Below, piece after piece: positions 1-64,000 of a DNA stretch of 64,000 nucleotides. Positions within the stretch are counted from its first letter, which is position 1. Every line of letters begins with the position of its first letter. The notes beneath the pieces are model-generated. The model was not told where the DNA came from. It saw only the letters and a program-made list of their open reading frames with translations, and searched no databases. Made by a program: the position numbers and the translations under genes. Source of the stretch: Macrostomum lignano (Eukaryota); assembly GCA_002269645.1 (NCBI GenBank), contig NIVC01001134.1, forward strand, positions 289,691-353,690. The letters run 5' to 3'.

Positions 1-175
1 TCTAAGCTCCCAGCATGGCTTACGAGCGGCCTAACGAACTGCTCGCTTTCTGCAACGGTTGCCACGGCTAGGCTGGTAGGCAAAGTCCCTCCACTCCAGT
101 CGTGCCTGCTCTCCTCTTTGTAATTCTCAGAAAGATGAGATCAGAGATAAGGGGAGCAGCAGAAGAAGAAAGGAT

Positions 176-735
176 TGGCGCCAGTCAAAGGGGCGCTAAA
201 GATTGGCGCCAGTCAGAGGGGCGCTAAAGATTGGCGCCAGTCAGGGGGGGCGCTAAAGATTGGCGCCAGTCAGGGGAGGGCGCTAAAGATTGGCGTCTGT
301 CAGAGGGGGCGCTAAAGATTGGTTCCAGTCAGGGGGGGGCGCTAAAGATTGGCGCCAGTCAGGTGGGGCGCTACAGATTGGCGCCAGTCAGAGAGGGGGC
401 GCTAAAGATTGGCGCCAGTCAGAGAGGCGCTAAAGATTGGCGCCAGTCAGGGTGGGGCGCTAAAGATTGGCGCCAGTCAGGGGGCACTAAAGATTGGCGC
501 CAGTCAGAGAGGGGGCGCTAAAGATTGGCGCCAGTCAGGGGGCACTAAAGATTGGCGCCAGTCAGGAGGGGGCGCTAAAGATTGGCGCCAGTCTGGGGGG
601 CGCTAAAGATTGGCGCCAGTCAGAAGGGGCGCTAAAGATTGGCGCCAGTCAGAGGGGCGCTAAAGATTGGCGCCAGTCAGGGGGGCGCTACAAATTGACG
701 CCAGTCAGGGGGGGGGGGCGCTACAGATTGGCGCC
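176..735. repeat. Minisatellite, ~28-30 bp unit (AAAGATTGGCGCCAGTCAG(G)nCGCT)
   Basis: Tandem copies with a variable G-run; explains the repetitive ORFs at 231-778. Confidence 0.95.
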
Positions 736-1544
736 AGCCTCAGGCCGACAAAAAAGGCAGCCCATAGGCAGTAGATGAGGCAGGACAAAAGATTCCTTAC
801 GAGTAATTAGACACAAGAGATTAGCCGTATAAGAGGACTCAAAAAAAAGCAAGTCAAACTTGATGAGAAAGCCAAATAAATACGAGACTCGCTCAGACTC
901 TTGGCCTCGAAGGCGGGCATGAGGAGGGAGGGTCGCACATCAATGCTGGCTGCATCTCTGTCACTCTGTCTCCCTGTCTCTCTGTCCCGAGCTGTCTGTC
1001 CCGGTCGCTCCACCCCGCCCGCTCCCGTCTGCTCCAGCTGCTGACGTCAGGACCAGCTCAGGAGGGGATGCGGGGCTCAGGCCAATGCCAGGTTCGGAAC
1101 TGCTACATCTGCTGCTGCTGGGCTGCTACTCGGCCTTTGTAGAGCGGCGACGCCTTTCTTGAGTGAGCTATTTAGCATTTCCCCGAATTGAGAAGGCGCT
1201 CGAGTGGCTCTGCATGGCGGCACCCAAGATGGAGGTGATGGAGGCAGGAAAACAGCTGTTTTATGCAGTCGATTTTTTGCACACGGAACTCAATTTTCCC
1301 CGTCGCTTTGATGAAAACCCAACAGGAAATGAAATTGACTTGCTTCTAGAAGATATTTCAAATTATCTTTAAGCCGCTTCTCCGCTCCTCAGCATCGCCT
1401 CAGCTTGAGCAGACAAAAATTATTTTTCTCTTGCTAGAAGCAGAAATTTTCCCGCTTTTGATTTAACCAGCTTTTGTGCAAATTGGGAAGCAAAAAGCAG
1501 AGAGCCGACAGACAGACATTAGAAAATCACTAAGATATATAGAC

Positions 1545-1852
<308 letters not shown>

Positions 1853-1856
1853 TCAC

Positions 1857-1939
1857 CTTAAGTAGCCGTTGCTGAAAGTTTCCGCCACTTGCCCAGCAAC
1901 TATCGGCGACTCTTCGTTGTAATGAAATCGAATGTCCCG
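1857..1939 (-). CDS. Putative internal exon of an unidentified gene
   Basis: Strong acceptor (TTTTAG) and donor (AAG|GTGAGT); two frames open (RDIRFHYNEESPIVAGQVAETFSNGYLR or GHSISLQRRVADSCWASGGNFQQRLLK). No family recognised. Confidence 0.35.
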
Positions 1940-2344
1940 CTAAAATTTTAAACGAAAACAAAATGAATGATTCATTTAAAATTGAGAATCACCCAAAGCA
2001 GATTAGTCTTAATCGGCAAGCGGATTAAAAGAAAAAATTTTATAAACAAAGCAAGAGACAGAGCGGCTGCCCCAGCTAACCGCAGTAGTGGTCTCTGAGT
2101 CTTGAAAAAGAATTGACACGAAGCGATTTGGAAACTGACTGATGGTGGAGGCTGGGATCCGTGAGAGTTGCTGCCATTTTGCCCATTATGATTCATGGAC
2201 GGCCCCGCGGGCTCAGACAAATCCAGCCGGCACTCAGAACTGATTCGGGCTTTCAATTTAATTAATTTCTGCCTGCGGGGCGGCTCGTCCGGATAATTAG
2301 AGGCGAATGGTTCAATAAGTACAGGTGAGCAACCCGTTGCTTGG

Positions 2345-2966
<622 letters not shown>

Positions 2967-3539
2967 CAGTTGAGAGTCCGCTGCGCCGTAGCCCGGTGTG
3001 CACATTTACGCCATCCCAGCGCAGCGTGAAGTTTTTCGCGTTTTTTTCTCCGGCTGCCATGGAATTCATTGTTTCGGAATTCTGGCGCAGGAGCGGCCAG
3101 CTCCGTCTGCGAGCCTGAAACTGGATACGGCGGACTCCCCGGCCCAGTATTCTCCTTAGGGATACCGAACCCACTAAGACCGGAGTCAGCTGTCTGGCTT
3201 CTGCCATGCGCCGCTGCGCCTCTCTAATTTGAATGCGGGCCAGGAGAGGCGCGCCGGGACCCCGAATTTTCTCTCCCTTTCTCAGAATTGTTTCTTTTAG
3301 CTGCCGGCGGCTTTCTAGCAGGGGCGGGGGAGGAGGTCAAAAATATGTTTCTTCAAGTCTGGCTGTCTTCCCTCTTCCTTTGAAGATGGCTGATTTGTGC
3401 TTTTAAGGGCGTTGCAGGCAGGGTAAGCGTACTGAACCTTAATTTGCTTTGAGTGCTTTTTTTAACAATTGACAATGAAGATTGATTGCACGAGTATTTA
3501 TTTCTGCGGTGTGAATGAGACATGAATGGTAAAGAGGAA

Positions 3540-4795
3540 GGAAGTGACCCTCCATGACCTGAAGGATTGATGTGACCCTCCATCACCTGAAGGATAGATG
3601 TGACCCTCCATGACCTGAAGGATTGATGTGACCCTCCATCACCTGAAGGATAGATGTGACCCTCCATGACCTGAAGGATTGATGTGACCCTCCATCACCT
3701 GAAGGATAGATGTGACCCTCCATGACCTGAAGGATTGATGTGACCCTCCATCACCTGAAGGATAGATGTGACCCTCCATGACCTGAAGGATTGATGTGAC
3801 CCTCCATCACCTGAAGGATAGATGTGACCCTCCATGACCTGAAGGATTGATGTGACCCTCCATCACCTGAAGGATAGATGTGACCCTCCATGACCTGAAG
3901 GATTGATGTGACCCTCCGTGATCTGAAGGATTGATGTGACCCTCCGTGACCTGAAGGATGGAAGTGACCCTCCGTGACCTGAAGGATGGAAGTGACCCTC
4001 CGTGATCTGAAGGATTGATGTGACCCTCCATGACCTGAAGGATTGATGTGACCCTCCATGACCTGAAGGATTGATGTGACCCTCCGTGACCTGAAGGATT
4101 GATGTGACCCTCCATGACCTGAAGGATTGATGTGACCCTCCGTGATCTGAAGGATGGAAGTGACCCTCCGTGATCTGAAGGATTGATGTGACCCTCCGTG
4201 ATCTGAAGGATTGATGTGACCCTCCATGACCTGAAGGATGGAAGTGACCCTCCGTGATCTGAAGGATTGATGTGACCCTCCATGACCTGAAGGATTGATG
4301 TGACCCTCCATGACCTGAAGGATTGATGTGACCCTCCGTGACCTGAAGGATTGATGTGACCCTCCATGACCTGAAGGATTGATGTGACCGTCCGTGACCT
4401 GAAGGATTGATGTGACCCTCCGTGATCTGAAGGATGGAAGTGACCCTCCGTGATCTGAAGGATTGATGTGACCCTCCGTGATCTGAAGGATGGAAGTGAC
4501 CCTCCGTGATCTGAAGGATTGATGTGACCCTCCGTGATCTGAAGGATGGAAGTGACCCTCCGTGATCTGAAGGATGGAAGTGACCCTCCGTGATCTGAAG
4601 GATGGAAGTGACCCTCCGTGATCTGAAGGATGGAAGTGACCCTCCGTGATCTGAAGGATGGAAGTGACCCTCCGTGATCTGAAGGATGGAAGTGACCCTC
4701 CGTGATCTGAAGGATGGATGTGACCCTCCGTGACCTGAAGGATTGATGTGACCCTCCATGACCTCAAGGACAGAAGTGACCCTCCATGACCACAA
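3540..4795. repeat. 28-bp minisatellite (GTGACCCTCCATGACCTGAAGGATTGAT)
   Basis: Tandem copies with a few recurring variants. Confidence 0.97.
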
Positions 4796-5469
4796 TGACA
4801 GAAGTGAACATCCAAGACCTCAAGGATGGAAAGAAAAGAAAGAATTGAACATGCAAGACGAGAAAGAAAGGTCTAAGGCCATAAAGCTAGTAATGACCCG
4901 GTATGACCAGCAGTAACAGGAGTGGACTTTTTCGTCAAAGAAAAATGGATTTAGCCCAGGTAAATCAGTAAAAGTACAACACAAAAGCCGTTGCCTCCGC
5001 ATTGCAGGCAAATTCAATGCGCAGTTTTCGGATTGTAATCCTGACATTTTCAAAGAGAATTGAGAAACAAGCGCGCTAGGTCAGTACGAAACTGACACTG
5101 ATTCAGTGGCGGGTTAAAAAATATAAGATACGAAGCAGTTGAGCTGGGAAGGCGGACTCGGGGATTGGGGACAACGGGAAGCGGAGATCTCTTCTCCGCA
5201 GGGTTTGGAGTGGCAAATCCGCTTCGTGGATCCGCGAGACACGAGCTCCGGCGCCGGGATCGAGAGGTGCGAATGGGATTTATGGCTCGAATGGGACAGG
5301 AGGGGAATATTGAGGGATTTCAGCTGCGTAGAGGACAGGGCTCAACAACTGATTGAAGGGGCTGTCAGGGGGGGGGGGGTCGAGACGAAAAAATCTTTTT
5401 GTGTAATGGGAAATCAAGAAGGAAAGCGGATGTCGCAAATCCTATCCGGTAGAGTGGGGGAAATGGGGT

Positions 5470-6100
5470 GTCAGCTGCTGTTTAGGCGTCAGGAGAGGCT
5501 GTTGTTGGGCTGTCAGGAGAGGCTGTTGTTGGGCTGTCAGGAGAAGCTGTTGTCAGGATGTCAGGAGAGGCTGTTGTTAGGATGTCAGGAGAGGCTGTTG
5601 TTAGGATGTCAGGAGAGGCTGTTGTTGGGCTGCCAGGAGAGGCTGTTGTTGGGCTGTCAGGAGAGGCTGTTGTTGGGCTGTCAGGAGAGGCTGTTGTTGG
5701 GGCGTCAGGAGAAGCTGTTGTTGGGGCGTCAGGAGAGGCTGTTGTTGGGGCGTCAGGAGAAGCTGTTGTTGGGGCGTCAGGAGAGGCTGTTGTTGGGGCG
5801 TCAGGAGAAGCTGTTGTTGGGGCGTCAGGAGAGGCTGTTGTTGGGGCGTCAGGAGAAGCTGTTGTTGGGGCGTCAGGAGAGGCTGTTGTTGGGGCGTCAG
5901 GAGAAGCTGTTTTTGGGACGTCAGGAGAGGCTGTTGTTGGGGCGTCAGGAGAAGCTGTTTTTGGGATGTCAGGAGAGGCTGTTGTTGGGGCGTCAGGAGA
6001 AGCTGTTGTTGGGGCGTCAGGAGAGGCTGTTTTGGGGATGTCAGGAAAGGCTGATTGGGATGTCAGGAGAGGCTGATTGGGATGTCAGGAGAAGCTGTTG
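5470..6100. repeat. 24-bp minisatellite (GTCAGGAGAGGCTGTTGTTGGGGC)
   Basis: 8-aa periodicity in the ORF track. Confidence 0.95.
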
Positions 6101-6124
6101 TTAGGGCTTCAAGAGTTTGTTAGT

Positions 6125-6431
6125 TAGAGGCAGGGGGGCTGTGTGCACCCTGGAGCACTTTAAGCGACATTGTCCCATAAACCGGCGAGAGGCATTACTG
6201 CCCATTCCGCCGACTCCCCTGAGCAGGCACACAAGCACGCGGACACGTACGTAGTCATACGTAGCGCAGTAAAGTGTCCCTAACTTTATTTATCGATAGC
6301 CATGTACACTTCACTGTGCCTTGGGGGGCCGGGGGGGTTGGCCCTCAAGGCCGTTAATTGCACGAGCAGAGCCAAGCCGAGATTCCAATTTTTAGCCCCA
6401 AATTAATGCCACTGCACTTAAAATCGAGCTT
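6125..6431 (-). mobile_element. tRNA-derived SINE copy, 5'-truncated
   Basis: Reverse complement matches the copy at 33411-33766 (e.g. ATTAATTTGGGGCT and ACAATGTCGCTTAAAGTG...GGTGCACACA). Confidence 0.8.
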
Positions 6432-6477
6432 AACTTTAAGCTGTCCCAGCGCTTGTACCGAAATTTAATCTACTCAC

Positions 6478-6561
6478 GCAGGGCAAAATGTCGGCCAGGA
6501 TTTCAGTTGCCGCCGTCTGCAGCTCCGTCAGACACAGCACCGTGTGGAGCCGGGAGAAGTC
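6478..6561 (-). CDS. Putative phase 0-0 exon (DFSRLHTVLCLTELQTAATEILADILPC), gene unidentified
   Basis: Acceptor CCGCAG, donor GTGAGT, 84 bp, only one frame open. Confidence 0.45.
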
Positions 6562-6614
6562 CTGCGGTGCAGGTTGGGGTTGGCCGAGGTTAACATTGTC
6601 CGAGGCTATCACTG

Positions 6615-7600
6615 ATAGCATGGATTGCTAGTCTGACTCTCACTGATACAAGGATATAATGGATTGCTAGTCTGACTCTCTCTGATACAAGGATAGAATG
6701 GATTGCTAGTCTGTCACTGACACAAGGATAGAATGGATTGCTAGTCTGACTCTCACTGATACAAGGATAGAATGGATTGCTAGTCTGACTCTCACTGATA
6801 GAAGGATATAATGGATTGCTAGTCTGACTCTCACTGATACAAGGATAGAATGGATTGCTAGTCTGACTCTCTCTGATACAAGGATAGAATGGATTGCTAG
6901 TCTGACTCTCACTGATACAAGGATATAATGGATTGCTAGTCTGGCTCTCACTGATACAAGGATAGTAATGGATTGCTAGTCTGACTCTCTCTGATACAAG
7001 GATAGAATGGATTGCTAGTCTGACTCTCTCTGATACAAGGATAGAATGGATTGATAGTCTGACTCTCACAAGGATAGAATGGATTGATAGTCTGACTCTC
7101 ACAAGGATAGAATGGATTGCTAGTCTGGCTCTCTCACTGACACAAGGATATAATGGATTGCCAGTCTGACTCTCACTGATACAAGGATAGAATGGATTGC
7201 TAGTCTGACTCTCTCTGATACAAGGATAGAATGGATTGCTAGTCTGGCTCTCTTACTGATACAAGGATAGAATGGATTGATAGTCTGACTCTCACAAGGA
7301 TAGAATGGATTGATAGTCTGACTCTCACAAGGATAGAATGGATTGCTAGTCTGGCTCTCTCACTGACACAAGGATAGAATGGATTGCCAGTCTGACTCTC
7401 ACTGATACAAGGATAGAATGGATTGCCAGTCTGACTCTCTCTGATACAAGGATAGAATGGATTGATAGTCTGGCTCTCCCACTGACACAAGGATATAATG
7501 GATTGCTAGTCTGGCTCTCACTGATACAAGGATAGAATGGATTGCTAGTCTTACTCTGATACAAGGATAGAATGGATTGCTAGTCTGACTCTCAAAAGGA
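6615..7600. repeat. 39-bp minisatellite (ATGGATTGCTAGTCTGACTCTCACTGATACAAGGATAGA)
   Basis: Tandem copies, some with internal deletions. Confidence 0.96.
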
Positions 7601-8064
7601 TAGAAACACTGATAAGGAAAGCATTGGTCGGAGACTCTGATATGCGCAAGCTTATTTTGAATAGCAAAATTGATTCCTCCAAGTCGCAACTCCCTGCTCG
7701 CCTGCCAGTACTACAGTGAAGAGTTGGCTCACCCGGAGAGCCCTATCAAAAGACACCAAACCCTGATTGATGAGCTCTGAAGACTCAATGCCGCAGGCTC
7801 TAGTGATTCACTTAGCAGAAGAAAAGAATGAGAGGCAAGAAAATTCTAAGAAGACGCTTTTCACTTCCGACTTTGTACTGGTCAGTGTTGCGGTAGTCTA
7901 AAATTTTGTTTACGAAGCTTGCTCAAAAAAAGTACGAGTACCTACGGGTACTTGAAGTACATACAATAGAGATAAATAGCCAATAGCACTGCAGATTGAG
8001 GCTGCAAGGTTTGAAATGATCTAAAATAGCCATGCCTAAAAAATCTACAGAGATATGCGTGGAT

Positions 8065-8332
8065 CAACCTGTGTTGAAGCTGTGAATAACAGGTACCAAC
8101 CCTGTGTTAAAGCTGTGAATAACAGGTATAAACCCTGTGTTAAAGCTGTAAATAACAGGTATAAACCCTGTGTTGAAGCTGTGAATAACAGGTATAAACC
8201 CTGTGTTGAAGCTGTGAATAACAGGTATAAACCCTGTGTTAAAGCTGTGAATAACAGGTATAAACCCTGTGTTAAAGCTGTGAATAACAGGTATAGACCG
8301 TGTGTTAAAGCTGTGAATAACAGGTATAGACC
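8065..8332. repeat. 33-bp minisatellite (ACCCTGTGTTAAAGCTGTGAATAACAGGTATAA)
   Basis: About 8 copies; 11-aa periodicity. Confidence 0.95.
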
Positions 8333-8664
8333 TTCGATAAGAAGTGTAATAACCCGGTGAAAAGCTACCCATGAAAACCCGGTGTAAAACCGGCTTGAAA
8401 ATGCCCTCACTCTCTCAGCCCACGCAAATCTCTTAATTGCAAAACCCAGGCAGGATTAGCATCGCCTGTGGCCCAGCCTGCGGATTTTCCTTTATCCGAT
8501 CACTGAGAGAATCTGACATTCAAAATCCAAATAAATATAAATGCTGAACACAGAGCAGCTGACAGGGGCTGACTGCTCCCTCTTTCAAGTCCGAACCGGG
8601 ACAGCTTGATCGAGCCGGCTGTCACGCGATCACGCGAACGGCCCGGGAAAGATGTGGATTCACT

Positions 8665-9860
8665 GACTGCAACCAGCACTGCTCACTGATTGCACTACTC
8701 ACTGATTGCACTACTCACTGATTGCACTACTCACTGATTGCACTACTCACTGATTGCACTACTCACTGATTGCACTACTCACTGATTGCACTACTCACTG
8801 ATTGCACTACTCACTGATTGCACTACTCACTGATTGCACTGCTCACTGATTGCACTGCTCACTGATTGCACTGCTCACTGATTGCACTGCTCACTGATTG
8901 CACTGCTCACTGATTGCACTACTCACTGATTGCACTACTCACTGATTGCACTACTCACTGATTGCACTACTCACTGATTGCACTACACACTGATTTCACT
9001 ACTCACTGATTGCACTGCTCACTGATTGCACTACTCACTGATTGCACTGCTCACTGATTGCACTGCTCACTGATTGCACTACTCACTGATTGCACTACAC
9101 ACTGATTGCACTGCTCACTGATTGCACTACTCACTGATTGCACTACTCACTGATTGCACTACTCACTGATTGCACTACTCACTGATTGCACTACACACTG
9201 ATTGCACTGCTCACTGATTTCACTGCTCACTGATTGCACTACTCACTGATTGCACTACTCACTGATTGCACTGCTCACTGATTGCACTACTCACTGATAT
9301 TAAAACCAGTACTACTCACTGATAATGCAACCAGCACTGCTCACTGATTGCAACCAGCACTGCTCACTGATATTGCAACCAACACTGCTCACTGATACTG
9401 CAACCAGCACTGCTCACTGATATTGCAACCAGCACTGCTCACTGATATTGCAACCAGCACTGCTCACTGATATTGCAACCAGCACTGCTCACTGATATTG
9501 CAACCAGCACTGCTCACTGATAATGCAACCAGCACTGCTCACTGATTGCAACCAGCACTGCTCACTGATATTGCAACCAACACTGCTCACTGATACTGCA
9601 ACCAGCACTGCTCACTGATATTGCAACCAGCACTGCTCACTGATATTGCAACCAGCACTGCTCACTGATATTGCAACCAGCACTGCTCACTGATATTCCA
9701 ACCAGCACTACTCACTGATATTGCAACCAGCACTGCTCACTGATATTCCAACCAGCACTACTCACTGATATTGCAACCAGCACTGCTCACTGACTGCAAC
9801 CAGCACTACTCACTGATATTGCAACCAGCACTACTCACTGATATTCCAAGCAGCACCAGT
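8665..9860. repeat. Compound satellite: 16-bp unit (CTCACTGATTGCACTA) switching at ~9300 to a 25-bp unit (CTCACTGATATTGCAACCAGCACTG)
   Basis: Direct reading. Confidence 0.95.
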
Positions 9861-10384
9861 CGCTCAACTACTTGCAAAACAAACTTTTTTTTTGCGGTTT
9901 CTTAACCCCGAATCATCCCCATGGCAACCAGCCTGACAACCTGCCAATCTGGCTGACGACTCCACCGGTCCGCCGGGCCCAAACCGCTCAGGGCTGCCAG
10001 CAGGCGGCGCAGAGACGAGGCGAGCCGAGCCGCTGACTGCATTGCAATTTCTGTAGAATTGCTCTGCAATTGAGCTGGTTCCACTAGAAGACGAAATGCA
10101 TGGAATCGCTGGATGCAACTGCCAGAAAGCCAACTGAGTAACCTATCAAAGCGGTCTGTAGAAGAGAGCCGCAAAGCAGGGGAAAAAGAGATATCGTCTT
10201 TTTCAGGCAAAATACAATTTGCCGCTCGGCCACCCACAGGAGAGAATTTGACGCTGCTTTCTCGCTGTGAGTTGGCCTGAGTTTCCCTGCCAGCCAAGCA
10301 GAGCAGCCCAATTTCTGCAACACAGATCGATTTCTCTGGTCAGCGACTGGCCTCGCCTTGGATAAGGGGTTTCCATCTATCCAT

Positions 10385-10725
<341 letters not shown>

Positions 10726-11614
10726 ATCACTGGTATAAGGATATCTTTATCCGCAGGTGGTTGAGGCCACCGCGGACCCAGCCGCAGAGTTTCAAGCAAC
10801 GCTGTGTGGATGGAGTCGCGGGATAGAAAGAATCCGTCGTGAAAAGGGGAAGCGAAATTGGCAGCGAAGGAGGACCCGCGGAGAGCTCCCGCCAACGGGA
10901 AAGGGAGGGAAGATTCAGAATGATTTCAAGGAGGATTCAAGAACGGAAGGAAGCCGCAGGAGAGGCCGACAGAGCTCCCAACTGCATGGCCTGTCTTGGC
11001 GCCGCCGAGATGGTCAAGTCGGAGACGGCGCGGTCCAAAGTCGGAAGAAGTTTCAGAGACTGGAGAGGAGCTCCTGTGAGTGACTCGCCCGGGCAGCCAC
11101 ACTTAGGACAGCCCCCCCTTAGATACGCTAAATTCATTATTGGCCTCCACCCCCCCACTCCCGGCAAAGGCTTTTCCCGGGCCCGCGGACTCAGCCGGGC
11201 GGCCTCTCGGAGCGAGAAGGAAGCTGGAATAATGAGCCGCGGTCTCGGGATGAGGAGCAGCGGGGTGATGGATCTGGAGATTCAGAAAGACCGGGGCCGA
11301 GGCGAGATAAACTGAATTATTTCGGGTCGCCGCGGGACCGCCGGGGGTCGCTTTCACCAATTCTGAGCTTCGGCCTCCCCCCTCTGTGCTCGGCCAATTG
11401 GCCCGACTAATTATAGAATTGTTAAAACTCGACTGAGATTTCGGATTAGTACGCAGTTCGGGAGGGGGGGACAGTGAAATCTCGAACTTCTGCAGTCGAT
11501 CTCGGGCCTTGATTATTCGCGCTTGGTATTGGCGCGCTTATTTAATCTACAGTCGGTGCTGGCATACGTAAGCGCGAAAATCTCTAGCGGACACTGGCGC
11601 GCACCGGGTTTTGA

Positions 11615-11860
11615 CGCGCAACTCCACTGGCAATAGCGCGCAACTCCACTAGCAATAGCGCGCAACTCCACTGGCACTAGCGCGCAACTCTACTGGCACT
11701 AGCGCGCAACTCTACTGGCAATAGCGCGCAACTCCACTAGCAATAGCGCGCAACTCCACTGGCACTAGCGCGCAACTCCACTGGCAATAGCGCGCAACTC
11801 CACTGGCAATAGCGCGCAACTTCACTGGCAATGGCGCGCAACTCCACTGGCAATGGCGCG
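11615..11860. repeat. 22-bp minisatellite (GCGCGCAACTCCACTGGCAATA)
   Basis: About 11 copies. Confidence 0.93.
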
Positions 11861-12770
11861 CCTAGCTGGTATATGAGCCATGTTTTTATAGCTTGATATT
11901 CTTGTTATTAGAAAGTGGACTTGACAACTAATCTTCACCTGCTGCACATACCCTAGCAATGCAGCTGGGTCTCTTAACCTGACCTGAAGCACGCTGACGA
12001 GACCGTCACAGAAATTCTTTTTGATCCCCCCCGCCCGCTGTGCACCCACGGCACAATCCAGCGTGCTGCCTCCTCCCCCATCCGAACTCGAAGTAGAACT
12101 TCTTCTTACGGAATGCCTTCTTCGCTCAGCTACTTGGCAAACGCGGCCAGACTCACACCGGATTAAATCCCCTAATCCATTGACAGACCCACCCCCCCCC
12201 CCATCCGAGACCGCGCGACTGCATGGCTGAGCTGAGCTACTCCTCACTGTGACTTGCTTGTATCATCATCCCCGGGAGTCCTCTCAGGCGGAGCATATGA
12301 TTTTCTTTTTATGTCGCCGGGGCAAGGAGGGAACAGGGAGAGACAGAGATGGGGAGTCAGGCAGGGACTTTTGTTGCTGTCTTCTCCTACGCATCACTTT
12401 TAGAGTCAGCCCGGGGCCCCAAGCCGTGTATGTCCCGCATCCCGCCCCTGCGGCCAGTGGGGAGTCAGAGGCGGCTGTGGCTACTCGTCTCTGCCTCACT
12501 TCTGCTTGCGTCAAAGGCGAAGCAATACGAAAGCACGGCGGGGCGCGAGCGGGCGCAGGGGGGGGATGGCCAGGGAAGGGAGCGAGACAGCTGAGATAGT
12601 TCGCTGTCCCCCCAGTTACTCGGGAATAGAGCTATAGTAGGCATAGTGAGCATGCGGAGATGCCCGCTAGTGCCAATGAGGGTCTGGGATTTCAGTTCGA
12701 GCTGAGACATACCAGCGCGAGTAGCCATGGGAGAGGAGTGGCGGCCTCTTCTACTGACTTCGAGGCATAA

Positions 12771-13560
<790 letters not shown>

Positions 13561-14065
13561 ATCTCTCTCCACCCTCAAACTCGCCACTCTCTATTTACAT
13601 TTTCCATCTCTCGCCAAACATCTGAAGTCAGCCCCGAAAGCAGTCTTGCAGTCGCGCGCGTACTCGGCGCCCGCATACTGGGGGCCGGGCGGAATGTTTA
13701 GGGGGAGCAGAAGATGCCTAGGTGGGCGGGGAGAAGTGGAAACAGTTTTTAGAGAACAGGCGTCCCAGCCTGCCCCACTCGAAAGTCGCGAGCCGTCCCT
13801 GGACCGCTGCTAGCAATGGCTACACTGAATACGTGTCACCCTTCACTCTCTCACTGTTCAGAGAATATATTTTTTACTCAACGAGTGCCTTTTGAATGTG
13901 AGTAGTCACCATTTGAGGATAGATTGAGGCGCAGATTTAAGTCTGTGCAATATATACGGTTTAGAATATTCTGAATATTCAAAGGAGATTTGAAGAAAAT
14001 CGGTTGAGCAGTTTTTTTCTGAAATTGATCACATCCCTAGATAGATACCTAACTACCGACAAACC

Positions 14066-14275
14066 ATTTTTACTATATATTATAGTAATATAATATAGAT
14101 TTTACTATATATTATAGTAATATAATATAGATTTTACTATATATTATAGTAATATAATATAGATTTTACTATATATTATAGTAATATAATATAGATTTTA
14201 CTATATATTATAGTAATATAATATAGATTTTACTATATATTATAGTAATATAATATAGATTTTACTATATATTAG
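14066..14275. repeat. 32-bp AT-rich minisatellite with internal palindrome (TACTATA-TAT-TATAGTA)
   Basis: About 6.5 near-perfect copies. Confidence 0.95.
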
Positions 14276-16002
14276 ATACTAGAATATTCAGATGAGATGA
14301 AGGGAGGAGACAGATGAGATGGAGGAAGGAGACCGATGTGATGCAGGGAGGAGACAGATGAGTTGAAGGGAGGCGACAGAGGGGATGAAGGGAGGCGACA
14401 GAGGAGCTGAAGGGAGGAGACAGTGAAGTTGAAGGGGATGTTGAAGGGAGTGGAGATGAAGGGAGTGGAGATGAAGGGAGTGGAGGTGAAGCGGAGATGA
14501 AGGGAGTGGAGATGAAGGGAGAAAGATGTTTAGCGGAGGCAGATGCAGGGACGGTTTCTATTCAGATCTATTCGATTAAATATTTTTCCTCGCACTGCTC
14601 CTTGATCATCAAACCCCAATTTTGTCTAACGCGTGTCATAAATGACTCAAAAAAAACAATCACAGCTGCAAATCGTGATTGACCAAGTAGGCTTACTGAC
14701 TGGCCTGCCCTACTCACATTGGTCGCAGGCTGCTGAGAACCCACGTGAGGAAGCGGCTGCTGCTGGTACTTGCTGTTTCCATTCCTGCGGCGCCGGACAA
14801 GCCCGCAACAAGCCGCAGCCATCTCTGCCGAGGCTGCAGCAGCTTCCACTGCTGGCTGTCTGTTCTGCTGTAAAGTAGCTGGCAGCAGCAAGGCTACTCG
14901 ATAGAGCTCAGAGCCGAATCGGGCAAATGGAAGGACCAAGAGGGAAACAAACAGAATAATTAGAGAAGAAGCAAAATAGATGCTCTCCTGCGCTTCCTGC
15001 CGTCAAATGTGATCGCCCGCGCGCCTTTCACTGCAGCTCGGCGTGCACGCCTTTGGGGGGTGGGGGTTCCAAAATCTCCGGCGTTATAGCCCTGCCTGCC
15101 CTTCTGCCCTGCGCCACACACCCACCCCCTCCGCGTTACACGCCGCCCTTTCGCGTCGCCCCTTGTTGGCTAGACTTGGGGGGGGGAGCTTTGCACTCTG
15201 CATCGGAGGGGGGTGGCGGCGCGGTAGAGGGGTGGTTGGGCGACGCCAACCCCCGCCCCAAGTCTGTCCTGCCAGCCCCAACCCCCCTCCAGAGCAGATG
15301 TGCTGCAATGGAGCGATAAAGCCTAAGAGCTGTCATAGGATGAGACCGCTGAGGTCTGGCTGCTGCTATTTCTTCTATTTTTTAAGACCCCGGCTCTTAG
15401 CGCTCTCTCTCCGCATCTAATTCTCTGTCTATCGGATTTATGCAGCAATCCAGTGCCAAACTGTTTTGTTTAACAATTTTTTTGGAGCGAGACCAAGCCA
15501 TCCACCCCTAATACTATGGCCTGTTTACAACAAAAATACCAGGGGTGAGGCGAGAGAGATGGAATAAAGAGGACAGGGCACGGCTCTTGGGTGACGGGCC
15601 AGTGCAGAAATTTTGCTGCGCTTCATCTCGCTTTCTTGCCTTTGTTTGGCCTGAAAACCGTTGGAGCGACACTCGCTGCTCAAAATCGTGCAGTCCGAGT
15701 CTGACCTATGGGCACCCCACCTATCTTCCTATACCTATAAGCTGCTTGTTTTGTGAAGAGAATAGCGTTTGTCCTCAGTGTTTGCCTGACTGGGCCAAGC
15801 CTCATAAACTGATCTCTGCTATCTTCTTTTAGTTGGAGTTCGGTGCAGTGTGGTTCTCACTGTTTTTGTACCAACACTGTGCTCAGAGCATATTTACGAT
15901 GAAATAAAAATGTTTCTTTTCAAAATGGTGTCTTCGCAAAAGATTTATTATGAACCCCGTCTGGCGCAAATGCAGGTCGGCACAATTATGTCACTGTGTA
16001 GA

Positions 16003-16153
<151 letters not shown>

Positions 16154-16747
16154 TTTTCAGGAGTTTTCTGGCAACATTAAAGTACTAGTACTTTTAAATA
16201 ACGAAACAGAGAGAAAATGACGCACTGTCATAAAATTCTCTCTAACCTCGTTTTCCTACTTGTAGTAGCAACCAACATACTTATGGATATGAAAAAGAAG
16301 AAACTGAAAAATGTGGAAGTCCGGACGAAAATTTATTTAGAAATCGAGGACCAGTGCAGGTGCATGAAAAGACTGCTTAGTTAGGATTTATCATAAAGGA
16401 TGACAAACAGACCAGTGAATCCGAACTCACAGTGAAATTGCTTCTCAATGATTCTTCGAGCTCAAATTTTCCGCGTTTCTTGGCCGACTCGGCAGATTCC
16501 GCTGATCGCTTCATTACTAGCCGGCCAGCTGTCAGTCAGTTGTTGGCTCGCACCAGTTAAATACTTTATGACTATTGTATGACTTTATACCGACTGCAGA
16601 TTAAGCGGCGGATTAAAGCGGAGAGGCGCAAAGCTGAAACAGAACAAGCTGTGGGGGTGAAATTCAATCGGATCGAATAGCAGTGTCTCACTATTCCTAC
16701 GGCAATGAAAATATGCTAATGACTGGCTGGAAACTCGCTGCAGATAC

Positions 16748-16753
16748 CCTCTC

Positions 16754-16828
<75 letters not shown>

Positions 16829-16830
16829 AG
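16748..16830. repeat. (CT)n microsatellite
   Basis: Direct reading. Confidence 0.95.
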
Positions 16831-17144
16831 CTTCCAGCAGTTTTTCGATCAGATAAGACAGTCAAGACAGTTGGGCAAGCAGAAGCAGATTTTAAGGCAG
16901 GCGGCTTCGTGACGAAGAGCTTATATAATTAGAGGTGCACGAAGCGTACGTACGGTTATGTAGCGATTGCCAAGACTGCTCAGCATGAAGGAAGTCAGTA
17001 AACGCAACAGGTGACGCGTTTTTAATATTGATATTGACGCACTGGCTGAGATACTGACAGCCAAAATAGTTATACTTATCTTTCATGCGCACAAATCTTC
17101 TGACTGACTGCTCGGTTGACTTAGCGAGCACAAATATTTTTGTG

Positions 17145-18124
17145 GTCTCGATTGGAGCTACAATTGGGTCTTGATTGGAGCTACGATTGGGTTTTGATTG
17201 GAGCTACAATTGGGTCTTGATTGGAGCTACAATTGGGTTTTGATTGGAGCTGCAATTGGGTTTTGATTGGAGCTACAATGGGGTCTTGATTGGAGCTACA
17301 ATTGGGTCTTGATTGGAGCTACAATTGGGTCTTGATTGGAGCTACAATTGGGTCTTGATTGGAGCTACAATTGGGTCTTGATTGGAGCTACAATTGGGTC
17401 TTGATTGGAGCTACAATTGGGTCTTGATTGGAGCTACAATTGGGTCTTGATTGGAGCTACAATTGGGTTTTGATTGGAGCTGCAATTGGGTTTTGATTGG
17501 AGCTACAATTGGGTCTTGATTGGAGCTACAATTGGGTCTTGATTGGAGCTACAATTGGGTCTTGATTGGAGCTACAATTGGGTCTTGATTGGAGCTACAA
17601 TTGGGTTTTGATTGGAGCTGCAATTGGGTTTTGATTGGAGCTACAATGGGGTCTTGATTGGAGCTACAATTGGGTCTTGATTGGAGCTACAATTGGGTCT
17701 TGATTGGAGCTACAATTGGGTCTTGATTGGAGCTACAATTGGGTCTTGATTGGAGCTACAATTGGGTCTTGATTGGAGCTACAATTGGGTCTTGATTGGA
17801 GCTACAATTGGGTCTTGATTGGAGCTACAATTGGGTTTTGATTGGAGCTGCAATTGGGTTTTGATTGGAGCTACAATTGGGTCTTGATTGGAGCTACAAT
17901 TGGGTCTTGATTGGAGCTACAATTGGGTCTTGATTGGAGCTACAATTGAGTTTTGATTGGAGCTACAATTGGGTTTTGATGGGAGCTACAATTGGGTTTT
18001 GATTGGAGCTACAATTGAGTTTTGATTGGAGCTACAATTGGGTTTTGATTGGAGCTACAATTGGGTTTTGATTGGAGCTACAATTGAGTTTTGATTGGAG
18101 CTACAATTGGGTTTTGATGGGAGC
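17145..18124. repeat. 23-bp satellite, left array (TTGATTGGAGCTACAATTGGGTC)
   Basis: Tandem copies up to the transposon insertion. Confidence 0.97.
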
Positions 18125-19251
18125 TAGGGGTGTTCGGGGTTCGGGGTCGGGTCGGGTTTTGGGTCGCGTTTTGGTACCGGGTTCTGGGTTCGGGATAGGG
18201 TGTTCGGGTCGAGTATCGGGTTCGGGGTTAGGTGTTCGGGTTCGGGTGTTCGGGTTCGGGTTTTCGTGTCGGGTTTAGGGTCGGGTTTTTGGAGTTTTAG
18301 GGTTCAAAGGAAAAATAAACTTTAGCTATTTAAAAAATAAATTTCTAATGTCGTTATGTAACGCTTTTTAAGTATAAAAAGGCGAATATTTAAACTTCGA
18401 GAAACCGAAATTAAGGACTGAATTAATGAATGTAGGGTTCTACGGATGAAATCTATAAATCTAACTATAACTATAATCATAATTAAACATAATTATGCTT
18501 CCAGAATTCTAGCCAATTAGTTGTAGTCCTACACCGAGGGTTGTGGCTTGTAGGCCCCCTTTTCTGTTTTCTATTTTCTGTTTTTGCGGTACATGCAGAA
18601 GTTTTAAATAAAAAATTTAAGGCTGTTCAACCTTCATTTTTCAATTCTTCATTAAGCTACCACTCGAGTGCTGCGCTAACAATGACAACCTAAACCCAAG
18701 TTGGCAAACATTTGGATAAGTGGATGTTAAAGTCAATGCTAAGATCTTAAGAATGAGGAGTCAAATTATAGGGAGGGGAGAATTGTGAAGACTTTCTAGT
18801 CAGTTAAGGAGCCAGGACTGCAAATGAGAACGAGAAGAAGACTACTAGAGGTGCTAGCTGATGACTAGAAATAGGAGTTAAGGAGCCAGGACTGCAAATG
18901 AGAACGAGAAGAAGACTACTAGAGGTGCTAGCTGATGACTAGAAATAGGAGTTAAGGAGCCAGGACTGCAAATGAGAACGAGAAGAAGACTACTAGAGGT
19001 ACCTCAGGACGAGTAACTCTCTTTAGATGTCACTCTTGGAAAAAAGATCACCACAGAAAGCCTGAGATGAAGCGTTCTCCTTTCAGGGAAAGTTCAGGGT
19101 CGGTCCGGGTCGGGTTTCGGGTTCGGGGTACAGAGTCCGGGTTGGGTTTCGGGTTCGGGGTCAGTGTTTCGGGTTCGGGGTTTACCCCGAATGTTGATAT
19201 TGATCGGGGTTTACCCCGAACACGGAAAAAATGGAAACCCGAACACCCCTA
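18125..19251. mobile_element. Non-autonomous hAT-like DNA transposon inserted in the 23-bp satellite
   Basis: Perfect 14-bp terminal inverted repeat (TIR): TAGGGGTGTTCGGG at 18125-18138 and CCCGAACACCCCTA at 19238-19251. Flanks ATGGGAGC and ATTCGAGC each differ by one base from satellite ATTGGAGC (8-bp TSD). GGGTTC-type subterminal repeats; internal 74-bp tandem repeat (18802, 18876, 18950); no transposase ORF. Confidence 0.8.
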
Positions 19252-21325
19252 ATTCGAGCTACAATTGGGTTTTGATTGTCACTACAATGGAATCTTTATT
19301 GGAGGTAAAATGGGGTCTTGATTAGCGCTACAATGGGGTCTTGATTGGAGGTACAATGGGGTCTTGATTGGAGGTAAAATGGGGTCTTGATTAGAGCTAC
19401 AATGGGGTCTTGATTGGAGATACAATTGGGTCTTGACTGGAGCTACAATGGGGTCTTGATTGGAGCTACAATGGGGTCTTGACTGGAGCTACAATGGGGT
19501 CTTGATTGGAGATACAATGGGGTCTTGATTGGAGCTACAATGGGGTCTTGATTGGAGATACAATGGGGTCTTGACTGGAGCTACAATGGGGTCTTGATTG
19601 GAGCTACAATGGGGTCTTGATTGGAGCTACAATGGGGTCTTTATTGGAGGTACAATGGGGTCTTGATTGGAGCTACAATGGGGTCTTGACTGGAGCTACA
19701 ATGGGGTCTTGATTGGAGCTACAATGGGGTCTTGATTGGAGGTACAATGGGGTCTTGATTGGAGCTACAATGGGGTCTTGATTGGAGGTACAATGGGGTC
19801 TTGACTGGAGCTACGAGTACAATGGGGTCTTGATTGGAGCTCCAATGGGGTCTTTATTGGAGGTACAATGGGGTCTTGATTGGAGCTACAATGGGGTCTT
19901 GACTGGAGCTACAATTGGGTCTTGACTGGAGCTACAATGGGGTCTTGATTGGAGCTACAATGGGGTCTTGACTGGAGCTACAATGGGGTCTTGATTGGAG
20001 ATACAATGGGGTCTTGATTGGAGCTCCAATGGGGTCTTTATTGGAGATACAATGGGGTCTTGACTGGAGCTACAATGGGGTCTTGATTGGAGGTACAATG
20101 GGGTCTTGATTGGAGCTACAATGGGGTCTTGATTGGAGGTACAATGGGGTCTTGACTGGAGCTACGAGTACAATGGGGTCTTGATTGGAGCTCCAATGGG
20201 GTCTTTATTGGAGGTACAATGGGGTCTTGATTGGAGCTACAATGGGGTCTTGACTGGAGCTACAATTGGGTCTTGACTGGAGCTACAATGGGGTCTTGAT
20301 TGGAGCTACAATGGGGTCTTGACTGGAGCTACAATGGGGTCTTGATTGGAGATACAATGGGGTCTTGATTGGAGCTCCAATGGGGTCTTTATTGGAGATA
20401 CAATGGGGTCTTGACTGGAGCTACAATGGGGTCTTGACTGGAGCTACAATGGGGTCTTGATTGGAGCTACAATGGGGTCTTGATTGGAGGTACAATGGGG
20501 TCTTGATTGGAGCTACAATGGGGTCTTGATTGGAGCTACAATGGGGTCTTGATTGGAGGTACAATTGGGTCTTGACTGGAGCTACGAGTACAATGGGGTC
20601 TTGATTGGAGCTCCAATGGGGTCTTTATTGGAGGTACAATGGGGTCTTGATTGGAGCTACAATGGGGTCTTGACTGGAGCTACAATGGGGTCTTGATTGG
20701 AGCTACAATGGGGTCTTGATTGGAGGTACAATGGGGTCTTGATTGGAGATACAATGGGGTCTTGACTGGAGCTACAATGGGGTCTTGATTGGAGCTACAA
20801 TGGGGTCTTGATTGGAGCTACAATGGGGTCTTGATTGGAGCTACAATGGGGTCTTGATTGGAGGTACAATTGGGTCTTGACTGGAGCTACGAGTACAATG
20901 GGGTCTTGATTGGAGCTCCAATGGGGTCTTTATTGGAGGTACAATGGGGTCTTGATTGGAGCTACAATGGGGTCTTGACTGGAGCTACAATGGGGTCTTG
21001 ATTGGAGCTACAATGGGGTCTTGATTGGAGGTACAATGGGGTCTTGATTGGAGATACAATGGGGTCTTGACTGGAGCTACAATGGGGTCTTGATTGGAGC
21101 TACAATGGGGTCTTGATTGGAGCTACAATGGGGTCTTGATTGGAGGTACAATGGGGTCTTGATTGGAGATACAATGGGGTCTTGATTGGAGGTACAATGG
21201 GGTCTTGATTGGAGCTACAATGGGGTCTTGATTAGCGCTACAATGAAGTCTTGATTATCACTACAATGGGATCTTGATTGGCGCTACAATGGGGTCTTGA
21301 TTGTCGCTAAAATGGGATCATTAGT
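19252..21325. repeat. 23-bp satellite, right array (TTGATTGGAGCTACAATGGGGTC) with higher-order blocks
   Basis: Tandem copies; a recurring GAGCTACGAGTACAAT variant marks larger duplicated blocks. Confidence 0.97.
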
Positions 21326-22219
21326 GATGCTAGCAACAACGGTGTCTTGATTCCGGGCAAATCTCCAGGCATCAATTTAATTTGACCGATCTGTCACTAG
21401 AACGGTGCACACCTTTTCAAGGCCCCAATGCTGACTTGGAATACCCAGCGGTGGGGAGCCGGCTGCCTTGATCAATGATGCATGGCAGCTGGCCGCTCAA
21501 ATAGCTGCTCAGGCATCATTAACTCTATCCCCCTCTGTCCCCCGCTCTCCCCAATGCCCGCAGTGTATTATAAGCTGTCTATTTTGCTGCTCACGGCCTA
21601 AGAACCGTTTCACCCTCGGTCGGAGGAAGAATCTCCCACGCCGATCTATATTATATAGGAGGGAAATCCCCAAGCGGGAAGAATCGATATTGACTCTAGG
21701 CCATCGCCAGCGCGCTCCTAGCAGGTGTACTCAGCCGCTCCCAACACCCCACCACTCCGCGTTCACGCCCGATCGGCGATGCTGCCACCTTTGCGCGTCA
21801 TCATTTGGGCCGCTTTTCCCCAAAAAGTACTTTTTGCTAGGCGCGGCCAAACCGAACGCATTCCGAGTCACCGGCACTGGGGCTGGGAGAAAATAACAAC
21901 TGCGGGGCTACGAAGAAATCTGGGCAGGGGGGGGGGCGGCTTCTCGTAGATCCTCGGGGTCCCTTTTCCCAAAATCCTGTGCCTGCTTTTCTTCCCTTCC
22001 CTCTCTCTCTTCAATGGTCGCTTGCTTCCAAAGGACAGGACAGGTTTCCGCCCTGCCCTTCCCTGACTCGCCCGGCCGGCCGTCCGCCCCGCTCCCCTTT
22101 TCTCGTGCAATAAAACGCACTCCGATCCGCGGATCAGCCCGAATTCCCCGGGGGATAACTCGATGCAGCGGCATTACGTCAGGCGGATATACAGGGAGGG
22201 CAGGGCATTCAGAAGCGGA

Positions 22220-22349
22220 CAGGATGTGCCGAAATTGCAATAGAAATGAGGAAGAGAAACGTGCGGCCCTGCACTTCAGGAGGGAAGGAAATGATAACGG
22301 ATGGTTTAAACCCGGTAAAAAACTTGGCCCGATGCTCGAATTTCTGGTG
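22220..22349 (+). CDS. Possible upstream first exon of the F-box gene
   Basis: End of a GC-rich island with a strong donor (GTG|GTAAGA, 22350) in phase 0, compatible with acceptor CTGACAG|TCG at 24457 in frame with the F-box. The start codon is a guess. Confidence 0.25.
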
Positions 22350-23926
22350 GTAAGACACTGAAAGAGATGATGAGAGAATTCGCTCCCCTCAAAAGTACAT
22401 TTACTGTTGACACTTATAGAACTTCTTTGGGGGAAGACTGTACAGTATGGAATTTAAGTAAAATTCGGGTTATCTCATAAAGACCCCTGTTCCTAATTTG
22501 CTATAGAAGGCCAATAAAGATACGTAAATGCCTAAAGATGGATAAATTTGCAAGCGCCCATATTATTTGGTAACTTAAATTCAGGGAATCAAATAGACTC
22601 GTTCATGAAGCTATCATATACCAATAATTATAATATAATCACAGCAAAATACCATTTTATTTATTTCTTGAGCTGATACATAGATTTGAGCATTTTCGTA
22701 TGATATGAAAAATCCTCAGACATGCGCACCAACTCAATCAATCGCGACAAAATACTTGATCAACTACAGTTGCCAACTCAGAGTGTCAGTAGCTATAGCT
22801 TCTCTTTTATATCATCAAATCATTTATTAAAAAATGGAAGCATTATTACTAAATAGAAATATTTATTAAACATTAAAAATCGTGTGTCTATGTGCATTGA
22901 AAAATTCTGAACTGACAAACGAAACAGACGAAGTTTCTAAATGTTATATGTGATGCAACATTGCAACTCTTATAAACATGTACATAGAAACTTAATTCCT
23001 TTTTTTGTTTTTAAATGAAACGTTTGAGCGCCATAATAAATTCTAATGAAGTTTTAAAAAGTAAAATCTTCATCTTTACACATTTAGCAATTCAGTTAGC
23101 CTGTAAAATGAAAATTTACAGTTCCTACTGTCCATATTTTTATAACTGATTTAAGCATTATTTTCTTGTACCTACCTGCTCATCCTGAATAATAAAAAAG
23201 CTAAGTAACTATATTGAGTCATAATCATTATATTTATAAACTATTTAAAAATCAGCTAAATACACGCAAAAATTTTATGAGAGCTTCGAAAACCCTGATT
23301 CGATTATAAGTAGCTAATCGTCTTAGTTATACACTAAAGAAAATGTTATAAAAAGTTTCATTTCAGATTAAAATGAAATATGGGTACGTGAAATTTTTTT
23401 GGGTACGTCGTGGCTGCAATAAAATGTAACAAATACCGCTCTGTTATTCTTAACACAGTCCTTCAGACCCTTAAGCACGTGGGCTTCCCGACTCAAAATG
23501 CAACTCGGCGATATTCAAATAAATAACACGATGTTTATCGAGCGCGCTATAACACAAGCAAACTTTCAAAACATTTATTAGTGGAAGTAAATAATTAAAC
23601 GTAAATAACTGTATGTAGGCTCTTTTTTCCCTTATATAGTGTAAATAAACTGCAAGTACAATATGTGATTGGTGACGCTAGCGCGAAAATAAATAAACTA
23701 CACTTGAAGATTTTTTTATAAAATATTCCCGACTGACTAATAATGGAGTCATTTTTAAGACCTGTCTAATATGTTTTTGTAAACTGCATAACTTTACCAA
23801 TAAAATCAAATTTTATTTATTCTAATATCTAGGTGTAGTACTTGTCTACATGTACATATTATAACATTTATTTAAGTAATCTGGACATAACAGTATAGTC
23901 TTAAATTAAATTTAGTTCAGCTTAGT

Positions 23927-24429
23927 CCATAGTGTAGATCATGTAGTGCACGCGAGAATTTTCCCGCGTGCATTTTCAATAGTGGCGTGCACCGGCGTGC
24001 GATTAGGTAAGTGGCGTGCATTTGGCGTGTATAATGCACACTACATAAATACACTGGCGTGCCTGGCATGCGCCGCGTGCCGCGTGCCTGGCACCTGATG
24101 TGGCAAAGCTGCCAATGCAATGGTAAGCAGACATAAAATACGTATTATTGTACTTAACTTTTGAAAAAAAACTATTGTAAATAAACAGTGTATAAGACTG
24201 TTAAATAAATTAATGTATTAGAAATACACGTTTTTAAAGATATATCATTTCTTTTGTACATCGTTTGTTGCTTTGTTTTACACAATGCAATTTAAAATAC
24301 GTTTTTTGTCTTCAATTTGAATTTTAATTTATCGGCGTGCATCGGCGTGCATTCGCTTGTCGTCGGCGTGATTTTGGGAATTAGCTTTGGGTCGTTTCTC
24401 GCGTGCACTTAGCATGATCCACACTATGG
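23927..24429. mobile_element. Non-autonomous DNA transposon (MITE), ~500 bp, perfect 8-bp TSD
   Basis: Imperfect ~34-bp TIR (CCATAGTGTAGATCATG...GTGCACGCGAGAA / TTCTCGCGTGCAC...CATGATCCACACTATGG); AGCTTAGT at 23919-23926 and 24430-24437; many internal GGCGTGC motifs. Confidence 0.88.
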
Positions 24430-24472
24430 AGCTTAGTAGTCTGAGTCTTACTGACAGTCGACAGATACTGAT

Positions 24473-27400
24473 ATGAATAAACTGCCAGACGAGTTACTAC
24501 TTAGAATATTTCAACTTCTTGAGTGCCAAGAGGTTTCCCAAATATCAAGGTATGTTTTTCATTTTGTCTCTCAGCTCAGCCTCAGGCTAATTGCTTTTTA
24601 AAAAAACCAAATGTGATACTGATAGTGATATGCATTAATGCATATTCCTGATAATCACTGATGTGGGTTAAGTAATATAGACAGCATTTTACAAGAAGCA
24701 AAAATAAGTAAGAATAATTTACTTTTCTAGTAATGAAATAGAAAATTAAGTATATATACTATTACAAGATTTAAAGAGTATTTTGTCCTAGGCCTAGGGC
24801 TTTCTCTTGTCTTTTATAAGTATTATGCTGCTGCTGCTACCAAATATGTGATAGGGGTTTGGTTCTACCTTCTAAGATAATTTCACAGCTGTCACCAAGT
24901 TGTAATAGCTCTGATATTTCTATCCCACCTACCCTACCATTAACTACCAAGTTGTAATAAGGGGTTCTTTAATATAATAATAGTTGTGCACTTTTTCTAG
25001 GAATTATTAGTTTAATTATAATAAAACACATTTTTGATATCATTTCTAGTGTATTTTGGCCTGAGAGGTTCTGCACTCTAAATCTTCTATTATATTGTAG
25101 GCCCTATGTTTTATTATTCTTAATAAGAAAAAAGCTAAGATAATCCTAACTAAATTCCTAACAATGGGATTTCTCCCCAATATATTTAATTTCATTGTTG
25201 TACTTGCAAAAAGGGCAAAGTTAACTGTCGAGGTTGCCTCGGAGGAAGCAGTGCCTGGCAAGGTAACCATGGCCAGTAAAGGTCATGACAAAGGCTCGAA
25301 TATCTTCCGATTTTGGTTCAGAAGAACATTTCTGAGCCTGCAAGAGGGGCACAGAACTGCAGCATGAGATTGCTAGCAGTTTTGGGTTCCCACCCATCTG
25401 TCCCTCTGGAGGGAGTCAGCCCAGTCATTCATCTGACGATTGATGACCACTAAAGGGAGGAAGAGAAGGAAGAGAGCCAGAGCCACCCCTCTTGGTGAGG
25501 ATGTCTGCCAACTCATTCCCCAGAAACCCTGCGTGCCTTGGGATCCACTTCAGCCTGACAGTACATGTACTGCTACTGGCCAGGAGGTTGAGCTTCCAGG
25601 CGCAGTTGGCGACTGTCTGGGAGTTTGTGGTGGTGTGGCAAAGGGCCTGTAAGGCAGCTTGGCTATCAAATCGTAGGTTCAATTGGTCAATTTAATTTTA
25701 ACAAACAATCAAAATTAGCAACTTGAAGAATGTCTTTATTTTAATGAATAATATTGCTAGACACTTTGGCCTATATAAAGACTAATCCTTTTTAGTATAG
25801 TGGAGGATGCTTATTAGTTAAATATTAATCAGATTTTTATAATGTTATATAATTTCTTTAATTTTTAAATCACTAAATCCTCTCATTTTATCTGATTCTA
25901 AAATTTTAAACAGAGTCTGCAAGCGATGGCGCAACCTCTGTTCAGATCCTACTCTATGGGCCTATGTCAAGATGTACAATCGGATATCTCATAATGCACA
26001 ATTGAAAAAGCTGATTCGCAGCAAGCTAGGAACATTTACCCATGGCATTACTGTTCTACACCTTGGTTCTTATAGGCAAAGTGAGTCTGCACTGTGTAAA
26101 ATGTGTTTACTATATTCTACTCCACTTTACTTGGCTTTACTCTACACTACATGTAGTCAACTCTACACTACATACAATTTACTCTACGTGCAATCTACTC
26201 TACTTTACATGCCGTCTACTCTACTCTACATGCCGTCTACTTTACTCTACATGCAGTCTACTCTACACTCTACATACCGTCTACTCTACTCTACATGCAG
26301 TCTACTCTATACTCTACATGCAGTCTACTCTACTCTACTTGCAGTCTACTCTACTCTACATGCAGTATACTCTACTCTACATGTAGTCTACTCTACACTC
26401 TACATGCCGTCTACTTTACTCTACATGCAGTCTACTCTACACTCTACATACCGTCTACTCTACTCTACATGCAGTCTACTCTACTCTACATGCAGTATAC
26501 TCTACTCTACATGCAGTATACTCTACTCTACATGCAGTATACTCTACTCTACATGCAGTATACTCTACTCTACATGCAGTCTATTCTGCTTTACCCTTCA
26601 ATTGCGTCATACTCCATCGACCAATCAGCATCAGAAAACGGCGCGTCAAAGCCGCTACCCCGTCTCCGTCTGAGCATCACCCCCGACGTGATGCGTCTCT
26701 TAGCGACCTCCTGCCCTCACCTGACTGAGCTGGGCCTGGCCTACTGCGATCTCGGCCGCTCCTTCCCGCAGCACCTGCCGGAGACGCTGACTGAGGCAAG
26801 ACGCTCATGGGTTTTTAGTTTAATCTGGGTTTGAGTCGGAGTGGCTAGAGATTGAGTAGTGCATCTTCTAGATCTCAAACCGCACCCTCTGAATCCCAAA
26901 CCGCACCCTCTAGATCCCAAACTGCACCCTCTAGATCCCAAACCGCACCCTCTAGATCCCAAACCGCACCCTCTAGATCCCAAACCGCACCCTCTAGATC
27001 CCAAACCGCACCCTCTAGATCCCAAACCGCACCCTCTAGATCCCAAACCGCACCCTCTAGATCCCCAAACCACACCCTCTAGATCCCCAAACCGCACCCT
27101 CTAGATCCCCAAACCGCACCCTCTAGATCCCAAACCGCACCCTCTAGATCCCAAACCGCACCCTCTAGATCCCAAACCGCACCCTCTAAATCCCAAACCG
27201 CACCCTCTATACATGTAGATCCCCAAACCGCACCCTCTAGATCCCAAACCGCACCCTCTAGATCCCCAAACCGCACCCTCTAGATCCCCAAACCGCACCT
27301 TCTAGATCCCCAAACCGCACCCTCTAGATCCCCAAACCGCACCCTCTGAACCGCACCCTCTGAATCCCAAACCGCACCCTCTAGATCCCAAACCGCACCC

Positions 27401-28506
27401 TCTAGATCCCAAACCGCACCCTCTAGATCCCCAAACCGCACCCTCTAGATCCCCAAACCGCACCCTCTAGATCCCCAAACCGCACCCTCTAGATCCCCAA
27501 ACCGCACCCTCTGAATCCCAAACCGCACCCTCTATACATGTAGATCCCCAAACCGCACCTTCTCTATCCCAAACCGCACCCTCTAGATCCCCAAACCGCA
27601 CCCTCTAGATCCCCAAACCGCACCCTCTAGATCCCCAAACCGCACCCTCTGAATCCCAAACCGCACCCTCTATACATGTAGATCCCCAAACTGCACCCTC
27701 TCGATCCAAAATATCCCCCTCTAGATCGCCAGCTATGTTTAATCATTTTAATTTCAATCCCAGCAGCTGCCACCAGCTTTGAGTTTGACGCCATGCCCAT
27801 ACCATCCCATCACCCTTCCCGCCAGATCACTCTGGTCAGCTGCCTGGTGCCGGTTGTCCTGCCGACGCCGCTGCACCAGGAGCAACAGTCGGTCCGCCTT
27901 GGCCAGCTGCGCCGCCTGTCAATCTACTGGGCCGTGTCGGCCACTCAGTCCCTGCTTGAGCTGCTCAGTTCGGCCAGCGGCCTTCGCTGCCTGGAGCTGA
28001 TCAACTGTCCAAGGCTGAGGGCCGCCAGCATCGGTCGCATCTGCGACCTGTTCCCCCGGCTCGAGTCGCTGGCCTTGCCGGGCATCGACTTGCTCATGGA
28101 CGAGGCCGGCGACCTGGCTCTGTCCGACATGGTCAGGCGGCTGCCGGATCTTCGCGTGCTGAACCTCAGCTGGCTGGGCAGTCAGGCACCGTACAACGCG
28201 CAGGCGGTGGACCGCCTTTTCCGCTGTCTGATGCAGTCCGCCACGAGGCTGCGATGCCTCGCCTGTCCGGCCGGCCTGTCCGAGGATGTCCTGGACAAAA
28301 TGGCCCGGGTGCCGAGCCTCCGCCTGGTCTGCTGCGCGGCGCCTCCCGCTGGCCGGCCGCAGTTGGCCAGCTTGGAGACTCTCTACCGGCGCTACTGCCG
28401 GCACTTCTACCGCTGCGGGCTGGCCATGTTTCTGGGTGAGCAGCCGCTGGACTGCGCTGGGCCCGAATCCCGGCCCGCTCGGCTCAGTGGGACTGCGGCC
28501 AGGTGA
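24473..28506 (+). CDS. F-box/leucine-rich repeat protein (FBXL-type), 4 exons: 24473-24549, 25914-26080, 26629-26795, 27826-28506; 363 aa
   Basis: F-box motif LPDELLLRIFQLL...ISR|VCKRWRNLCSDPTLW across intron 1; LRR-like repeats (CPHLTELGLAYC, LRCLELINCPRL, FPRLESLALPG, LPDLRVLNLSW); all splice phases compatible; intron 3 is GC-AG. Confidence 0.9.
25190..25690 (-). mobile_element. Degenerate 3' fragment of a non-LTR retrotransposon ORF2 (RNase H plus C-terminal Cys/His region), in F-box intron 1
   Basis: DSQAALQAL and LKWIPRHAGFLGNELADILTK match RNase H motifs; downstream TFTGHGYLARH...*LCPFC resembles the ORF2 zinc-knuckle region, with an in-frame stop. Confidence 0.8.
26130..26585. repeat. 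(CTCTA)-based compound repeat in F-box intron 2
   Basis: Direct reading. Confidence 0.9.
26870..27720. repeat. ~24-bp minisatellite (CCCAAACCGCACCCTCTAGAT core) in F-box intron 3
   Basis: Direct reading. Confidence 0.95.
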
Positions 28507-28599
28507 AAGACTCGTGTGTTTTATCGGCACTGCATCAGTCTGACACTTTTAATCCCAAAGCAGCTACAAACACGGGGAGACCGATGCCAGTTGTCTGGC

Positions 28600-28775
28600 G
28601 CGGCGCTCTGGTGTGCCAGCGGCCCAGGCTCGATTCCAAGTGCAGTCGTATTAATTTGGGGCTGAATTAGAATCTCGGCTTGGGTCTGTTCATGCAATTA
28701 ACGCCCTTAAGAGCCAACCCCTCGCCGGTTGTGCGACAATGTCGCTTAAAGTGCTCCAGGGTGCACACAGCCTCC
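28600..28775 (+). mobile_element. SINE copy with internal deletion
   Basis: Shares the 5' part (GCTCGATTCCAAGTGCAGTC) and 3' part (ACAATGTCGCTTAAAGTG) with the 33411 and 6125 copies but lacks the ~150-bp middle. Confidence 0.78.
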
Positions 28776-31700
28776 ATATTGACTCTATAAAGAGCTACAA
28801 ACACAAATTTGCTGTTACTTCATAGCGGCACATTTATTCTTTCTAATAAATCTAATCTTGTATAGTTTGGTCATTCCATTCAAAATTTGTGCTTGAAATT
28901 AAAAGCATCGCAATGCCACTGTCTGACAGTGGAAGTGTCAACGAATGTAAAAATCAAGCGATATTTGTATTGCTATAGGCTAGATTGCTACTACATTTAA
29001 TGTTTCAATTTTTGTTTGAACTCGTGACCATTTTGATGTAAAAACCATTTTTAAGATAAAATACAATAGGATCGAAGCATCTTGACTTTACACCAAAATA
29101 TATGCCCTACTACAGTGTATATGTTTAAATGCTTTTTTGCATGAGGGTATTTCCTGTGTGATTAATTCAAAAAGCAAGAAAATAATAGATATTGCAAAAT
29201 CCTTCGATTAACATATAGAAGATACATCATTTACTCAAAAACAGACACAAATGAAACAGAACGTAGGCATAGCCCACAAGAACACATTAACCAGCAAAAA
29301 AACGTCGGGTCCCTAACGGCTGGGGAATGCACATTGTACATATGCAAAATGTAGCTACAGATGATTAGAGTTTCGTTTTTGATATTCCTCATGTTGAGCG
29401 ACGCTCGCCGCAAATTCAGTCTGCCAAACATCACTGACAGCAAAATGTCACTAGCAGTCAAATGAAATTGACAGTCAAATGGCACCGATAGTCAAATGTC
29501 ACTGACAGCAATACACTGGACAGTCAAAATCTGCAGCCTGTCCGGCTGTCATCGGCGCGGTGTAGTAGCAATCGGGTTGGAGTCTACCCAGGCGTCGCTG
29601 CAGCAAAAAGAAACGCGTCGCCCTAGTACATTAAATTCCCAAATTACGAGCTCATTTGGATTAGTACATTAGGGTCAATAAACTTTGATTTGAGCTTGAA
29701 GTTTATTTAAAGTGGCCTTAACTTAGACCGCTCATCCTAAATCCTGTCTTAATCCTATCAAGATTTGTTTTAACCGTCGAAGGCTTCGTCGAATTCGTAG
29801 AAATTTTAATGCTATTGAGGTGGGGGCGGAGAGAAGAAAAAGGGGGGGGGGTTAAATTTAAATTTCAGTTCTTCGGGTTTCTTTGAAACCGATCGGCGTT
29901 TAGTTCGCACGAATAAGCCGGAAAATCGTGGGGACGAATCTCTATTGAATGTCTCGTAGATTACTCCGTCGGCCGGGGTCCTCAATACCGGGGGGAGGGT
30001 AGTTTAGTCGTATAGTAGGCGAGCGGTCTTCGTTTGGCGCGAGCGTTCAGATGCGGGTCCTCAGACACCGAATTCATGTACCTCGTATGCTTGCTTTGTT
30101 ACTAACAGTAGAGTAGCGCTGCCACCACCGTAATTCGCGTATTACGGAACGTAGAAGTCTCAGAGCTTGCTTCGAGATGAGACTGGATTACTTTACGCCC
30201 CACGGGCAAATGACTTAAGATAAACTATGGCTCTTAATCCAGGAACAAAGAAAAAAATTATTATTGGTGCTTGTTTATTAACCGATAAACTTGACAAACA
30301 ACAATGCTGTTATTTACACGAGTGGCGACTGACGATTAAATGATTTGGGGGTGCCGCGGTGCGGGCTCTCACTTGAAATTAAACTAGAATTAACTTCCGG
30401 TCGGGCAAATTAATAAATGTTAGTTGACGTTAATAAGTAGATTAATTTGGAGGGTAAGCCAAAGGAGAAGGAGCGGGAGGTCAAACCGAAGGAAAACGGA
30501 AGATAGGGAGGAGACAGGCGCAAGGGGCGGGGTTAAATACCCAAAAGGAGGGACACAAAGTGGCTGACGGGGCCCAGAAACTGGGAAGGGCGAAAACACG
30601 AAGGCCAGAAAAAAGTCAACAAGAGAATGCCGCAGAAATTATATAGAAAAACAAATTAAAACATAAATTGGGCACACAACGCCAGAAAATGGGGCGAGGG
30701 GGACAGAAAAAGGGCTAAAACGTGACGAATTGCGCCAGGGGGTGGACGAACGGGGCCAGAATGCGGGCGAGCATAATTTCCAGATTATGTATTATTAACG
30801 AAAATCAATTTACAAAATTAAGAAATGGTGGTACCCACTACCACACTATTCAAATTTCTTTACAGTTCTGTTCAATTGGTCTAGAGCTTTTTTTGGTGTG
30901 CTCATTCTCATTGCAAGTCATTAATGTGTTTGTGTAATCGTGTTTATAATTTTCGTGGCTGATTAAGCCGTCACTTCTGTCAGTAATAGCGGCAGCAGGC
31001 CAGACCAGCTGTACAGCATATAAGCCAAAAAGGTTTAAAATAATTTAACGCAGCAAACTAGAATTATGCCGCGCCTATCTTAATTCATTGACTTGTCATT
31101 CGCTGACTTGAACAGTAAAAAGGTTTGGCAGAAGTGTGTCTAGGCCTACCTGAGGGCTTAGACCTGCCTCCTACCTACACACTTGAGTCACTTACTGTTC
31201 TCCAATCTCCATTAGGATTCTGACATGCATCATGAAACTTAATTTATTTACCATGAACTGTTTAATTCATCTATATTTCCAGAATATAGAGTTTTAGATT
31301 TCATAGCTATTTAATATGTTGTTTGTTGCTTTTAGAATTTAATCTTAGGTCTTAGTAATTTTGTAAGTTATAATATAATAAATAAATATATTTATGAGTT
31401 TTTAAAGAAAAAATATATATATTAAAATTTTTTAAATGTTTCAGTATTTTTATTTTATACTAGGCCCTATACAGTTTATTTTTTTCTAACCAACCAAGCA
31501 TTTTAACTTAAATCTTATATCTAAAGCTGAGTGGATCGATCGATCGACCGGCTGGGTTTAATGCATATCTCCTCCTAAATGGCTGGCAACTCAAATGCGG
31601 GACTTATATATATCAATGCAGAATTTTCCTATGCAACAAATAGGCTATTTTAATGTTGAAGTTTTCAAAATTAAGTCTGTTAAAAAAGCAGAAAACTGTT

Positions 31701-32334
31701 TTCTTAACCTTCTTTGGCCACTTTTTCTGCTCTGAACTAAAAATTTGCATCAGTTTTGAGTGATTGCGCCACAACTTTTTCCTATCTCGGCAGTGCATTT
31801 TCTCTCCAGTGGGGGGATGGGGGCATTCTAAGTGGCTGCGTGCGTACACTTGGACCCTTGCTAACTGGTGGGCAGTAAAATTCAATGCATAAACTTGCGA
31901 ACCTCTCACTGTAGCAGGCAGTGAATGTACACTAAAAATGCAATGCTTTAAACTGGGAAATTTCAAAAGCAAACTGTTCCTCGAGTTTTGAACTGAGAGA
32001 AGAGACTTATATTGCTGGAAAGATCTTTCAATGCTGATATAAGTTGTTTGCTTTAAGTATGAAAACTAAAAGCACAGCATTCAAAAAACAATTTCTATAC
32101 TTTTAACTTTCTGCAAAGATTGTACTCATTTTTGCGAGATGCAATAGATAAATTTGGGGCTTCAATTTCTAACTGCCACTGTGTATTGGAGGGTTGATTT
32201 AGATTGCGCAATCATTTTGTTAACTTTAACTAAGACTGATACTGACTGACTGAAAAATCAATTTTGCAATTAATTTGTTCAATTGGTTCAATTTTTTATT
32301 ATCGGCGCCTTTCAACAGGAAGCACTGTGCAGCT

Positions 32335-32358
32335 CTAACCCTAACCCTAACCCTAACC
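32335..32358. repeat. Short interstitial telomeric repeat (CTAACC)x4
   Basis: Four perfect TTAGGG-type units. Confidence 0.75.
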
Positions 32359-32504
32359 ACTGAATCCTTTTCTTTGCATATATTTAAGCCAGACAATTAG
32401 AAAGCCTTTTTAATACACTCCAATTTAACAGAGTCTGTTGATTAAATTGATGGATTTTTGCTTGAAAGAAATAATATTGTTAGATATTCGTTTAACAGAG
32501 TGAA

Positions 32505-32800
32505 TTTTGATGAATATCGGTTTCACGGAGAGGATTTTGATGAATTTAAGTTTCACCTGCGGAGAGGATTTTGATGGAGTTCTGTTTCACAGAGAGGATT
32601 TTGATGGAGTTCTGTTTCACGGAGAGGATTTTGATGGAGTTCTGTTTCACGGAGGGAATTTTGATGGATTTCTGTTTCACGGAGAGGATTTTGATGAATA
32701 TCTCTTTGACTAAGAGAGTTTTTATGAATAAAAATCTGTTTGAAAGAGAGGATTTTGATGGATTTCTGTTTAATGGAAAGGAATTTGATGGATTTTAGAG
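32505..32800. repeat. 30-bp degenerate minisatellite (GGAGAGGATTTTGATGGAGTTCTGTTTCAC)
   Basis: 10-aa periodicity in the ORF track. Confidence 0.88.
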
Positions 32801-33410
32801 ATGACTTGAATGATGGGATTCGGGTCATAGGATTTAGCTGATGGATTCTGGTGATGGGAGTTCTTCCCGTTTCTTCTCCAACGGAAGAGTTGGCCTAGTA
32901 TATAATAAAAGTCAAATGACAGCTTTTTTATGTAGCTTTAAAAAATTTGCTTTAGTCAAATAATTTTTATATAGAAAAGCTTAGCTTCATGTTGCTTATT
33001 CATTCAAAATGGCACATGACTAAGACCACCACACATAGACTACCATAGCTTTTACTGGCTCTAGTGGCTACTGATATTAAAGGGGAGCTATCAATCTTCT
33101 AGCATTGCTATTCCTCTCATAGGTTCTTCTTTTGCAGCCTTGTCCTATTGGCTCCTACCTATTTACCTCTTCTTTAGCCATAGTCTAGATCCCAGGGTCA
33201 GGATCGTGTACCGCTGTATGCCGGAACAAAAATTGCTTCCATAGCTCATGCATGCCAATGTATGCCAATGAACTTTTTATTACATACAAAAATATGCCAA
33301 AATAAAATTACAAATTACAACTAATATTAAAAGCTTGCAAAATTTTATATTCAAACAACCTATGTGTTAAAACTGAAAATCTTTTTACTTAACTATAAAG
33401 AACTGGTTCA

Positions 33411-33766
33411 GGGGGGGGGGCATAGCCCAGCGGTAGTGTAGCTGCTCTGGTGTGCCAGCGACCTAGGCTCGATTCCAAGTGCAGTCACATTAATTTGGGG
33501 CTGAATTGGAATCTCAGCTTGGCTCTGCTTGTGCAATTAATGGCCTTGAGAGCCAACCCCCTAAGGCACAATGAAGTGTATATGCCTAACGATAAAATAA
33601 AGTTAGGGCCGCTGTACACTCCTATGTGAGTGTGTGCCTGCGTACGTATCTGCGCGCTTGTATGCCTGCTCAGGGGAGTCAGTGGAATGGGCAGTAATGA
33701 CAATGTAACAATGTCGCTTAAAGTGTGCCAAGGTGCACACAACCCCTCTGCCTCTAATAAAAAAAA
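33411..33766 (+). mobile_element. Full-length tRNA-derived SINE
   Basis: Pol III A box TAGCCCAGCGG (33423-33433), B-box-like GGCTCGATTCC, body shared with other copies, A-rich tail (TAATAAAAAAAAG). Confidence 0.82.
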
Positions 33767-35764
33767 GAACTGGTTCATTTTAACTATTTTTGTTTTACTT
33801 TTACTTTCTTGGAAAAGTTAAACCCAGTTTTTAAAAAAATTTTCTGTTTTTTTTTTGTAAAGGGCCAGCTATTCTTTCTGATCAAAATTTAGCCACTGTA
33901 ACTATGTACATGGAAACTATTCCAAATGCAAATTTAATCATTTTTGTATGCTAATTATGTAGATTGATTGTTGGGACTCGGAACTTTTGGTCCCACTTGC
34001 TGGTCTCAGCAATCTCTATATGCCAAGCTGTACACCAAGAAGTCACACCAGGTGCCTTTATATGCCAAGTTTTATGCCAATGTGTAATCTAGGTCCCTCT
34101 GTATGCCAGAAAATTCTGGCGTACATGTATACCATCTGGAGTCTGGTCTAGATCATGGCAAGCATACGCTGGAATGAAAATTCATGTTTTTTCAATTTTA
34201 TGCCAACATAAAATAATTTTTTTTACTAAGACTAAAATTGTTTATATGCCTTTTTTTAAAAATATATTTTTTTAGGAATTCAAAACCTTTATTAAACTTT
34301 AAACCGGCTGTTTTTCGCTAAAAACTGCTATTCTTTGTTTTAATTTTTTTTCTTGTGATTACATTATTATTTTCTATTTTAGTTTTTGCTTATTAATGGC
34401 TTTTTAAAGAACCTTAAGTGTCTATCTTTACTCAATTAAAATTTTAGGGAGAATTCTAATATAAAATTTAAGTTTTTTAGTAAATGCTATATATAATCAA
34501 CTATTACTAAATTTCTTATTCTAGCATGCACTTGCTTTAGTATGGTTATATTTATATTAACATTAAATATTTTGTTTTGTTTTATTATGAAAAAAAAGAC
34601 TCAATCTTAGATATTAGAAATATGGACTTTTTTCTTCTATTTTCTAAACTTTTATACAAAAACTTGTTTAATAAAACTAAGCATTTGATTAAACCTTAAA
34701 AAACAGTATAATTAAAAACTAGTATACTATTTCTTATTATAATACAATTATTATTTAATTGTTAATCAAATAATTAATTATCCCTATTAATCCCCACTCA
34801 TAAAAAGCATCAAAGTAAATAAATCACAATCACTAACATTCCAAAATGTAATAGGCCTACAACCAGCTACCCAAGTCACTTGATACCAAAAAGTATTTAG
34901 CACTAGTGTCTGGCACCAATGTGTGTAGTATTCTTTTTATATATTAAAAAAATTAATTCTTAATTTAATCTTAGAAAGTATAAATAGTCTATAAATCAAA
35001 AAAATCATTAATCATAACAAATTAATTATTACTAATATCCTAAGGGCCTACTAATAAAGCAAATATTATATCTATAGTCTGTTTGAAATTTCTAATTGCA
35101 AGTTTTTTTCTAGTTCAACTTTCTTATTTCCTAAGGCCTACCTATCTTCAAGAATTTTTTGTTTTTGAATAATTATTTTTTCCTTAAAAGTCTAAATAGT
35201 AACTTAGGACAAAATATTAATACTTTTTATGTATTCTATTATTCTAATGATAATTTGTTTTGATGTGATTTTCATTATATATTTAGACAAAGTGAATATA
35301 TAGCCAATTAAAAAATAAAGCAAGTAATTAGACTTGGGGTTAGCAATGTCTGGCCAAACCTGGCCCCCAATTCTTCCCATCTGGCCCCCAAGGCCCTCGG
35401 TGATCTATCATTATATCTGGCCCCTTGGACTTTCATTCCACTTTCTCTTTTTCTCTCTCGCATTCACCTTTCTCATCCCTATCTTATGTTGAGCTTCTGT
35501 AGAGGGAAGATTGGCTGCAGGTCTAAATGTTTTAAGAAGGAGTAATTATTTAATTATTAGAAAAAGAATAAGAACATGGCAGGTTTTGAGGAGAGAGAAT
35601 CTCAATGGTTGTGATGAGATTCAGGTTTTGATCATCATCAATTGAAAAAATGGTCTCTCCAGACTGACATGCTATAACTGTGGTTTTTCACTTCTTTATG
35701 TTTTTGGCCTCTGAGCTTTAGAAAATCTTGGCTATTTGGCCCTGGCTTTTTAACCCTTGGATTA

Positions 35765-37495
35765 GACTATATAACTAGTAACATTCGACTGTGAGTGAAA
35801 TTTGACTAGCAGTGACATTTGACTACTAGTGACATTCGACTGTGAGTGAAATTTGACTAGCAGTGACATTTGACTACTAGTAACATTCGACTGTGAGTGA
35901 AATTTGACTAGCAGTGACATTTGACTACTAGTGACATTCGACTGTGAGTGAAATTTGACTAGCAGTGACATTTGACTACTAGTGACATTTTATTGTCAGT
36001 GATATTTGCTGTCAGGGACTTTTGACTGTCAGTGACATTTGACTGAGTGACACTTGACTGTCAGAGACATTTGACTGTCAGTGACATTTGACTGAGTGAC
36101 ACTTGACTGTCAGTGACATTTGACTGAGTGACACTTGACTGTCAGAGACATTTGACTGTCAGTGACATTTGACTGAGTGACACTTGACTGTCAGTGACAT
36201 TTGACTGAGTGACACTTGACTGTCAGAGACATTTGACTGTCAGTGACATTTGACTGAGTGACACTTGACTGTCAGTGACATTTGACTGAGTGACACTTGA
36301 CTGTCAGAGACATTTGACTGTCAGTGACATTTGACTGAGTGACACTTGACTGTCAGTGACATTTGACTGAGTGACACTTGACTGTCAGAGACATTTGACT
36401 GTCAGTGACATTTGACTGAGTGACACTTGACTGTCAGTGACATTTGACTGTCAGTGACATTTGACTGCCTGTGACATTTGACTATCAATGGCATTTGACT
36501 ATCAGTGACATTTGACTAATAATGACATTTGACTATCAGTGACATTTGAATGCCAGTGACATTTGACTGCCAGTGACATTTGACTGCCAGTGACATTTGA
36601 CTGCCAGTGACATTTGACTGCCAGTGACATTTGACTGCCAGTGACATTTGACTGTCAGTGACATTTGAATGCCAGTGACATTTGACTGTCAGTGACATTT
36701 GACTGCCAGTGTCATTTGACTGCCAGTGACATTTGACTGTCAGTGACACTTGACTGCCAGTGTCATTTGACTGCCAGTGACATTTGACTGCTATTGTCAT
36801 TTGACTGCCAGTGACATTTGACTGCCAGTGTCATTTGACTGCCAGTGTCATTTGACTGCCAGTGACATTTGACTGCCAGTGTCATTTGACTGCCAGTGTC
36901 ATTTGACTGTCAGCTGACATTTGACTATCAGTGACATTTGACTGTTTTTGACATTTGACTGCCAGTGTCATTTGACTGCCAGTGACATTTGACTGCCAGT
37001 GTCATTTGACTGCCAGTGTCATTTGACTGTCAGCTGACATTTGACTATCAGTGACATTTGACTGTTTTTGACATTTGACTGCCAGTGACATTTGACTGCC
37101 AGTGACATTTGAATGCCAGTGACATTTGACTGTTTTTGACATTTGACTGCCAGTGACATTTGAATGCCAGTGACATTTGAATGCCAGTGACATTTGACTG
37201 TTTTTGACATTTGACTGCCAGTGACATTTGAATGCCAGTGACATTTGACTGTCAGTGACATTTGACTGCCAGTGTCATTTGACTGCCAGTGACATTTGAC
37301 TGCCAGTGACATTTGACTGCCAGTGTCATTTGACTGCCAGTGTCATTTGACTGCTAGTGACATTTGACTGCCAGTGTCATTTGACTGCCAGTGTCATTTG
37401 ACTGTCAGCTGACATTTGACTATCAGTGACATTTGACTGTTTTTGACATTTGACTGCCAGTGACATTTGACTGCCAGTGACATTTGACTGCTACC
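35765..37495. repeat. Compound satellite built on GTGACATTTGACT (52-bp, ~17/34-bp and 17-bp units)
   Basis: Direct reading; the unit changes along the array. Confidence 0.95.
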
Positions 37496-38591
37496 TGCTA
37501 GTGTCATTCAAATTAATTAACTGCCGATGGCATTCGAGTGTCCATCCTAGAAAGGCACGGTTGTTTCAACAAAGTTTTACAGTTTTTTGTGTTATTGCGT
37601 TACATATGTGCATAATTAGGTGGTCTATAATAAAATAACTGTCCAAAAAGAGTTCTATTTCTTTTTTGGTAATGTTAGGACTGCTTGCAGAAGTATTTAT
37701 TATAATCGTGGGAATGCGGCGATGAAAGAGCCTTGGAATCGAGAGAAAATGCCTGTTGTCTGAATGCCTCTCCCAAGTACAGCTCTGCGCTCTATTAGTT
37801 CCAGTGCAACACGGGTGCCAAACTAGGCTGATAAAATGAGACAGGCCTTATACTTGGATGGTGGTGGCATGTGGGAACTTGACAAAAAATCGGTTTTCAT
37901 TGGGGCCAGCATTTTACTGCGAGTGAGTGTAGCGTTGCCAATTGCTTTTTCTGTGACTGTTTCGTCTCGTCTCCAATGTAAACATTGCTGAATAGCTGGG
38001 AAGGCGGCGCGTTTTCTATCGACACAGATAATTGGCATCTTAATGATGTCTCGCTGGGCACTAATAATAATTAAATTAAAGCCTGGCAAATAGCCCCGCG
38101 AGAGAATGAGAGACTTATTCTACACAGCAGGTCAGACCCTTGCTGGGGTCAGGCTATTGTAGCTGTTGCCAATGTTGCTCTCTTCTATTTTCATTGCTAA
38201 TAAAAAACAGGCCTGTCACATGATCCCGAATTAGAATGGGATGAAGGACAAAAGGCCCCTGGATCCAGCAGTGCTCCACTTGAAACTCTATAGCTTGGAC
38301 CGGCGTCATCTTTCTTTGGAAAAATATTTTATTTGGCATTTTGGCACGCATTCGGCATTGAATCTAATGGAAGAGTTTTGGGCTATCCATTAATTTCTAT
38401 TATTCTGGTTGACAGCGGGTTGCCAAATAGAAGCTTTGTTTCAGCACGGGCCATTTAAGTACTAGCAGAGCGCGGCGTCGAACTTACGCTGGTAAGGAAC
38501 TCAAGTTGGACGCATAGAGTTGCTGAGCACTGGGGAAGGGGGGTTGTGGGTGCTTAGCGCAGCAACAGTTTCTACTTTGAGTGGCGTGTGA

Positions 38592-38606
38592 CCCGCCCCG
38601 CCCCGC
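38592..38606. promoter_or_regulatory. Tandem GC boxes (CCCGCCCCGCCCCGC) upstream of the + strand gene cluster
   Basis: Sp1-type motif ~240 bp upstream of ATG 38842; function inferred. Confidence 0.35.
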
Positions 38607-38841
38607 TTACTGCGCTGCTGTACCATTCTTAGTGCGCTAACGAAGGTCGTCGCTCGCTTATTTTTCTTTAAGTTCTCGGGTGGGGGGGGGCTTATAAAAT
38701 TTGTGTTGTCTTTGAGCTGCTCTGCTCTCTCTTCATAGCTCTCACCCGAGATCTTTATTTGAGCTGGCAACCCAGCTAGCCAGAGAGCGAGCGGCAAGCA
38801 TTCGTCCTCGAAATAGTAATTTGTTCGCGCAGTCGAAGCGC

Positions 38842-39771
38842 ATGGAGATTCAATCGCTTCCGGAGTCAAATCCAGCCTCAGTTGATGAAGCTGAACAAGT
38901 CGAGAAGGCGGACACGGTGGCTGAGAAGTCGCTGGCAGATAGTCTCGAGCAATGCGTTTCGCTTAACGAACAGTCGGAGCCGGACTCGACTCAAGCGCAG
39001 GAGACTAATATTGATGAAGTGCTAGATTCTAATCCGCCGCAGCTTCCACAGAAGCCAGACTTTGTGCCGTCGCTGCTGCTTGGCTCAGACGAGCCGCCAG
39101 TTGGTGCAGACGCTCTGGAGCCTCTGGTCAGCACTGGCCGCAGTTGGGCCAGCACGGCAGGCGGGCTCCGACCGGCCCTGCCCGCCTGGCTAGCCAGGAA
39201 GCTGCGCACAGCGATGGCGCTGGCCATGGATGAAACCGGAAAAAGCACTTCCGAGGGCCACTGCTGGTCGCTACCGTGCAGTCCTCGATGGCAGTGTCGT
39301 CGCTGGATGCGATCGCGTCCGCTGATATCGGCTAGAGCTCCGATTCCGCAGTCGTCAAGATCTGTTCACTCAGCCCGCTCCGACCCGGTGTCGGGCAATA
39401 CGGACTTGTCTTGGACCAGAATTCGCGCCCTCCGCGACAGAGTCAACGCGGCCCAGCGAGTTCTGGAAGCGGCCGAACGATTCGGCAGTCGAGGCATCGA
39501 AGCGCGTCGCTTGCTGGCGGACAGCGTGGAGCTTCGACGCAGTGTTGAAGAGCTTCAGGAGCAGCAGCAGCAGCAGCAACGGGAGCAGCAGAAGAGGCTG
39601 CAGCAGGAACTGCAGCGTAGGGAGTGGTACTGGCAGCGTCCGATCTGGCGACCTCGCCGACCTGAACGCCAGTCGCTGCCACCCAGCTGCCTGCTGGATC
39701 GGCTGGTGCGAATCCGACGCGATGTTGTGCGGTCAACCTTTAGGATGGGTCTGGGCATCGCCTGCCAGTGA
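38842..39771 (+). CDS. Uncharacterised single-exon protein, 309 aa: acidic N-terminus, C-terminal coiled coil with Gln run
   Basis: Long non-repetitive ORF with GC-rich codons; acceptor TTCGCGCAG ends 9 nt before the ATG; no family recognised. Confidence 0.6.
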   Translation: MEIQSLPESNPASVDEAEQVEKADTVAEKSLADSLEQCVSLNEQSEPDSTQAQETNIDEVLDSNPPQLPQKPDFVPSLLLGSDEPPVGADALEPLVSTGRSWASTAGGLRPALPAWLARKLRTAMALAMDETGKSTSEGHCWSLPCSPRWQCRRWMRSRPLISARAPIPQSSRSVHSARSDPVSGNTDLSWTRIRALRDRVNAAQRVLEAAERFGSRGIEARRLLADSVELRRSVEELQEQQQQQQREQQKRLQQELQRREWYWQRPIWRPRRPERQSLPPSCLLDRLVRIRRDVVRSTFRMGLGIACQ

Positions 39772-40609
39772 CTCCTTAGCGACATGTCCTTGACTTGAAG
39801 AAGACTGGCTCGATATGCAAACTTGAAGAAGACAAAACGCAGGATTAATAGCGTCTCTCTTGAGCATGTTGGAGTGAGCAGGCTTTGAGCAGTTTTTTGT
39901 TGTTCAATTCTAAAAGTTGACTATCGCATCAATCTATCATCTGTCATGGAAGTCGCCTCTCATTGCGTGTTAGATTTACTCAACATTACAGCATGTGCCT
40001 AACGTTATTGCCCTTTCAAATCTCTGATGAACGCCAGTCGGACCTCTTGATAAGCTAATATAATATATTGCTTATTTATCGTTGCAGAGTTTGATAAAAG
40101 TTTTTGTAGATGCGTATCTAACTTAGTTTTAGATGTTTTTGTGTAATAATCGTCTCCCCTGTCTGTCGTTGAATAATTTCATTCCTGGTTTCTTATGCCG
40201 CCTAACCACGACAGTATTTGATCTATTTTCTTAATGTAAGCTTTTCACGAAATTGCGTCTAAAAGGGACTTGATGTGCCATTTGACAGTGCTGCAAGTTT
40301 TAAATATACACTGTAAAACATGTATATAAGAGACAAAACTTGTCTCGCTATGATTTCATTCCAAGCTGAACTGGTCTGCTCGTGTATTCTATGCATTCGT
40401 TTCCCAGGCTGCTTCAGACTGGTATTCAGACTGGTCCTAGTGTTATACTAAAGTGGTCCTTGACTTGCTCATGTGCAGCATGTTGTGCATGCGAGACGGC
40501 AAGCCCCCTCCACAAAAAAAACTGATCGTAAAAAGTGCACGAACTTTTGGTTCATCCTTGTAATAAATCAGTAGGAGTCTGCAGCCACTTCATCCCCGCA
40601 TATTTCCAG

Positions 40610-41188
40610 GAATCGGAGGCTTCCCAAATCGCAGCCCTGGAGCGCCAGGAGCTCGCCAGCCCGCCGCTAGACAATCAGCAAGCAGGCCGCCTGCTGCTGC
40701 TCTACCTGCTTAGCGGCGACCTGTGCAATGCGCGCCTGTTATGGCGCCGGACTCCTCAGGCGCTGCGCTCCGGCGCCAGCCAGCCTCTGGCTAATATCTG
40801 GCGCTGCGGCGCCGCGCTGTTCTCGCGCGACTATTCAACATTCTACACAGCTGCGGCGGACGCGGCTGCCTCGACAGCGGCGCCGATGCCACCGGATCTG
40901 GCCGACCTGCTGGCAAGGCTGGTGACGAAGACCCGGCGGGATCGCGCCGCCGCCCTGGCCGCCGCCTACTCCTGCATCGGCCGCGCCCGCCTCGCCAAGG
41001 AGGTCGGCGTGTCGCCCAGCGGCGTCGCCGAAGCCCTGCCCAACTGGCGAGTCGGCCCCGACCAGGGCGACAGCGGCTTCCTGGCCCCGCCTGAGCCCGC
41101 CGCCACCGCCGCCGATGCCCCGCTGATGGACACCTTTGAAGCTATTCAGAAACTCAGCGCCACCATCGGCTTTGTGGAGAACCACTGA
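40610..41188 (+). CDS. COPS8: COP9 signalosome subunit 8; coding exon has no genomic ATG
   Basis: ERQELASP...LLLLYLLSGDLCNARLLWRRTP...IWRCGAALFSRDYSTFY...AAAYSCI...IQKLSATIGFVEN parallels CSN8 ([45 protein letters not shown]). Acceptor TTTCCAG ends at 40609. Confidence 0.9.
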   Translation, partial: ESEASQIAALERQELASPPLDNQQAGRLLLLYLLSGDLCNARLLWRRTPQALRSGASQPLANIWRCGAALFSRDYSTFYTAAADAAASTAAPMPPDLADLLARLVTKTRRDRAAALAAAYSCIGRARLAKEVGVSPSGVAEALPNWRVGPDQGDSGFLAPPEPAATAADAPLMDTFEAIQKLSATIGFVENH

Positions 41189-41229
41189 GTCTTTGTTGCG
41201 CTCTTTCCCTCGTCTGATTCTGTCCTCTC

Positions 41230-41565
41230 CCTGACCTCTCCTACCCTCCTACCCTTCCCTCCTACCCTCCTACCCTTCCCTCCTACCCTCCTACCCTTCC
41301 CTCCTACCCTCCTACCCTTCCCTCCTACCCTCCTGCCCTCTTCTCCTACCCCTCCTACCCTCTTCTCCTACCCCTCCTACCCCTCCTACCCCTCCTCCTC
41401 CTACCCCTCCTACCCTCTTCTCCTACCCCTCCTACCCTCCTCCTACCCCTCCTACCCTCTTCTCCTACCCCTCCAACCCTCCTCCTACCCCTCCTACCCT
41501 CTTCTCCTACCCCTCCTACCCTCCTCTCCTACCCCTCCTACCCTCCTCTCCTACCCTTTTGCCCT
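41230..41565. repeat. Pyrimidine-rich (CCT/CCTACC) repeat
   Basis: Direct reading. Confidence 0.9.
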
Positions 41566-41939
41566 TCCCTCCTGCAGTCATCTGTCACCCTCTGCTTCCT
41601 ATTTTCCTCACCTTTCTCCTCTGTTCATTACCATCCTATACAGGCCCGCATAGTGGAGCGACATGAGCTAGCTAGCTGTCAACGGATTGTCACTCATTGT
41701 CAGTATCCCGGATTTCTAGACCTACTTCTCAGTCCCGATGCTAATCTATCACCAGTTTCAATTACTTGAAGTACTCTTAGCTATATTGAATATTGTATCA
41801 GTCCTATTGTCTGATTCTAAAGTAATACAATTATACATGTTTTTCCCGCTTGTAAATGAGGGATATCAATTTTTTAATCGGCTTTCGTGTTGCCTTTAAA
41901 CTTAATTTGTATTATGTTTTTCTACAGTTAACTCATTTT

Positions 41940-42305
41940 GTCTCATTTCATACTGTCTTATCTCATGTAATCTCATGTAATCTCGTCTCATCTCATGTAA
42001 TCTCATGTAATCTCGTCTCATCTCATGTAATCTCATGTAATCTCGTCTCATCTCATGTAATCTCATGTAATCTCGTCTCATCTCATGTAATCTCATGTAA
42101 TCTCGTCTCATCTCATGTAATCTCATGTAATCTCGTCTTATCTCATCTAATCTCATTTCATCTCGTCTTATCTCATCTAATCTTATTTCATCTCGTCTCA
42201 TCTCATGTAATCTCATTTCATCTCGTCTTATCTCATCAAATCTTATTTTATCTCGTCTCATATCCTCTAGTCTCATTTCATCTTGTCTTGTCACATCTCA
42301 TCTCA
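41940..42305. repeat. 30-bp/(ATCTC)-based minisatellite
   Basis: Direct reading. Confidence 0.9.
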
Positions 42306-42453
42306 TTTTTATTGTCTTATTATTATCCCATTTTGAATCTCTATTAATCTTTTCTCATCTCCTATATCCTAAAATCCTCCCCAATCCGACAGTCATCAGC
42401 TCGTGTTCATCCGTCCCTTTGCTGTCTGTTTGTCCTTCAGCCATCCCGTCCAG

Positions 42454-44177
42454 ATGGCAAGCGAAAAAGAGCCGCGAGACGGGCAGCAGTCGCCGCCGCA
42501 GCCGCAGGGCACGAATGAACCGATCCAGCCGGCCTTGTTGCCATGCCAACCAGCCGCGGCTGGGACGCCGCTAGCCGCCGGTCAGCTGGTGCTGGTGCGG
42601 CACGGGGAGTCAGTTGCCAACGCCAACAGGGAGCTGAGCGGCTGGCAGGACTCAGCGTTGACCAGCCAGGGCGAGGCGCAGGCACTCTGCGTTGCTAGGC
42701 AACTGCGCGAGGCCAACTGGTCGCCTGAGCTGGCCTTCTGCAGCGTCCTGCAGCGGGCCAGGAGGACCTGTCAGATCATCTGCTGCCAGCTGAGCCCTGC
42801 CGCCACTGCCGGCTTTGAGGGCCGGGAGGTGAGATTGGACTGACTGGGATTGGTGAGATTGGACTGGCTGGGATTGGTGAGATTGGACTGGCTGGGAATG
42901 GGATGGGTGAGATTGGACTGGCTGGGATTGGTGAGATTGGACTGGCTGGGAATGGGATGGGTGAGATTGGACTGGCTGGGAATGGGATGGGTGAGATTGG
43001 ACTGGCTGGGATTGGTGAGATTGGACTGGCTATGATGGGTGAGATTTGGACTGGCTGGGTGGGATGAATGAAATTGGACTGGCTGGGAATGGGATGGGTG
43101 AGATTGGACTGGCTGGGAATGGGATGGGTGAGATTGGACTGGCTGGGAATGGGATGGGTGAGATTGGACTGGCTGGGATTGGTGAGATTGGACTGGCTAT
43201 GATGGGTGAGATTTGGACTGGCTGGGTGGGATGAATGAAATTGGACTGGCTGGGATGAATGAGATTGGACTGGCTGGGATTGGTGAGATTGGACTTGCTG
43301 GGATTGGTGAGATTGGACTGACTGGGATTGGTGAGATTGGACTGGCTGGGATTGGTGAGATTGGACTGGCTGGGATGAATGAGATTGGACTGGCTGGGAT
43401 TGGTGAGATTGGACTGGCTGGGATGGGTGAGATTGGACTGGATGGGATGGGTGAGATTGGACTGGCTGGGATGGGTGAGATTTGGACTGGCTGGGTGGGA
43501 TGAATGAGATTGGACTGGCTGGGATTGGTGAGATTTGGACTGGCTGATGGCTGGGATGAGTGAAATTGGACTGGCAGGGTGAGTGATGAGATTGGCAGGG
43601 TGAGTGATGAGATTGGCAGGGTGAGTGATGAGATTGGCAGGGTGAGTGATGAGATTGGCAGGGTGAGTGATGAGATTGGCAGGGTGAGTGATGAGAGTGC
43701 TGTCATATCATGCGAATTAATTCGTTAAACCGCGAACCGCCCCGCTGCGCACCGCAGAGCCCAGTGTGCCCAATTCAGACCTCCTGGCAGCTCAACGAGC
43801 AGATGTACGGCACCCTGGTCGGCCAGGCCAACCGCCGCGGCGTCCTGTCGGCCTGGAACGACCGGCCGCCGCCGCTGGCCCGCAGCGACCCCCTGTGGCC
43901 GGGCCACGAGGCCAAATATGACGGCGTGCCGCGGGACCTGCTGCCCGAGTCCGAGACCTGCCTGGAGGCCTTCGACCGGGTGCGCGGCTACTTTGCCAAG
44001 GCCATCGCGCCGCAGGTGCTGGCCGGCCGCCGGGTGCTTTGGGTCGGCCATGGCGGTGTCTTTCACTCGTTTGTGCTGCGAACTGTCGGCCAGAATGTGC
44101 ACTTTGTCAACTGCCAGCCCTACCTGCTGCTGCTCAACCGCCACGGCTGGCCTGTCGGTATTGAGTCCTGCTTCTGA
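42454..44177 (+). CDS. Cofactor-dependent phosphoglycerate mutase-like (histidine phosphatase branch 1) protein, exons 42454-42828 and 43758-44177; 264 aa
   Basis: LVLVRHGES, LSGWQDSALT, FCSVLQRARRT, SWQLNEQMYG, LPESET, RVLWVGHG; phase-0 splice sites. Confidence 0.85.
42829..43700. repeat. Intronic 21-30-bp repeat whose unit begins with a GTGAG splice donor
   Basis: Unit GTGAGATTGGACTGGCTGGGATTG; terminal sub-array GTGAGTGATGAGATTGGCAGG. Confidence 0.93.
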
Positions 44178-44239
44178 GTTCAGTCTCGTAGCATTCAAGA
44201 TGCTCATGCGAGACTTGACGGCGACTTTGACGCAATTCA

Positions 44240-44383
44240 TTTCTTAGAAACTATTTGAAGGCCGGCTGGTTGGCTTTAACGCAAAGTTGGCACTGCGGAG
44301 ATGTTAACAATGATATTAGTGCCTTTGATCTAAAGTGCAAAGTTCCTTGCTTAGAACTCGGCCTTCAAATAGTTTCTAAGAAA
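44240..44383. other. Perfect 25-bp inverted repeat with 94-bp spacer (MITE-like or hairpin) just after the PGAM-like stop
   Basis: TTTCTTAGAAACTATTTGAAGGCCG (44240-44264) and its reverse complement (44359-44383). Confidence 0.85.
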
Positions 44384-45174
44384 CCGTAGTTTAGTTTTGA
44401 AGAGTTGCCGTTGTCTAAAACAATGCAATGTATTTTGTGGGCGCAGCTTGTTTACCTTCATTGCAGTTCTACGGTAAACATTTCTTTTCCCCGTGTTTCT
44501 AGTCTGGCCTCGGCCTCAGTCACTCTCAAAGTGAGGCATCCCTTTAAAAATGCTTTTTAATCAAATTTATCTGTGCAAAGGTGCTAATGAGCAATGAAGC
44601 CTATTGAACTAAAACTTGCGTTAGACACTACTTAATAGTGCTAATATCTCAGTAGAATGAGGTTATGTATTAGCAATTTGTACAGTCTGCAAGTGCTCAT
44701 TTGTTTCGCTATGCCTATTGTGAAATGATTTTCACTCCAGTTTAAACACTGCAGTGACTAAGGAATATTAATTTACTCTTTAAAGGCACCGCGCTCTGCT
44801 GCTAACCATGTATTAGCTTTTAATTTGTTTACATTATCTGCGCACGCACGACTTGCATTATTTCTGTGAATAATTGTATGTGAGCTTCACTTTCTCATTG
44901 CTCACATGCCGACAACTGAATCGAATCTATGAACTTGTTACGAGGCTTTTTTTAGAGTGGATTGTTTCTTAGTGTATAGTAGAATATCCACAGTTTCACC
45001 TGCAGCCTTCTATGCCACTCTGCTCTCCTGCTTCAATGGTTTATTAATTATATTAATATTAGAATGGCATTGAGCGGAAATTCACTGGTCATCCCGGTCC
45101 TCATTCTGTCGTATATTGTTCTCATTGTTTACTTTTGCTGTATTTATTAAAACTTCTGTGCACAGCATGTTGTT

Positions 45175-47185
45175 ATTTGATAACTTGATGCATCCCAGCT
45201 CATTGATAACTTGATGCATCCCAGCTCATTGATAACTTGATGCATCCCAGCTCATTGATAACTTGATGCATCCCAGCTCATTGATAACTTGATGCATCCC
45301 AGCTCATTGATAACTTGATGCATCTCACTTCATTGATAATTTGATGCATCTCAGTTCATTGATAACTTGATGCATCCCAGTTCATTGATAACTTGATGCA
45401 TCCCACTTCATTGATAACTTGATGCATCCCAGCTCATTGATAACTTGATGCATCCCACTTCATTGATAACTTGATGCATCCCACTTCATTGATAACTTGA
45501 TGCATCCCAGCTCATTGATAACTTGATGCATCCCAGTTCGTTGATAACTTGATGCATCCCAGTTCCCTGATAACTTGATGCATCCCAGTTCATTGATAAC
45601 TTGATGCATCCCAGTTCATTGATAACTTGATGCATCCCAGCTCATTGATAACTTGATGCATCCCAGCTCATTGATAACTTGATGCATCCCAGCTCATTGA
45701 TAACTTAATAAATCTCAGTTCCTTGATAACTTAATAAATCTCAGTTCCTTGATAACTTGATAAATCCCAGCTCATTGATAACTTGATGCATCCCAGCTCA
45801 TTGATAACTTGATGCATCCCAGTTCATTGATAACTTGATGCATCCCAGTTCATTGATAACTTGATGCATCCCACTTCATTGATAACTTGATAAATCCCAG
45901 TTCATTGATAACTTGATGCATCCCAGCTCATTGATAACTTGATGCATCCCAGTTCATTGATAACTTGATGCATCCCAGTTCATTGATAACTTGATGCATC
46001 CCAGTTCCTTGATAACTTAATAAATCTCAGTTCCTTGATAACTTGATAAATCCCAGCTCATTGATAACTTGATGCATCCCAGTTCATTGATAACTTGATG
46101 CATCCCAGTTCATTGATAACTTGATGCATCCCAGTTCATTGATAACTTGATAAATCCCAGTTCATTGATAACTTGATGCATCCCAGTTCATTGATAACTT
46201 GATGCATCCCTGTTCATTGATAACTTGATGCATCCCAGCTCATTGATAACTTAATAAATCTCAGTTCCTTGATAACTTGATGCATCCCAGTTCATTGATA
46301 ACTTGATGCATCCCAGTTCATTGATAACTTGATGCATCCCAGCTCATTGATAACTTGATGCATCCCAGCTCATTGATAACTTGATGCATCCCAGTTCATT
46401 GATAACTTGATGCATCCCAGTTCATTGATAACTTGATGCATCCCAGTTCATTGATAACTTGATGCATCCCTGTTCATTGATAACTTGATGCATCCCTGTT
46501 CATTGATAACTTGATGCATCCCAGCTCATTGATAACTTAATAAATCTCAGTTCCTTGATAACTTGATGCATCCCAGTTCATTGATAACTTGATGCATCCC
46601 AGTTCATTGATAACTTGATGCATCCCAGTTCATTGATAACTTGATGCATCCCAGCTCATTGATAACTTGATGCATCCCAGTTCATTGATAACTTGATGCA
46701 TCCCAGTTCATTGATAACTTGATGCATCCCAGTTCATTGATAACTTGATGCATCCCAGTTCCTTGATAACTTAATAAATCTCAGTTCCTTGATAACTTGA
46801 TAAATCCCAGTTCATTGATAACTTGATGCATCCCAGCTCATTGATAACTTGATGCATCCCTGTTCATTGATAACTTGATGCATCCCAGCTCATTGATAAC
46901 TTAATAAATCTCAGTTCCTTGATAACTTGATGCATCCCAGTTCATTGATAACTTGATGCATCCCAGTTCATTGATAACTTGATGCATCCCTCTTCATTGA
47001 TAACTTGATGCATCCCAGCTCATTGATAACTTGATGCATCTCAGTTCATTGATAACTTGATGCATCCCAGTTCATTGATAACTTGATGCATCCCAGCTCA
47101 TTGATAACTTGATGCATCCCAGTTCATTGATAACTTGATGCATCCCAGCTCATTGATAACTTGATGCATCCCACTTCATTGATGC
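45175..47185. repeat. 26-bp satellite (TTGATAACTTGATGCATCCCAGCTCA), ~2 kb
   Basis: Direct reading. Confidence 0.97.
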
Positions 47186-47788
47186 ATGCAGAAAGCAGAC
47201 GAATTTACACGAGATAATGTTAGATTTACATGCCATGCGTCTTGCTTGTCCATGTTTGAGATTTTATTTATTTATCGTTTCTGCACCTGTCTGTCTGTCC
47301 CTGCCAAAGGTGCAATATCTGAATTCTGTGTTGCTTTTGCCCACCGATTTCATCGCCCACGCTTTTGTTGCATCATGCCGAATCAAAATGATCAGTGACT
47401 GCTTCCACCGTGTTAATTCTCTCATCAGCTGATGTGTGCACTGTTGGTTATGCGCTCTTTTACATATTGGAAAATTACAGTCCTGATTTTAGATTAACTT
47501 TTTTCTTTGTAGCTCCTATTTTGGTTCCGTGTAGAGTTTACTGTCATATAATAAAATACACGTTTAACTTTTATAGAATTTCAGAGCACTTGCTTTAGTA
47601 TATATTTTGTAAGTTTTATTTGCACTTATAAACATAATTTTCCAACTGTGTCCTTTGAGGACCGTTTTTAATGATAGTCAGTTTCTTTCCTTCAGTGCGC
47701 TTGTTTTGCGCAGGTCAGTAGCAAGCAAAGTTTGATAGTTAATTAATTCACCTGTCCGCAGCCTGTTGACTGAGCCGACCCGACGGCC

Positions 47789-48582
47789 ATGGCCCCCTGG
47801 TCGGGTTTTATTGATAGAGTCTCTCGCCGGCTCCTGGCTACGCAGGTGGTGCGCCTGATGCTGCGTTATCAATTTGGCACAGCCCTGCTTGGCGGCCTGT
47901 TCTGCGGTGCCGGACTTGAGTTTTTTATGAATGTCTGGAGCCCGAGGGATATCACTTTCTGTGAGTTCAACTGGCTTAGTTCACTCTGCTTACACGAAAC
48001 TGTACACGTACTTAGCCTAGTGTACACACTTGCGAATCCCATCACCCCACACTAAACTCTACCCCCAATGTACACAACTCGTGAACCCCCTCACCCCACA
48101 GTAAACTCTGCCCCCAATGTACACAACTCGTGAACCCCCTCACCCCACAGTAAACTCTGCCCCCAATGTACACACTTGCGAACCCCTCACCCCACAGTAA
48201 ACTCTGCCCCCAATGTACACACTTGCGAACCCCTCACCCCACACTAAACTCTACCCCCAATGTACACACTTGCGAACCCCTCACCCCACAGTAAACTCTG
48301 CCCCCAATGTACACACTTGCGAACCCCTCACCCCACACTAAACTCTGCCCCCAATGTACACTACCGCGAACCCTCATAAGTAACCTAAAGCAAAGCTTTG
48401 CCCTAAAAGAACAGCCAAACGTGGCCTTCGCAGACAAAATATTCAAGCGCAAGCAAATCGAACGGCAGCTTCAGCTGGAGGAGGCGGCCGAGAGTCCCGA
48501 ACGGCAGCGGCTGTACGAGCAGTTGCGGGCGGAGATCCGCCAGGAGCTGATCGCCTCAGCTGTCAGCAGAGATAAAACCTGA
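47789..48582 (+). CDS. SMIM4: SMIM4/UQCC5-like small mitochondrial membrane protein, exons 47789-47960 and 48434-48582; 106 aa
   Basis: GLFCGAGLEFFMNVWSPRDITF|YKIFKRKQIERQLQ resembles SMIM4 FFVLGGTMEWIMIKVRVGQETFYDVYRRKASERQYQ; phase-1 intron GTGAGT...TTCGCAG. Confidence 0.7.
48030..48360. repeat. 47-bp minisatellite filling the SMIM4-like intron
   Basis: Units at 48165, 48212, 48259 and onward. Confidence 0.93.
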
Positions 48583-48974
48583 TGAACTTTCCCCCTCTGG
48601 CGCCTTCCAGACTACAAAATTATTCGCGTAATTCGTTAAAGAGCATGTACTTCAGAGTGCATTTTGTGCGAGCTAACTTATTTCGCCTTCTACGCTCGTA
48701 GTAAACTAATTGATTGCTTCTGACTATTGATAGTAGTTTGTGTTTAATTAGCCTCTGAAGCATGTGCTTTCTGAGGCATTCAAATCGTTTCTCTTCGACT
48801 TGGTTTACTAACGCCTTTTTGCTTTCTGAGTTTAGATTTTCAAAGAAAGAACAAAACTGATAAGTCAGGGCAGTTGTGCCTGTTCTGTTAATAATTTGAA
48901 GCCGTTTTAATTTTCTATCACCAAACCGCGCCATTCACCAGTCTCACTAAACTGTCCAAAACAGTTTGGTTGGT

Positions 48975-48980
48975 TTTATT
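48975..48980 (-). terminator. AATAAA polyadenylation signal of the mucin-like gene
   Basis: TTTATT on +, 32 nt past the stop codon. Confidence 0.6.
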
Positions 48981-49012
48981 CGAGTTGGGAGTCTGCTGGT
49001 CATCTGTCGTCA

Positions 49013-49999
49013 TCACCAGTCTTGGCCGATGCCGTTGCCGAAATGCAAGCTGTATTCCATCTCGAGAAGCAGCTTCAGATCGTCCAGGTTGAGGCCTTGC
49101 CTCTGCAGCCACCTGTCCAGCTTGGCCAGCAACTTCTGGATGATGTCGTCCACCGGCGGCTCCACCGGCGGTTCTACCGGCCGCTGCTGCCAATGACGGC
49201 GTCGGCAGCGGCGTCGGCGGCGTCGGCATCTGCGGCCACGGCGACCACGCGGGCAGTCCCAGTTGCATTTTGGCGGCTCCGGCGCCTCAGTGGTTGTAGC
49301 GCCTGTTGTCACTTCGGTGGTTGTTGTGGTCGCTTCGGTGGTTGTTGTCGGCGCTTCAGTGGTTGTTGTCGGCGCTTCGGAGGTTGTTGTCGGCGCTTCG
49401 GTGGTTGTTGTCGGCGCTTCGGAGGTTGTTGTCGGCGCTTCGGTGGTTGTTGTCGGCGCTTCGGTGGTTGTTGTCGGCGCTTCGGAGGTTGTTGTCGGCG
49501 CTTCGGTGGTTGTTGTCGGCGCTTCGGTGGTTGTCGGCGCTTCGGAGGTTGTTGTCGGCGCTTCGGTGGTTGTTGTCGGCGCCTCAGTGGTTGTTGTCGG
49601 CGCCTCAGTGGTTGTCGGCGCCTCAGTGGTTGTTGTCGGCGCTTCAGTGGTTGTTGTTAGCGCTTCGGTGGTTGTTGGCGGCGCCTTAGTGGTTGTTGTC
49701 TGTGCCTCAGTGGTTGTTGCTGCTGCTACGCCACAGGAGCCCTTTGCCTCGCAGTTGGACTTGAGACTTTTCTCCAGGTTGGCCCGGTAGGCCGCTCTGC
49801 CAGTTTCGCTCGTGCAAGTGGCGCTGGTGGACATCTGGTTGCAGAAGGCGTTCACCCGCTCCAAGCTGTAGAGTCGCAGGCAGCTCATGCACGCGTTGCA
49901 AGTGCTGCTGGCGATGCAGGTTCGAACGTCCGTTGCGGCGGTCGCCAGTGGAGCAGCCGTCGCTGCTAGAAGCAGCAAGGTGGACAGACAAAAAATCAT
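49013..49999 (-). CDS. Secreted protein, 328 aa: signal peptide, 8-Cys domain, Thr-rich mucin repeats (TTTEAP), Arg/Cys-rich segment, helical C-terminus
   Basis: Hydrophobic N-terminus MIFCLSTLLLLAATAAPLATA; uninterrupted ORF; TATA box upstream and AATAAA downstream. Confidence 0.85.
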   Translation of the reverse strand: MIFCLSTLLLLAATAAPLATAATDVRTCIASSTCNACMSCLRLYSLERVNAFCNQMSTSATCTSETGRAAYRANLEKSLKSNCEAKGSCGVAAATTTEAQTTTTKAPPTTTEALTTTTEAPTTTTEAPTTTEAPTTTTEAPTTTTEAPTTTSEAPTTTEAPTTTTEAPTTTSEAPTTTTEAPTTTTEAPTTTSEAPTTTTEAPTTTSEAPTTTTEAPTTTTEATTTTTEVTTGATTTEAPEPPKCNWDCPRGRRGRRCRRRRRRCRRRHWQQRPVEPPVEPPVDDIIQKLLAKLDRWLQRQGLNLDDLKLLLEMEYSLHFGNGIGQDW

Positions 50000-50076
50000 A
50001 TTTTACCTTCAAGTGTAGTCTTATTTTACTGAAGAAACCAGTCAGAACTCGAGCAGCTTTTTCTCATAAATCGGAG

Positions 50077-50084
50077 CTTTTATA
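50077..50084 (-). promoter_or_regulatory. TATA box (TATAAAAG) of the mucin-like gene
   Basis: Consensus match 77 nt upstream of ATG 49999. Confidence 0.65.
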
Positions 50085-50784
50085 ACCGCCTTGAGCTGTC
50101 CACTTCCTGCACCTGGTCCGCAACGGTTTCAGCCGATTTGGAGCAATTCCGGGATTTCAATTTCCTGTTTCACCCTTGAGGATCTTTCCGGAGGTTGAAT
50201 GCAGTTTCAATAAGGAAGGCAGAACAAGTTCTCAGCTTACGGGCTAAGTCCATGAGATTGCATATGTTAAAACTTTGAGAATTTCAGAGGCGAGTTTATT
50301 GCAGAAAAAAAGTTCTGTGGACTATTTTTGCTAAAGCTGAAGTTAAATTCTCCAACTGGGATTAATGTCAAGGTTGACATTGTATCAGTGGAATGCGTGG
50401 CATTGTTTGGAACACCTGCATCTGCCATGCGTACAAGTGCAAATTGTTTGTTCATGCATTATGAGGGTTTTGCAAGATGCGGAAATACGACTTCAATTCG
50501 TTGGGAAATTTACACAGCGAAAAATTCTGATCATTGGTAAATTTGCACACACACACACAACTTCATTTTGTAAGTGCCCGACCTCATCAATAGCTAACCT
50601 GCCCACTGTTGCCAGCTGTTTGTGCGCATAAAATTTTGTAAATCGGTTAACATGTTTTGCTGAGATGTCCCTACAAATATAGGTCACTAACAGTAAAGTA
50701 GTGGAACAACATGATGGTGTCAACGTTTCTTGGAGTACTCTGTGACCGCGGCAGTAAACGATAGGCAATTAGACAGCTAAGTTT

Positions 50785-53700
50785 TTATTCGCTGACTTCC
50801 TCAAAATATGCAGGCCGACCCATGCTCTGCAGCGGTATGCTCTCGCAGGCCTGAAATTTGTTTCAGATTTTTCTACTAGCTTATTCATGTCGACTCGCTG
50901 AGACTTACAGTGGGGGAATGAGTACATTAGGTGGGTCTAAGAATTAAGAAAACGACACGCTAGGGACTTCTGGGAAGGAAGGGACACACTAGGGGGTTCT
51001 GGAAAAGAAGAGACACACTAGTGGGTTCTGGGAAGGAAGAGACACACTAGGGGGTTCTAGAAAAGAAGAGACACACTAGTGGGTTCTGGGAAGGAAGGGA
51101 AACACTATATAGGGACTTCTGGAAAGGAACGGACACACTGGGGACTTCTGGGAAGGCAGAGACACTAGGGACTTCTGGGAAGGAACGGACACACTGGGGA
51201 CTTCTGGGAAGGCAGAGACACTAGGGACTTCTGGGAAGGAAGAGACACACTAGGGACTTCTGGGAAGGAAGAGACACACTAGGGACTTCTGGGAAGGAAG
51301 AGACACACTAGTGGGTTCTGGGAAAGAAGAGACACACTAGTGGGTTCTGGGAAAGAAGAGACACACTAGTGGGTTCTGGGAAAGAAGAGACACACTAGTG
51401 GGTTCTGGGAAGGAAGAGACACACTAGGGGGTTCTGGGAAGGAAGAGACACACTAGTGGGTTCTGGGAAAGAAGAGACACACTAGGGGGTTCTGGGAAGG
51501 AAGAGACACACTAGGGGGTTCTGGGAAAGAAGAGACACACTAGTGGGTTCTGGGAAAGAAGAGACACACTAGGGGGTTCTGGGAAAGAAGAGACACACTA
51601 GTGGGTTCTGGGAAAGAAGAGACACACTAGTGGGTTCTGGGAAAGAAGAGACACACTAGGGGGTTCTGGGAAGGAAGGGACACACAAAGGACTTTGGGAA
51701 GCGAGAGGCACGACTAACTTCTGGGTTTTCTGTGGGTTTCTTCTGTAAGAAGCTGGGGGGGGGGGGTTCTGTGAAAGCAAAAATAGCATCTCACTTCCAT
51801 TGTCTCCCGATCGTCCCGCAGGCGTTGGCTCCCTCCGCGGGTTCTCCCTGCCGTCAGTCGCTCATTGAGATCCCTCCTGCTCCTACGTGCCGACCTTTGC
51901 TGAGACCTGTAGTCTGCTAGCTGAGGTGGACTGGCGCTGTTGTTGTTGTTGATGCCATTGCTAGCCGTGTTGTCCCTGCTGCCTCTGAAGGCCATTCGCG
52001 GCCGGTTTCCAGCATCCAGCCAGGCTGCCAAGTGCAGCTTCCTGGCCTGGCGTCGCAACTCGTTCCGGACCTCGGAGTTGATAAAACAGAACAGCAGGGC
52101 GGCGAAAAAGCCCTGTGGATTGTCGGAGATGAAGATAGTGTTCCTCCAAGAAAAAAGCGTAATTGAGGCTAAACAAGCTCGATGCATTGCAGGAGCTCAT
52201 ACATGTCTACATGTACCAAGACAAGAGACAGAGGCCTACACCAAGAAACGTACAAATTGCTGCGTACGAGTGCTCCATAGGTCTTTATATCGAATTGTTC
52301 CCAATCAATATCAACCTTTGACTTACCTGGAATGAGTTAAAGAAGTGCTCATAATAGAGGTGCACAATAGTTAGCGTTTTGCCCAGCTTGTCCTTGGGCA
52401 CCATGGTGACGGGTAGAAAGATGAGATAGTAAATGCCGAACACCAGGATGAGGAGGCAGGTAGACTTCCACAGCTTCCTGGGAATGTCGGACAGATTTTG
52501 GTGCCTCTTTGAAGTATCGAAATTCGAAACTTTATACCTTGAGAGATACGCCTCATATTCTCTTCTTGCTACTCTTTAGTGAACAAACTCGTATGTAGTT
52601 AACAACACGTAGAAAGCCAAATGCATTCGGGGCTTCTGGGCGAAAATTGGCTGAGGTCTTGTCGTGCAATTCATGTCCACGAGGGCCAACCCCCAGGGCA
52701 CAGAGTGTACATGTCTGATAATTAGAAAGTCAGGGCTGCACTACACCCTGTGTGAGCGAGTGCATGAGTGCCTGTCTGTGTACAGTATTGGCGCGCTTGC
52801 ATGTGCTCAGGTGTCAAGGGAGTTGGGAGAATTGCCTCAGCATCTCGGGGATCTCAGGACGAAGTTGTCGCCAAAAGCGTTGTGCCAGGGTGCCGGCAAT
52901 TTATTATATAATATTATTATTGACGCTTATTGAACATCATCAGGACTCACAAATAGGGCTGAACTGTCGGTGCATCGGCTGGCGCCTGCCGTCTCAGCTT
53001 GATGAAGAGCTCGCGCACAATTTTCGCGAACAGAATGGCGTTCAGCTGCGGAGAAATTTTTTTGTTTGTGTGCACGGATGCAGAGTTTGTGGTCGACTGG
53101 TTGAAGTTTTCTGCTGCTTGTGATGATTAATCTTTCTGTACTGCGAGTAGCTAGATGGTTCAACTACTTATTATGTCCCTGTGAACGTCTCCCATACATG
53201 TAGACAGACAAAAATATGATTTCAAAGTGGTCGTGCAATGCTAAGTCTGAACTCATTAATAAATCATTCTGAAAAAAGTGACACCCATGCAGTGACAGTG
53301 GCGAAATGCAATTTTACTGAAGTCCCCGAAAAGACTCGAGAGTGTGCCGGCCATTGGGCCAGCAGTGCTCACCAGCACTAGCAGCGCCAAGTAGACGTTG
53401 AGCAGCCAGATGTCGGGGCCAAGCGGCTTGAACTCGCGCCAGCAGTTCGTGTTGTCAAACAGCAGTCTGAGCAGCACCCAGACCATCGTGACTAGACTGC
53501 TCAGGCCTAAAATGTAAATAAATAGATAAAATTGTGACTTATTTGAGTTCTATCTGATGACTCATTTGAGATCTATCCTGTGACTCATTTGAGTCCTATC
53601 TTGTGACTCATTTGAGATCTATCTTGTGACTCATTTTTGAGATGTACCTTGTGACTTATTTGAGTCCTATCTTGTGACTTATTTGAGTTATATCTGATGA

Positions 53701-55468
53701 CTCATTTTTGAGATGTACCTTGTGACTCATTTGAGATCTATCCTGTGACTTATTTGAGTTATATCTGATGACTTATTTGAGTTATGTCTGATGACTTATT
53801 TGAGTTATGTCTGATGACTTATTTGAGTTATGTCTGATGACTTATTTGAGTTATGTCTGATGACTTATTTGAGTTATGTCTGATGACTTATTTGAGTTAT
53901 GTCTGATGACTTATTTGAGTTATGTCTGATGACTTATTTGAGTTATATCTGATGACTTATTTGAGTTATGTCTGATGACTTATTTGAGTTATGTCTGATG
54001 ACTTATTTGAGTTATGTCTGATGACTTATTTGAGTTATGTCTGATGACTTATTTGAGTTATGTCTGATGACTTATTTAAGATCTATCTTGTGACTCATTT
54101 GAGATCTGTCCTGAGGCTTATTTGAGATCTATCTTGTGACTCATTTGAGATTCATTTTGTGACTCATTTAAGATCTATCTTGTGACTTATTTGAGATCCA
54201 TCTTGTGACTCAAGTGACTCATTTGAGATCTATCTTGTGACTTATTTGAGTCCTATCCTGAGACTCATTAGAGATCTATCTTGTAACACATTTGAGATCT
54301 ATCTTGTGACTCATTTGTGATCTGTTTTGTTAAGTTTGTGATTAAAATTATGGCTCATTTTGTATCCATATTATGGCGCCTAAGTTCTAAGTCCTGCGTG
54401 TACTTTAAATAATCGCAAACTGCCCGAGTCAGACACTAACCCCAGCCAATGGCAAGGTAGCCGGGCGTTGACAGTCGTTCGTTGCCCATGCCGCTGACAA
54501 AGATCAGTATGTACAGGTGCAGGGCCTCGACAAAGACCCAGGTGAAACTCCCAATCACTGTGAAGGTCATTAACGTTTGGTTAAGCCGACACAGAGTTGT
54601 CTGAAATTTTTATGGCGAAAAATGATACCTATATAGCTCTTTACTTGCTACTGACAAACACTCAGCGCTAGTAGTATCAACTTCATTTTTCCAAAAATCT
54701 TTAGAAACTGCTTTACGCTTTAAAGACGCTCGGCTTACCTGATCGTTCTCAGACAAGGCCCTGTTAACAAAATGGCTGACTGCTCGCAGCGTGAATGCCA
54801 AGTACAAATTGATGTGGATGAAGTTGCGACGGCAGTGAAGGCGCCTGTAGAAAGGAAAGGAGGTGATGGCACGATAAGCATGTGCAGTTGGGAGCCAGAA
54901 AAGGAATGGAAAGAGTACATTTTCCAACAGTGGAGCATGTACAGGCAGAGATATTCTACAGTGAAAATTTTGCTAGCTAATAGGATGCCAGGTAGGACCA
55001 TAGACAACAGCCCTTTTTACTTATTCAAGAAGATGCAATAAAAGTTTGGTATTCTCCGACAACCGAAAATTTGTACATTTAAACCTTCAGAATGCCTGAC
55101 AGTTAGAACAAAATACTCATTTAGTTTATAAATATGCTTTCACCTCTTAGAGCTACTTGACTAAATCCCCTGGCTTCGAACACGACAGGAAATGAGTTTT
55201 TTCACCCTTTGAGACGGAAAAATATTTTACCGAAAGCTCGTCAAAATAACGATGCCAATCAGCAGAGTGGATAGAGAGAGGCTGTGCCCGACCAGCCCAA
55301 TCATGCTCATGATGGCCAGGTGTCTCTGCAATTTGTTAGGTTGGAAACAACTTAGCAGACACTTGCTATGACGCACATCAACATCGAGTTACATCATGAC
55401 AGACAAGCAGACACTGAGACAGGCAATAAGACAGACAGACAGACATGCAGACAGACAGACAGACACTA

Positions 55469-55541
<73 letters not shown>

Positions 55542-55610
55542 CTAAGACAGACACACAGACAGGCAGACACTAAGACAGACACACAGACAGGCAGACACTA
55601 AGACGGACAC

Positions 55611-55677
<67 letters not shown>

Positions 55678-55756
55678 GGCAGGCAGCCAGACAGACAGAC
55701 ACTAAGACACTAAGACACTGAGACAGACAGACAGACACTAAGACAGACAGACACTA

Positions 55757-55789
<33 letters not shown>

Positions 55790-57253
55790 GGCAGACAGAC
55801 AGACAGACAGACAGGCAGACAGACAGGCAGCCAGACAGACAGACAGACAGACAGACACTAAGACACTGAGACAGACAGACAGACAGATACTAAGACAGAC
55901 AGATAGACAGGCACTAAGACAGACAGGCAGACAGACAGACAGACAAACCTTCGCAACAGCTCTTTCATCGGCAGCGGCAGCATCAAAACTTGATGAAGAG
56001 GATTCCACGGCCAGGCAGTCGGAGAAGTTGGTCCAGCCGCCCAGGTGCCAGGTGCCGTTAGCGTGGCACATCCTGGTTGCGTACCTGTCCCGCTGCACTT
56101 CATTCAAGTAGTCCGGGCAGAGCTGGCGCCCGAAAGTGCCAGCCGGCACCGTCGGCCAGCACAGAACACCGTCAAAGGCTGGACGGCAGCCGGCGGCATC
56201 CGACTGACTCTGCGACGCACCGTGCGCTTTTTTTACTTGGGCGCAGAGGTGCCTCTCCAGCCTGAGTCGAAGCTGCTGGGTCTCGTTGCTCACCTGTGTC
56301 AGGCGCACCTGTTTTTGATGGCGAGGAACCGAAATGAGTATAATAATTACATTTATGGCTGCGATTTTGTGCAGTCTGGGGCCCGCCTAACCGCAGAGAG
56401 CGGCGCTGTTCCAGGCGCTGTTCCAGGCGGTGTTCCAGGCGGTGTTTGAGACCATGCCGACAAGTAGGCTTTGTCAGACTCGCTCGAACAGCCAATTGGA
56501 ATGCCATCGCACACCTTTTTCGACGCAGCATATGACACATCTATGACACACGTATGATACAACTGTGACACATCTATGACACACCTATGATACATCTATG
56601 ACACACCTATGATACATCTATGACATACCTATGATACATCTATGACACCTGTTTAGAGACACCTGTGTTTAGACACACCTGTGACACACCTGTGACACGC
56701 CTATGATACACCTATGATACACCTATGACTCCCCTATTCACACCCTATGATACACCTATGACACGCCTGAGACACCTGTGAAACACCTAGTGAGGACACC
56801 TATGACAAAAAATCCAGAAAAAAATGCCAATGGTCTGTAGTAAATTCTCAAGAACTTTTAGCCGCTTACCAACTCGTACAGGCTTCTTGCCAGACTGGCA
56901 TTGCGCTCTGAGCAGTCGGAGTAGGCAGTGAGCGGGTGAAACTCGCCACCATCGCTGCCGCTGCTCCGCCATCGACCATCGGCCTGGCAGCGTCGTTTGG
57001 CGAAGCGCACTCGGCCTTCATTGCCGAACACCTGGCCGGGACAGGGCAGGGACGCGTCGGAGCTCGCGGGCGCCGGTGGCCAGCATAGGAAGCCGTCGAA
57101 TTGCCCGGAGCACTTGCTGGCAGCAGTGGCGGCGCCGGAGGTGGCGAGGCTCGTCAGGCGGCCCAGCGCCAGTTGAGACTGGCAGCTCTGCTCGGCCCTG
57201 CGGAGCTGCTCAACCAGTTCCTCCTGGCTCAGGCTGGGCGTGCCCTGCTGGGC
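50785..57253 (-). CDS. Class B1 (secretin-family, PTH-receptor-like) GPCR with two hormone-binding domains. Exons: 57253-56870, 56308-55949, 55325-55231, 54844-54739, 54600-54441, 53506-53373, 53045-52951, 52477-52327, 52112-51795, 50850-50785 (signal-peptide exon not found)
   Basis: FDGxLCWP and C...DG/NG.W ectodomain motifs (twice); FR|RLHCRRNFIHINL; WVFVEALHLY; IGW|G; NCW; KST...FGIYY; FFNSFQ|GFFAALLFCFINSEV. All splice phases join into one 1869-nt frame. Confidence 0.93.
50950..51720. repeat. ~30-bp minisatellite in the last GPCR intron (GGTTCTGGGAAAGAAGAGACACACTAG core)
   Basis: Direct reading. Confidence 0.94.
52615..52850 (+). mobile_element. Diverged SINE-related copy in a GPCR intron
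   Basis: GTGCAATT...GGCCAACCCCCAGGGCACA...GTGTACATG...AAAGTCAGGGC resembles the middle of the 33411 SINE. Confidence 0.45.
53530..54320. repeat. ~23-bp minisatellite (TGATGACTTATTTGAGTTATGTC) in a GPCR intron
   Basis: Direct reading. Confidence 0.93.
55400..55945. repeat. (GACA)n-based microsatellite in a GPCR intron
   Basis: Direct reading; starts at the donor GTTTGTCTGTC. Confidence 0.95.
56530..56805. repeat. 11-bp degenerate repeat (ACACCTATGAT) between the two ectodomain exons
   Basis: Direct reading. Confidence 0.85.
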
Positions 57254-57274
57254 CTGCAAGGTTATGTGGGGTCA

Positions 57275-57900
57275 GCATCTGACAACTGAAGTCCCGAATC
57301 TGACAGCTGGAGTCCCGAATCTGACAGCTGGAGTCCCGAATCTGACAGCTGGAGTCCCGAATCTGACAGCTGGAGTCCCGAATCTGACAGCTGGAGTCCC
57401 GAATCTGACAGCTGGAGTCCCGAATCTGACAGCTGGAGTCCCGAATCTGACAGCTGGAGTCCCGAATCTGACAGCTGGAGTCCCGAATCTGACAGCTGGA
57501 GTCCCGAATCTGACAGCTGGAGTTCTAAATCTGACAACTGGAGTCCCGAATCTAACAGTTGGAGTCCCGAATCTTAAAGTTGGAGTCCCGACAGTTTGAG
57601 TCCCCAATCTGACTGCTGGAGTCCCGAATCTGACAGCTGGAGTTCTAAATCTGACAACTGGAGTCCCGAATCTAACAGTTGGAGTCCCGAATCTGACAGC
57701 TGGAGTCCCGACAGTTTGAGTCCCCAATCTGACTGCTGGAGTCCCGAATCTGATAACTGGAGTCCCGAATCTGACAGTTGGAGTCCCGACAGCTGGAGTC
57801 CCGAATCTGACAGCTGGAGTCCCGACAGCTGGAGTCCCGAATCTGACAGCTGGAGTCCCGACAGCTGGAGTCCCGAATCTGACAGCTGGAGTCCCAAATC
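57275..57900. repeat. 21-bp minisatellite (CTGGAGTCCCGAATCTGACAG)
   Basis: Direct reading. Confidence 0.96.
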
Positions 57901-58579
57901 TGCTCAGACGTCAGCCAAGTAAGTTCACTCAGTGCGGACATAAATAATTCATTGGGTTCTGTTAAGGGAGCTCGGAGTGCCCGATGGCCTCAAAAGCGGC
58001 CCAGTGCAAATTCTGATTGAAAGCGGGATCAATAAAACGAAAAAACGAACAAAGGAAGATAGTCTTGTACTCTGATAATTTTTCTCGAAGAGCACAGGGA
58101 ATTGAGCTTTGCTCAGCTGGAAATGAAATCTCAAAATTCTATTTTAGCGAAGCAGAGCCCCTCAGCAGTGGCGCGGAACAGGTGTCTGTTTTGCCGGGAT
58201 TCGCTGGCTCAGTTCCTTTTATTCCTTCATGAGCCCTGGTTGAGAGTGCGAGAGAAGAGCAAAAAACAGACGGCCTACTCGCAATTTTATTGAGGCAGCT
58301 GCGACAAGATGGCTCTGCCGAAAATTCGACTGTTTGCACAGAGGGAATTCTTGATTCAACCATGAAATTCCCATCGGTTCTGCGCGGGGATATTGCACAG
58401 TCTATTTTCAACTCAAAACGGCTGTAACATCCTAAAAGAGACTGGCATCGTCTGCAGTGAAGACAGCGGGGCTAGCAAAATCAGATTGCTAATGCTACGC
58501 TCGTACTTGGTTGCAGAATCCAAAGTACACCATGTCATCATAAAATTATTCTCATTGAGCTTTGCCTTGAGATTCGAAC

Positions 58580-59265
58580 TTGTGAAGATTCGGTATTGTG
58601 AATATTCGATATTGTGAATATTTGATATTGTGAAGATTCGATATTGTGAATATTCGATATTGTGAAGACTAGATATTGTGAAGACTAGATATTGTGAAGA
58701 TTCGATATTGTGAAGATACGAATTAGTGAAGATTCGATATTGTGAAGATTCGATATTGTGAAGATTCGATATTGTGAAGATTCGATATTATGAAGATTCG
58801 ATATTGTGAAGAAGATTCGATATTTTGAAGATTCGATATTGTGAAGATTCGATATTGTGAAGATTCGATATTGTGATGATTCGATATTGGGAAGATTCGA
58901 TATTGTGAAGACTCGATATTGTGAAGATTCGATATTGTGAATATTCGATATTGTGAAGATTCGATATTGTAAAGATTCGATATTGTGAAGACTCGATATT
59001 GTGAAGATTCGATATTGTGAAGATTCGATATTGTGAAGACTCGATATTGTGAAGATTCGATATTGTGAAGCTTCGATATTGTGAAGATTCGATATTGTGA
59101 AGACTCGATATTGTGAAGATTCGATATTGTGAAGACTCGATATTGTGAAGATTCGATATTGTAAATATTCGATATTGTGAAGATTCGATATTGTGAAGAC
59201 TCGATATTGTGAAGATTCGATATTGTGAAGATTCGATATTGTAAATATTCGATATTGTTCGATAT
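58580..59265. repeat. 16-bp minisatellite (GAAGATTCGATATTGT)
   Basis: Direct reading. Confidence 0.96.
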
Positions 59266-59624
59266 TATTATGAATTTACAGACTGGAATCGACCCATGCG
59301 GGGCTCTTAGTAATGTTCTATAATGCACTAATACGTAATTCACTGTTAAAACTGAATCCTGAAAATTCTTTGAGCTGTAGTCGACTGACTCTCTATGAGT
59401 AAAGATATATTCGAGTTATTTATGAAACTTTTTACTGGCTTAGAGCAAGGATTTTTGGCACACTGATGCTCATAAATCTTATTTATCGAATGCTTCAGGA
59501 ATGACACTGAAAGTCGATGCACTGCATACAAATGAGGACCTTTCGCAGGTCTCGAATTTCGCATGCCTAAATTTGGGAAATTTCCGAAATAATAATCTCC
59601 ATATCTCCCAACGATTGTGAAGCT

Positions 59625-60320
59625 TTAAGGTCGTGAAGTTTGGGGTCGTGAAGTTTGGGGTCGTGAAGTTTGGGGATTGTGAAGTTTGGGATCGTGAAGT
59701 TTGGGGATCGTGAAGTTTGGGGTCGTGAAGTTTGGGGTCGTGAAGTTTGGGGATCGTGAAGTTTGGGATCGTGAAGTTTGTAGATTGTGAAGTTTGGGGA
59801 TTGTGAATTTGGGGATTGCGAAGTTTGGGGTCGTGAAGTTTGGGGTCGTGAAGTTTGGGAATCGTGAAGTTTGGGGATCGTGAAGTTTGGGGATTTTGAA
59901 TTTGGGGATTGTGAAGTTTGGGGATTGTGATTTGGGGATTTTGAATTTGGGGATCGTGAAATTTGGGGATCGTGAAGTATGGGGATCGTGAAGTTTGGGG
60001 ATTGTGAATTTTGGGATTGCGAAGTTTGGGGATCGTGAAGTTTGGGGATCGTGAAGTTTGGGGTCGTGAAGTTTGAGGATCGTGAAGTTTGGGGATTGTG
60101 AATTTGGGGATTGCGAAGTTTGGGGTCGTGAAGTTTGGGGTCGTGAAATTTGGGGATCGTGAAGTTTGGGGATCGTGAAGTTTGGGGATCGTGAAGTTTG
60201 GGGATCGTGAAGTTTGGGGATCGTGAAGTTTGGGAATCGTGAAGTTTGGGGATTTTGAATTTGGGGATTGTGAAGGTTGGAGATTGTGAAGTTTGGGGAT
60301 CGTAAAACGTTAGGGATTGT
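59625..60320. repeat. 16-17-bp minisatellite (GGGGATCGTGAAGTTT)
   Basis: Direct reading. Confidence 0.95.
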
Positions 60321-60824
60321 GAATATGAAATTTCAGGGATTTTAAAGTGGGGGAGCTGAGATAAATATCCTGTCTTTATGGCAAGCCGGCCCCAGTGAAG
60401 AACGCTGCATTCGAAATTGGCTCAAATTGGCGCATTTGCAGCCTCAGTTGCCTCATCACAATTATCGCCGGCAGGTTGCGCGCCAAATTCGAACTGAGGA
60501 AGCCAAGATGGAAACATGCAGGTGACTCTCAACAAGCCTGGATGCTGGGGGCTCAGCTGCAGTCAGATTTTCGATGGCCTCCTTCTTAAACCAGGCAGCT
60601 GCTTAAGCGGCCTCTTTGTTTTGGTTTGGGCGGCAGTAAAAATTGCAGAGCGGGATTCTGATCAGAGAAAAGATGCGAAAATTTTCTATCTGCAAACTAA
60701 TTGCACCGACTTCGCAGCTGCCTGATCTCGAAAATCTGGAGAGCAGAGAGAAGTGTGTTTATTATTGATTGCTTTAGCGGGCGCATTGCAGAACAGTTTC
60801 ACAGCGTTGCTGATTAAATTGGCG

Positions 60825-61975
60825 CCTGTTTCTTGATTTTGGCGCCTGCTTCTTGATTGATTTGGCCGCCTGTTCTTTATTGATTTTGGCGCTGCTTCTT
60901 TATTGATTTTGGCGCCTGCTTCTTGATTGATTTTGGCGCCTGCTTATTGATTTTGGCGCCTGCTTCTTGATTTTGCAACCTGCTTCTTGATTTTGGTGAC
61001 TTTTGTTGATTTTGGCGCCTGATTCTTGATTTTGACGCCTGCTTTTGATTTTGTTGACTTTTTGTTGATTTTGGCGCCTGATTCTTGATTTGTGCGCCTG
61101 CTTCTTGATTTTGGCGCCTGCTTCTTGATTTTGGCAACTGTTTCTTGATTTTGGCGACTGTTTCTTGATTTTGTTGACTTTTTGTTGATTTTGACGCCTG
61201 ATTCTTGATTTTGGCGCCTGCTTCTTGATTTTGGCAACTGTTTCTTGATTTTGGCGCCTGCTTCTTGATTTTGGCAACTGTTTCTTGATTTTGGCGACTG
61301 TTTCTTGATTTTGGCGCCTGATTCTTGATTTTGACGCCTGCTTCTTGATTTTGGTGACTTTTTGTTGATTTTGGGCCTGATTCTTGATTTGTGCGCCTGC
61401 TTATTGATTTTGGCGCCTGCTTATTGATTTTGGCGACTGTTTCTTGATTTTACAACCTGCTTCTTGATTTTCGCGCCTGTTTTTTTATTTTGGCCTTCTT
61501 CTTGATTTTGGCGACTGTTTCTTGATTTTGCAACCTGCTTCTTGATTTTGGCGCCTGCTTTTTTATTTTGGCGACTGTTTCTTGATTTTGGCGACTGTTT
61601 CTTGATTTTGGCGACTTTCTTGATTTTGGCGACTGTTTCTTGATTTTGCAACTGCTTCTTGATTTTGGCGCCTTCTTCTTGATTTTGGCGACTGCTTCTT
61701 GATTTTGCAACCTGCTTCTTGATTTTGGCGCCTGTTTTTTATTTTGGCGACTGTTTCTTGATTTTGGCGACTGTTTCTTGATTTTTGGCGACTGTTTCTT
61801 GATTTTGGGCCTGCTTCTTGATTTTGGCGCTGCTTCTTGATTTTGGGCCTGCTTCTTGATTTTGGCGACTGTTTCTTGATTTTGGCGACTGTTTCTTGAT
61901 TTTGGGCCTCCTTATTCATTTGGCACCTGCTTCTTAATTTTGGCGCCTGCTTCTTGATTTTGGCGCCTGCTATTT
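60825..61975. repeat. ~20-bp minisatellite (CTTGATTTTGGCGCCTGCTT)
   Basis: Direct reading. Confidence 0.95.
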
Positions 61976-62059
61976 TAGTTTTGGCAACTTATGGATTTTG
62001 TGTCCTGTTAAAGTTTCGATGGCTGTTATTTTTAATTTTTAGACTTTCGATCAAATATT

Positions 62060-62432
62060 GCCTTGAAGTGGACACATTTGCCTTGAAGTGGACACCCCAG
62101 TCTCGAAGTGAACACCCCAGTCTCGAAGTGAACACCCCAGTCTCGAAGTGAACACCCCAGTCTCAAAGTGAACACCCCAGTCTCAAAGTGCAGACACCTC
62201 GGTCTTGAAGTGGACACTTTGCCTCGAAGTGAACACCCAGTCTCGAAGTGGACACTCCTGCAGTCTCGAAGTGGACACCCCAGTCTCGTAGTGGACACCT
62301 TTGCCTCGAAGTGGACACCCAGTCTCGAAATTTGACACCCCCAGTCTGAAGTGGACACCTAGTCTCGAATTGGACCCCAGTCTCGTAGTGGACACCTTTG
62401 CCTCGAAGTGGACACCAGTCTAAAAGTGGACA
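62060..62432. repeat. ~20-bp minisatellite (CTCGAAGTGAACACCCCAGT)
   Basis: Direct reading. Confidence 0.92.
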
Positions 62433-62989
62433 CAAAATTCACAACTCAAGAATATCTGCATGTAAAGTTCAATTAGCAACAAAAAGCTCGGAATCTACCA
62501 TTGTTGCTGTGCTGGTGAAAGCGCAGATTAGCATCAGAACTTCAGTCCGCGAGCTTGTTCGCCGAAAAGCAGATGACGTCATGCTGGCGCTCATAAATAG
62601 CTTGGTGCAAGATCTGCCAGAGCCGAAGAAACAGCGTTCATCAAAGCTTTGCCGTCCAGGCAGCCTGTCCAGCTGTTTTGTCCTCAAAGATTTTCTCTTC
62701 CCTAGAAGAACTGGCTGGTTAGCAGAGCCAATCGAGGACGGCGTCATGGCCACACCATGGACTGCCGGCGGCACGGAACACTGCGTAGTCATGGAGCTCT
62801 GAGCTTAGCTATCTGGACTGGCAGCTGGAATCGCACCCAGCACAATTTCCCCACACAGTTTCTTTCAAGCAAATCTTCTACTTTCTCAAATTGGGTCTAA
62901 ACAGCACCAATATTTAGAATGAAATGTTTTTTTAACTGTGATCATTTTGTGTCAGAGTTGATCACGGATTTATCTTTGCTAAAATCAAG

Positions 62990-63045
62990 CAAACAGACAG
63001 ACAGACAGAGAGACAGACAGACAGACAGACAACAGACAGACAGAC

Positions 63046-63082
<37 letters not shown>

Positions 63083-63134
63083 AGACAGACAGACAGACAG
63101 ACGACAGACAGACAGACAGACACTAAGACAGACA

Positions 63135-63167
<33 letters not shown>

Positions 63168-63215
63168 ACACAGACAGACAGACGACACACAGACAGACAG
63201 ACAGACAGACACAGA

Positions 63216-63291
<76 letters not shown>

Positions 63292-63385
63292 CAGACAGAA
63301 CAGCACAGACAGAGACAGACAGACAGACAGACAGACACTAAGACAGACAGACAGACAGACAGACACTAAGACTAAGACATAAGAC
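62990..63385. repeat. Imperfect (GACA)n microsatellite
   Basis: Direct reading. Confidence 0.95.
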
Positions 63386-63899
63386 ACATTCTCAGCTGGA
63401 AAATCCAGATCTTTGTTCAAGCTCGAGCTCCTGCCGAGCTGCTCTGCGGGGTCGTAAACAGGCTGACCTTTGCATCAGGGGGAGAGGGGAGCTCAGTGCG
63501 CGTCGGCCACAACGAGTTGTGCAGAGCGGAAAGTTTTTAATATTTTTTCCTGCGAAAATGAGATTGGCCGGGTTCAATTCAGTAAATTTAACTGGGCTAC
63601 AGGCCACACACGCAGTGCTACTGTCTGTACTTGTAAATCTGCACGCTAGCAGTGCATGAAATAATTGTTTTCTTTAACTCTGACAGTTTCAACATGATCG
63701 TGCAAACAGCCTCTCCCGCTTCATATCTCCGCTTAATTCTCTATACAGCTGTTTCTGCTTGCTTATATAATGGAGCTCGATTGTGCGTGTTTACCTGACG
63801 GAGTTGACGTAGATAAGAAAGGTTAACAACTTTGACAAAACAAGTCTTCAATAATTGATTGATTTGAGCTGATATCACTTATTGGCGGTTTGTTTAAGT

Positions 63900-63965
63900 C
63901 GTACTGTGGGAGTCGACCTTCAAGTCGTGATTCCGACGCTCTGACCAACTAGGCTACACCCCGCC
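63900..63965 (-). pseudogene. tRNA-like head (tRNA pseudogene or SINE 5' end)
   Basis: Reverse strand reads GGTGTAGCCTAGTTGGTCAGAGCG with an A box (63945-63956) and a shortened B-box-like GGTCGACTCCC; too short for a full cloverleaf. Confidence 0.5.
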
Positions 63966-64000
63966 CGCCCGAGTAACAGTGAGAATACACATGAAAGAGA

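What the first reader, a model, noticed from the sequence alone, without database searches (positions are those of the whole stretch)
55949..57253. Class B GPCR with two complete hormone-binding ectodomains on symmetric phase-0 cassette exons
Seen: exon A (57253-56870, 384 nt) and exon B (56308-55949, 360 nt) each encode a full ectodomain with an N-terminal helix, all six Cys, FDGxLCWP, CP, xCxxD/NGxW and T-x-Y/F-SDC. Exon A helix LSQEELVEQLRRAEQSC resembles PTH1R TKEEQIFLLHRAQAQC. The two are highly diverged from each other yet both intact. Both begin and end in phase 0, and TM1 begins in phase 0, so A+B, A-only and B-only all splice in frame to one 7TM core. Known: secretin-family receptors normally have one ectodomain, which sets peptide specificity. 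Inference: either a tandem two-ligand or high-avidity receptor, or a receptor that swaps ligand specificity by mutually exclusive exon choice. This is the strongest novelty candidate in the window.
Basis: partly seen in the sequence, partly recalled or inferred. Interest (0 to 1): 0.82.

Follow-up and report, generated by a model that had tools for sequence, protein, structure and literature searches.

The report
Flatworm PTH-like receptor, two ectodomains
This is a real but so far unannotated gene of the flatworm Macrostomum lignano for a parathyroid-hormone-receptor-like G-protein-coupled receptor that carries two complete hormone-binding domains in a row; that layout is unusual, yet it already exists in calcitonin-type receptors of fish and arthropods, and nothing here shows that the two domains are swapped by splicing.

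Summary
Exons A (57253-56870) and B (56308-55949), on the minus strand, each encode a full hormone receptor domain (Pfam HRM, E 4.5e-13 and 1.6e-16). Both have canonical splice sites and are phase 0 at each end. Seven further exons downstream encode an intact secretin-family 7TM core.

The window is the last 64 kb of Macrostomum lignano contig NIVC01001134.1. No gene is called over this locus, and the signal-peptide exon was not found; it may lie beyond the contig end.

The receptor is PTH-receptor-like. The best structural matches are human PTH1R and PTH2R, and the nearest single-domain relatives are mollusc "PTH/PTHrP receptor-like" proteins.

A M. lignano paralog (UniProt A0A1I8IK20) has the same A-then-B order. 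A pairs with A' and B with B', so the domain duplication predates the gene duplication and both domains stayed intact.

The architecture is not unprecedented. RefSeq holds calcitonin/CGRP-type receptors with 2 HRMs (arthropods) or 4 HRMs (a teleost), and a PDF-receptor-like protein with 2.

The most likely reading is constitutive inclusion of both exons. Domain B would then be the canonical membrane-proximal domain and A an accessory one. Ectodomain switching by splicing remains untested, because no RNA data could be reached.

I rate this a new member of a known kind, of moderate interest.

The parts
56870..57253 (-). Exon A: the distal ectodomain (ECD-A). It has an N-terminal helix and six Cys, is phase 0 at both ends, contains no Met, and therefore needs an upstream coding exon.
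   Evidence: Sequence and translation; Pfam HRM E 4.5e-13; splice sites; PTH1R and glucagon-receptor ectodomains are the best solved matches; folds as a helix plus strands in the AF2 model.
56309..56869 (-). Intron between A and B, 561 nt, largely an 11-nt tandem repeat. A stop codon lies 9 nt into the intron (…YEL|VSG*).
   Evidence: Sequence; tandem repeat 56531-56807.
55949..56308 (-). Exon B: the membrane-proximal ectodomain (ECD-B). It has a helix, six Cys, three N-glycosylation sequons and the stalk, and is phase 0 at both ends.
   Evidence: Pfam HRM E 1.6e-16; all single-HRM homologs align to this domain; CLR, PTH2R and PTH1R ectodomains match at about 1e-11 to 1e-10.
55326..55948 (-). 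Intron between B and TM1, 623 nt, almost entirely a (GTCT)n microsatellite on the coding strand.
   Evidence: array 55429-55945.
55231..55325 (-). TM1 exon (RHLAIMSMIGLVGHSLS…). It starts in phase 0 and ends in phase 2.
   Evidence: Gene model with AG/GT sites; 7tm_2 match.
54739..54844 (-). TM2 exon (RLHCRRNFIHINLY…).
54441..54600 (-). Exon for a short ECL1, TM3 and ICL2.
53373..53506 (-). Exon for TM4, ECL2 (with the conserved Cys) and the start of TM5.
52951..53045 (-). Exon for the end of TM5 and ICL3.
52327..52477 (-). Exon for TM6 and ECL3.
51714..52112 (-). Last exon: TM7, the C-terminal tail and a TAG stop. The exact 3' end of the coding sequence is uncertain, because GAA|gtgaga inside the tail is a possible extra donor.
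57254..64000 (-). Upstream region to the contig end. It consists mostly of minisatellite arrays. No convincing Met plus signal-peptide exon was found here.
   Evidence: ATG…GT phase-0 scan; tandem repeats; window end equals contig end.

Best explanation
This is an intact gene of Macrostomum lignano, truncated at its 5' end by the contig, for a parathyroid-hormone-receptor-like class B1 (secretin-family) GPCR. Its extracellular part consists of two complete hormone receptor domains, each encoded by one symmetric phase-0 exon.

The pair arose by an old internal duplication of the ectodomain exon. That duplication predates a later duplication of the whole gene in this lineage, and both domains have been kept under purifying selection since.

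The most likely mode of operation (inferred, not shown) is as follows. Both exons are included in the main mRNA, giving signal peptide, ECD-A, a helical linker of about 35 residues, ECD-B, the stalk and the 7TM core. ECD-B is the more canonical domain and sits where the single domain of other receptors sits. It would capture the C-terminal helix of an invertebrate PTH-like (iPTH-type) peptide and deliver the peptide's N-terminus to the 7TM core, which is the standard two-domain mechanism of class B1 receptors. ECD-A would be an accessory distal module. It could add a second contact or avidity for a longer or dimeric ligand, bind a second ligand or co-factor, or modulate access to ECD-B.
For: Shown:
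- Two HRM domains and one complete 7tm_2 domain lie in one colinear, canonically spliced model.
- The window is M. lignano assembly GCA_002269645.1, contig NIVC01001134.1.
- The only close relative among 1.84 billion cluster representatives is M. lignano A0A1I8IK20 (P0001). It aligns colinearly, A-A', linker, B-B', 7TM, with only a 2-residue gap in the linker.
- Identities are A-A' 40%, B-B' 44% and A-B 33%. NJ bootstrap support is 84% for B+B', 46% for A+A' and 1% for A+B. All six Cys and the D/W/P/R/G/W core positions are present in all four domains.
- Single-HRM homologs align to ECD-B.
- The AF2 model folds both domains and the 7TM core (mean pLDDT 75). Its best structural matches are human PTH1R (E 1e-21, 35% identity) and PTH2R.
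- The nearest named single-HRM relatives are mollusc PTH/PTHrP receptor-like proteins.

By analogy:
- Multi-HRM receptors in RefSeq carry all their HRMs in one protein, and where a second isoform is listed it differs by only 15-26 residues.
- Invertebrate PTHR-like receptors are activated by iPTH peptides (bioRxiv 10.64898/2026.06.22.733765).
Against: - No transcript evidence of any kind could be reached, so co-inclusion of A and B in one mRNA is inferred.
- The paralog P0001 is an error-containing gene prediction. It lacks TM1 and TM4 and has an insert at an intron position, so its A'-B' junction may also be only predicted.
- The first coding exon with the signal peptide was not found.
- No gene is called here in the collection's annotation.
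- Exon B has a purine-rich, weak-looking acceptor (aaaaacag) and a weak donor (gtttgt). Such sites are typical of regulated exons.
- The role proposed for ECD-A is speculative.
Confidence: 0.65

Rival explanations
1. Ectodomain switching by alternative splicing. A and B would be used as alternative cassette exons or mutually exclusive exons, so that one 7TM core is paired with either ECD-A or ECD-B and changes ligand specificity.
For: - The two exons are adjacent and homologous, of similar length (384 and 360 nt) and of the same phase 0/0. All three combinations stay in frame.
- Each exon encodes a self-sufficient domain with its own N-terminal helix.
- Exon B has comparatively weak splice sites.
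- An A-only product would leave 26 residues between Cys6 and the GHS motif of TM1, which is shorter than usual but plausible.
Against: - Nothing enforces exclusivity. Co-inclusion keeps the frame, the A-B intron is 561 nt, and only short arms of 70-80% complementarity occur around the exons.
- The 3' ends of A and B, which would both have to join TM1, are unrelated: 14 versus 22 residues after Cys6, with no similarity.
- The A-to-B linker has a conserved length (35 versus 33 residues) and a partly conserved sequence in the paralog. That only matters if both domains are in one chain.
- Other multi-HRM receptors are annotated with all their domains in one protein.
Confidence: 0.15
2. Exon A is not part of the receptor. 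It would be either a relic or pseudo-exon, or part of a separate short transcript that encodes a secreted ECD-A decoy ending in the A-B intron (…YEL-VSG-stop).
For: - There is no transcript evidence for this gene.
- The signal-peptide exon was not found.
- A stop codon lies 9 nt into the intron after A.
- ECD-A is the more divergent domain and scores lower against HRM and against solved ectodomains.
Against: - A has an open 137-codon frame, all six Cys and every core residue, and canonical splice sites in phase with B.
- The same domain in the same position is intact in a paralog that is only about 40-47% identical. A neutral relic would not be expected to survive that much divergence.
- A decoy transcript would not exclude the tandem receptor.
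Confidence: 0.07
3. Assembly artefact. Two paralogous receptor genes would have been collapsed or mis-joined, so that an ectodomain exon of one gene lies in front of another gene.
For: The locus is full of tandem repeats and lies 6.7 kb from a contig end. M. lignano also has duplicated genome regions.
Against: - A and B are only about 30% identical, so they are not collapsed alleles or homeologs.
- An independent assembly and annotation (UniProt A0A1I8IK20) gives the same A'-B'-7TM order for a different paralog.
- No other HRM or 7TM fragments occur in the window.
Confidence: 0.02

Closest known systems
Macrostomum lignano uncharacterised protein A0A1I8IK20 (P0001; 'G_PROTEIN_RECEP_F2_4 domain-containing protein')
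   Same: It comes from the same species. It has the same architecture of two tandem HRM domains in the same order, a conserved linker, the same short ECL1 and Val instead of Pro in the TM6 PxxG motif. It aligns colinearly over 85% of the model.
   Different: It is a paralog, not the same gene: 38% identity in BLASTP and 47% over aligned columns, with substitutions throughout. Its model is defective (TM1 and TM4 are missing and there is an insert at an intron position). It is unstudied.
Vertebrate PTH1R/PTH2R and protostome PTH-receptor-like receptors (iPTH receptors of Tribolium and Ixodes; mollusc 'PTH/PTHrP receptor-like')
   Same: These are the best sequence and structure matches for the 7TM core and ECD-B. 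Foldseek gives PTH1R E 1e-21 at 35% identity, with PTH2R also high. phmmer against the PDB agrees. Mollusc and annelid relatives are 30-35% identical. The fold and two-domain peptide mechanism are the expected ones.
   Different: All of these have a single ectodomain, and most have a long ECL1. The flatworm receptor has a second, distal ectodomain and a very short ECL1. Its ligand is unknown.
Multi-HRM calcitonin/CGRP-type receptors: teleost (Stegastes partitus XP_008287491, 4 HRM) and arthropods (Ischnura, Centruroides, Nymphon, Cloeon, Penaeus; 2 HRM). Also a dipteran PDF-receptor-like protein with 2 HRM.
   Same: They have tandem complete HRM domains in front of one 7tm_2 core. The membrane-proximal domain is the canonical one and the distal domain(s) are more divergent. 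A cloned fish calcitonin receptor with several hormone-binding domains was, as I recall, reported by Nag et al. 2007 (Gen Comp Endocrinol 154:48). The reference was seen, but its content was not readable here.
   Different: These belong to a different receptor subfamily (calcitonin/CLR and PDF, not PTHR). The duplications appear independent: B/B' nests with PTHR-like domains, while the fish repeats cluster together. The function of the extra domains in those receptors is also largely unstudied.
N-terminal splice variants of class B1 receptors (for example alternative 5' exons of CRF2 receptor and PAC1 ectodomain variants; from my own knowledge, not checked here)
   Same: Alternative splicing in ectodomain-coding exons can change ligand selectivity.
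   Different: Those variants change short segments or the extreme N-terminus, not a whole ectodomain. No splice data exist for this gene.

Membership tests
Secretin-family (class B1) GPCR | A seven-transmembrane core of the 7tm_2 type | tested here: met
   Pfam PF00002 E 6.5e-54, covering profile positions 4-249 of 250. The AF2 model has seven long helices.
Secretin-family (class B1) GPCR | [quoted passage not shown] | tested here: met
   Present twice.
Secretin-family (class B1) GPCR | A signal peptide or other N-terminal targeting sequence | tested here: inconclusive
   No Met or signal-peptide exon was found in the 6.7 kb between exon A and the contig end.
Secretin-family (class B1) GPCR | Activation by a peptide hormone and coupling to a G protein | not testable with these tools
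   This needs heterologous expression and ligand assays.
PTH-receptor-like subfamily | Closest relatives by sequence and structure are PTH receptors | tested here: met
   The Foldseek top 14 matches are PTH1R or PTH2R. Fish PTH2R and mollusc PTH/PTHrP receptor-like proteins are among the best hits. ECD-B nests among PTHR-like domains. No full 7TM phylogeny was made.
PTH-receptor-like subfamily | Activated by PTH/iPTH-type peptides | not testable with these tools
   The iPTH ligands of arthropod PTHR-like receptors are known from the literature only.
Multi-HRM class B1 receptors | Two or more complete HRM domains encoded in tandem upstream of one 7TM core | tested here: met
   Met at the genomic level. 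The same holds in the paralog.
Multi-HRM class B1 receptors | All HRM domains present in one mature mRNA or protein | not testable with these tools
   No transcript-derived sequence for this gene or its paralog was found in the protein collections.
Mutually exclusive exon cluster | Adjacent homologous exons of similar length and identical phase | tested here: met
   384 versus 360 nt, phase 0/0, 30-33% identity.
Mutually exclusive exon cluster | A mechanism that prevents co-inclusion (frame disruption, a too-short intron, or competing RNA pairing) | tested here: not met
   Co-inclusion stays in frame. The intron is 561 nt. Only weak inverted repeats of 20-27 nt at 70-80% complementarity were found.
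Mutually exclusive exon cluster | Transcripts contain one or the other exon, never both | not testable with these tools
   No RNA data were available.

The most novel reading that the evidence does not exclude
One 7TM core is paired with either of two whole, anciently diverged ectodomains by regulated skipping of symmetric cassette exons. The isoforms would be A+B, A-only and B-only. The flatworm would then switch or combine peptide-ligand specificities from a single gene, a whole-ectodomain swap not described for any class B GPCR.
Probability: 0.1. Interest if true: 0.7.

Novelty: new member of a known kind. Interest (0 to 1): 0.35.

Why it matters
Class B1 receptors are the textbook case of [quoted passage not shown].

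Receptors with extra complete ectodomains exist in several lineages. As far as I could find in the open literature, they have not been discussed or explained.

This locus adds an apparently independent origin of that layout, in the PTH-receptor-like branch and in a flatworm. Two paralogs have kept both domains, which argues that the distal domain does something.

Macrostomum lignano is an established laboratory flatworm model (my own knowledge, not checked here). Deletion constructs (ΔA, ΔB), ligand deorphanisation and junction counting are therefore feasible, and could show what a second hormone-binding domain is for.

Practically, the gene is missing from the gene calls on this contig and should be added to flatworm GPCR inventories.

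Tried and rejected
1. Search for the first coding exon. A scan of 57254-64000 for ATG…GT phase-0 mini-exons with a hydrophobic core gave nothing credible. The window ends at the contig end.

2. Transcript or ortholog evidence.
- A full-length query and a query with the paralog's ectodomains against the word-indexed protein collection returned no transcript-derived relatives. The only extra hit was a frameshifted fragment of the paralog, mislabelled 'cytochrome b561' (P0172).
- The A+B query against the word-indexed collection failed.
- The exhaustive representative search with A+B found only P0001 as a close relative.

3. Reaching the paralog locus or the homeologous copy for dN/dS.
- P0001 is not on record in the contig index.
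- The second contig (L005) stops about 0.9 kb short of the receptor's last exon.

4. Rfam scan of the window: no hits.

5. Inverted repeats as docking or selector candidates: only weak matches.

6. Literature on tandem HRM domains. Seven of the nine literature searches were aimed at this and found no open paper describing them. Nag et al. 2007 is cited by others but is not held.

7. A third HRM exon or other receptor fragments in the window: none.

8. Common origin of ECD-A with the distal domains of arthropod calcitonin-type receptors. They group in the NJ tree but with only 17% bootstrap support, probably through shared loss of the WTNY loop or long-branch attraction. I did not adopt this idea.
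Full report
**1. What is in the sequence**

On the minus strand, 57253-56870 (384 nt) and 56308-55949 (360 nt) are open and are bounded by canonical splice signals. Exon A is bounded by ttgcag|…|gtaagc and exon B by aaaaacag|…|gtttgt.

Each translation has an N-terminal helix segment ending in Cys1, followed by the motifs C-x4-FDG-x-LCWP, CP, R-x-C-x2-(D/N)G-x-W and (Y/F)SDC. That gives six Cys per exon.

Each exon alone matches Pfam HRM (PF02793) far above the gathering score: 49.8 bits, E 4.5e-13 for A, and 60.8 bits, E 1.6e-16 for B. A profile built from 28 HRM domains hits only these two exons in all six frames of the window.

The two domains are 30-33% identical to each other.

**2. The gene around them**

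Seven further exons with AG/GT boundaries lie downstream on the same strand:
- 55325-55231
- 54844-54739
- 54600-54441
- 53506-53373
- 53045-52951
- 52477-52327
- 52112 to about 51714

Joined to A and B they give one open frame. Residues 254-498 of the model match 7tm_2 over essentially the whole profile (E 6.5e-54).

The exon lengths confirm the phases. A and B are 0/0 and TM1 starts in phase 0, so A+B, A-only and B-only are all in frame.

Neither A nor B contains a usable start codon. A has no Met at all, so an upstream exon must supply the Met and the signal peptide. A scan of the 6.7 kb upstream found no credible candidate. That stretch is almost entirely minisatellite arrays.

**3. Where the window comes from**

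A neighbouring single-exon gene (CSN8, 40610-41188, plus strand) is identical to a gene on two contigs of assembly GCA_002269645.1 (NIVC01…), which I recall to be the Mlig_3_7 assembly. The only close homolog found is a Macrostomum lignano protein, and the organism assignment rests on that hit and my recollection of the accession.

The mucin-like gene at 49013-49999 pins the window to NIVC01001134.1. Window position 1 is record position 289691, and window position 64000 is the contig end at 353690. The missing 5' exon may therefore lie beyond the contig.

In that collection no gene is called between window positions 50000 and 59999, so the receptor is unannotated there.

A second, duplicated copy of the neighbourhood lies on NIVC01000061.1. 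It is 88-93% identical in non-coding flanks. The receptor part of that copy was out of reach.

**4. Which family**

The best homologs of the full model are:
- a M. lignano protein (P0001 = UniProt A0A1I8IK20, E 2e-94);
- after it, single-HRM receptors from Capitella and Nucella, unnamed transcript-like contigs, and fish PTH2R.

The nearest named single-HRM relatives of the ectodomain are mollusc 'PTH/PTHrP receptor-like' proteins.

An AlphaFold2 model (12-sequence alignment, mean pLDDT 75, pTM 0.54) folds both ectodomains as a helix plus β-strands, together with a seven-helix core. Its best PDB matches are human PTH1R (E 1e-21, 35% identity) and PTH2R.

By sequence, ECD-B matches the solved CLR, PTH2R and PTH1R ectodomains at about 1e-11 to 1e-10. 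ECD-A matches the glucagon-receptor and PTH1R ectodomains at about 3e-7 to 3e-6, and the PTH1R alignment includes the N-terminal helix.

The receptor is thus a PTH-receptor-like class B1 GPCR. Two peculiarities are shared with its paralog: a very short ECL1, and Val in place of the TM6 PxxG proline, as in the fish PTH2R hits.

**5. Is the tandem arrangement real and old?**

P0001 aligns colinearly with the model: A to A', the inter-domain linker with a 2-residue gap, B to B', then the 7TM core. Differences are substitutions throughout (38% identity in BLASTP, 47% over aligned columns). P0001 is therefore a paralog, not the same locus.

In a domain alignment the identities are A-A' 40%, B-B' 44% and A-B 33%. 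NJ bootstrap support is 84% for B+B', 46% for A+A' and 1% for A+B.

The ectodomain duplication therefore predates the gene duplication. Since then all four domains have kept every Cys and core residue. That is hard to reconcile with exon A being a neutral relic, and it rules out an assembly collapse.

All single-HRM homologs align to ECD-B, and B/B' nest among PTHR-like domains. B is the canonical, membrane-proximal domain and A is the more derived distal one.

**6. How unusual is it?**

An exhaustive search of 1.84 billion cluster representatives with A+B found only P0001 as a close relative (E 3e-31). It also found a set of receptors with more than one HRM. Pfam scans and source names identify them as follows:
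- Four HRMs: a teleost calcitonin/CGRP-type receptor (Stegastes partitus).
- Two HRMs: calcitonin/CGRP-type receptors of a damselfly, a scorpion, a sea spider, a mayfly and a shrimp.
- Two HRMs: a dipteran PDF-receptor-like protein.

Two other multi-HRM hits are fused tandem genes, that is, model artefacts (P0014, P0017).

For the shrimp and scorpion receptors two RefSeq isoforms are listed, differing by 26 and 15 residues, which is too little to remove a domain.

From memory, a cloned pufferfish calcitonin receptor with several hormone-binding domains was reported by Nag et al. 2007. The reference exists but the paper could not be read.

The architecture is therefore a known, if neglected, kind. 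What is new is its occurrence in the PTHR-like branch and in a flatworm, apparently by an independent duplication. I found no open paper that discusses tandem HRM domains.

**7. Tandem receptor or ectodomain switch?**

No RNA-derived sequence for this gene or its paralog exists in the collections searched, so this cannot be settled here.

Arguments for constitutive co-inclusion:
- Nothing enforces exclusivity. The frame is kept, the intron is 561 nt, and only weak inverted repeats are present.
- The A-B linker is conserved in length (35 versus 33 residues) and partly in sequence between paralogs that are otherwise about 45% identical.
- The C-terminal ends of A and B, which would both have to fit TM1, are unrelated: 14 versus 22 residues after Cys6.
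- Other multi-HRM receptors are annotated with all their domains in one protein.

Arguments that keep switching alive:
- The exons meet the formal criteria for a duplicated alternative-exon pair.
- Each exon is a self-contained domain.
- Exon B's splice sites look weak.
- P0001 is a faulty prediction, so its A'-B' junction is not independent transcript evidence.

My estimates are:
- about 0.65-0.7 for a constitutive tandem receptor;
- about 0.15 for regulated single-domain isoforms, and about 0.1 for these being the main mode;
- about 0.07 for A lying outside the receptor mRNA;
- about 0.02 for an assembly artefact.

**8. Likely mechanism (inferred)**

ECD-B with its stalk sits where the single ectodomain of PTH1R sits. 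It would bind the C-terminal helix of a peptide and present the peptide's N-terminus to the 7TM core.

The ligand class expected from relatives is the invertebrate PTH-like peptide iPTH, which activates PTHR-like receptors in Ixodes (shown in that preprint), which also cites Xie et al. 2020 for Tribolium.

ECD-A is tethered by a helical linker. It could provide a second binding site (avidity, or a longer or dimeric ligand), bind another partner, or gate ECD-B. Deletion constructs would distinguish these options.

**9. Verdict**

- The locus is a new member of a known but little-studied kind, namely multi-HRM class B1 receptors.
- It is of moderate interest: an unannotated gene, an independent origin of the layout, two paralogs retaining both domains, and a tractable organism.

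Noticed in passing
window 1-64000 (= NIVC01001134.1:289691-353690): The window is the terminal 64 kb of a Macrostomum lignano contig. A duplicated copy of at least the 30-51 kb part lies on NIVC01000061.1, with 88-93% identity in non-coding sequence. This is consistent with large duplicated genome regions in this species.
   Followed up: partly
window 50000-59999: No gene is called over the receptor locus in the contig collection's annotation, although its neighbours are called. The receptor appears to be unannotated.
   Followed up: partly
window 49013-49999 (-): A single-exon gene encodes a 328-aa secreted-looking protein. It has a Cys-rich N-terminal part, a long (TTTEAPTTT)n Thr/Pro mucin-like repeat and an Arg/Cys-rich C-terminal part. 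It has no Pfam match. The copy on the other contig is 315 aa.
   Followed up: partly
window 40610-41188 (+), 42442-44177 (+), 47789-48582 (+): Three neighbouring genes: COP9 signalosome subunit 8 (PF10075), a histidine-phosphatase/PGAM-like gene (PF00300), and a small UPF0640-like membrane protein with one intron.
   Followed up: partly
window 25843-28503 (+): ORFs with an F-box-like domain (PF12937, E 4e-6) are interrupted by a Tyr/Ser/Thr/Leu-rich repeat. Further on there are leucine-rich-repeat-like sequences with no Pfam hit. This is probably one F-box gene with repeat-filled introns.
   Followed up: no
window 55429-55945, 56531-56807, 57277-57902, 58570-59258, 59631-60303, 60819-61971, 62085-62433, 62993-63365: The introns and the 5' flank of the receptor gene are packed with distinct micro- and minisatellite arrays (periods 4, 8, 11, 16, 20, 21). 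These create long spurious ORFs on both strands.
   Followed up: partly
protein P0172 (UniProt, M. lignano, named 'Cytochrome b561 domain-containing protein'): This 256-aa entry is a frameshifted fragment of the paralogous tandem-HRM receptor. It contains LQVTKVSKMLQYKRLELE and a TM1-like segment. Its name looks like a mis-annotation.
   Followed up: partly
domain tree: The distal HRM domains of arthropod calcitonin-type receptors and the flatworm ECD-A/A' group together, and all lack the W(T/S)N(Y/F) loop before Cys6. Bootstrap support is only 17%. The cause could be convergence, long-branch attraction or a shared origin.
   Followed up: partly
window 54441-54844 and 52327-52477 (-): Both Macrostomum paralogs have an unusually short ECL1. 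They also have Val instead of Pro in the TM6 PxxG motif (LILVFG), as in the fish PTH2R hits.
   Followed up: no
window 56294-56308 (-): The first 15 nt of exon B end in …acacag|gtgagc. That sequence could serve as an alternative acceptor, dropping VRLTQ in frame, or as a donor. The paralog keeps the homologous residues (RLQVT), which favours the upstream acceptor.
   Followed up: partly
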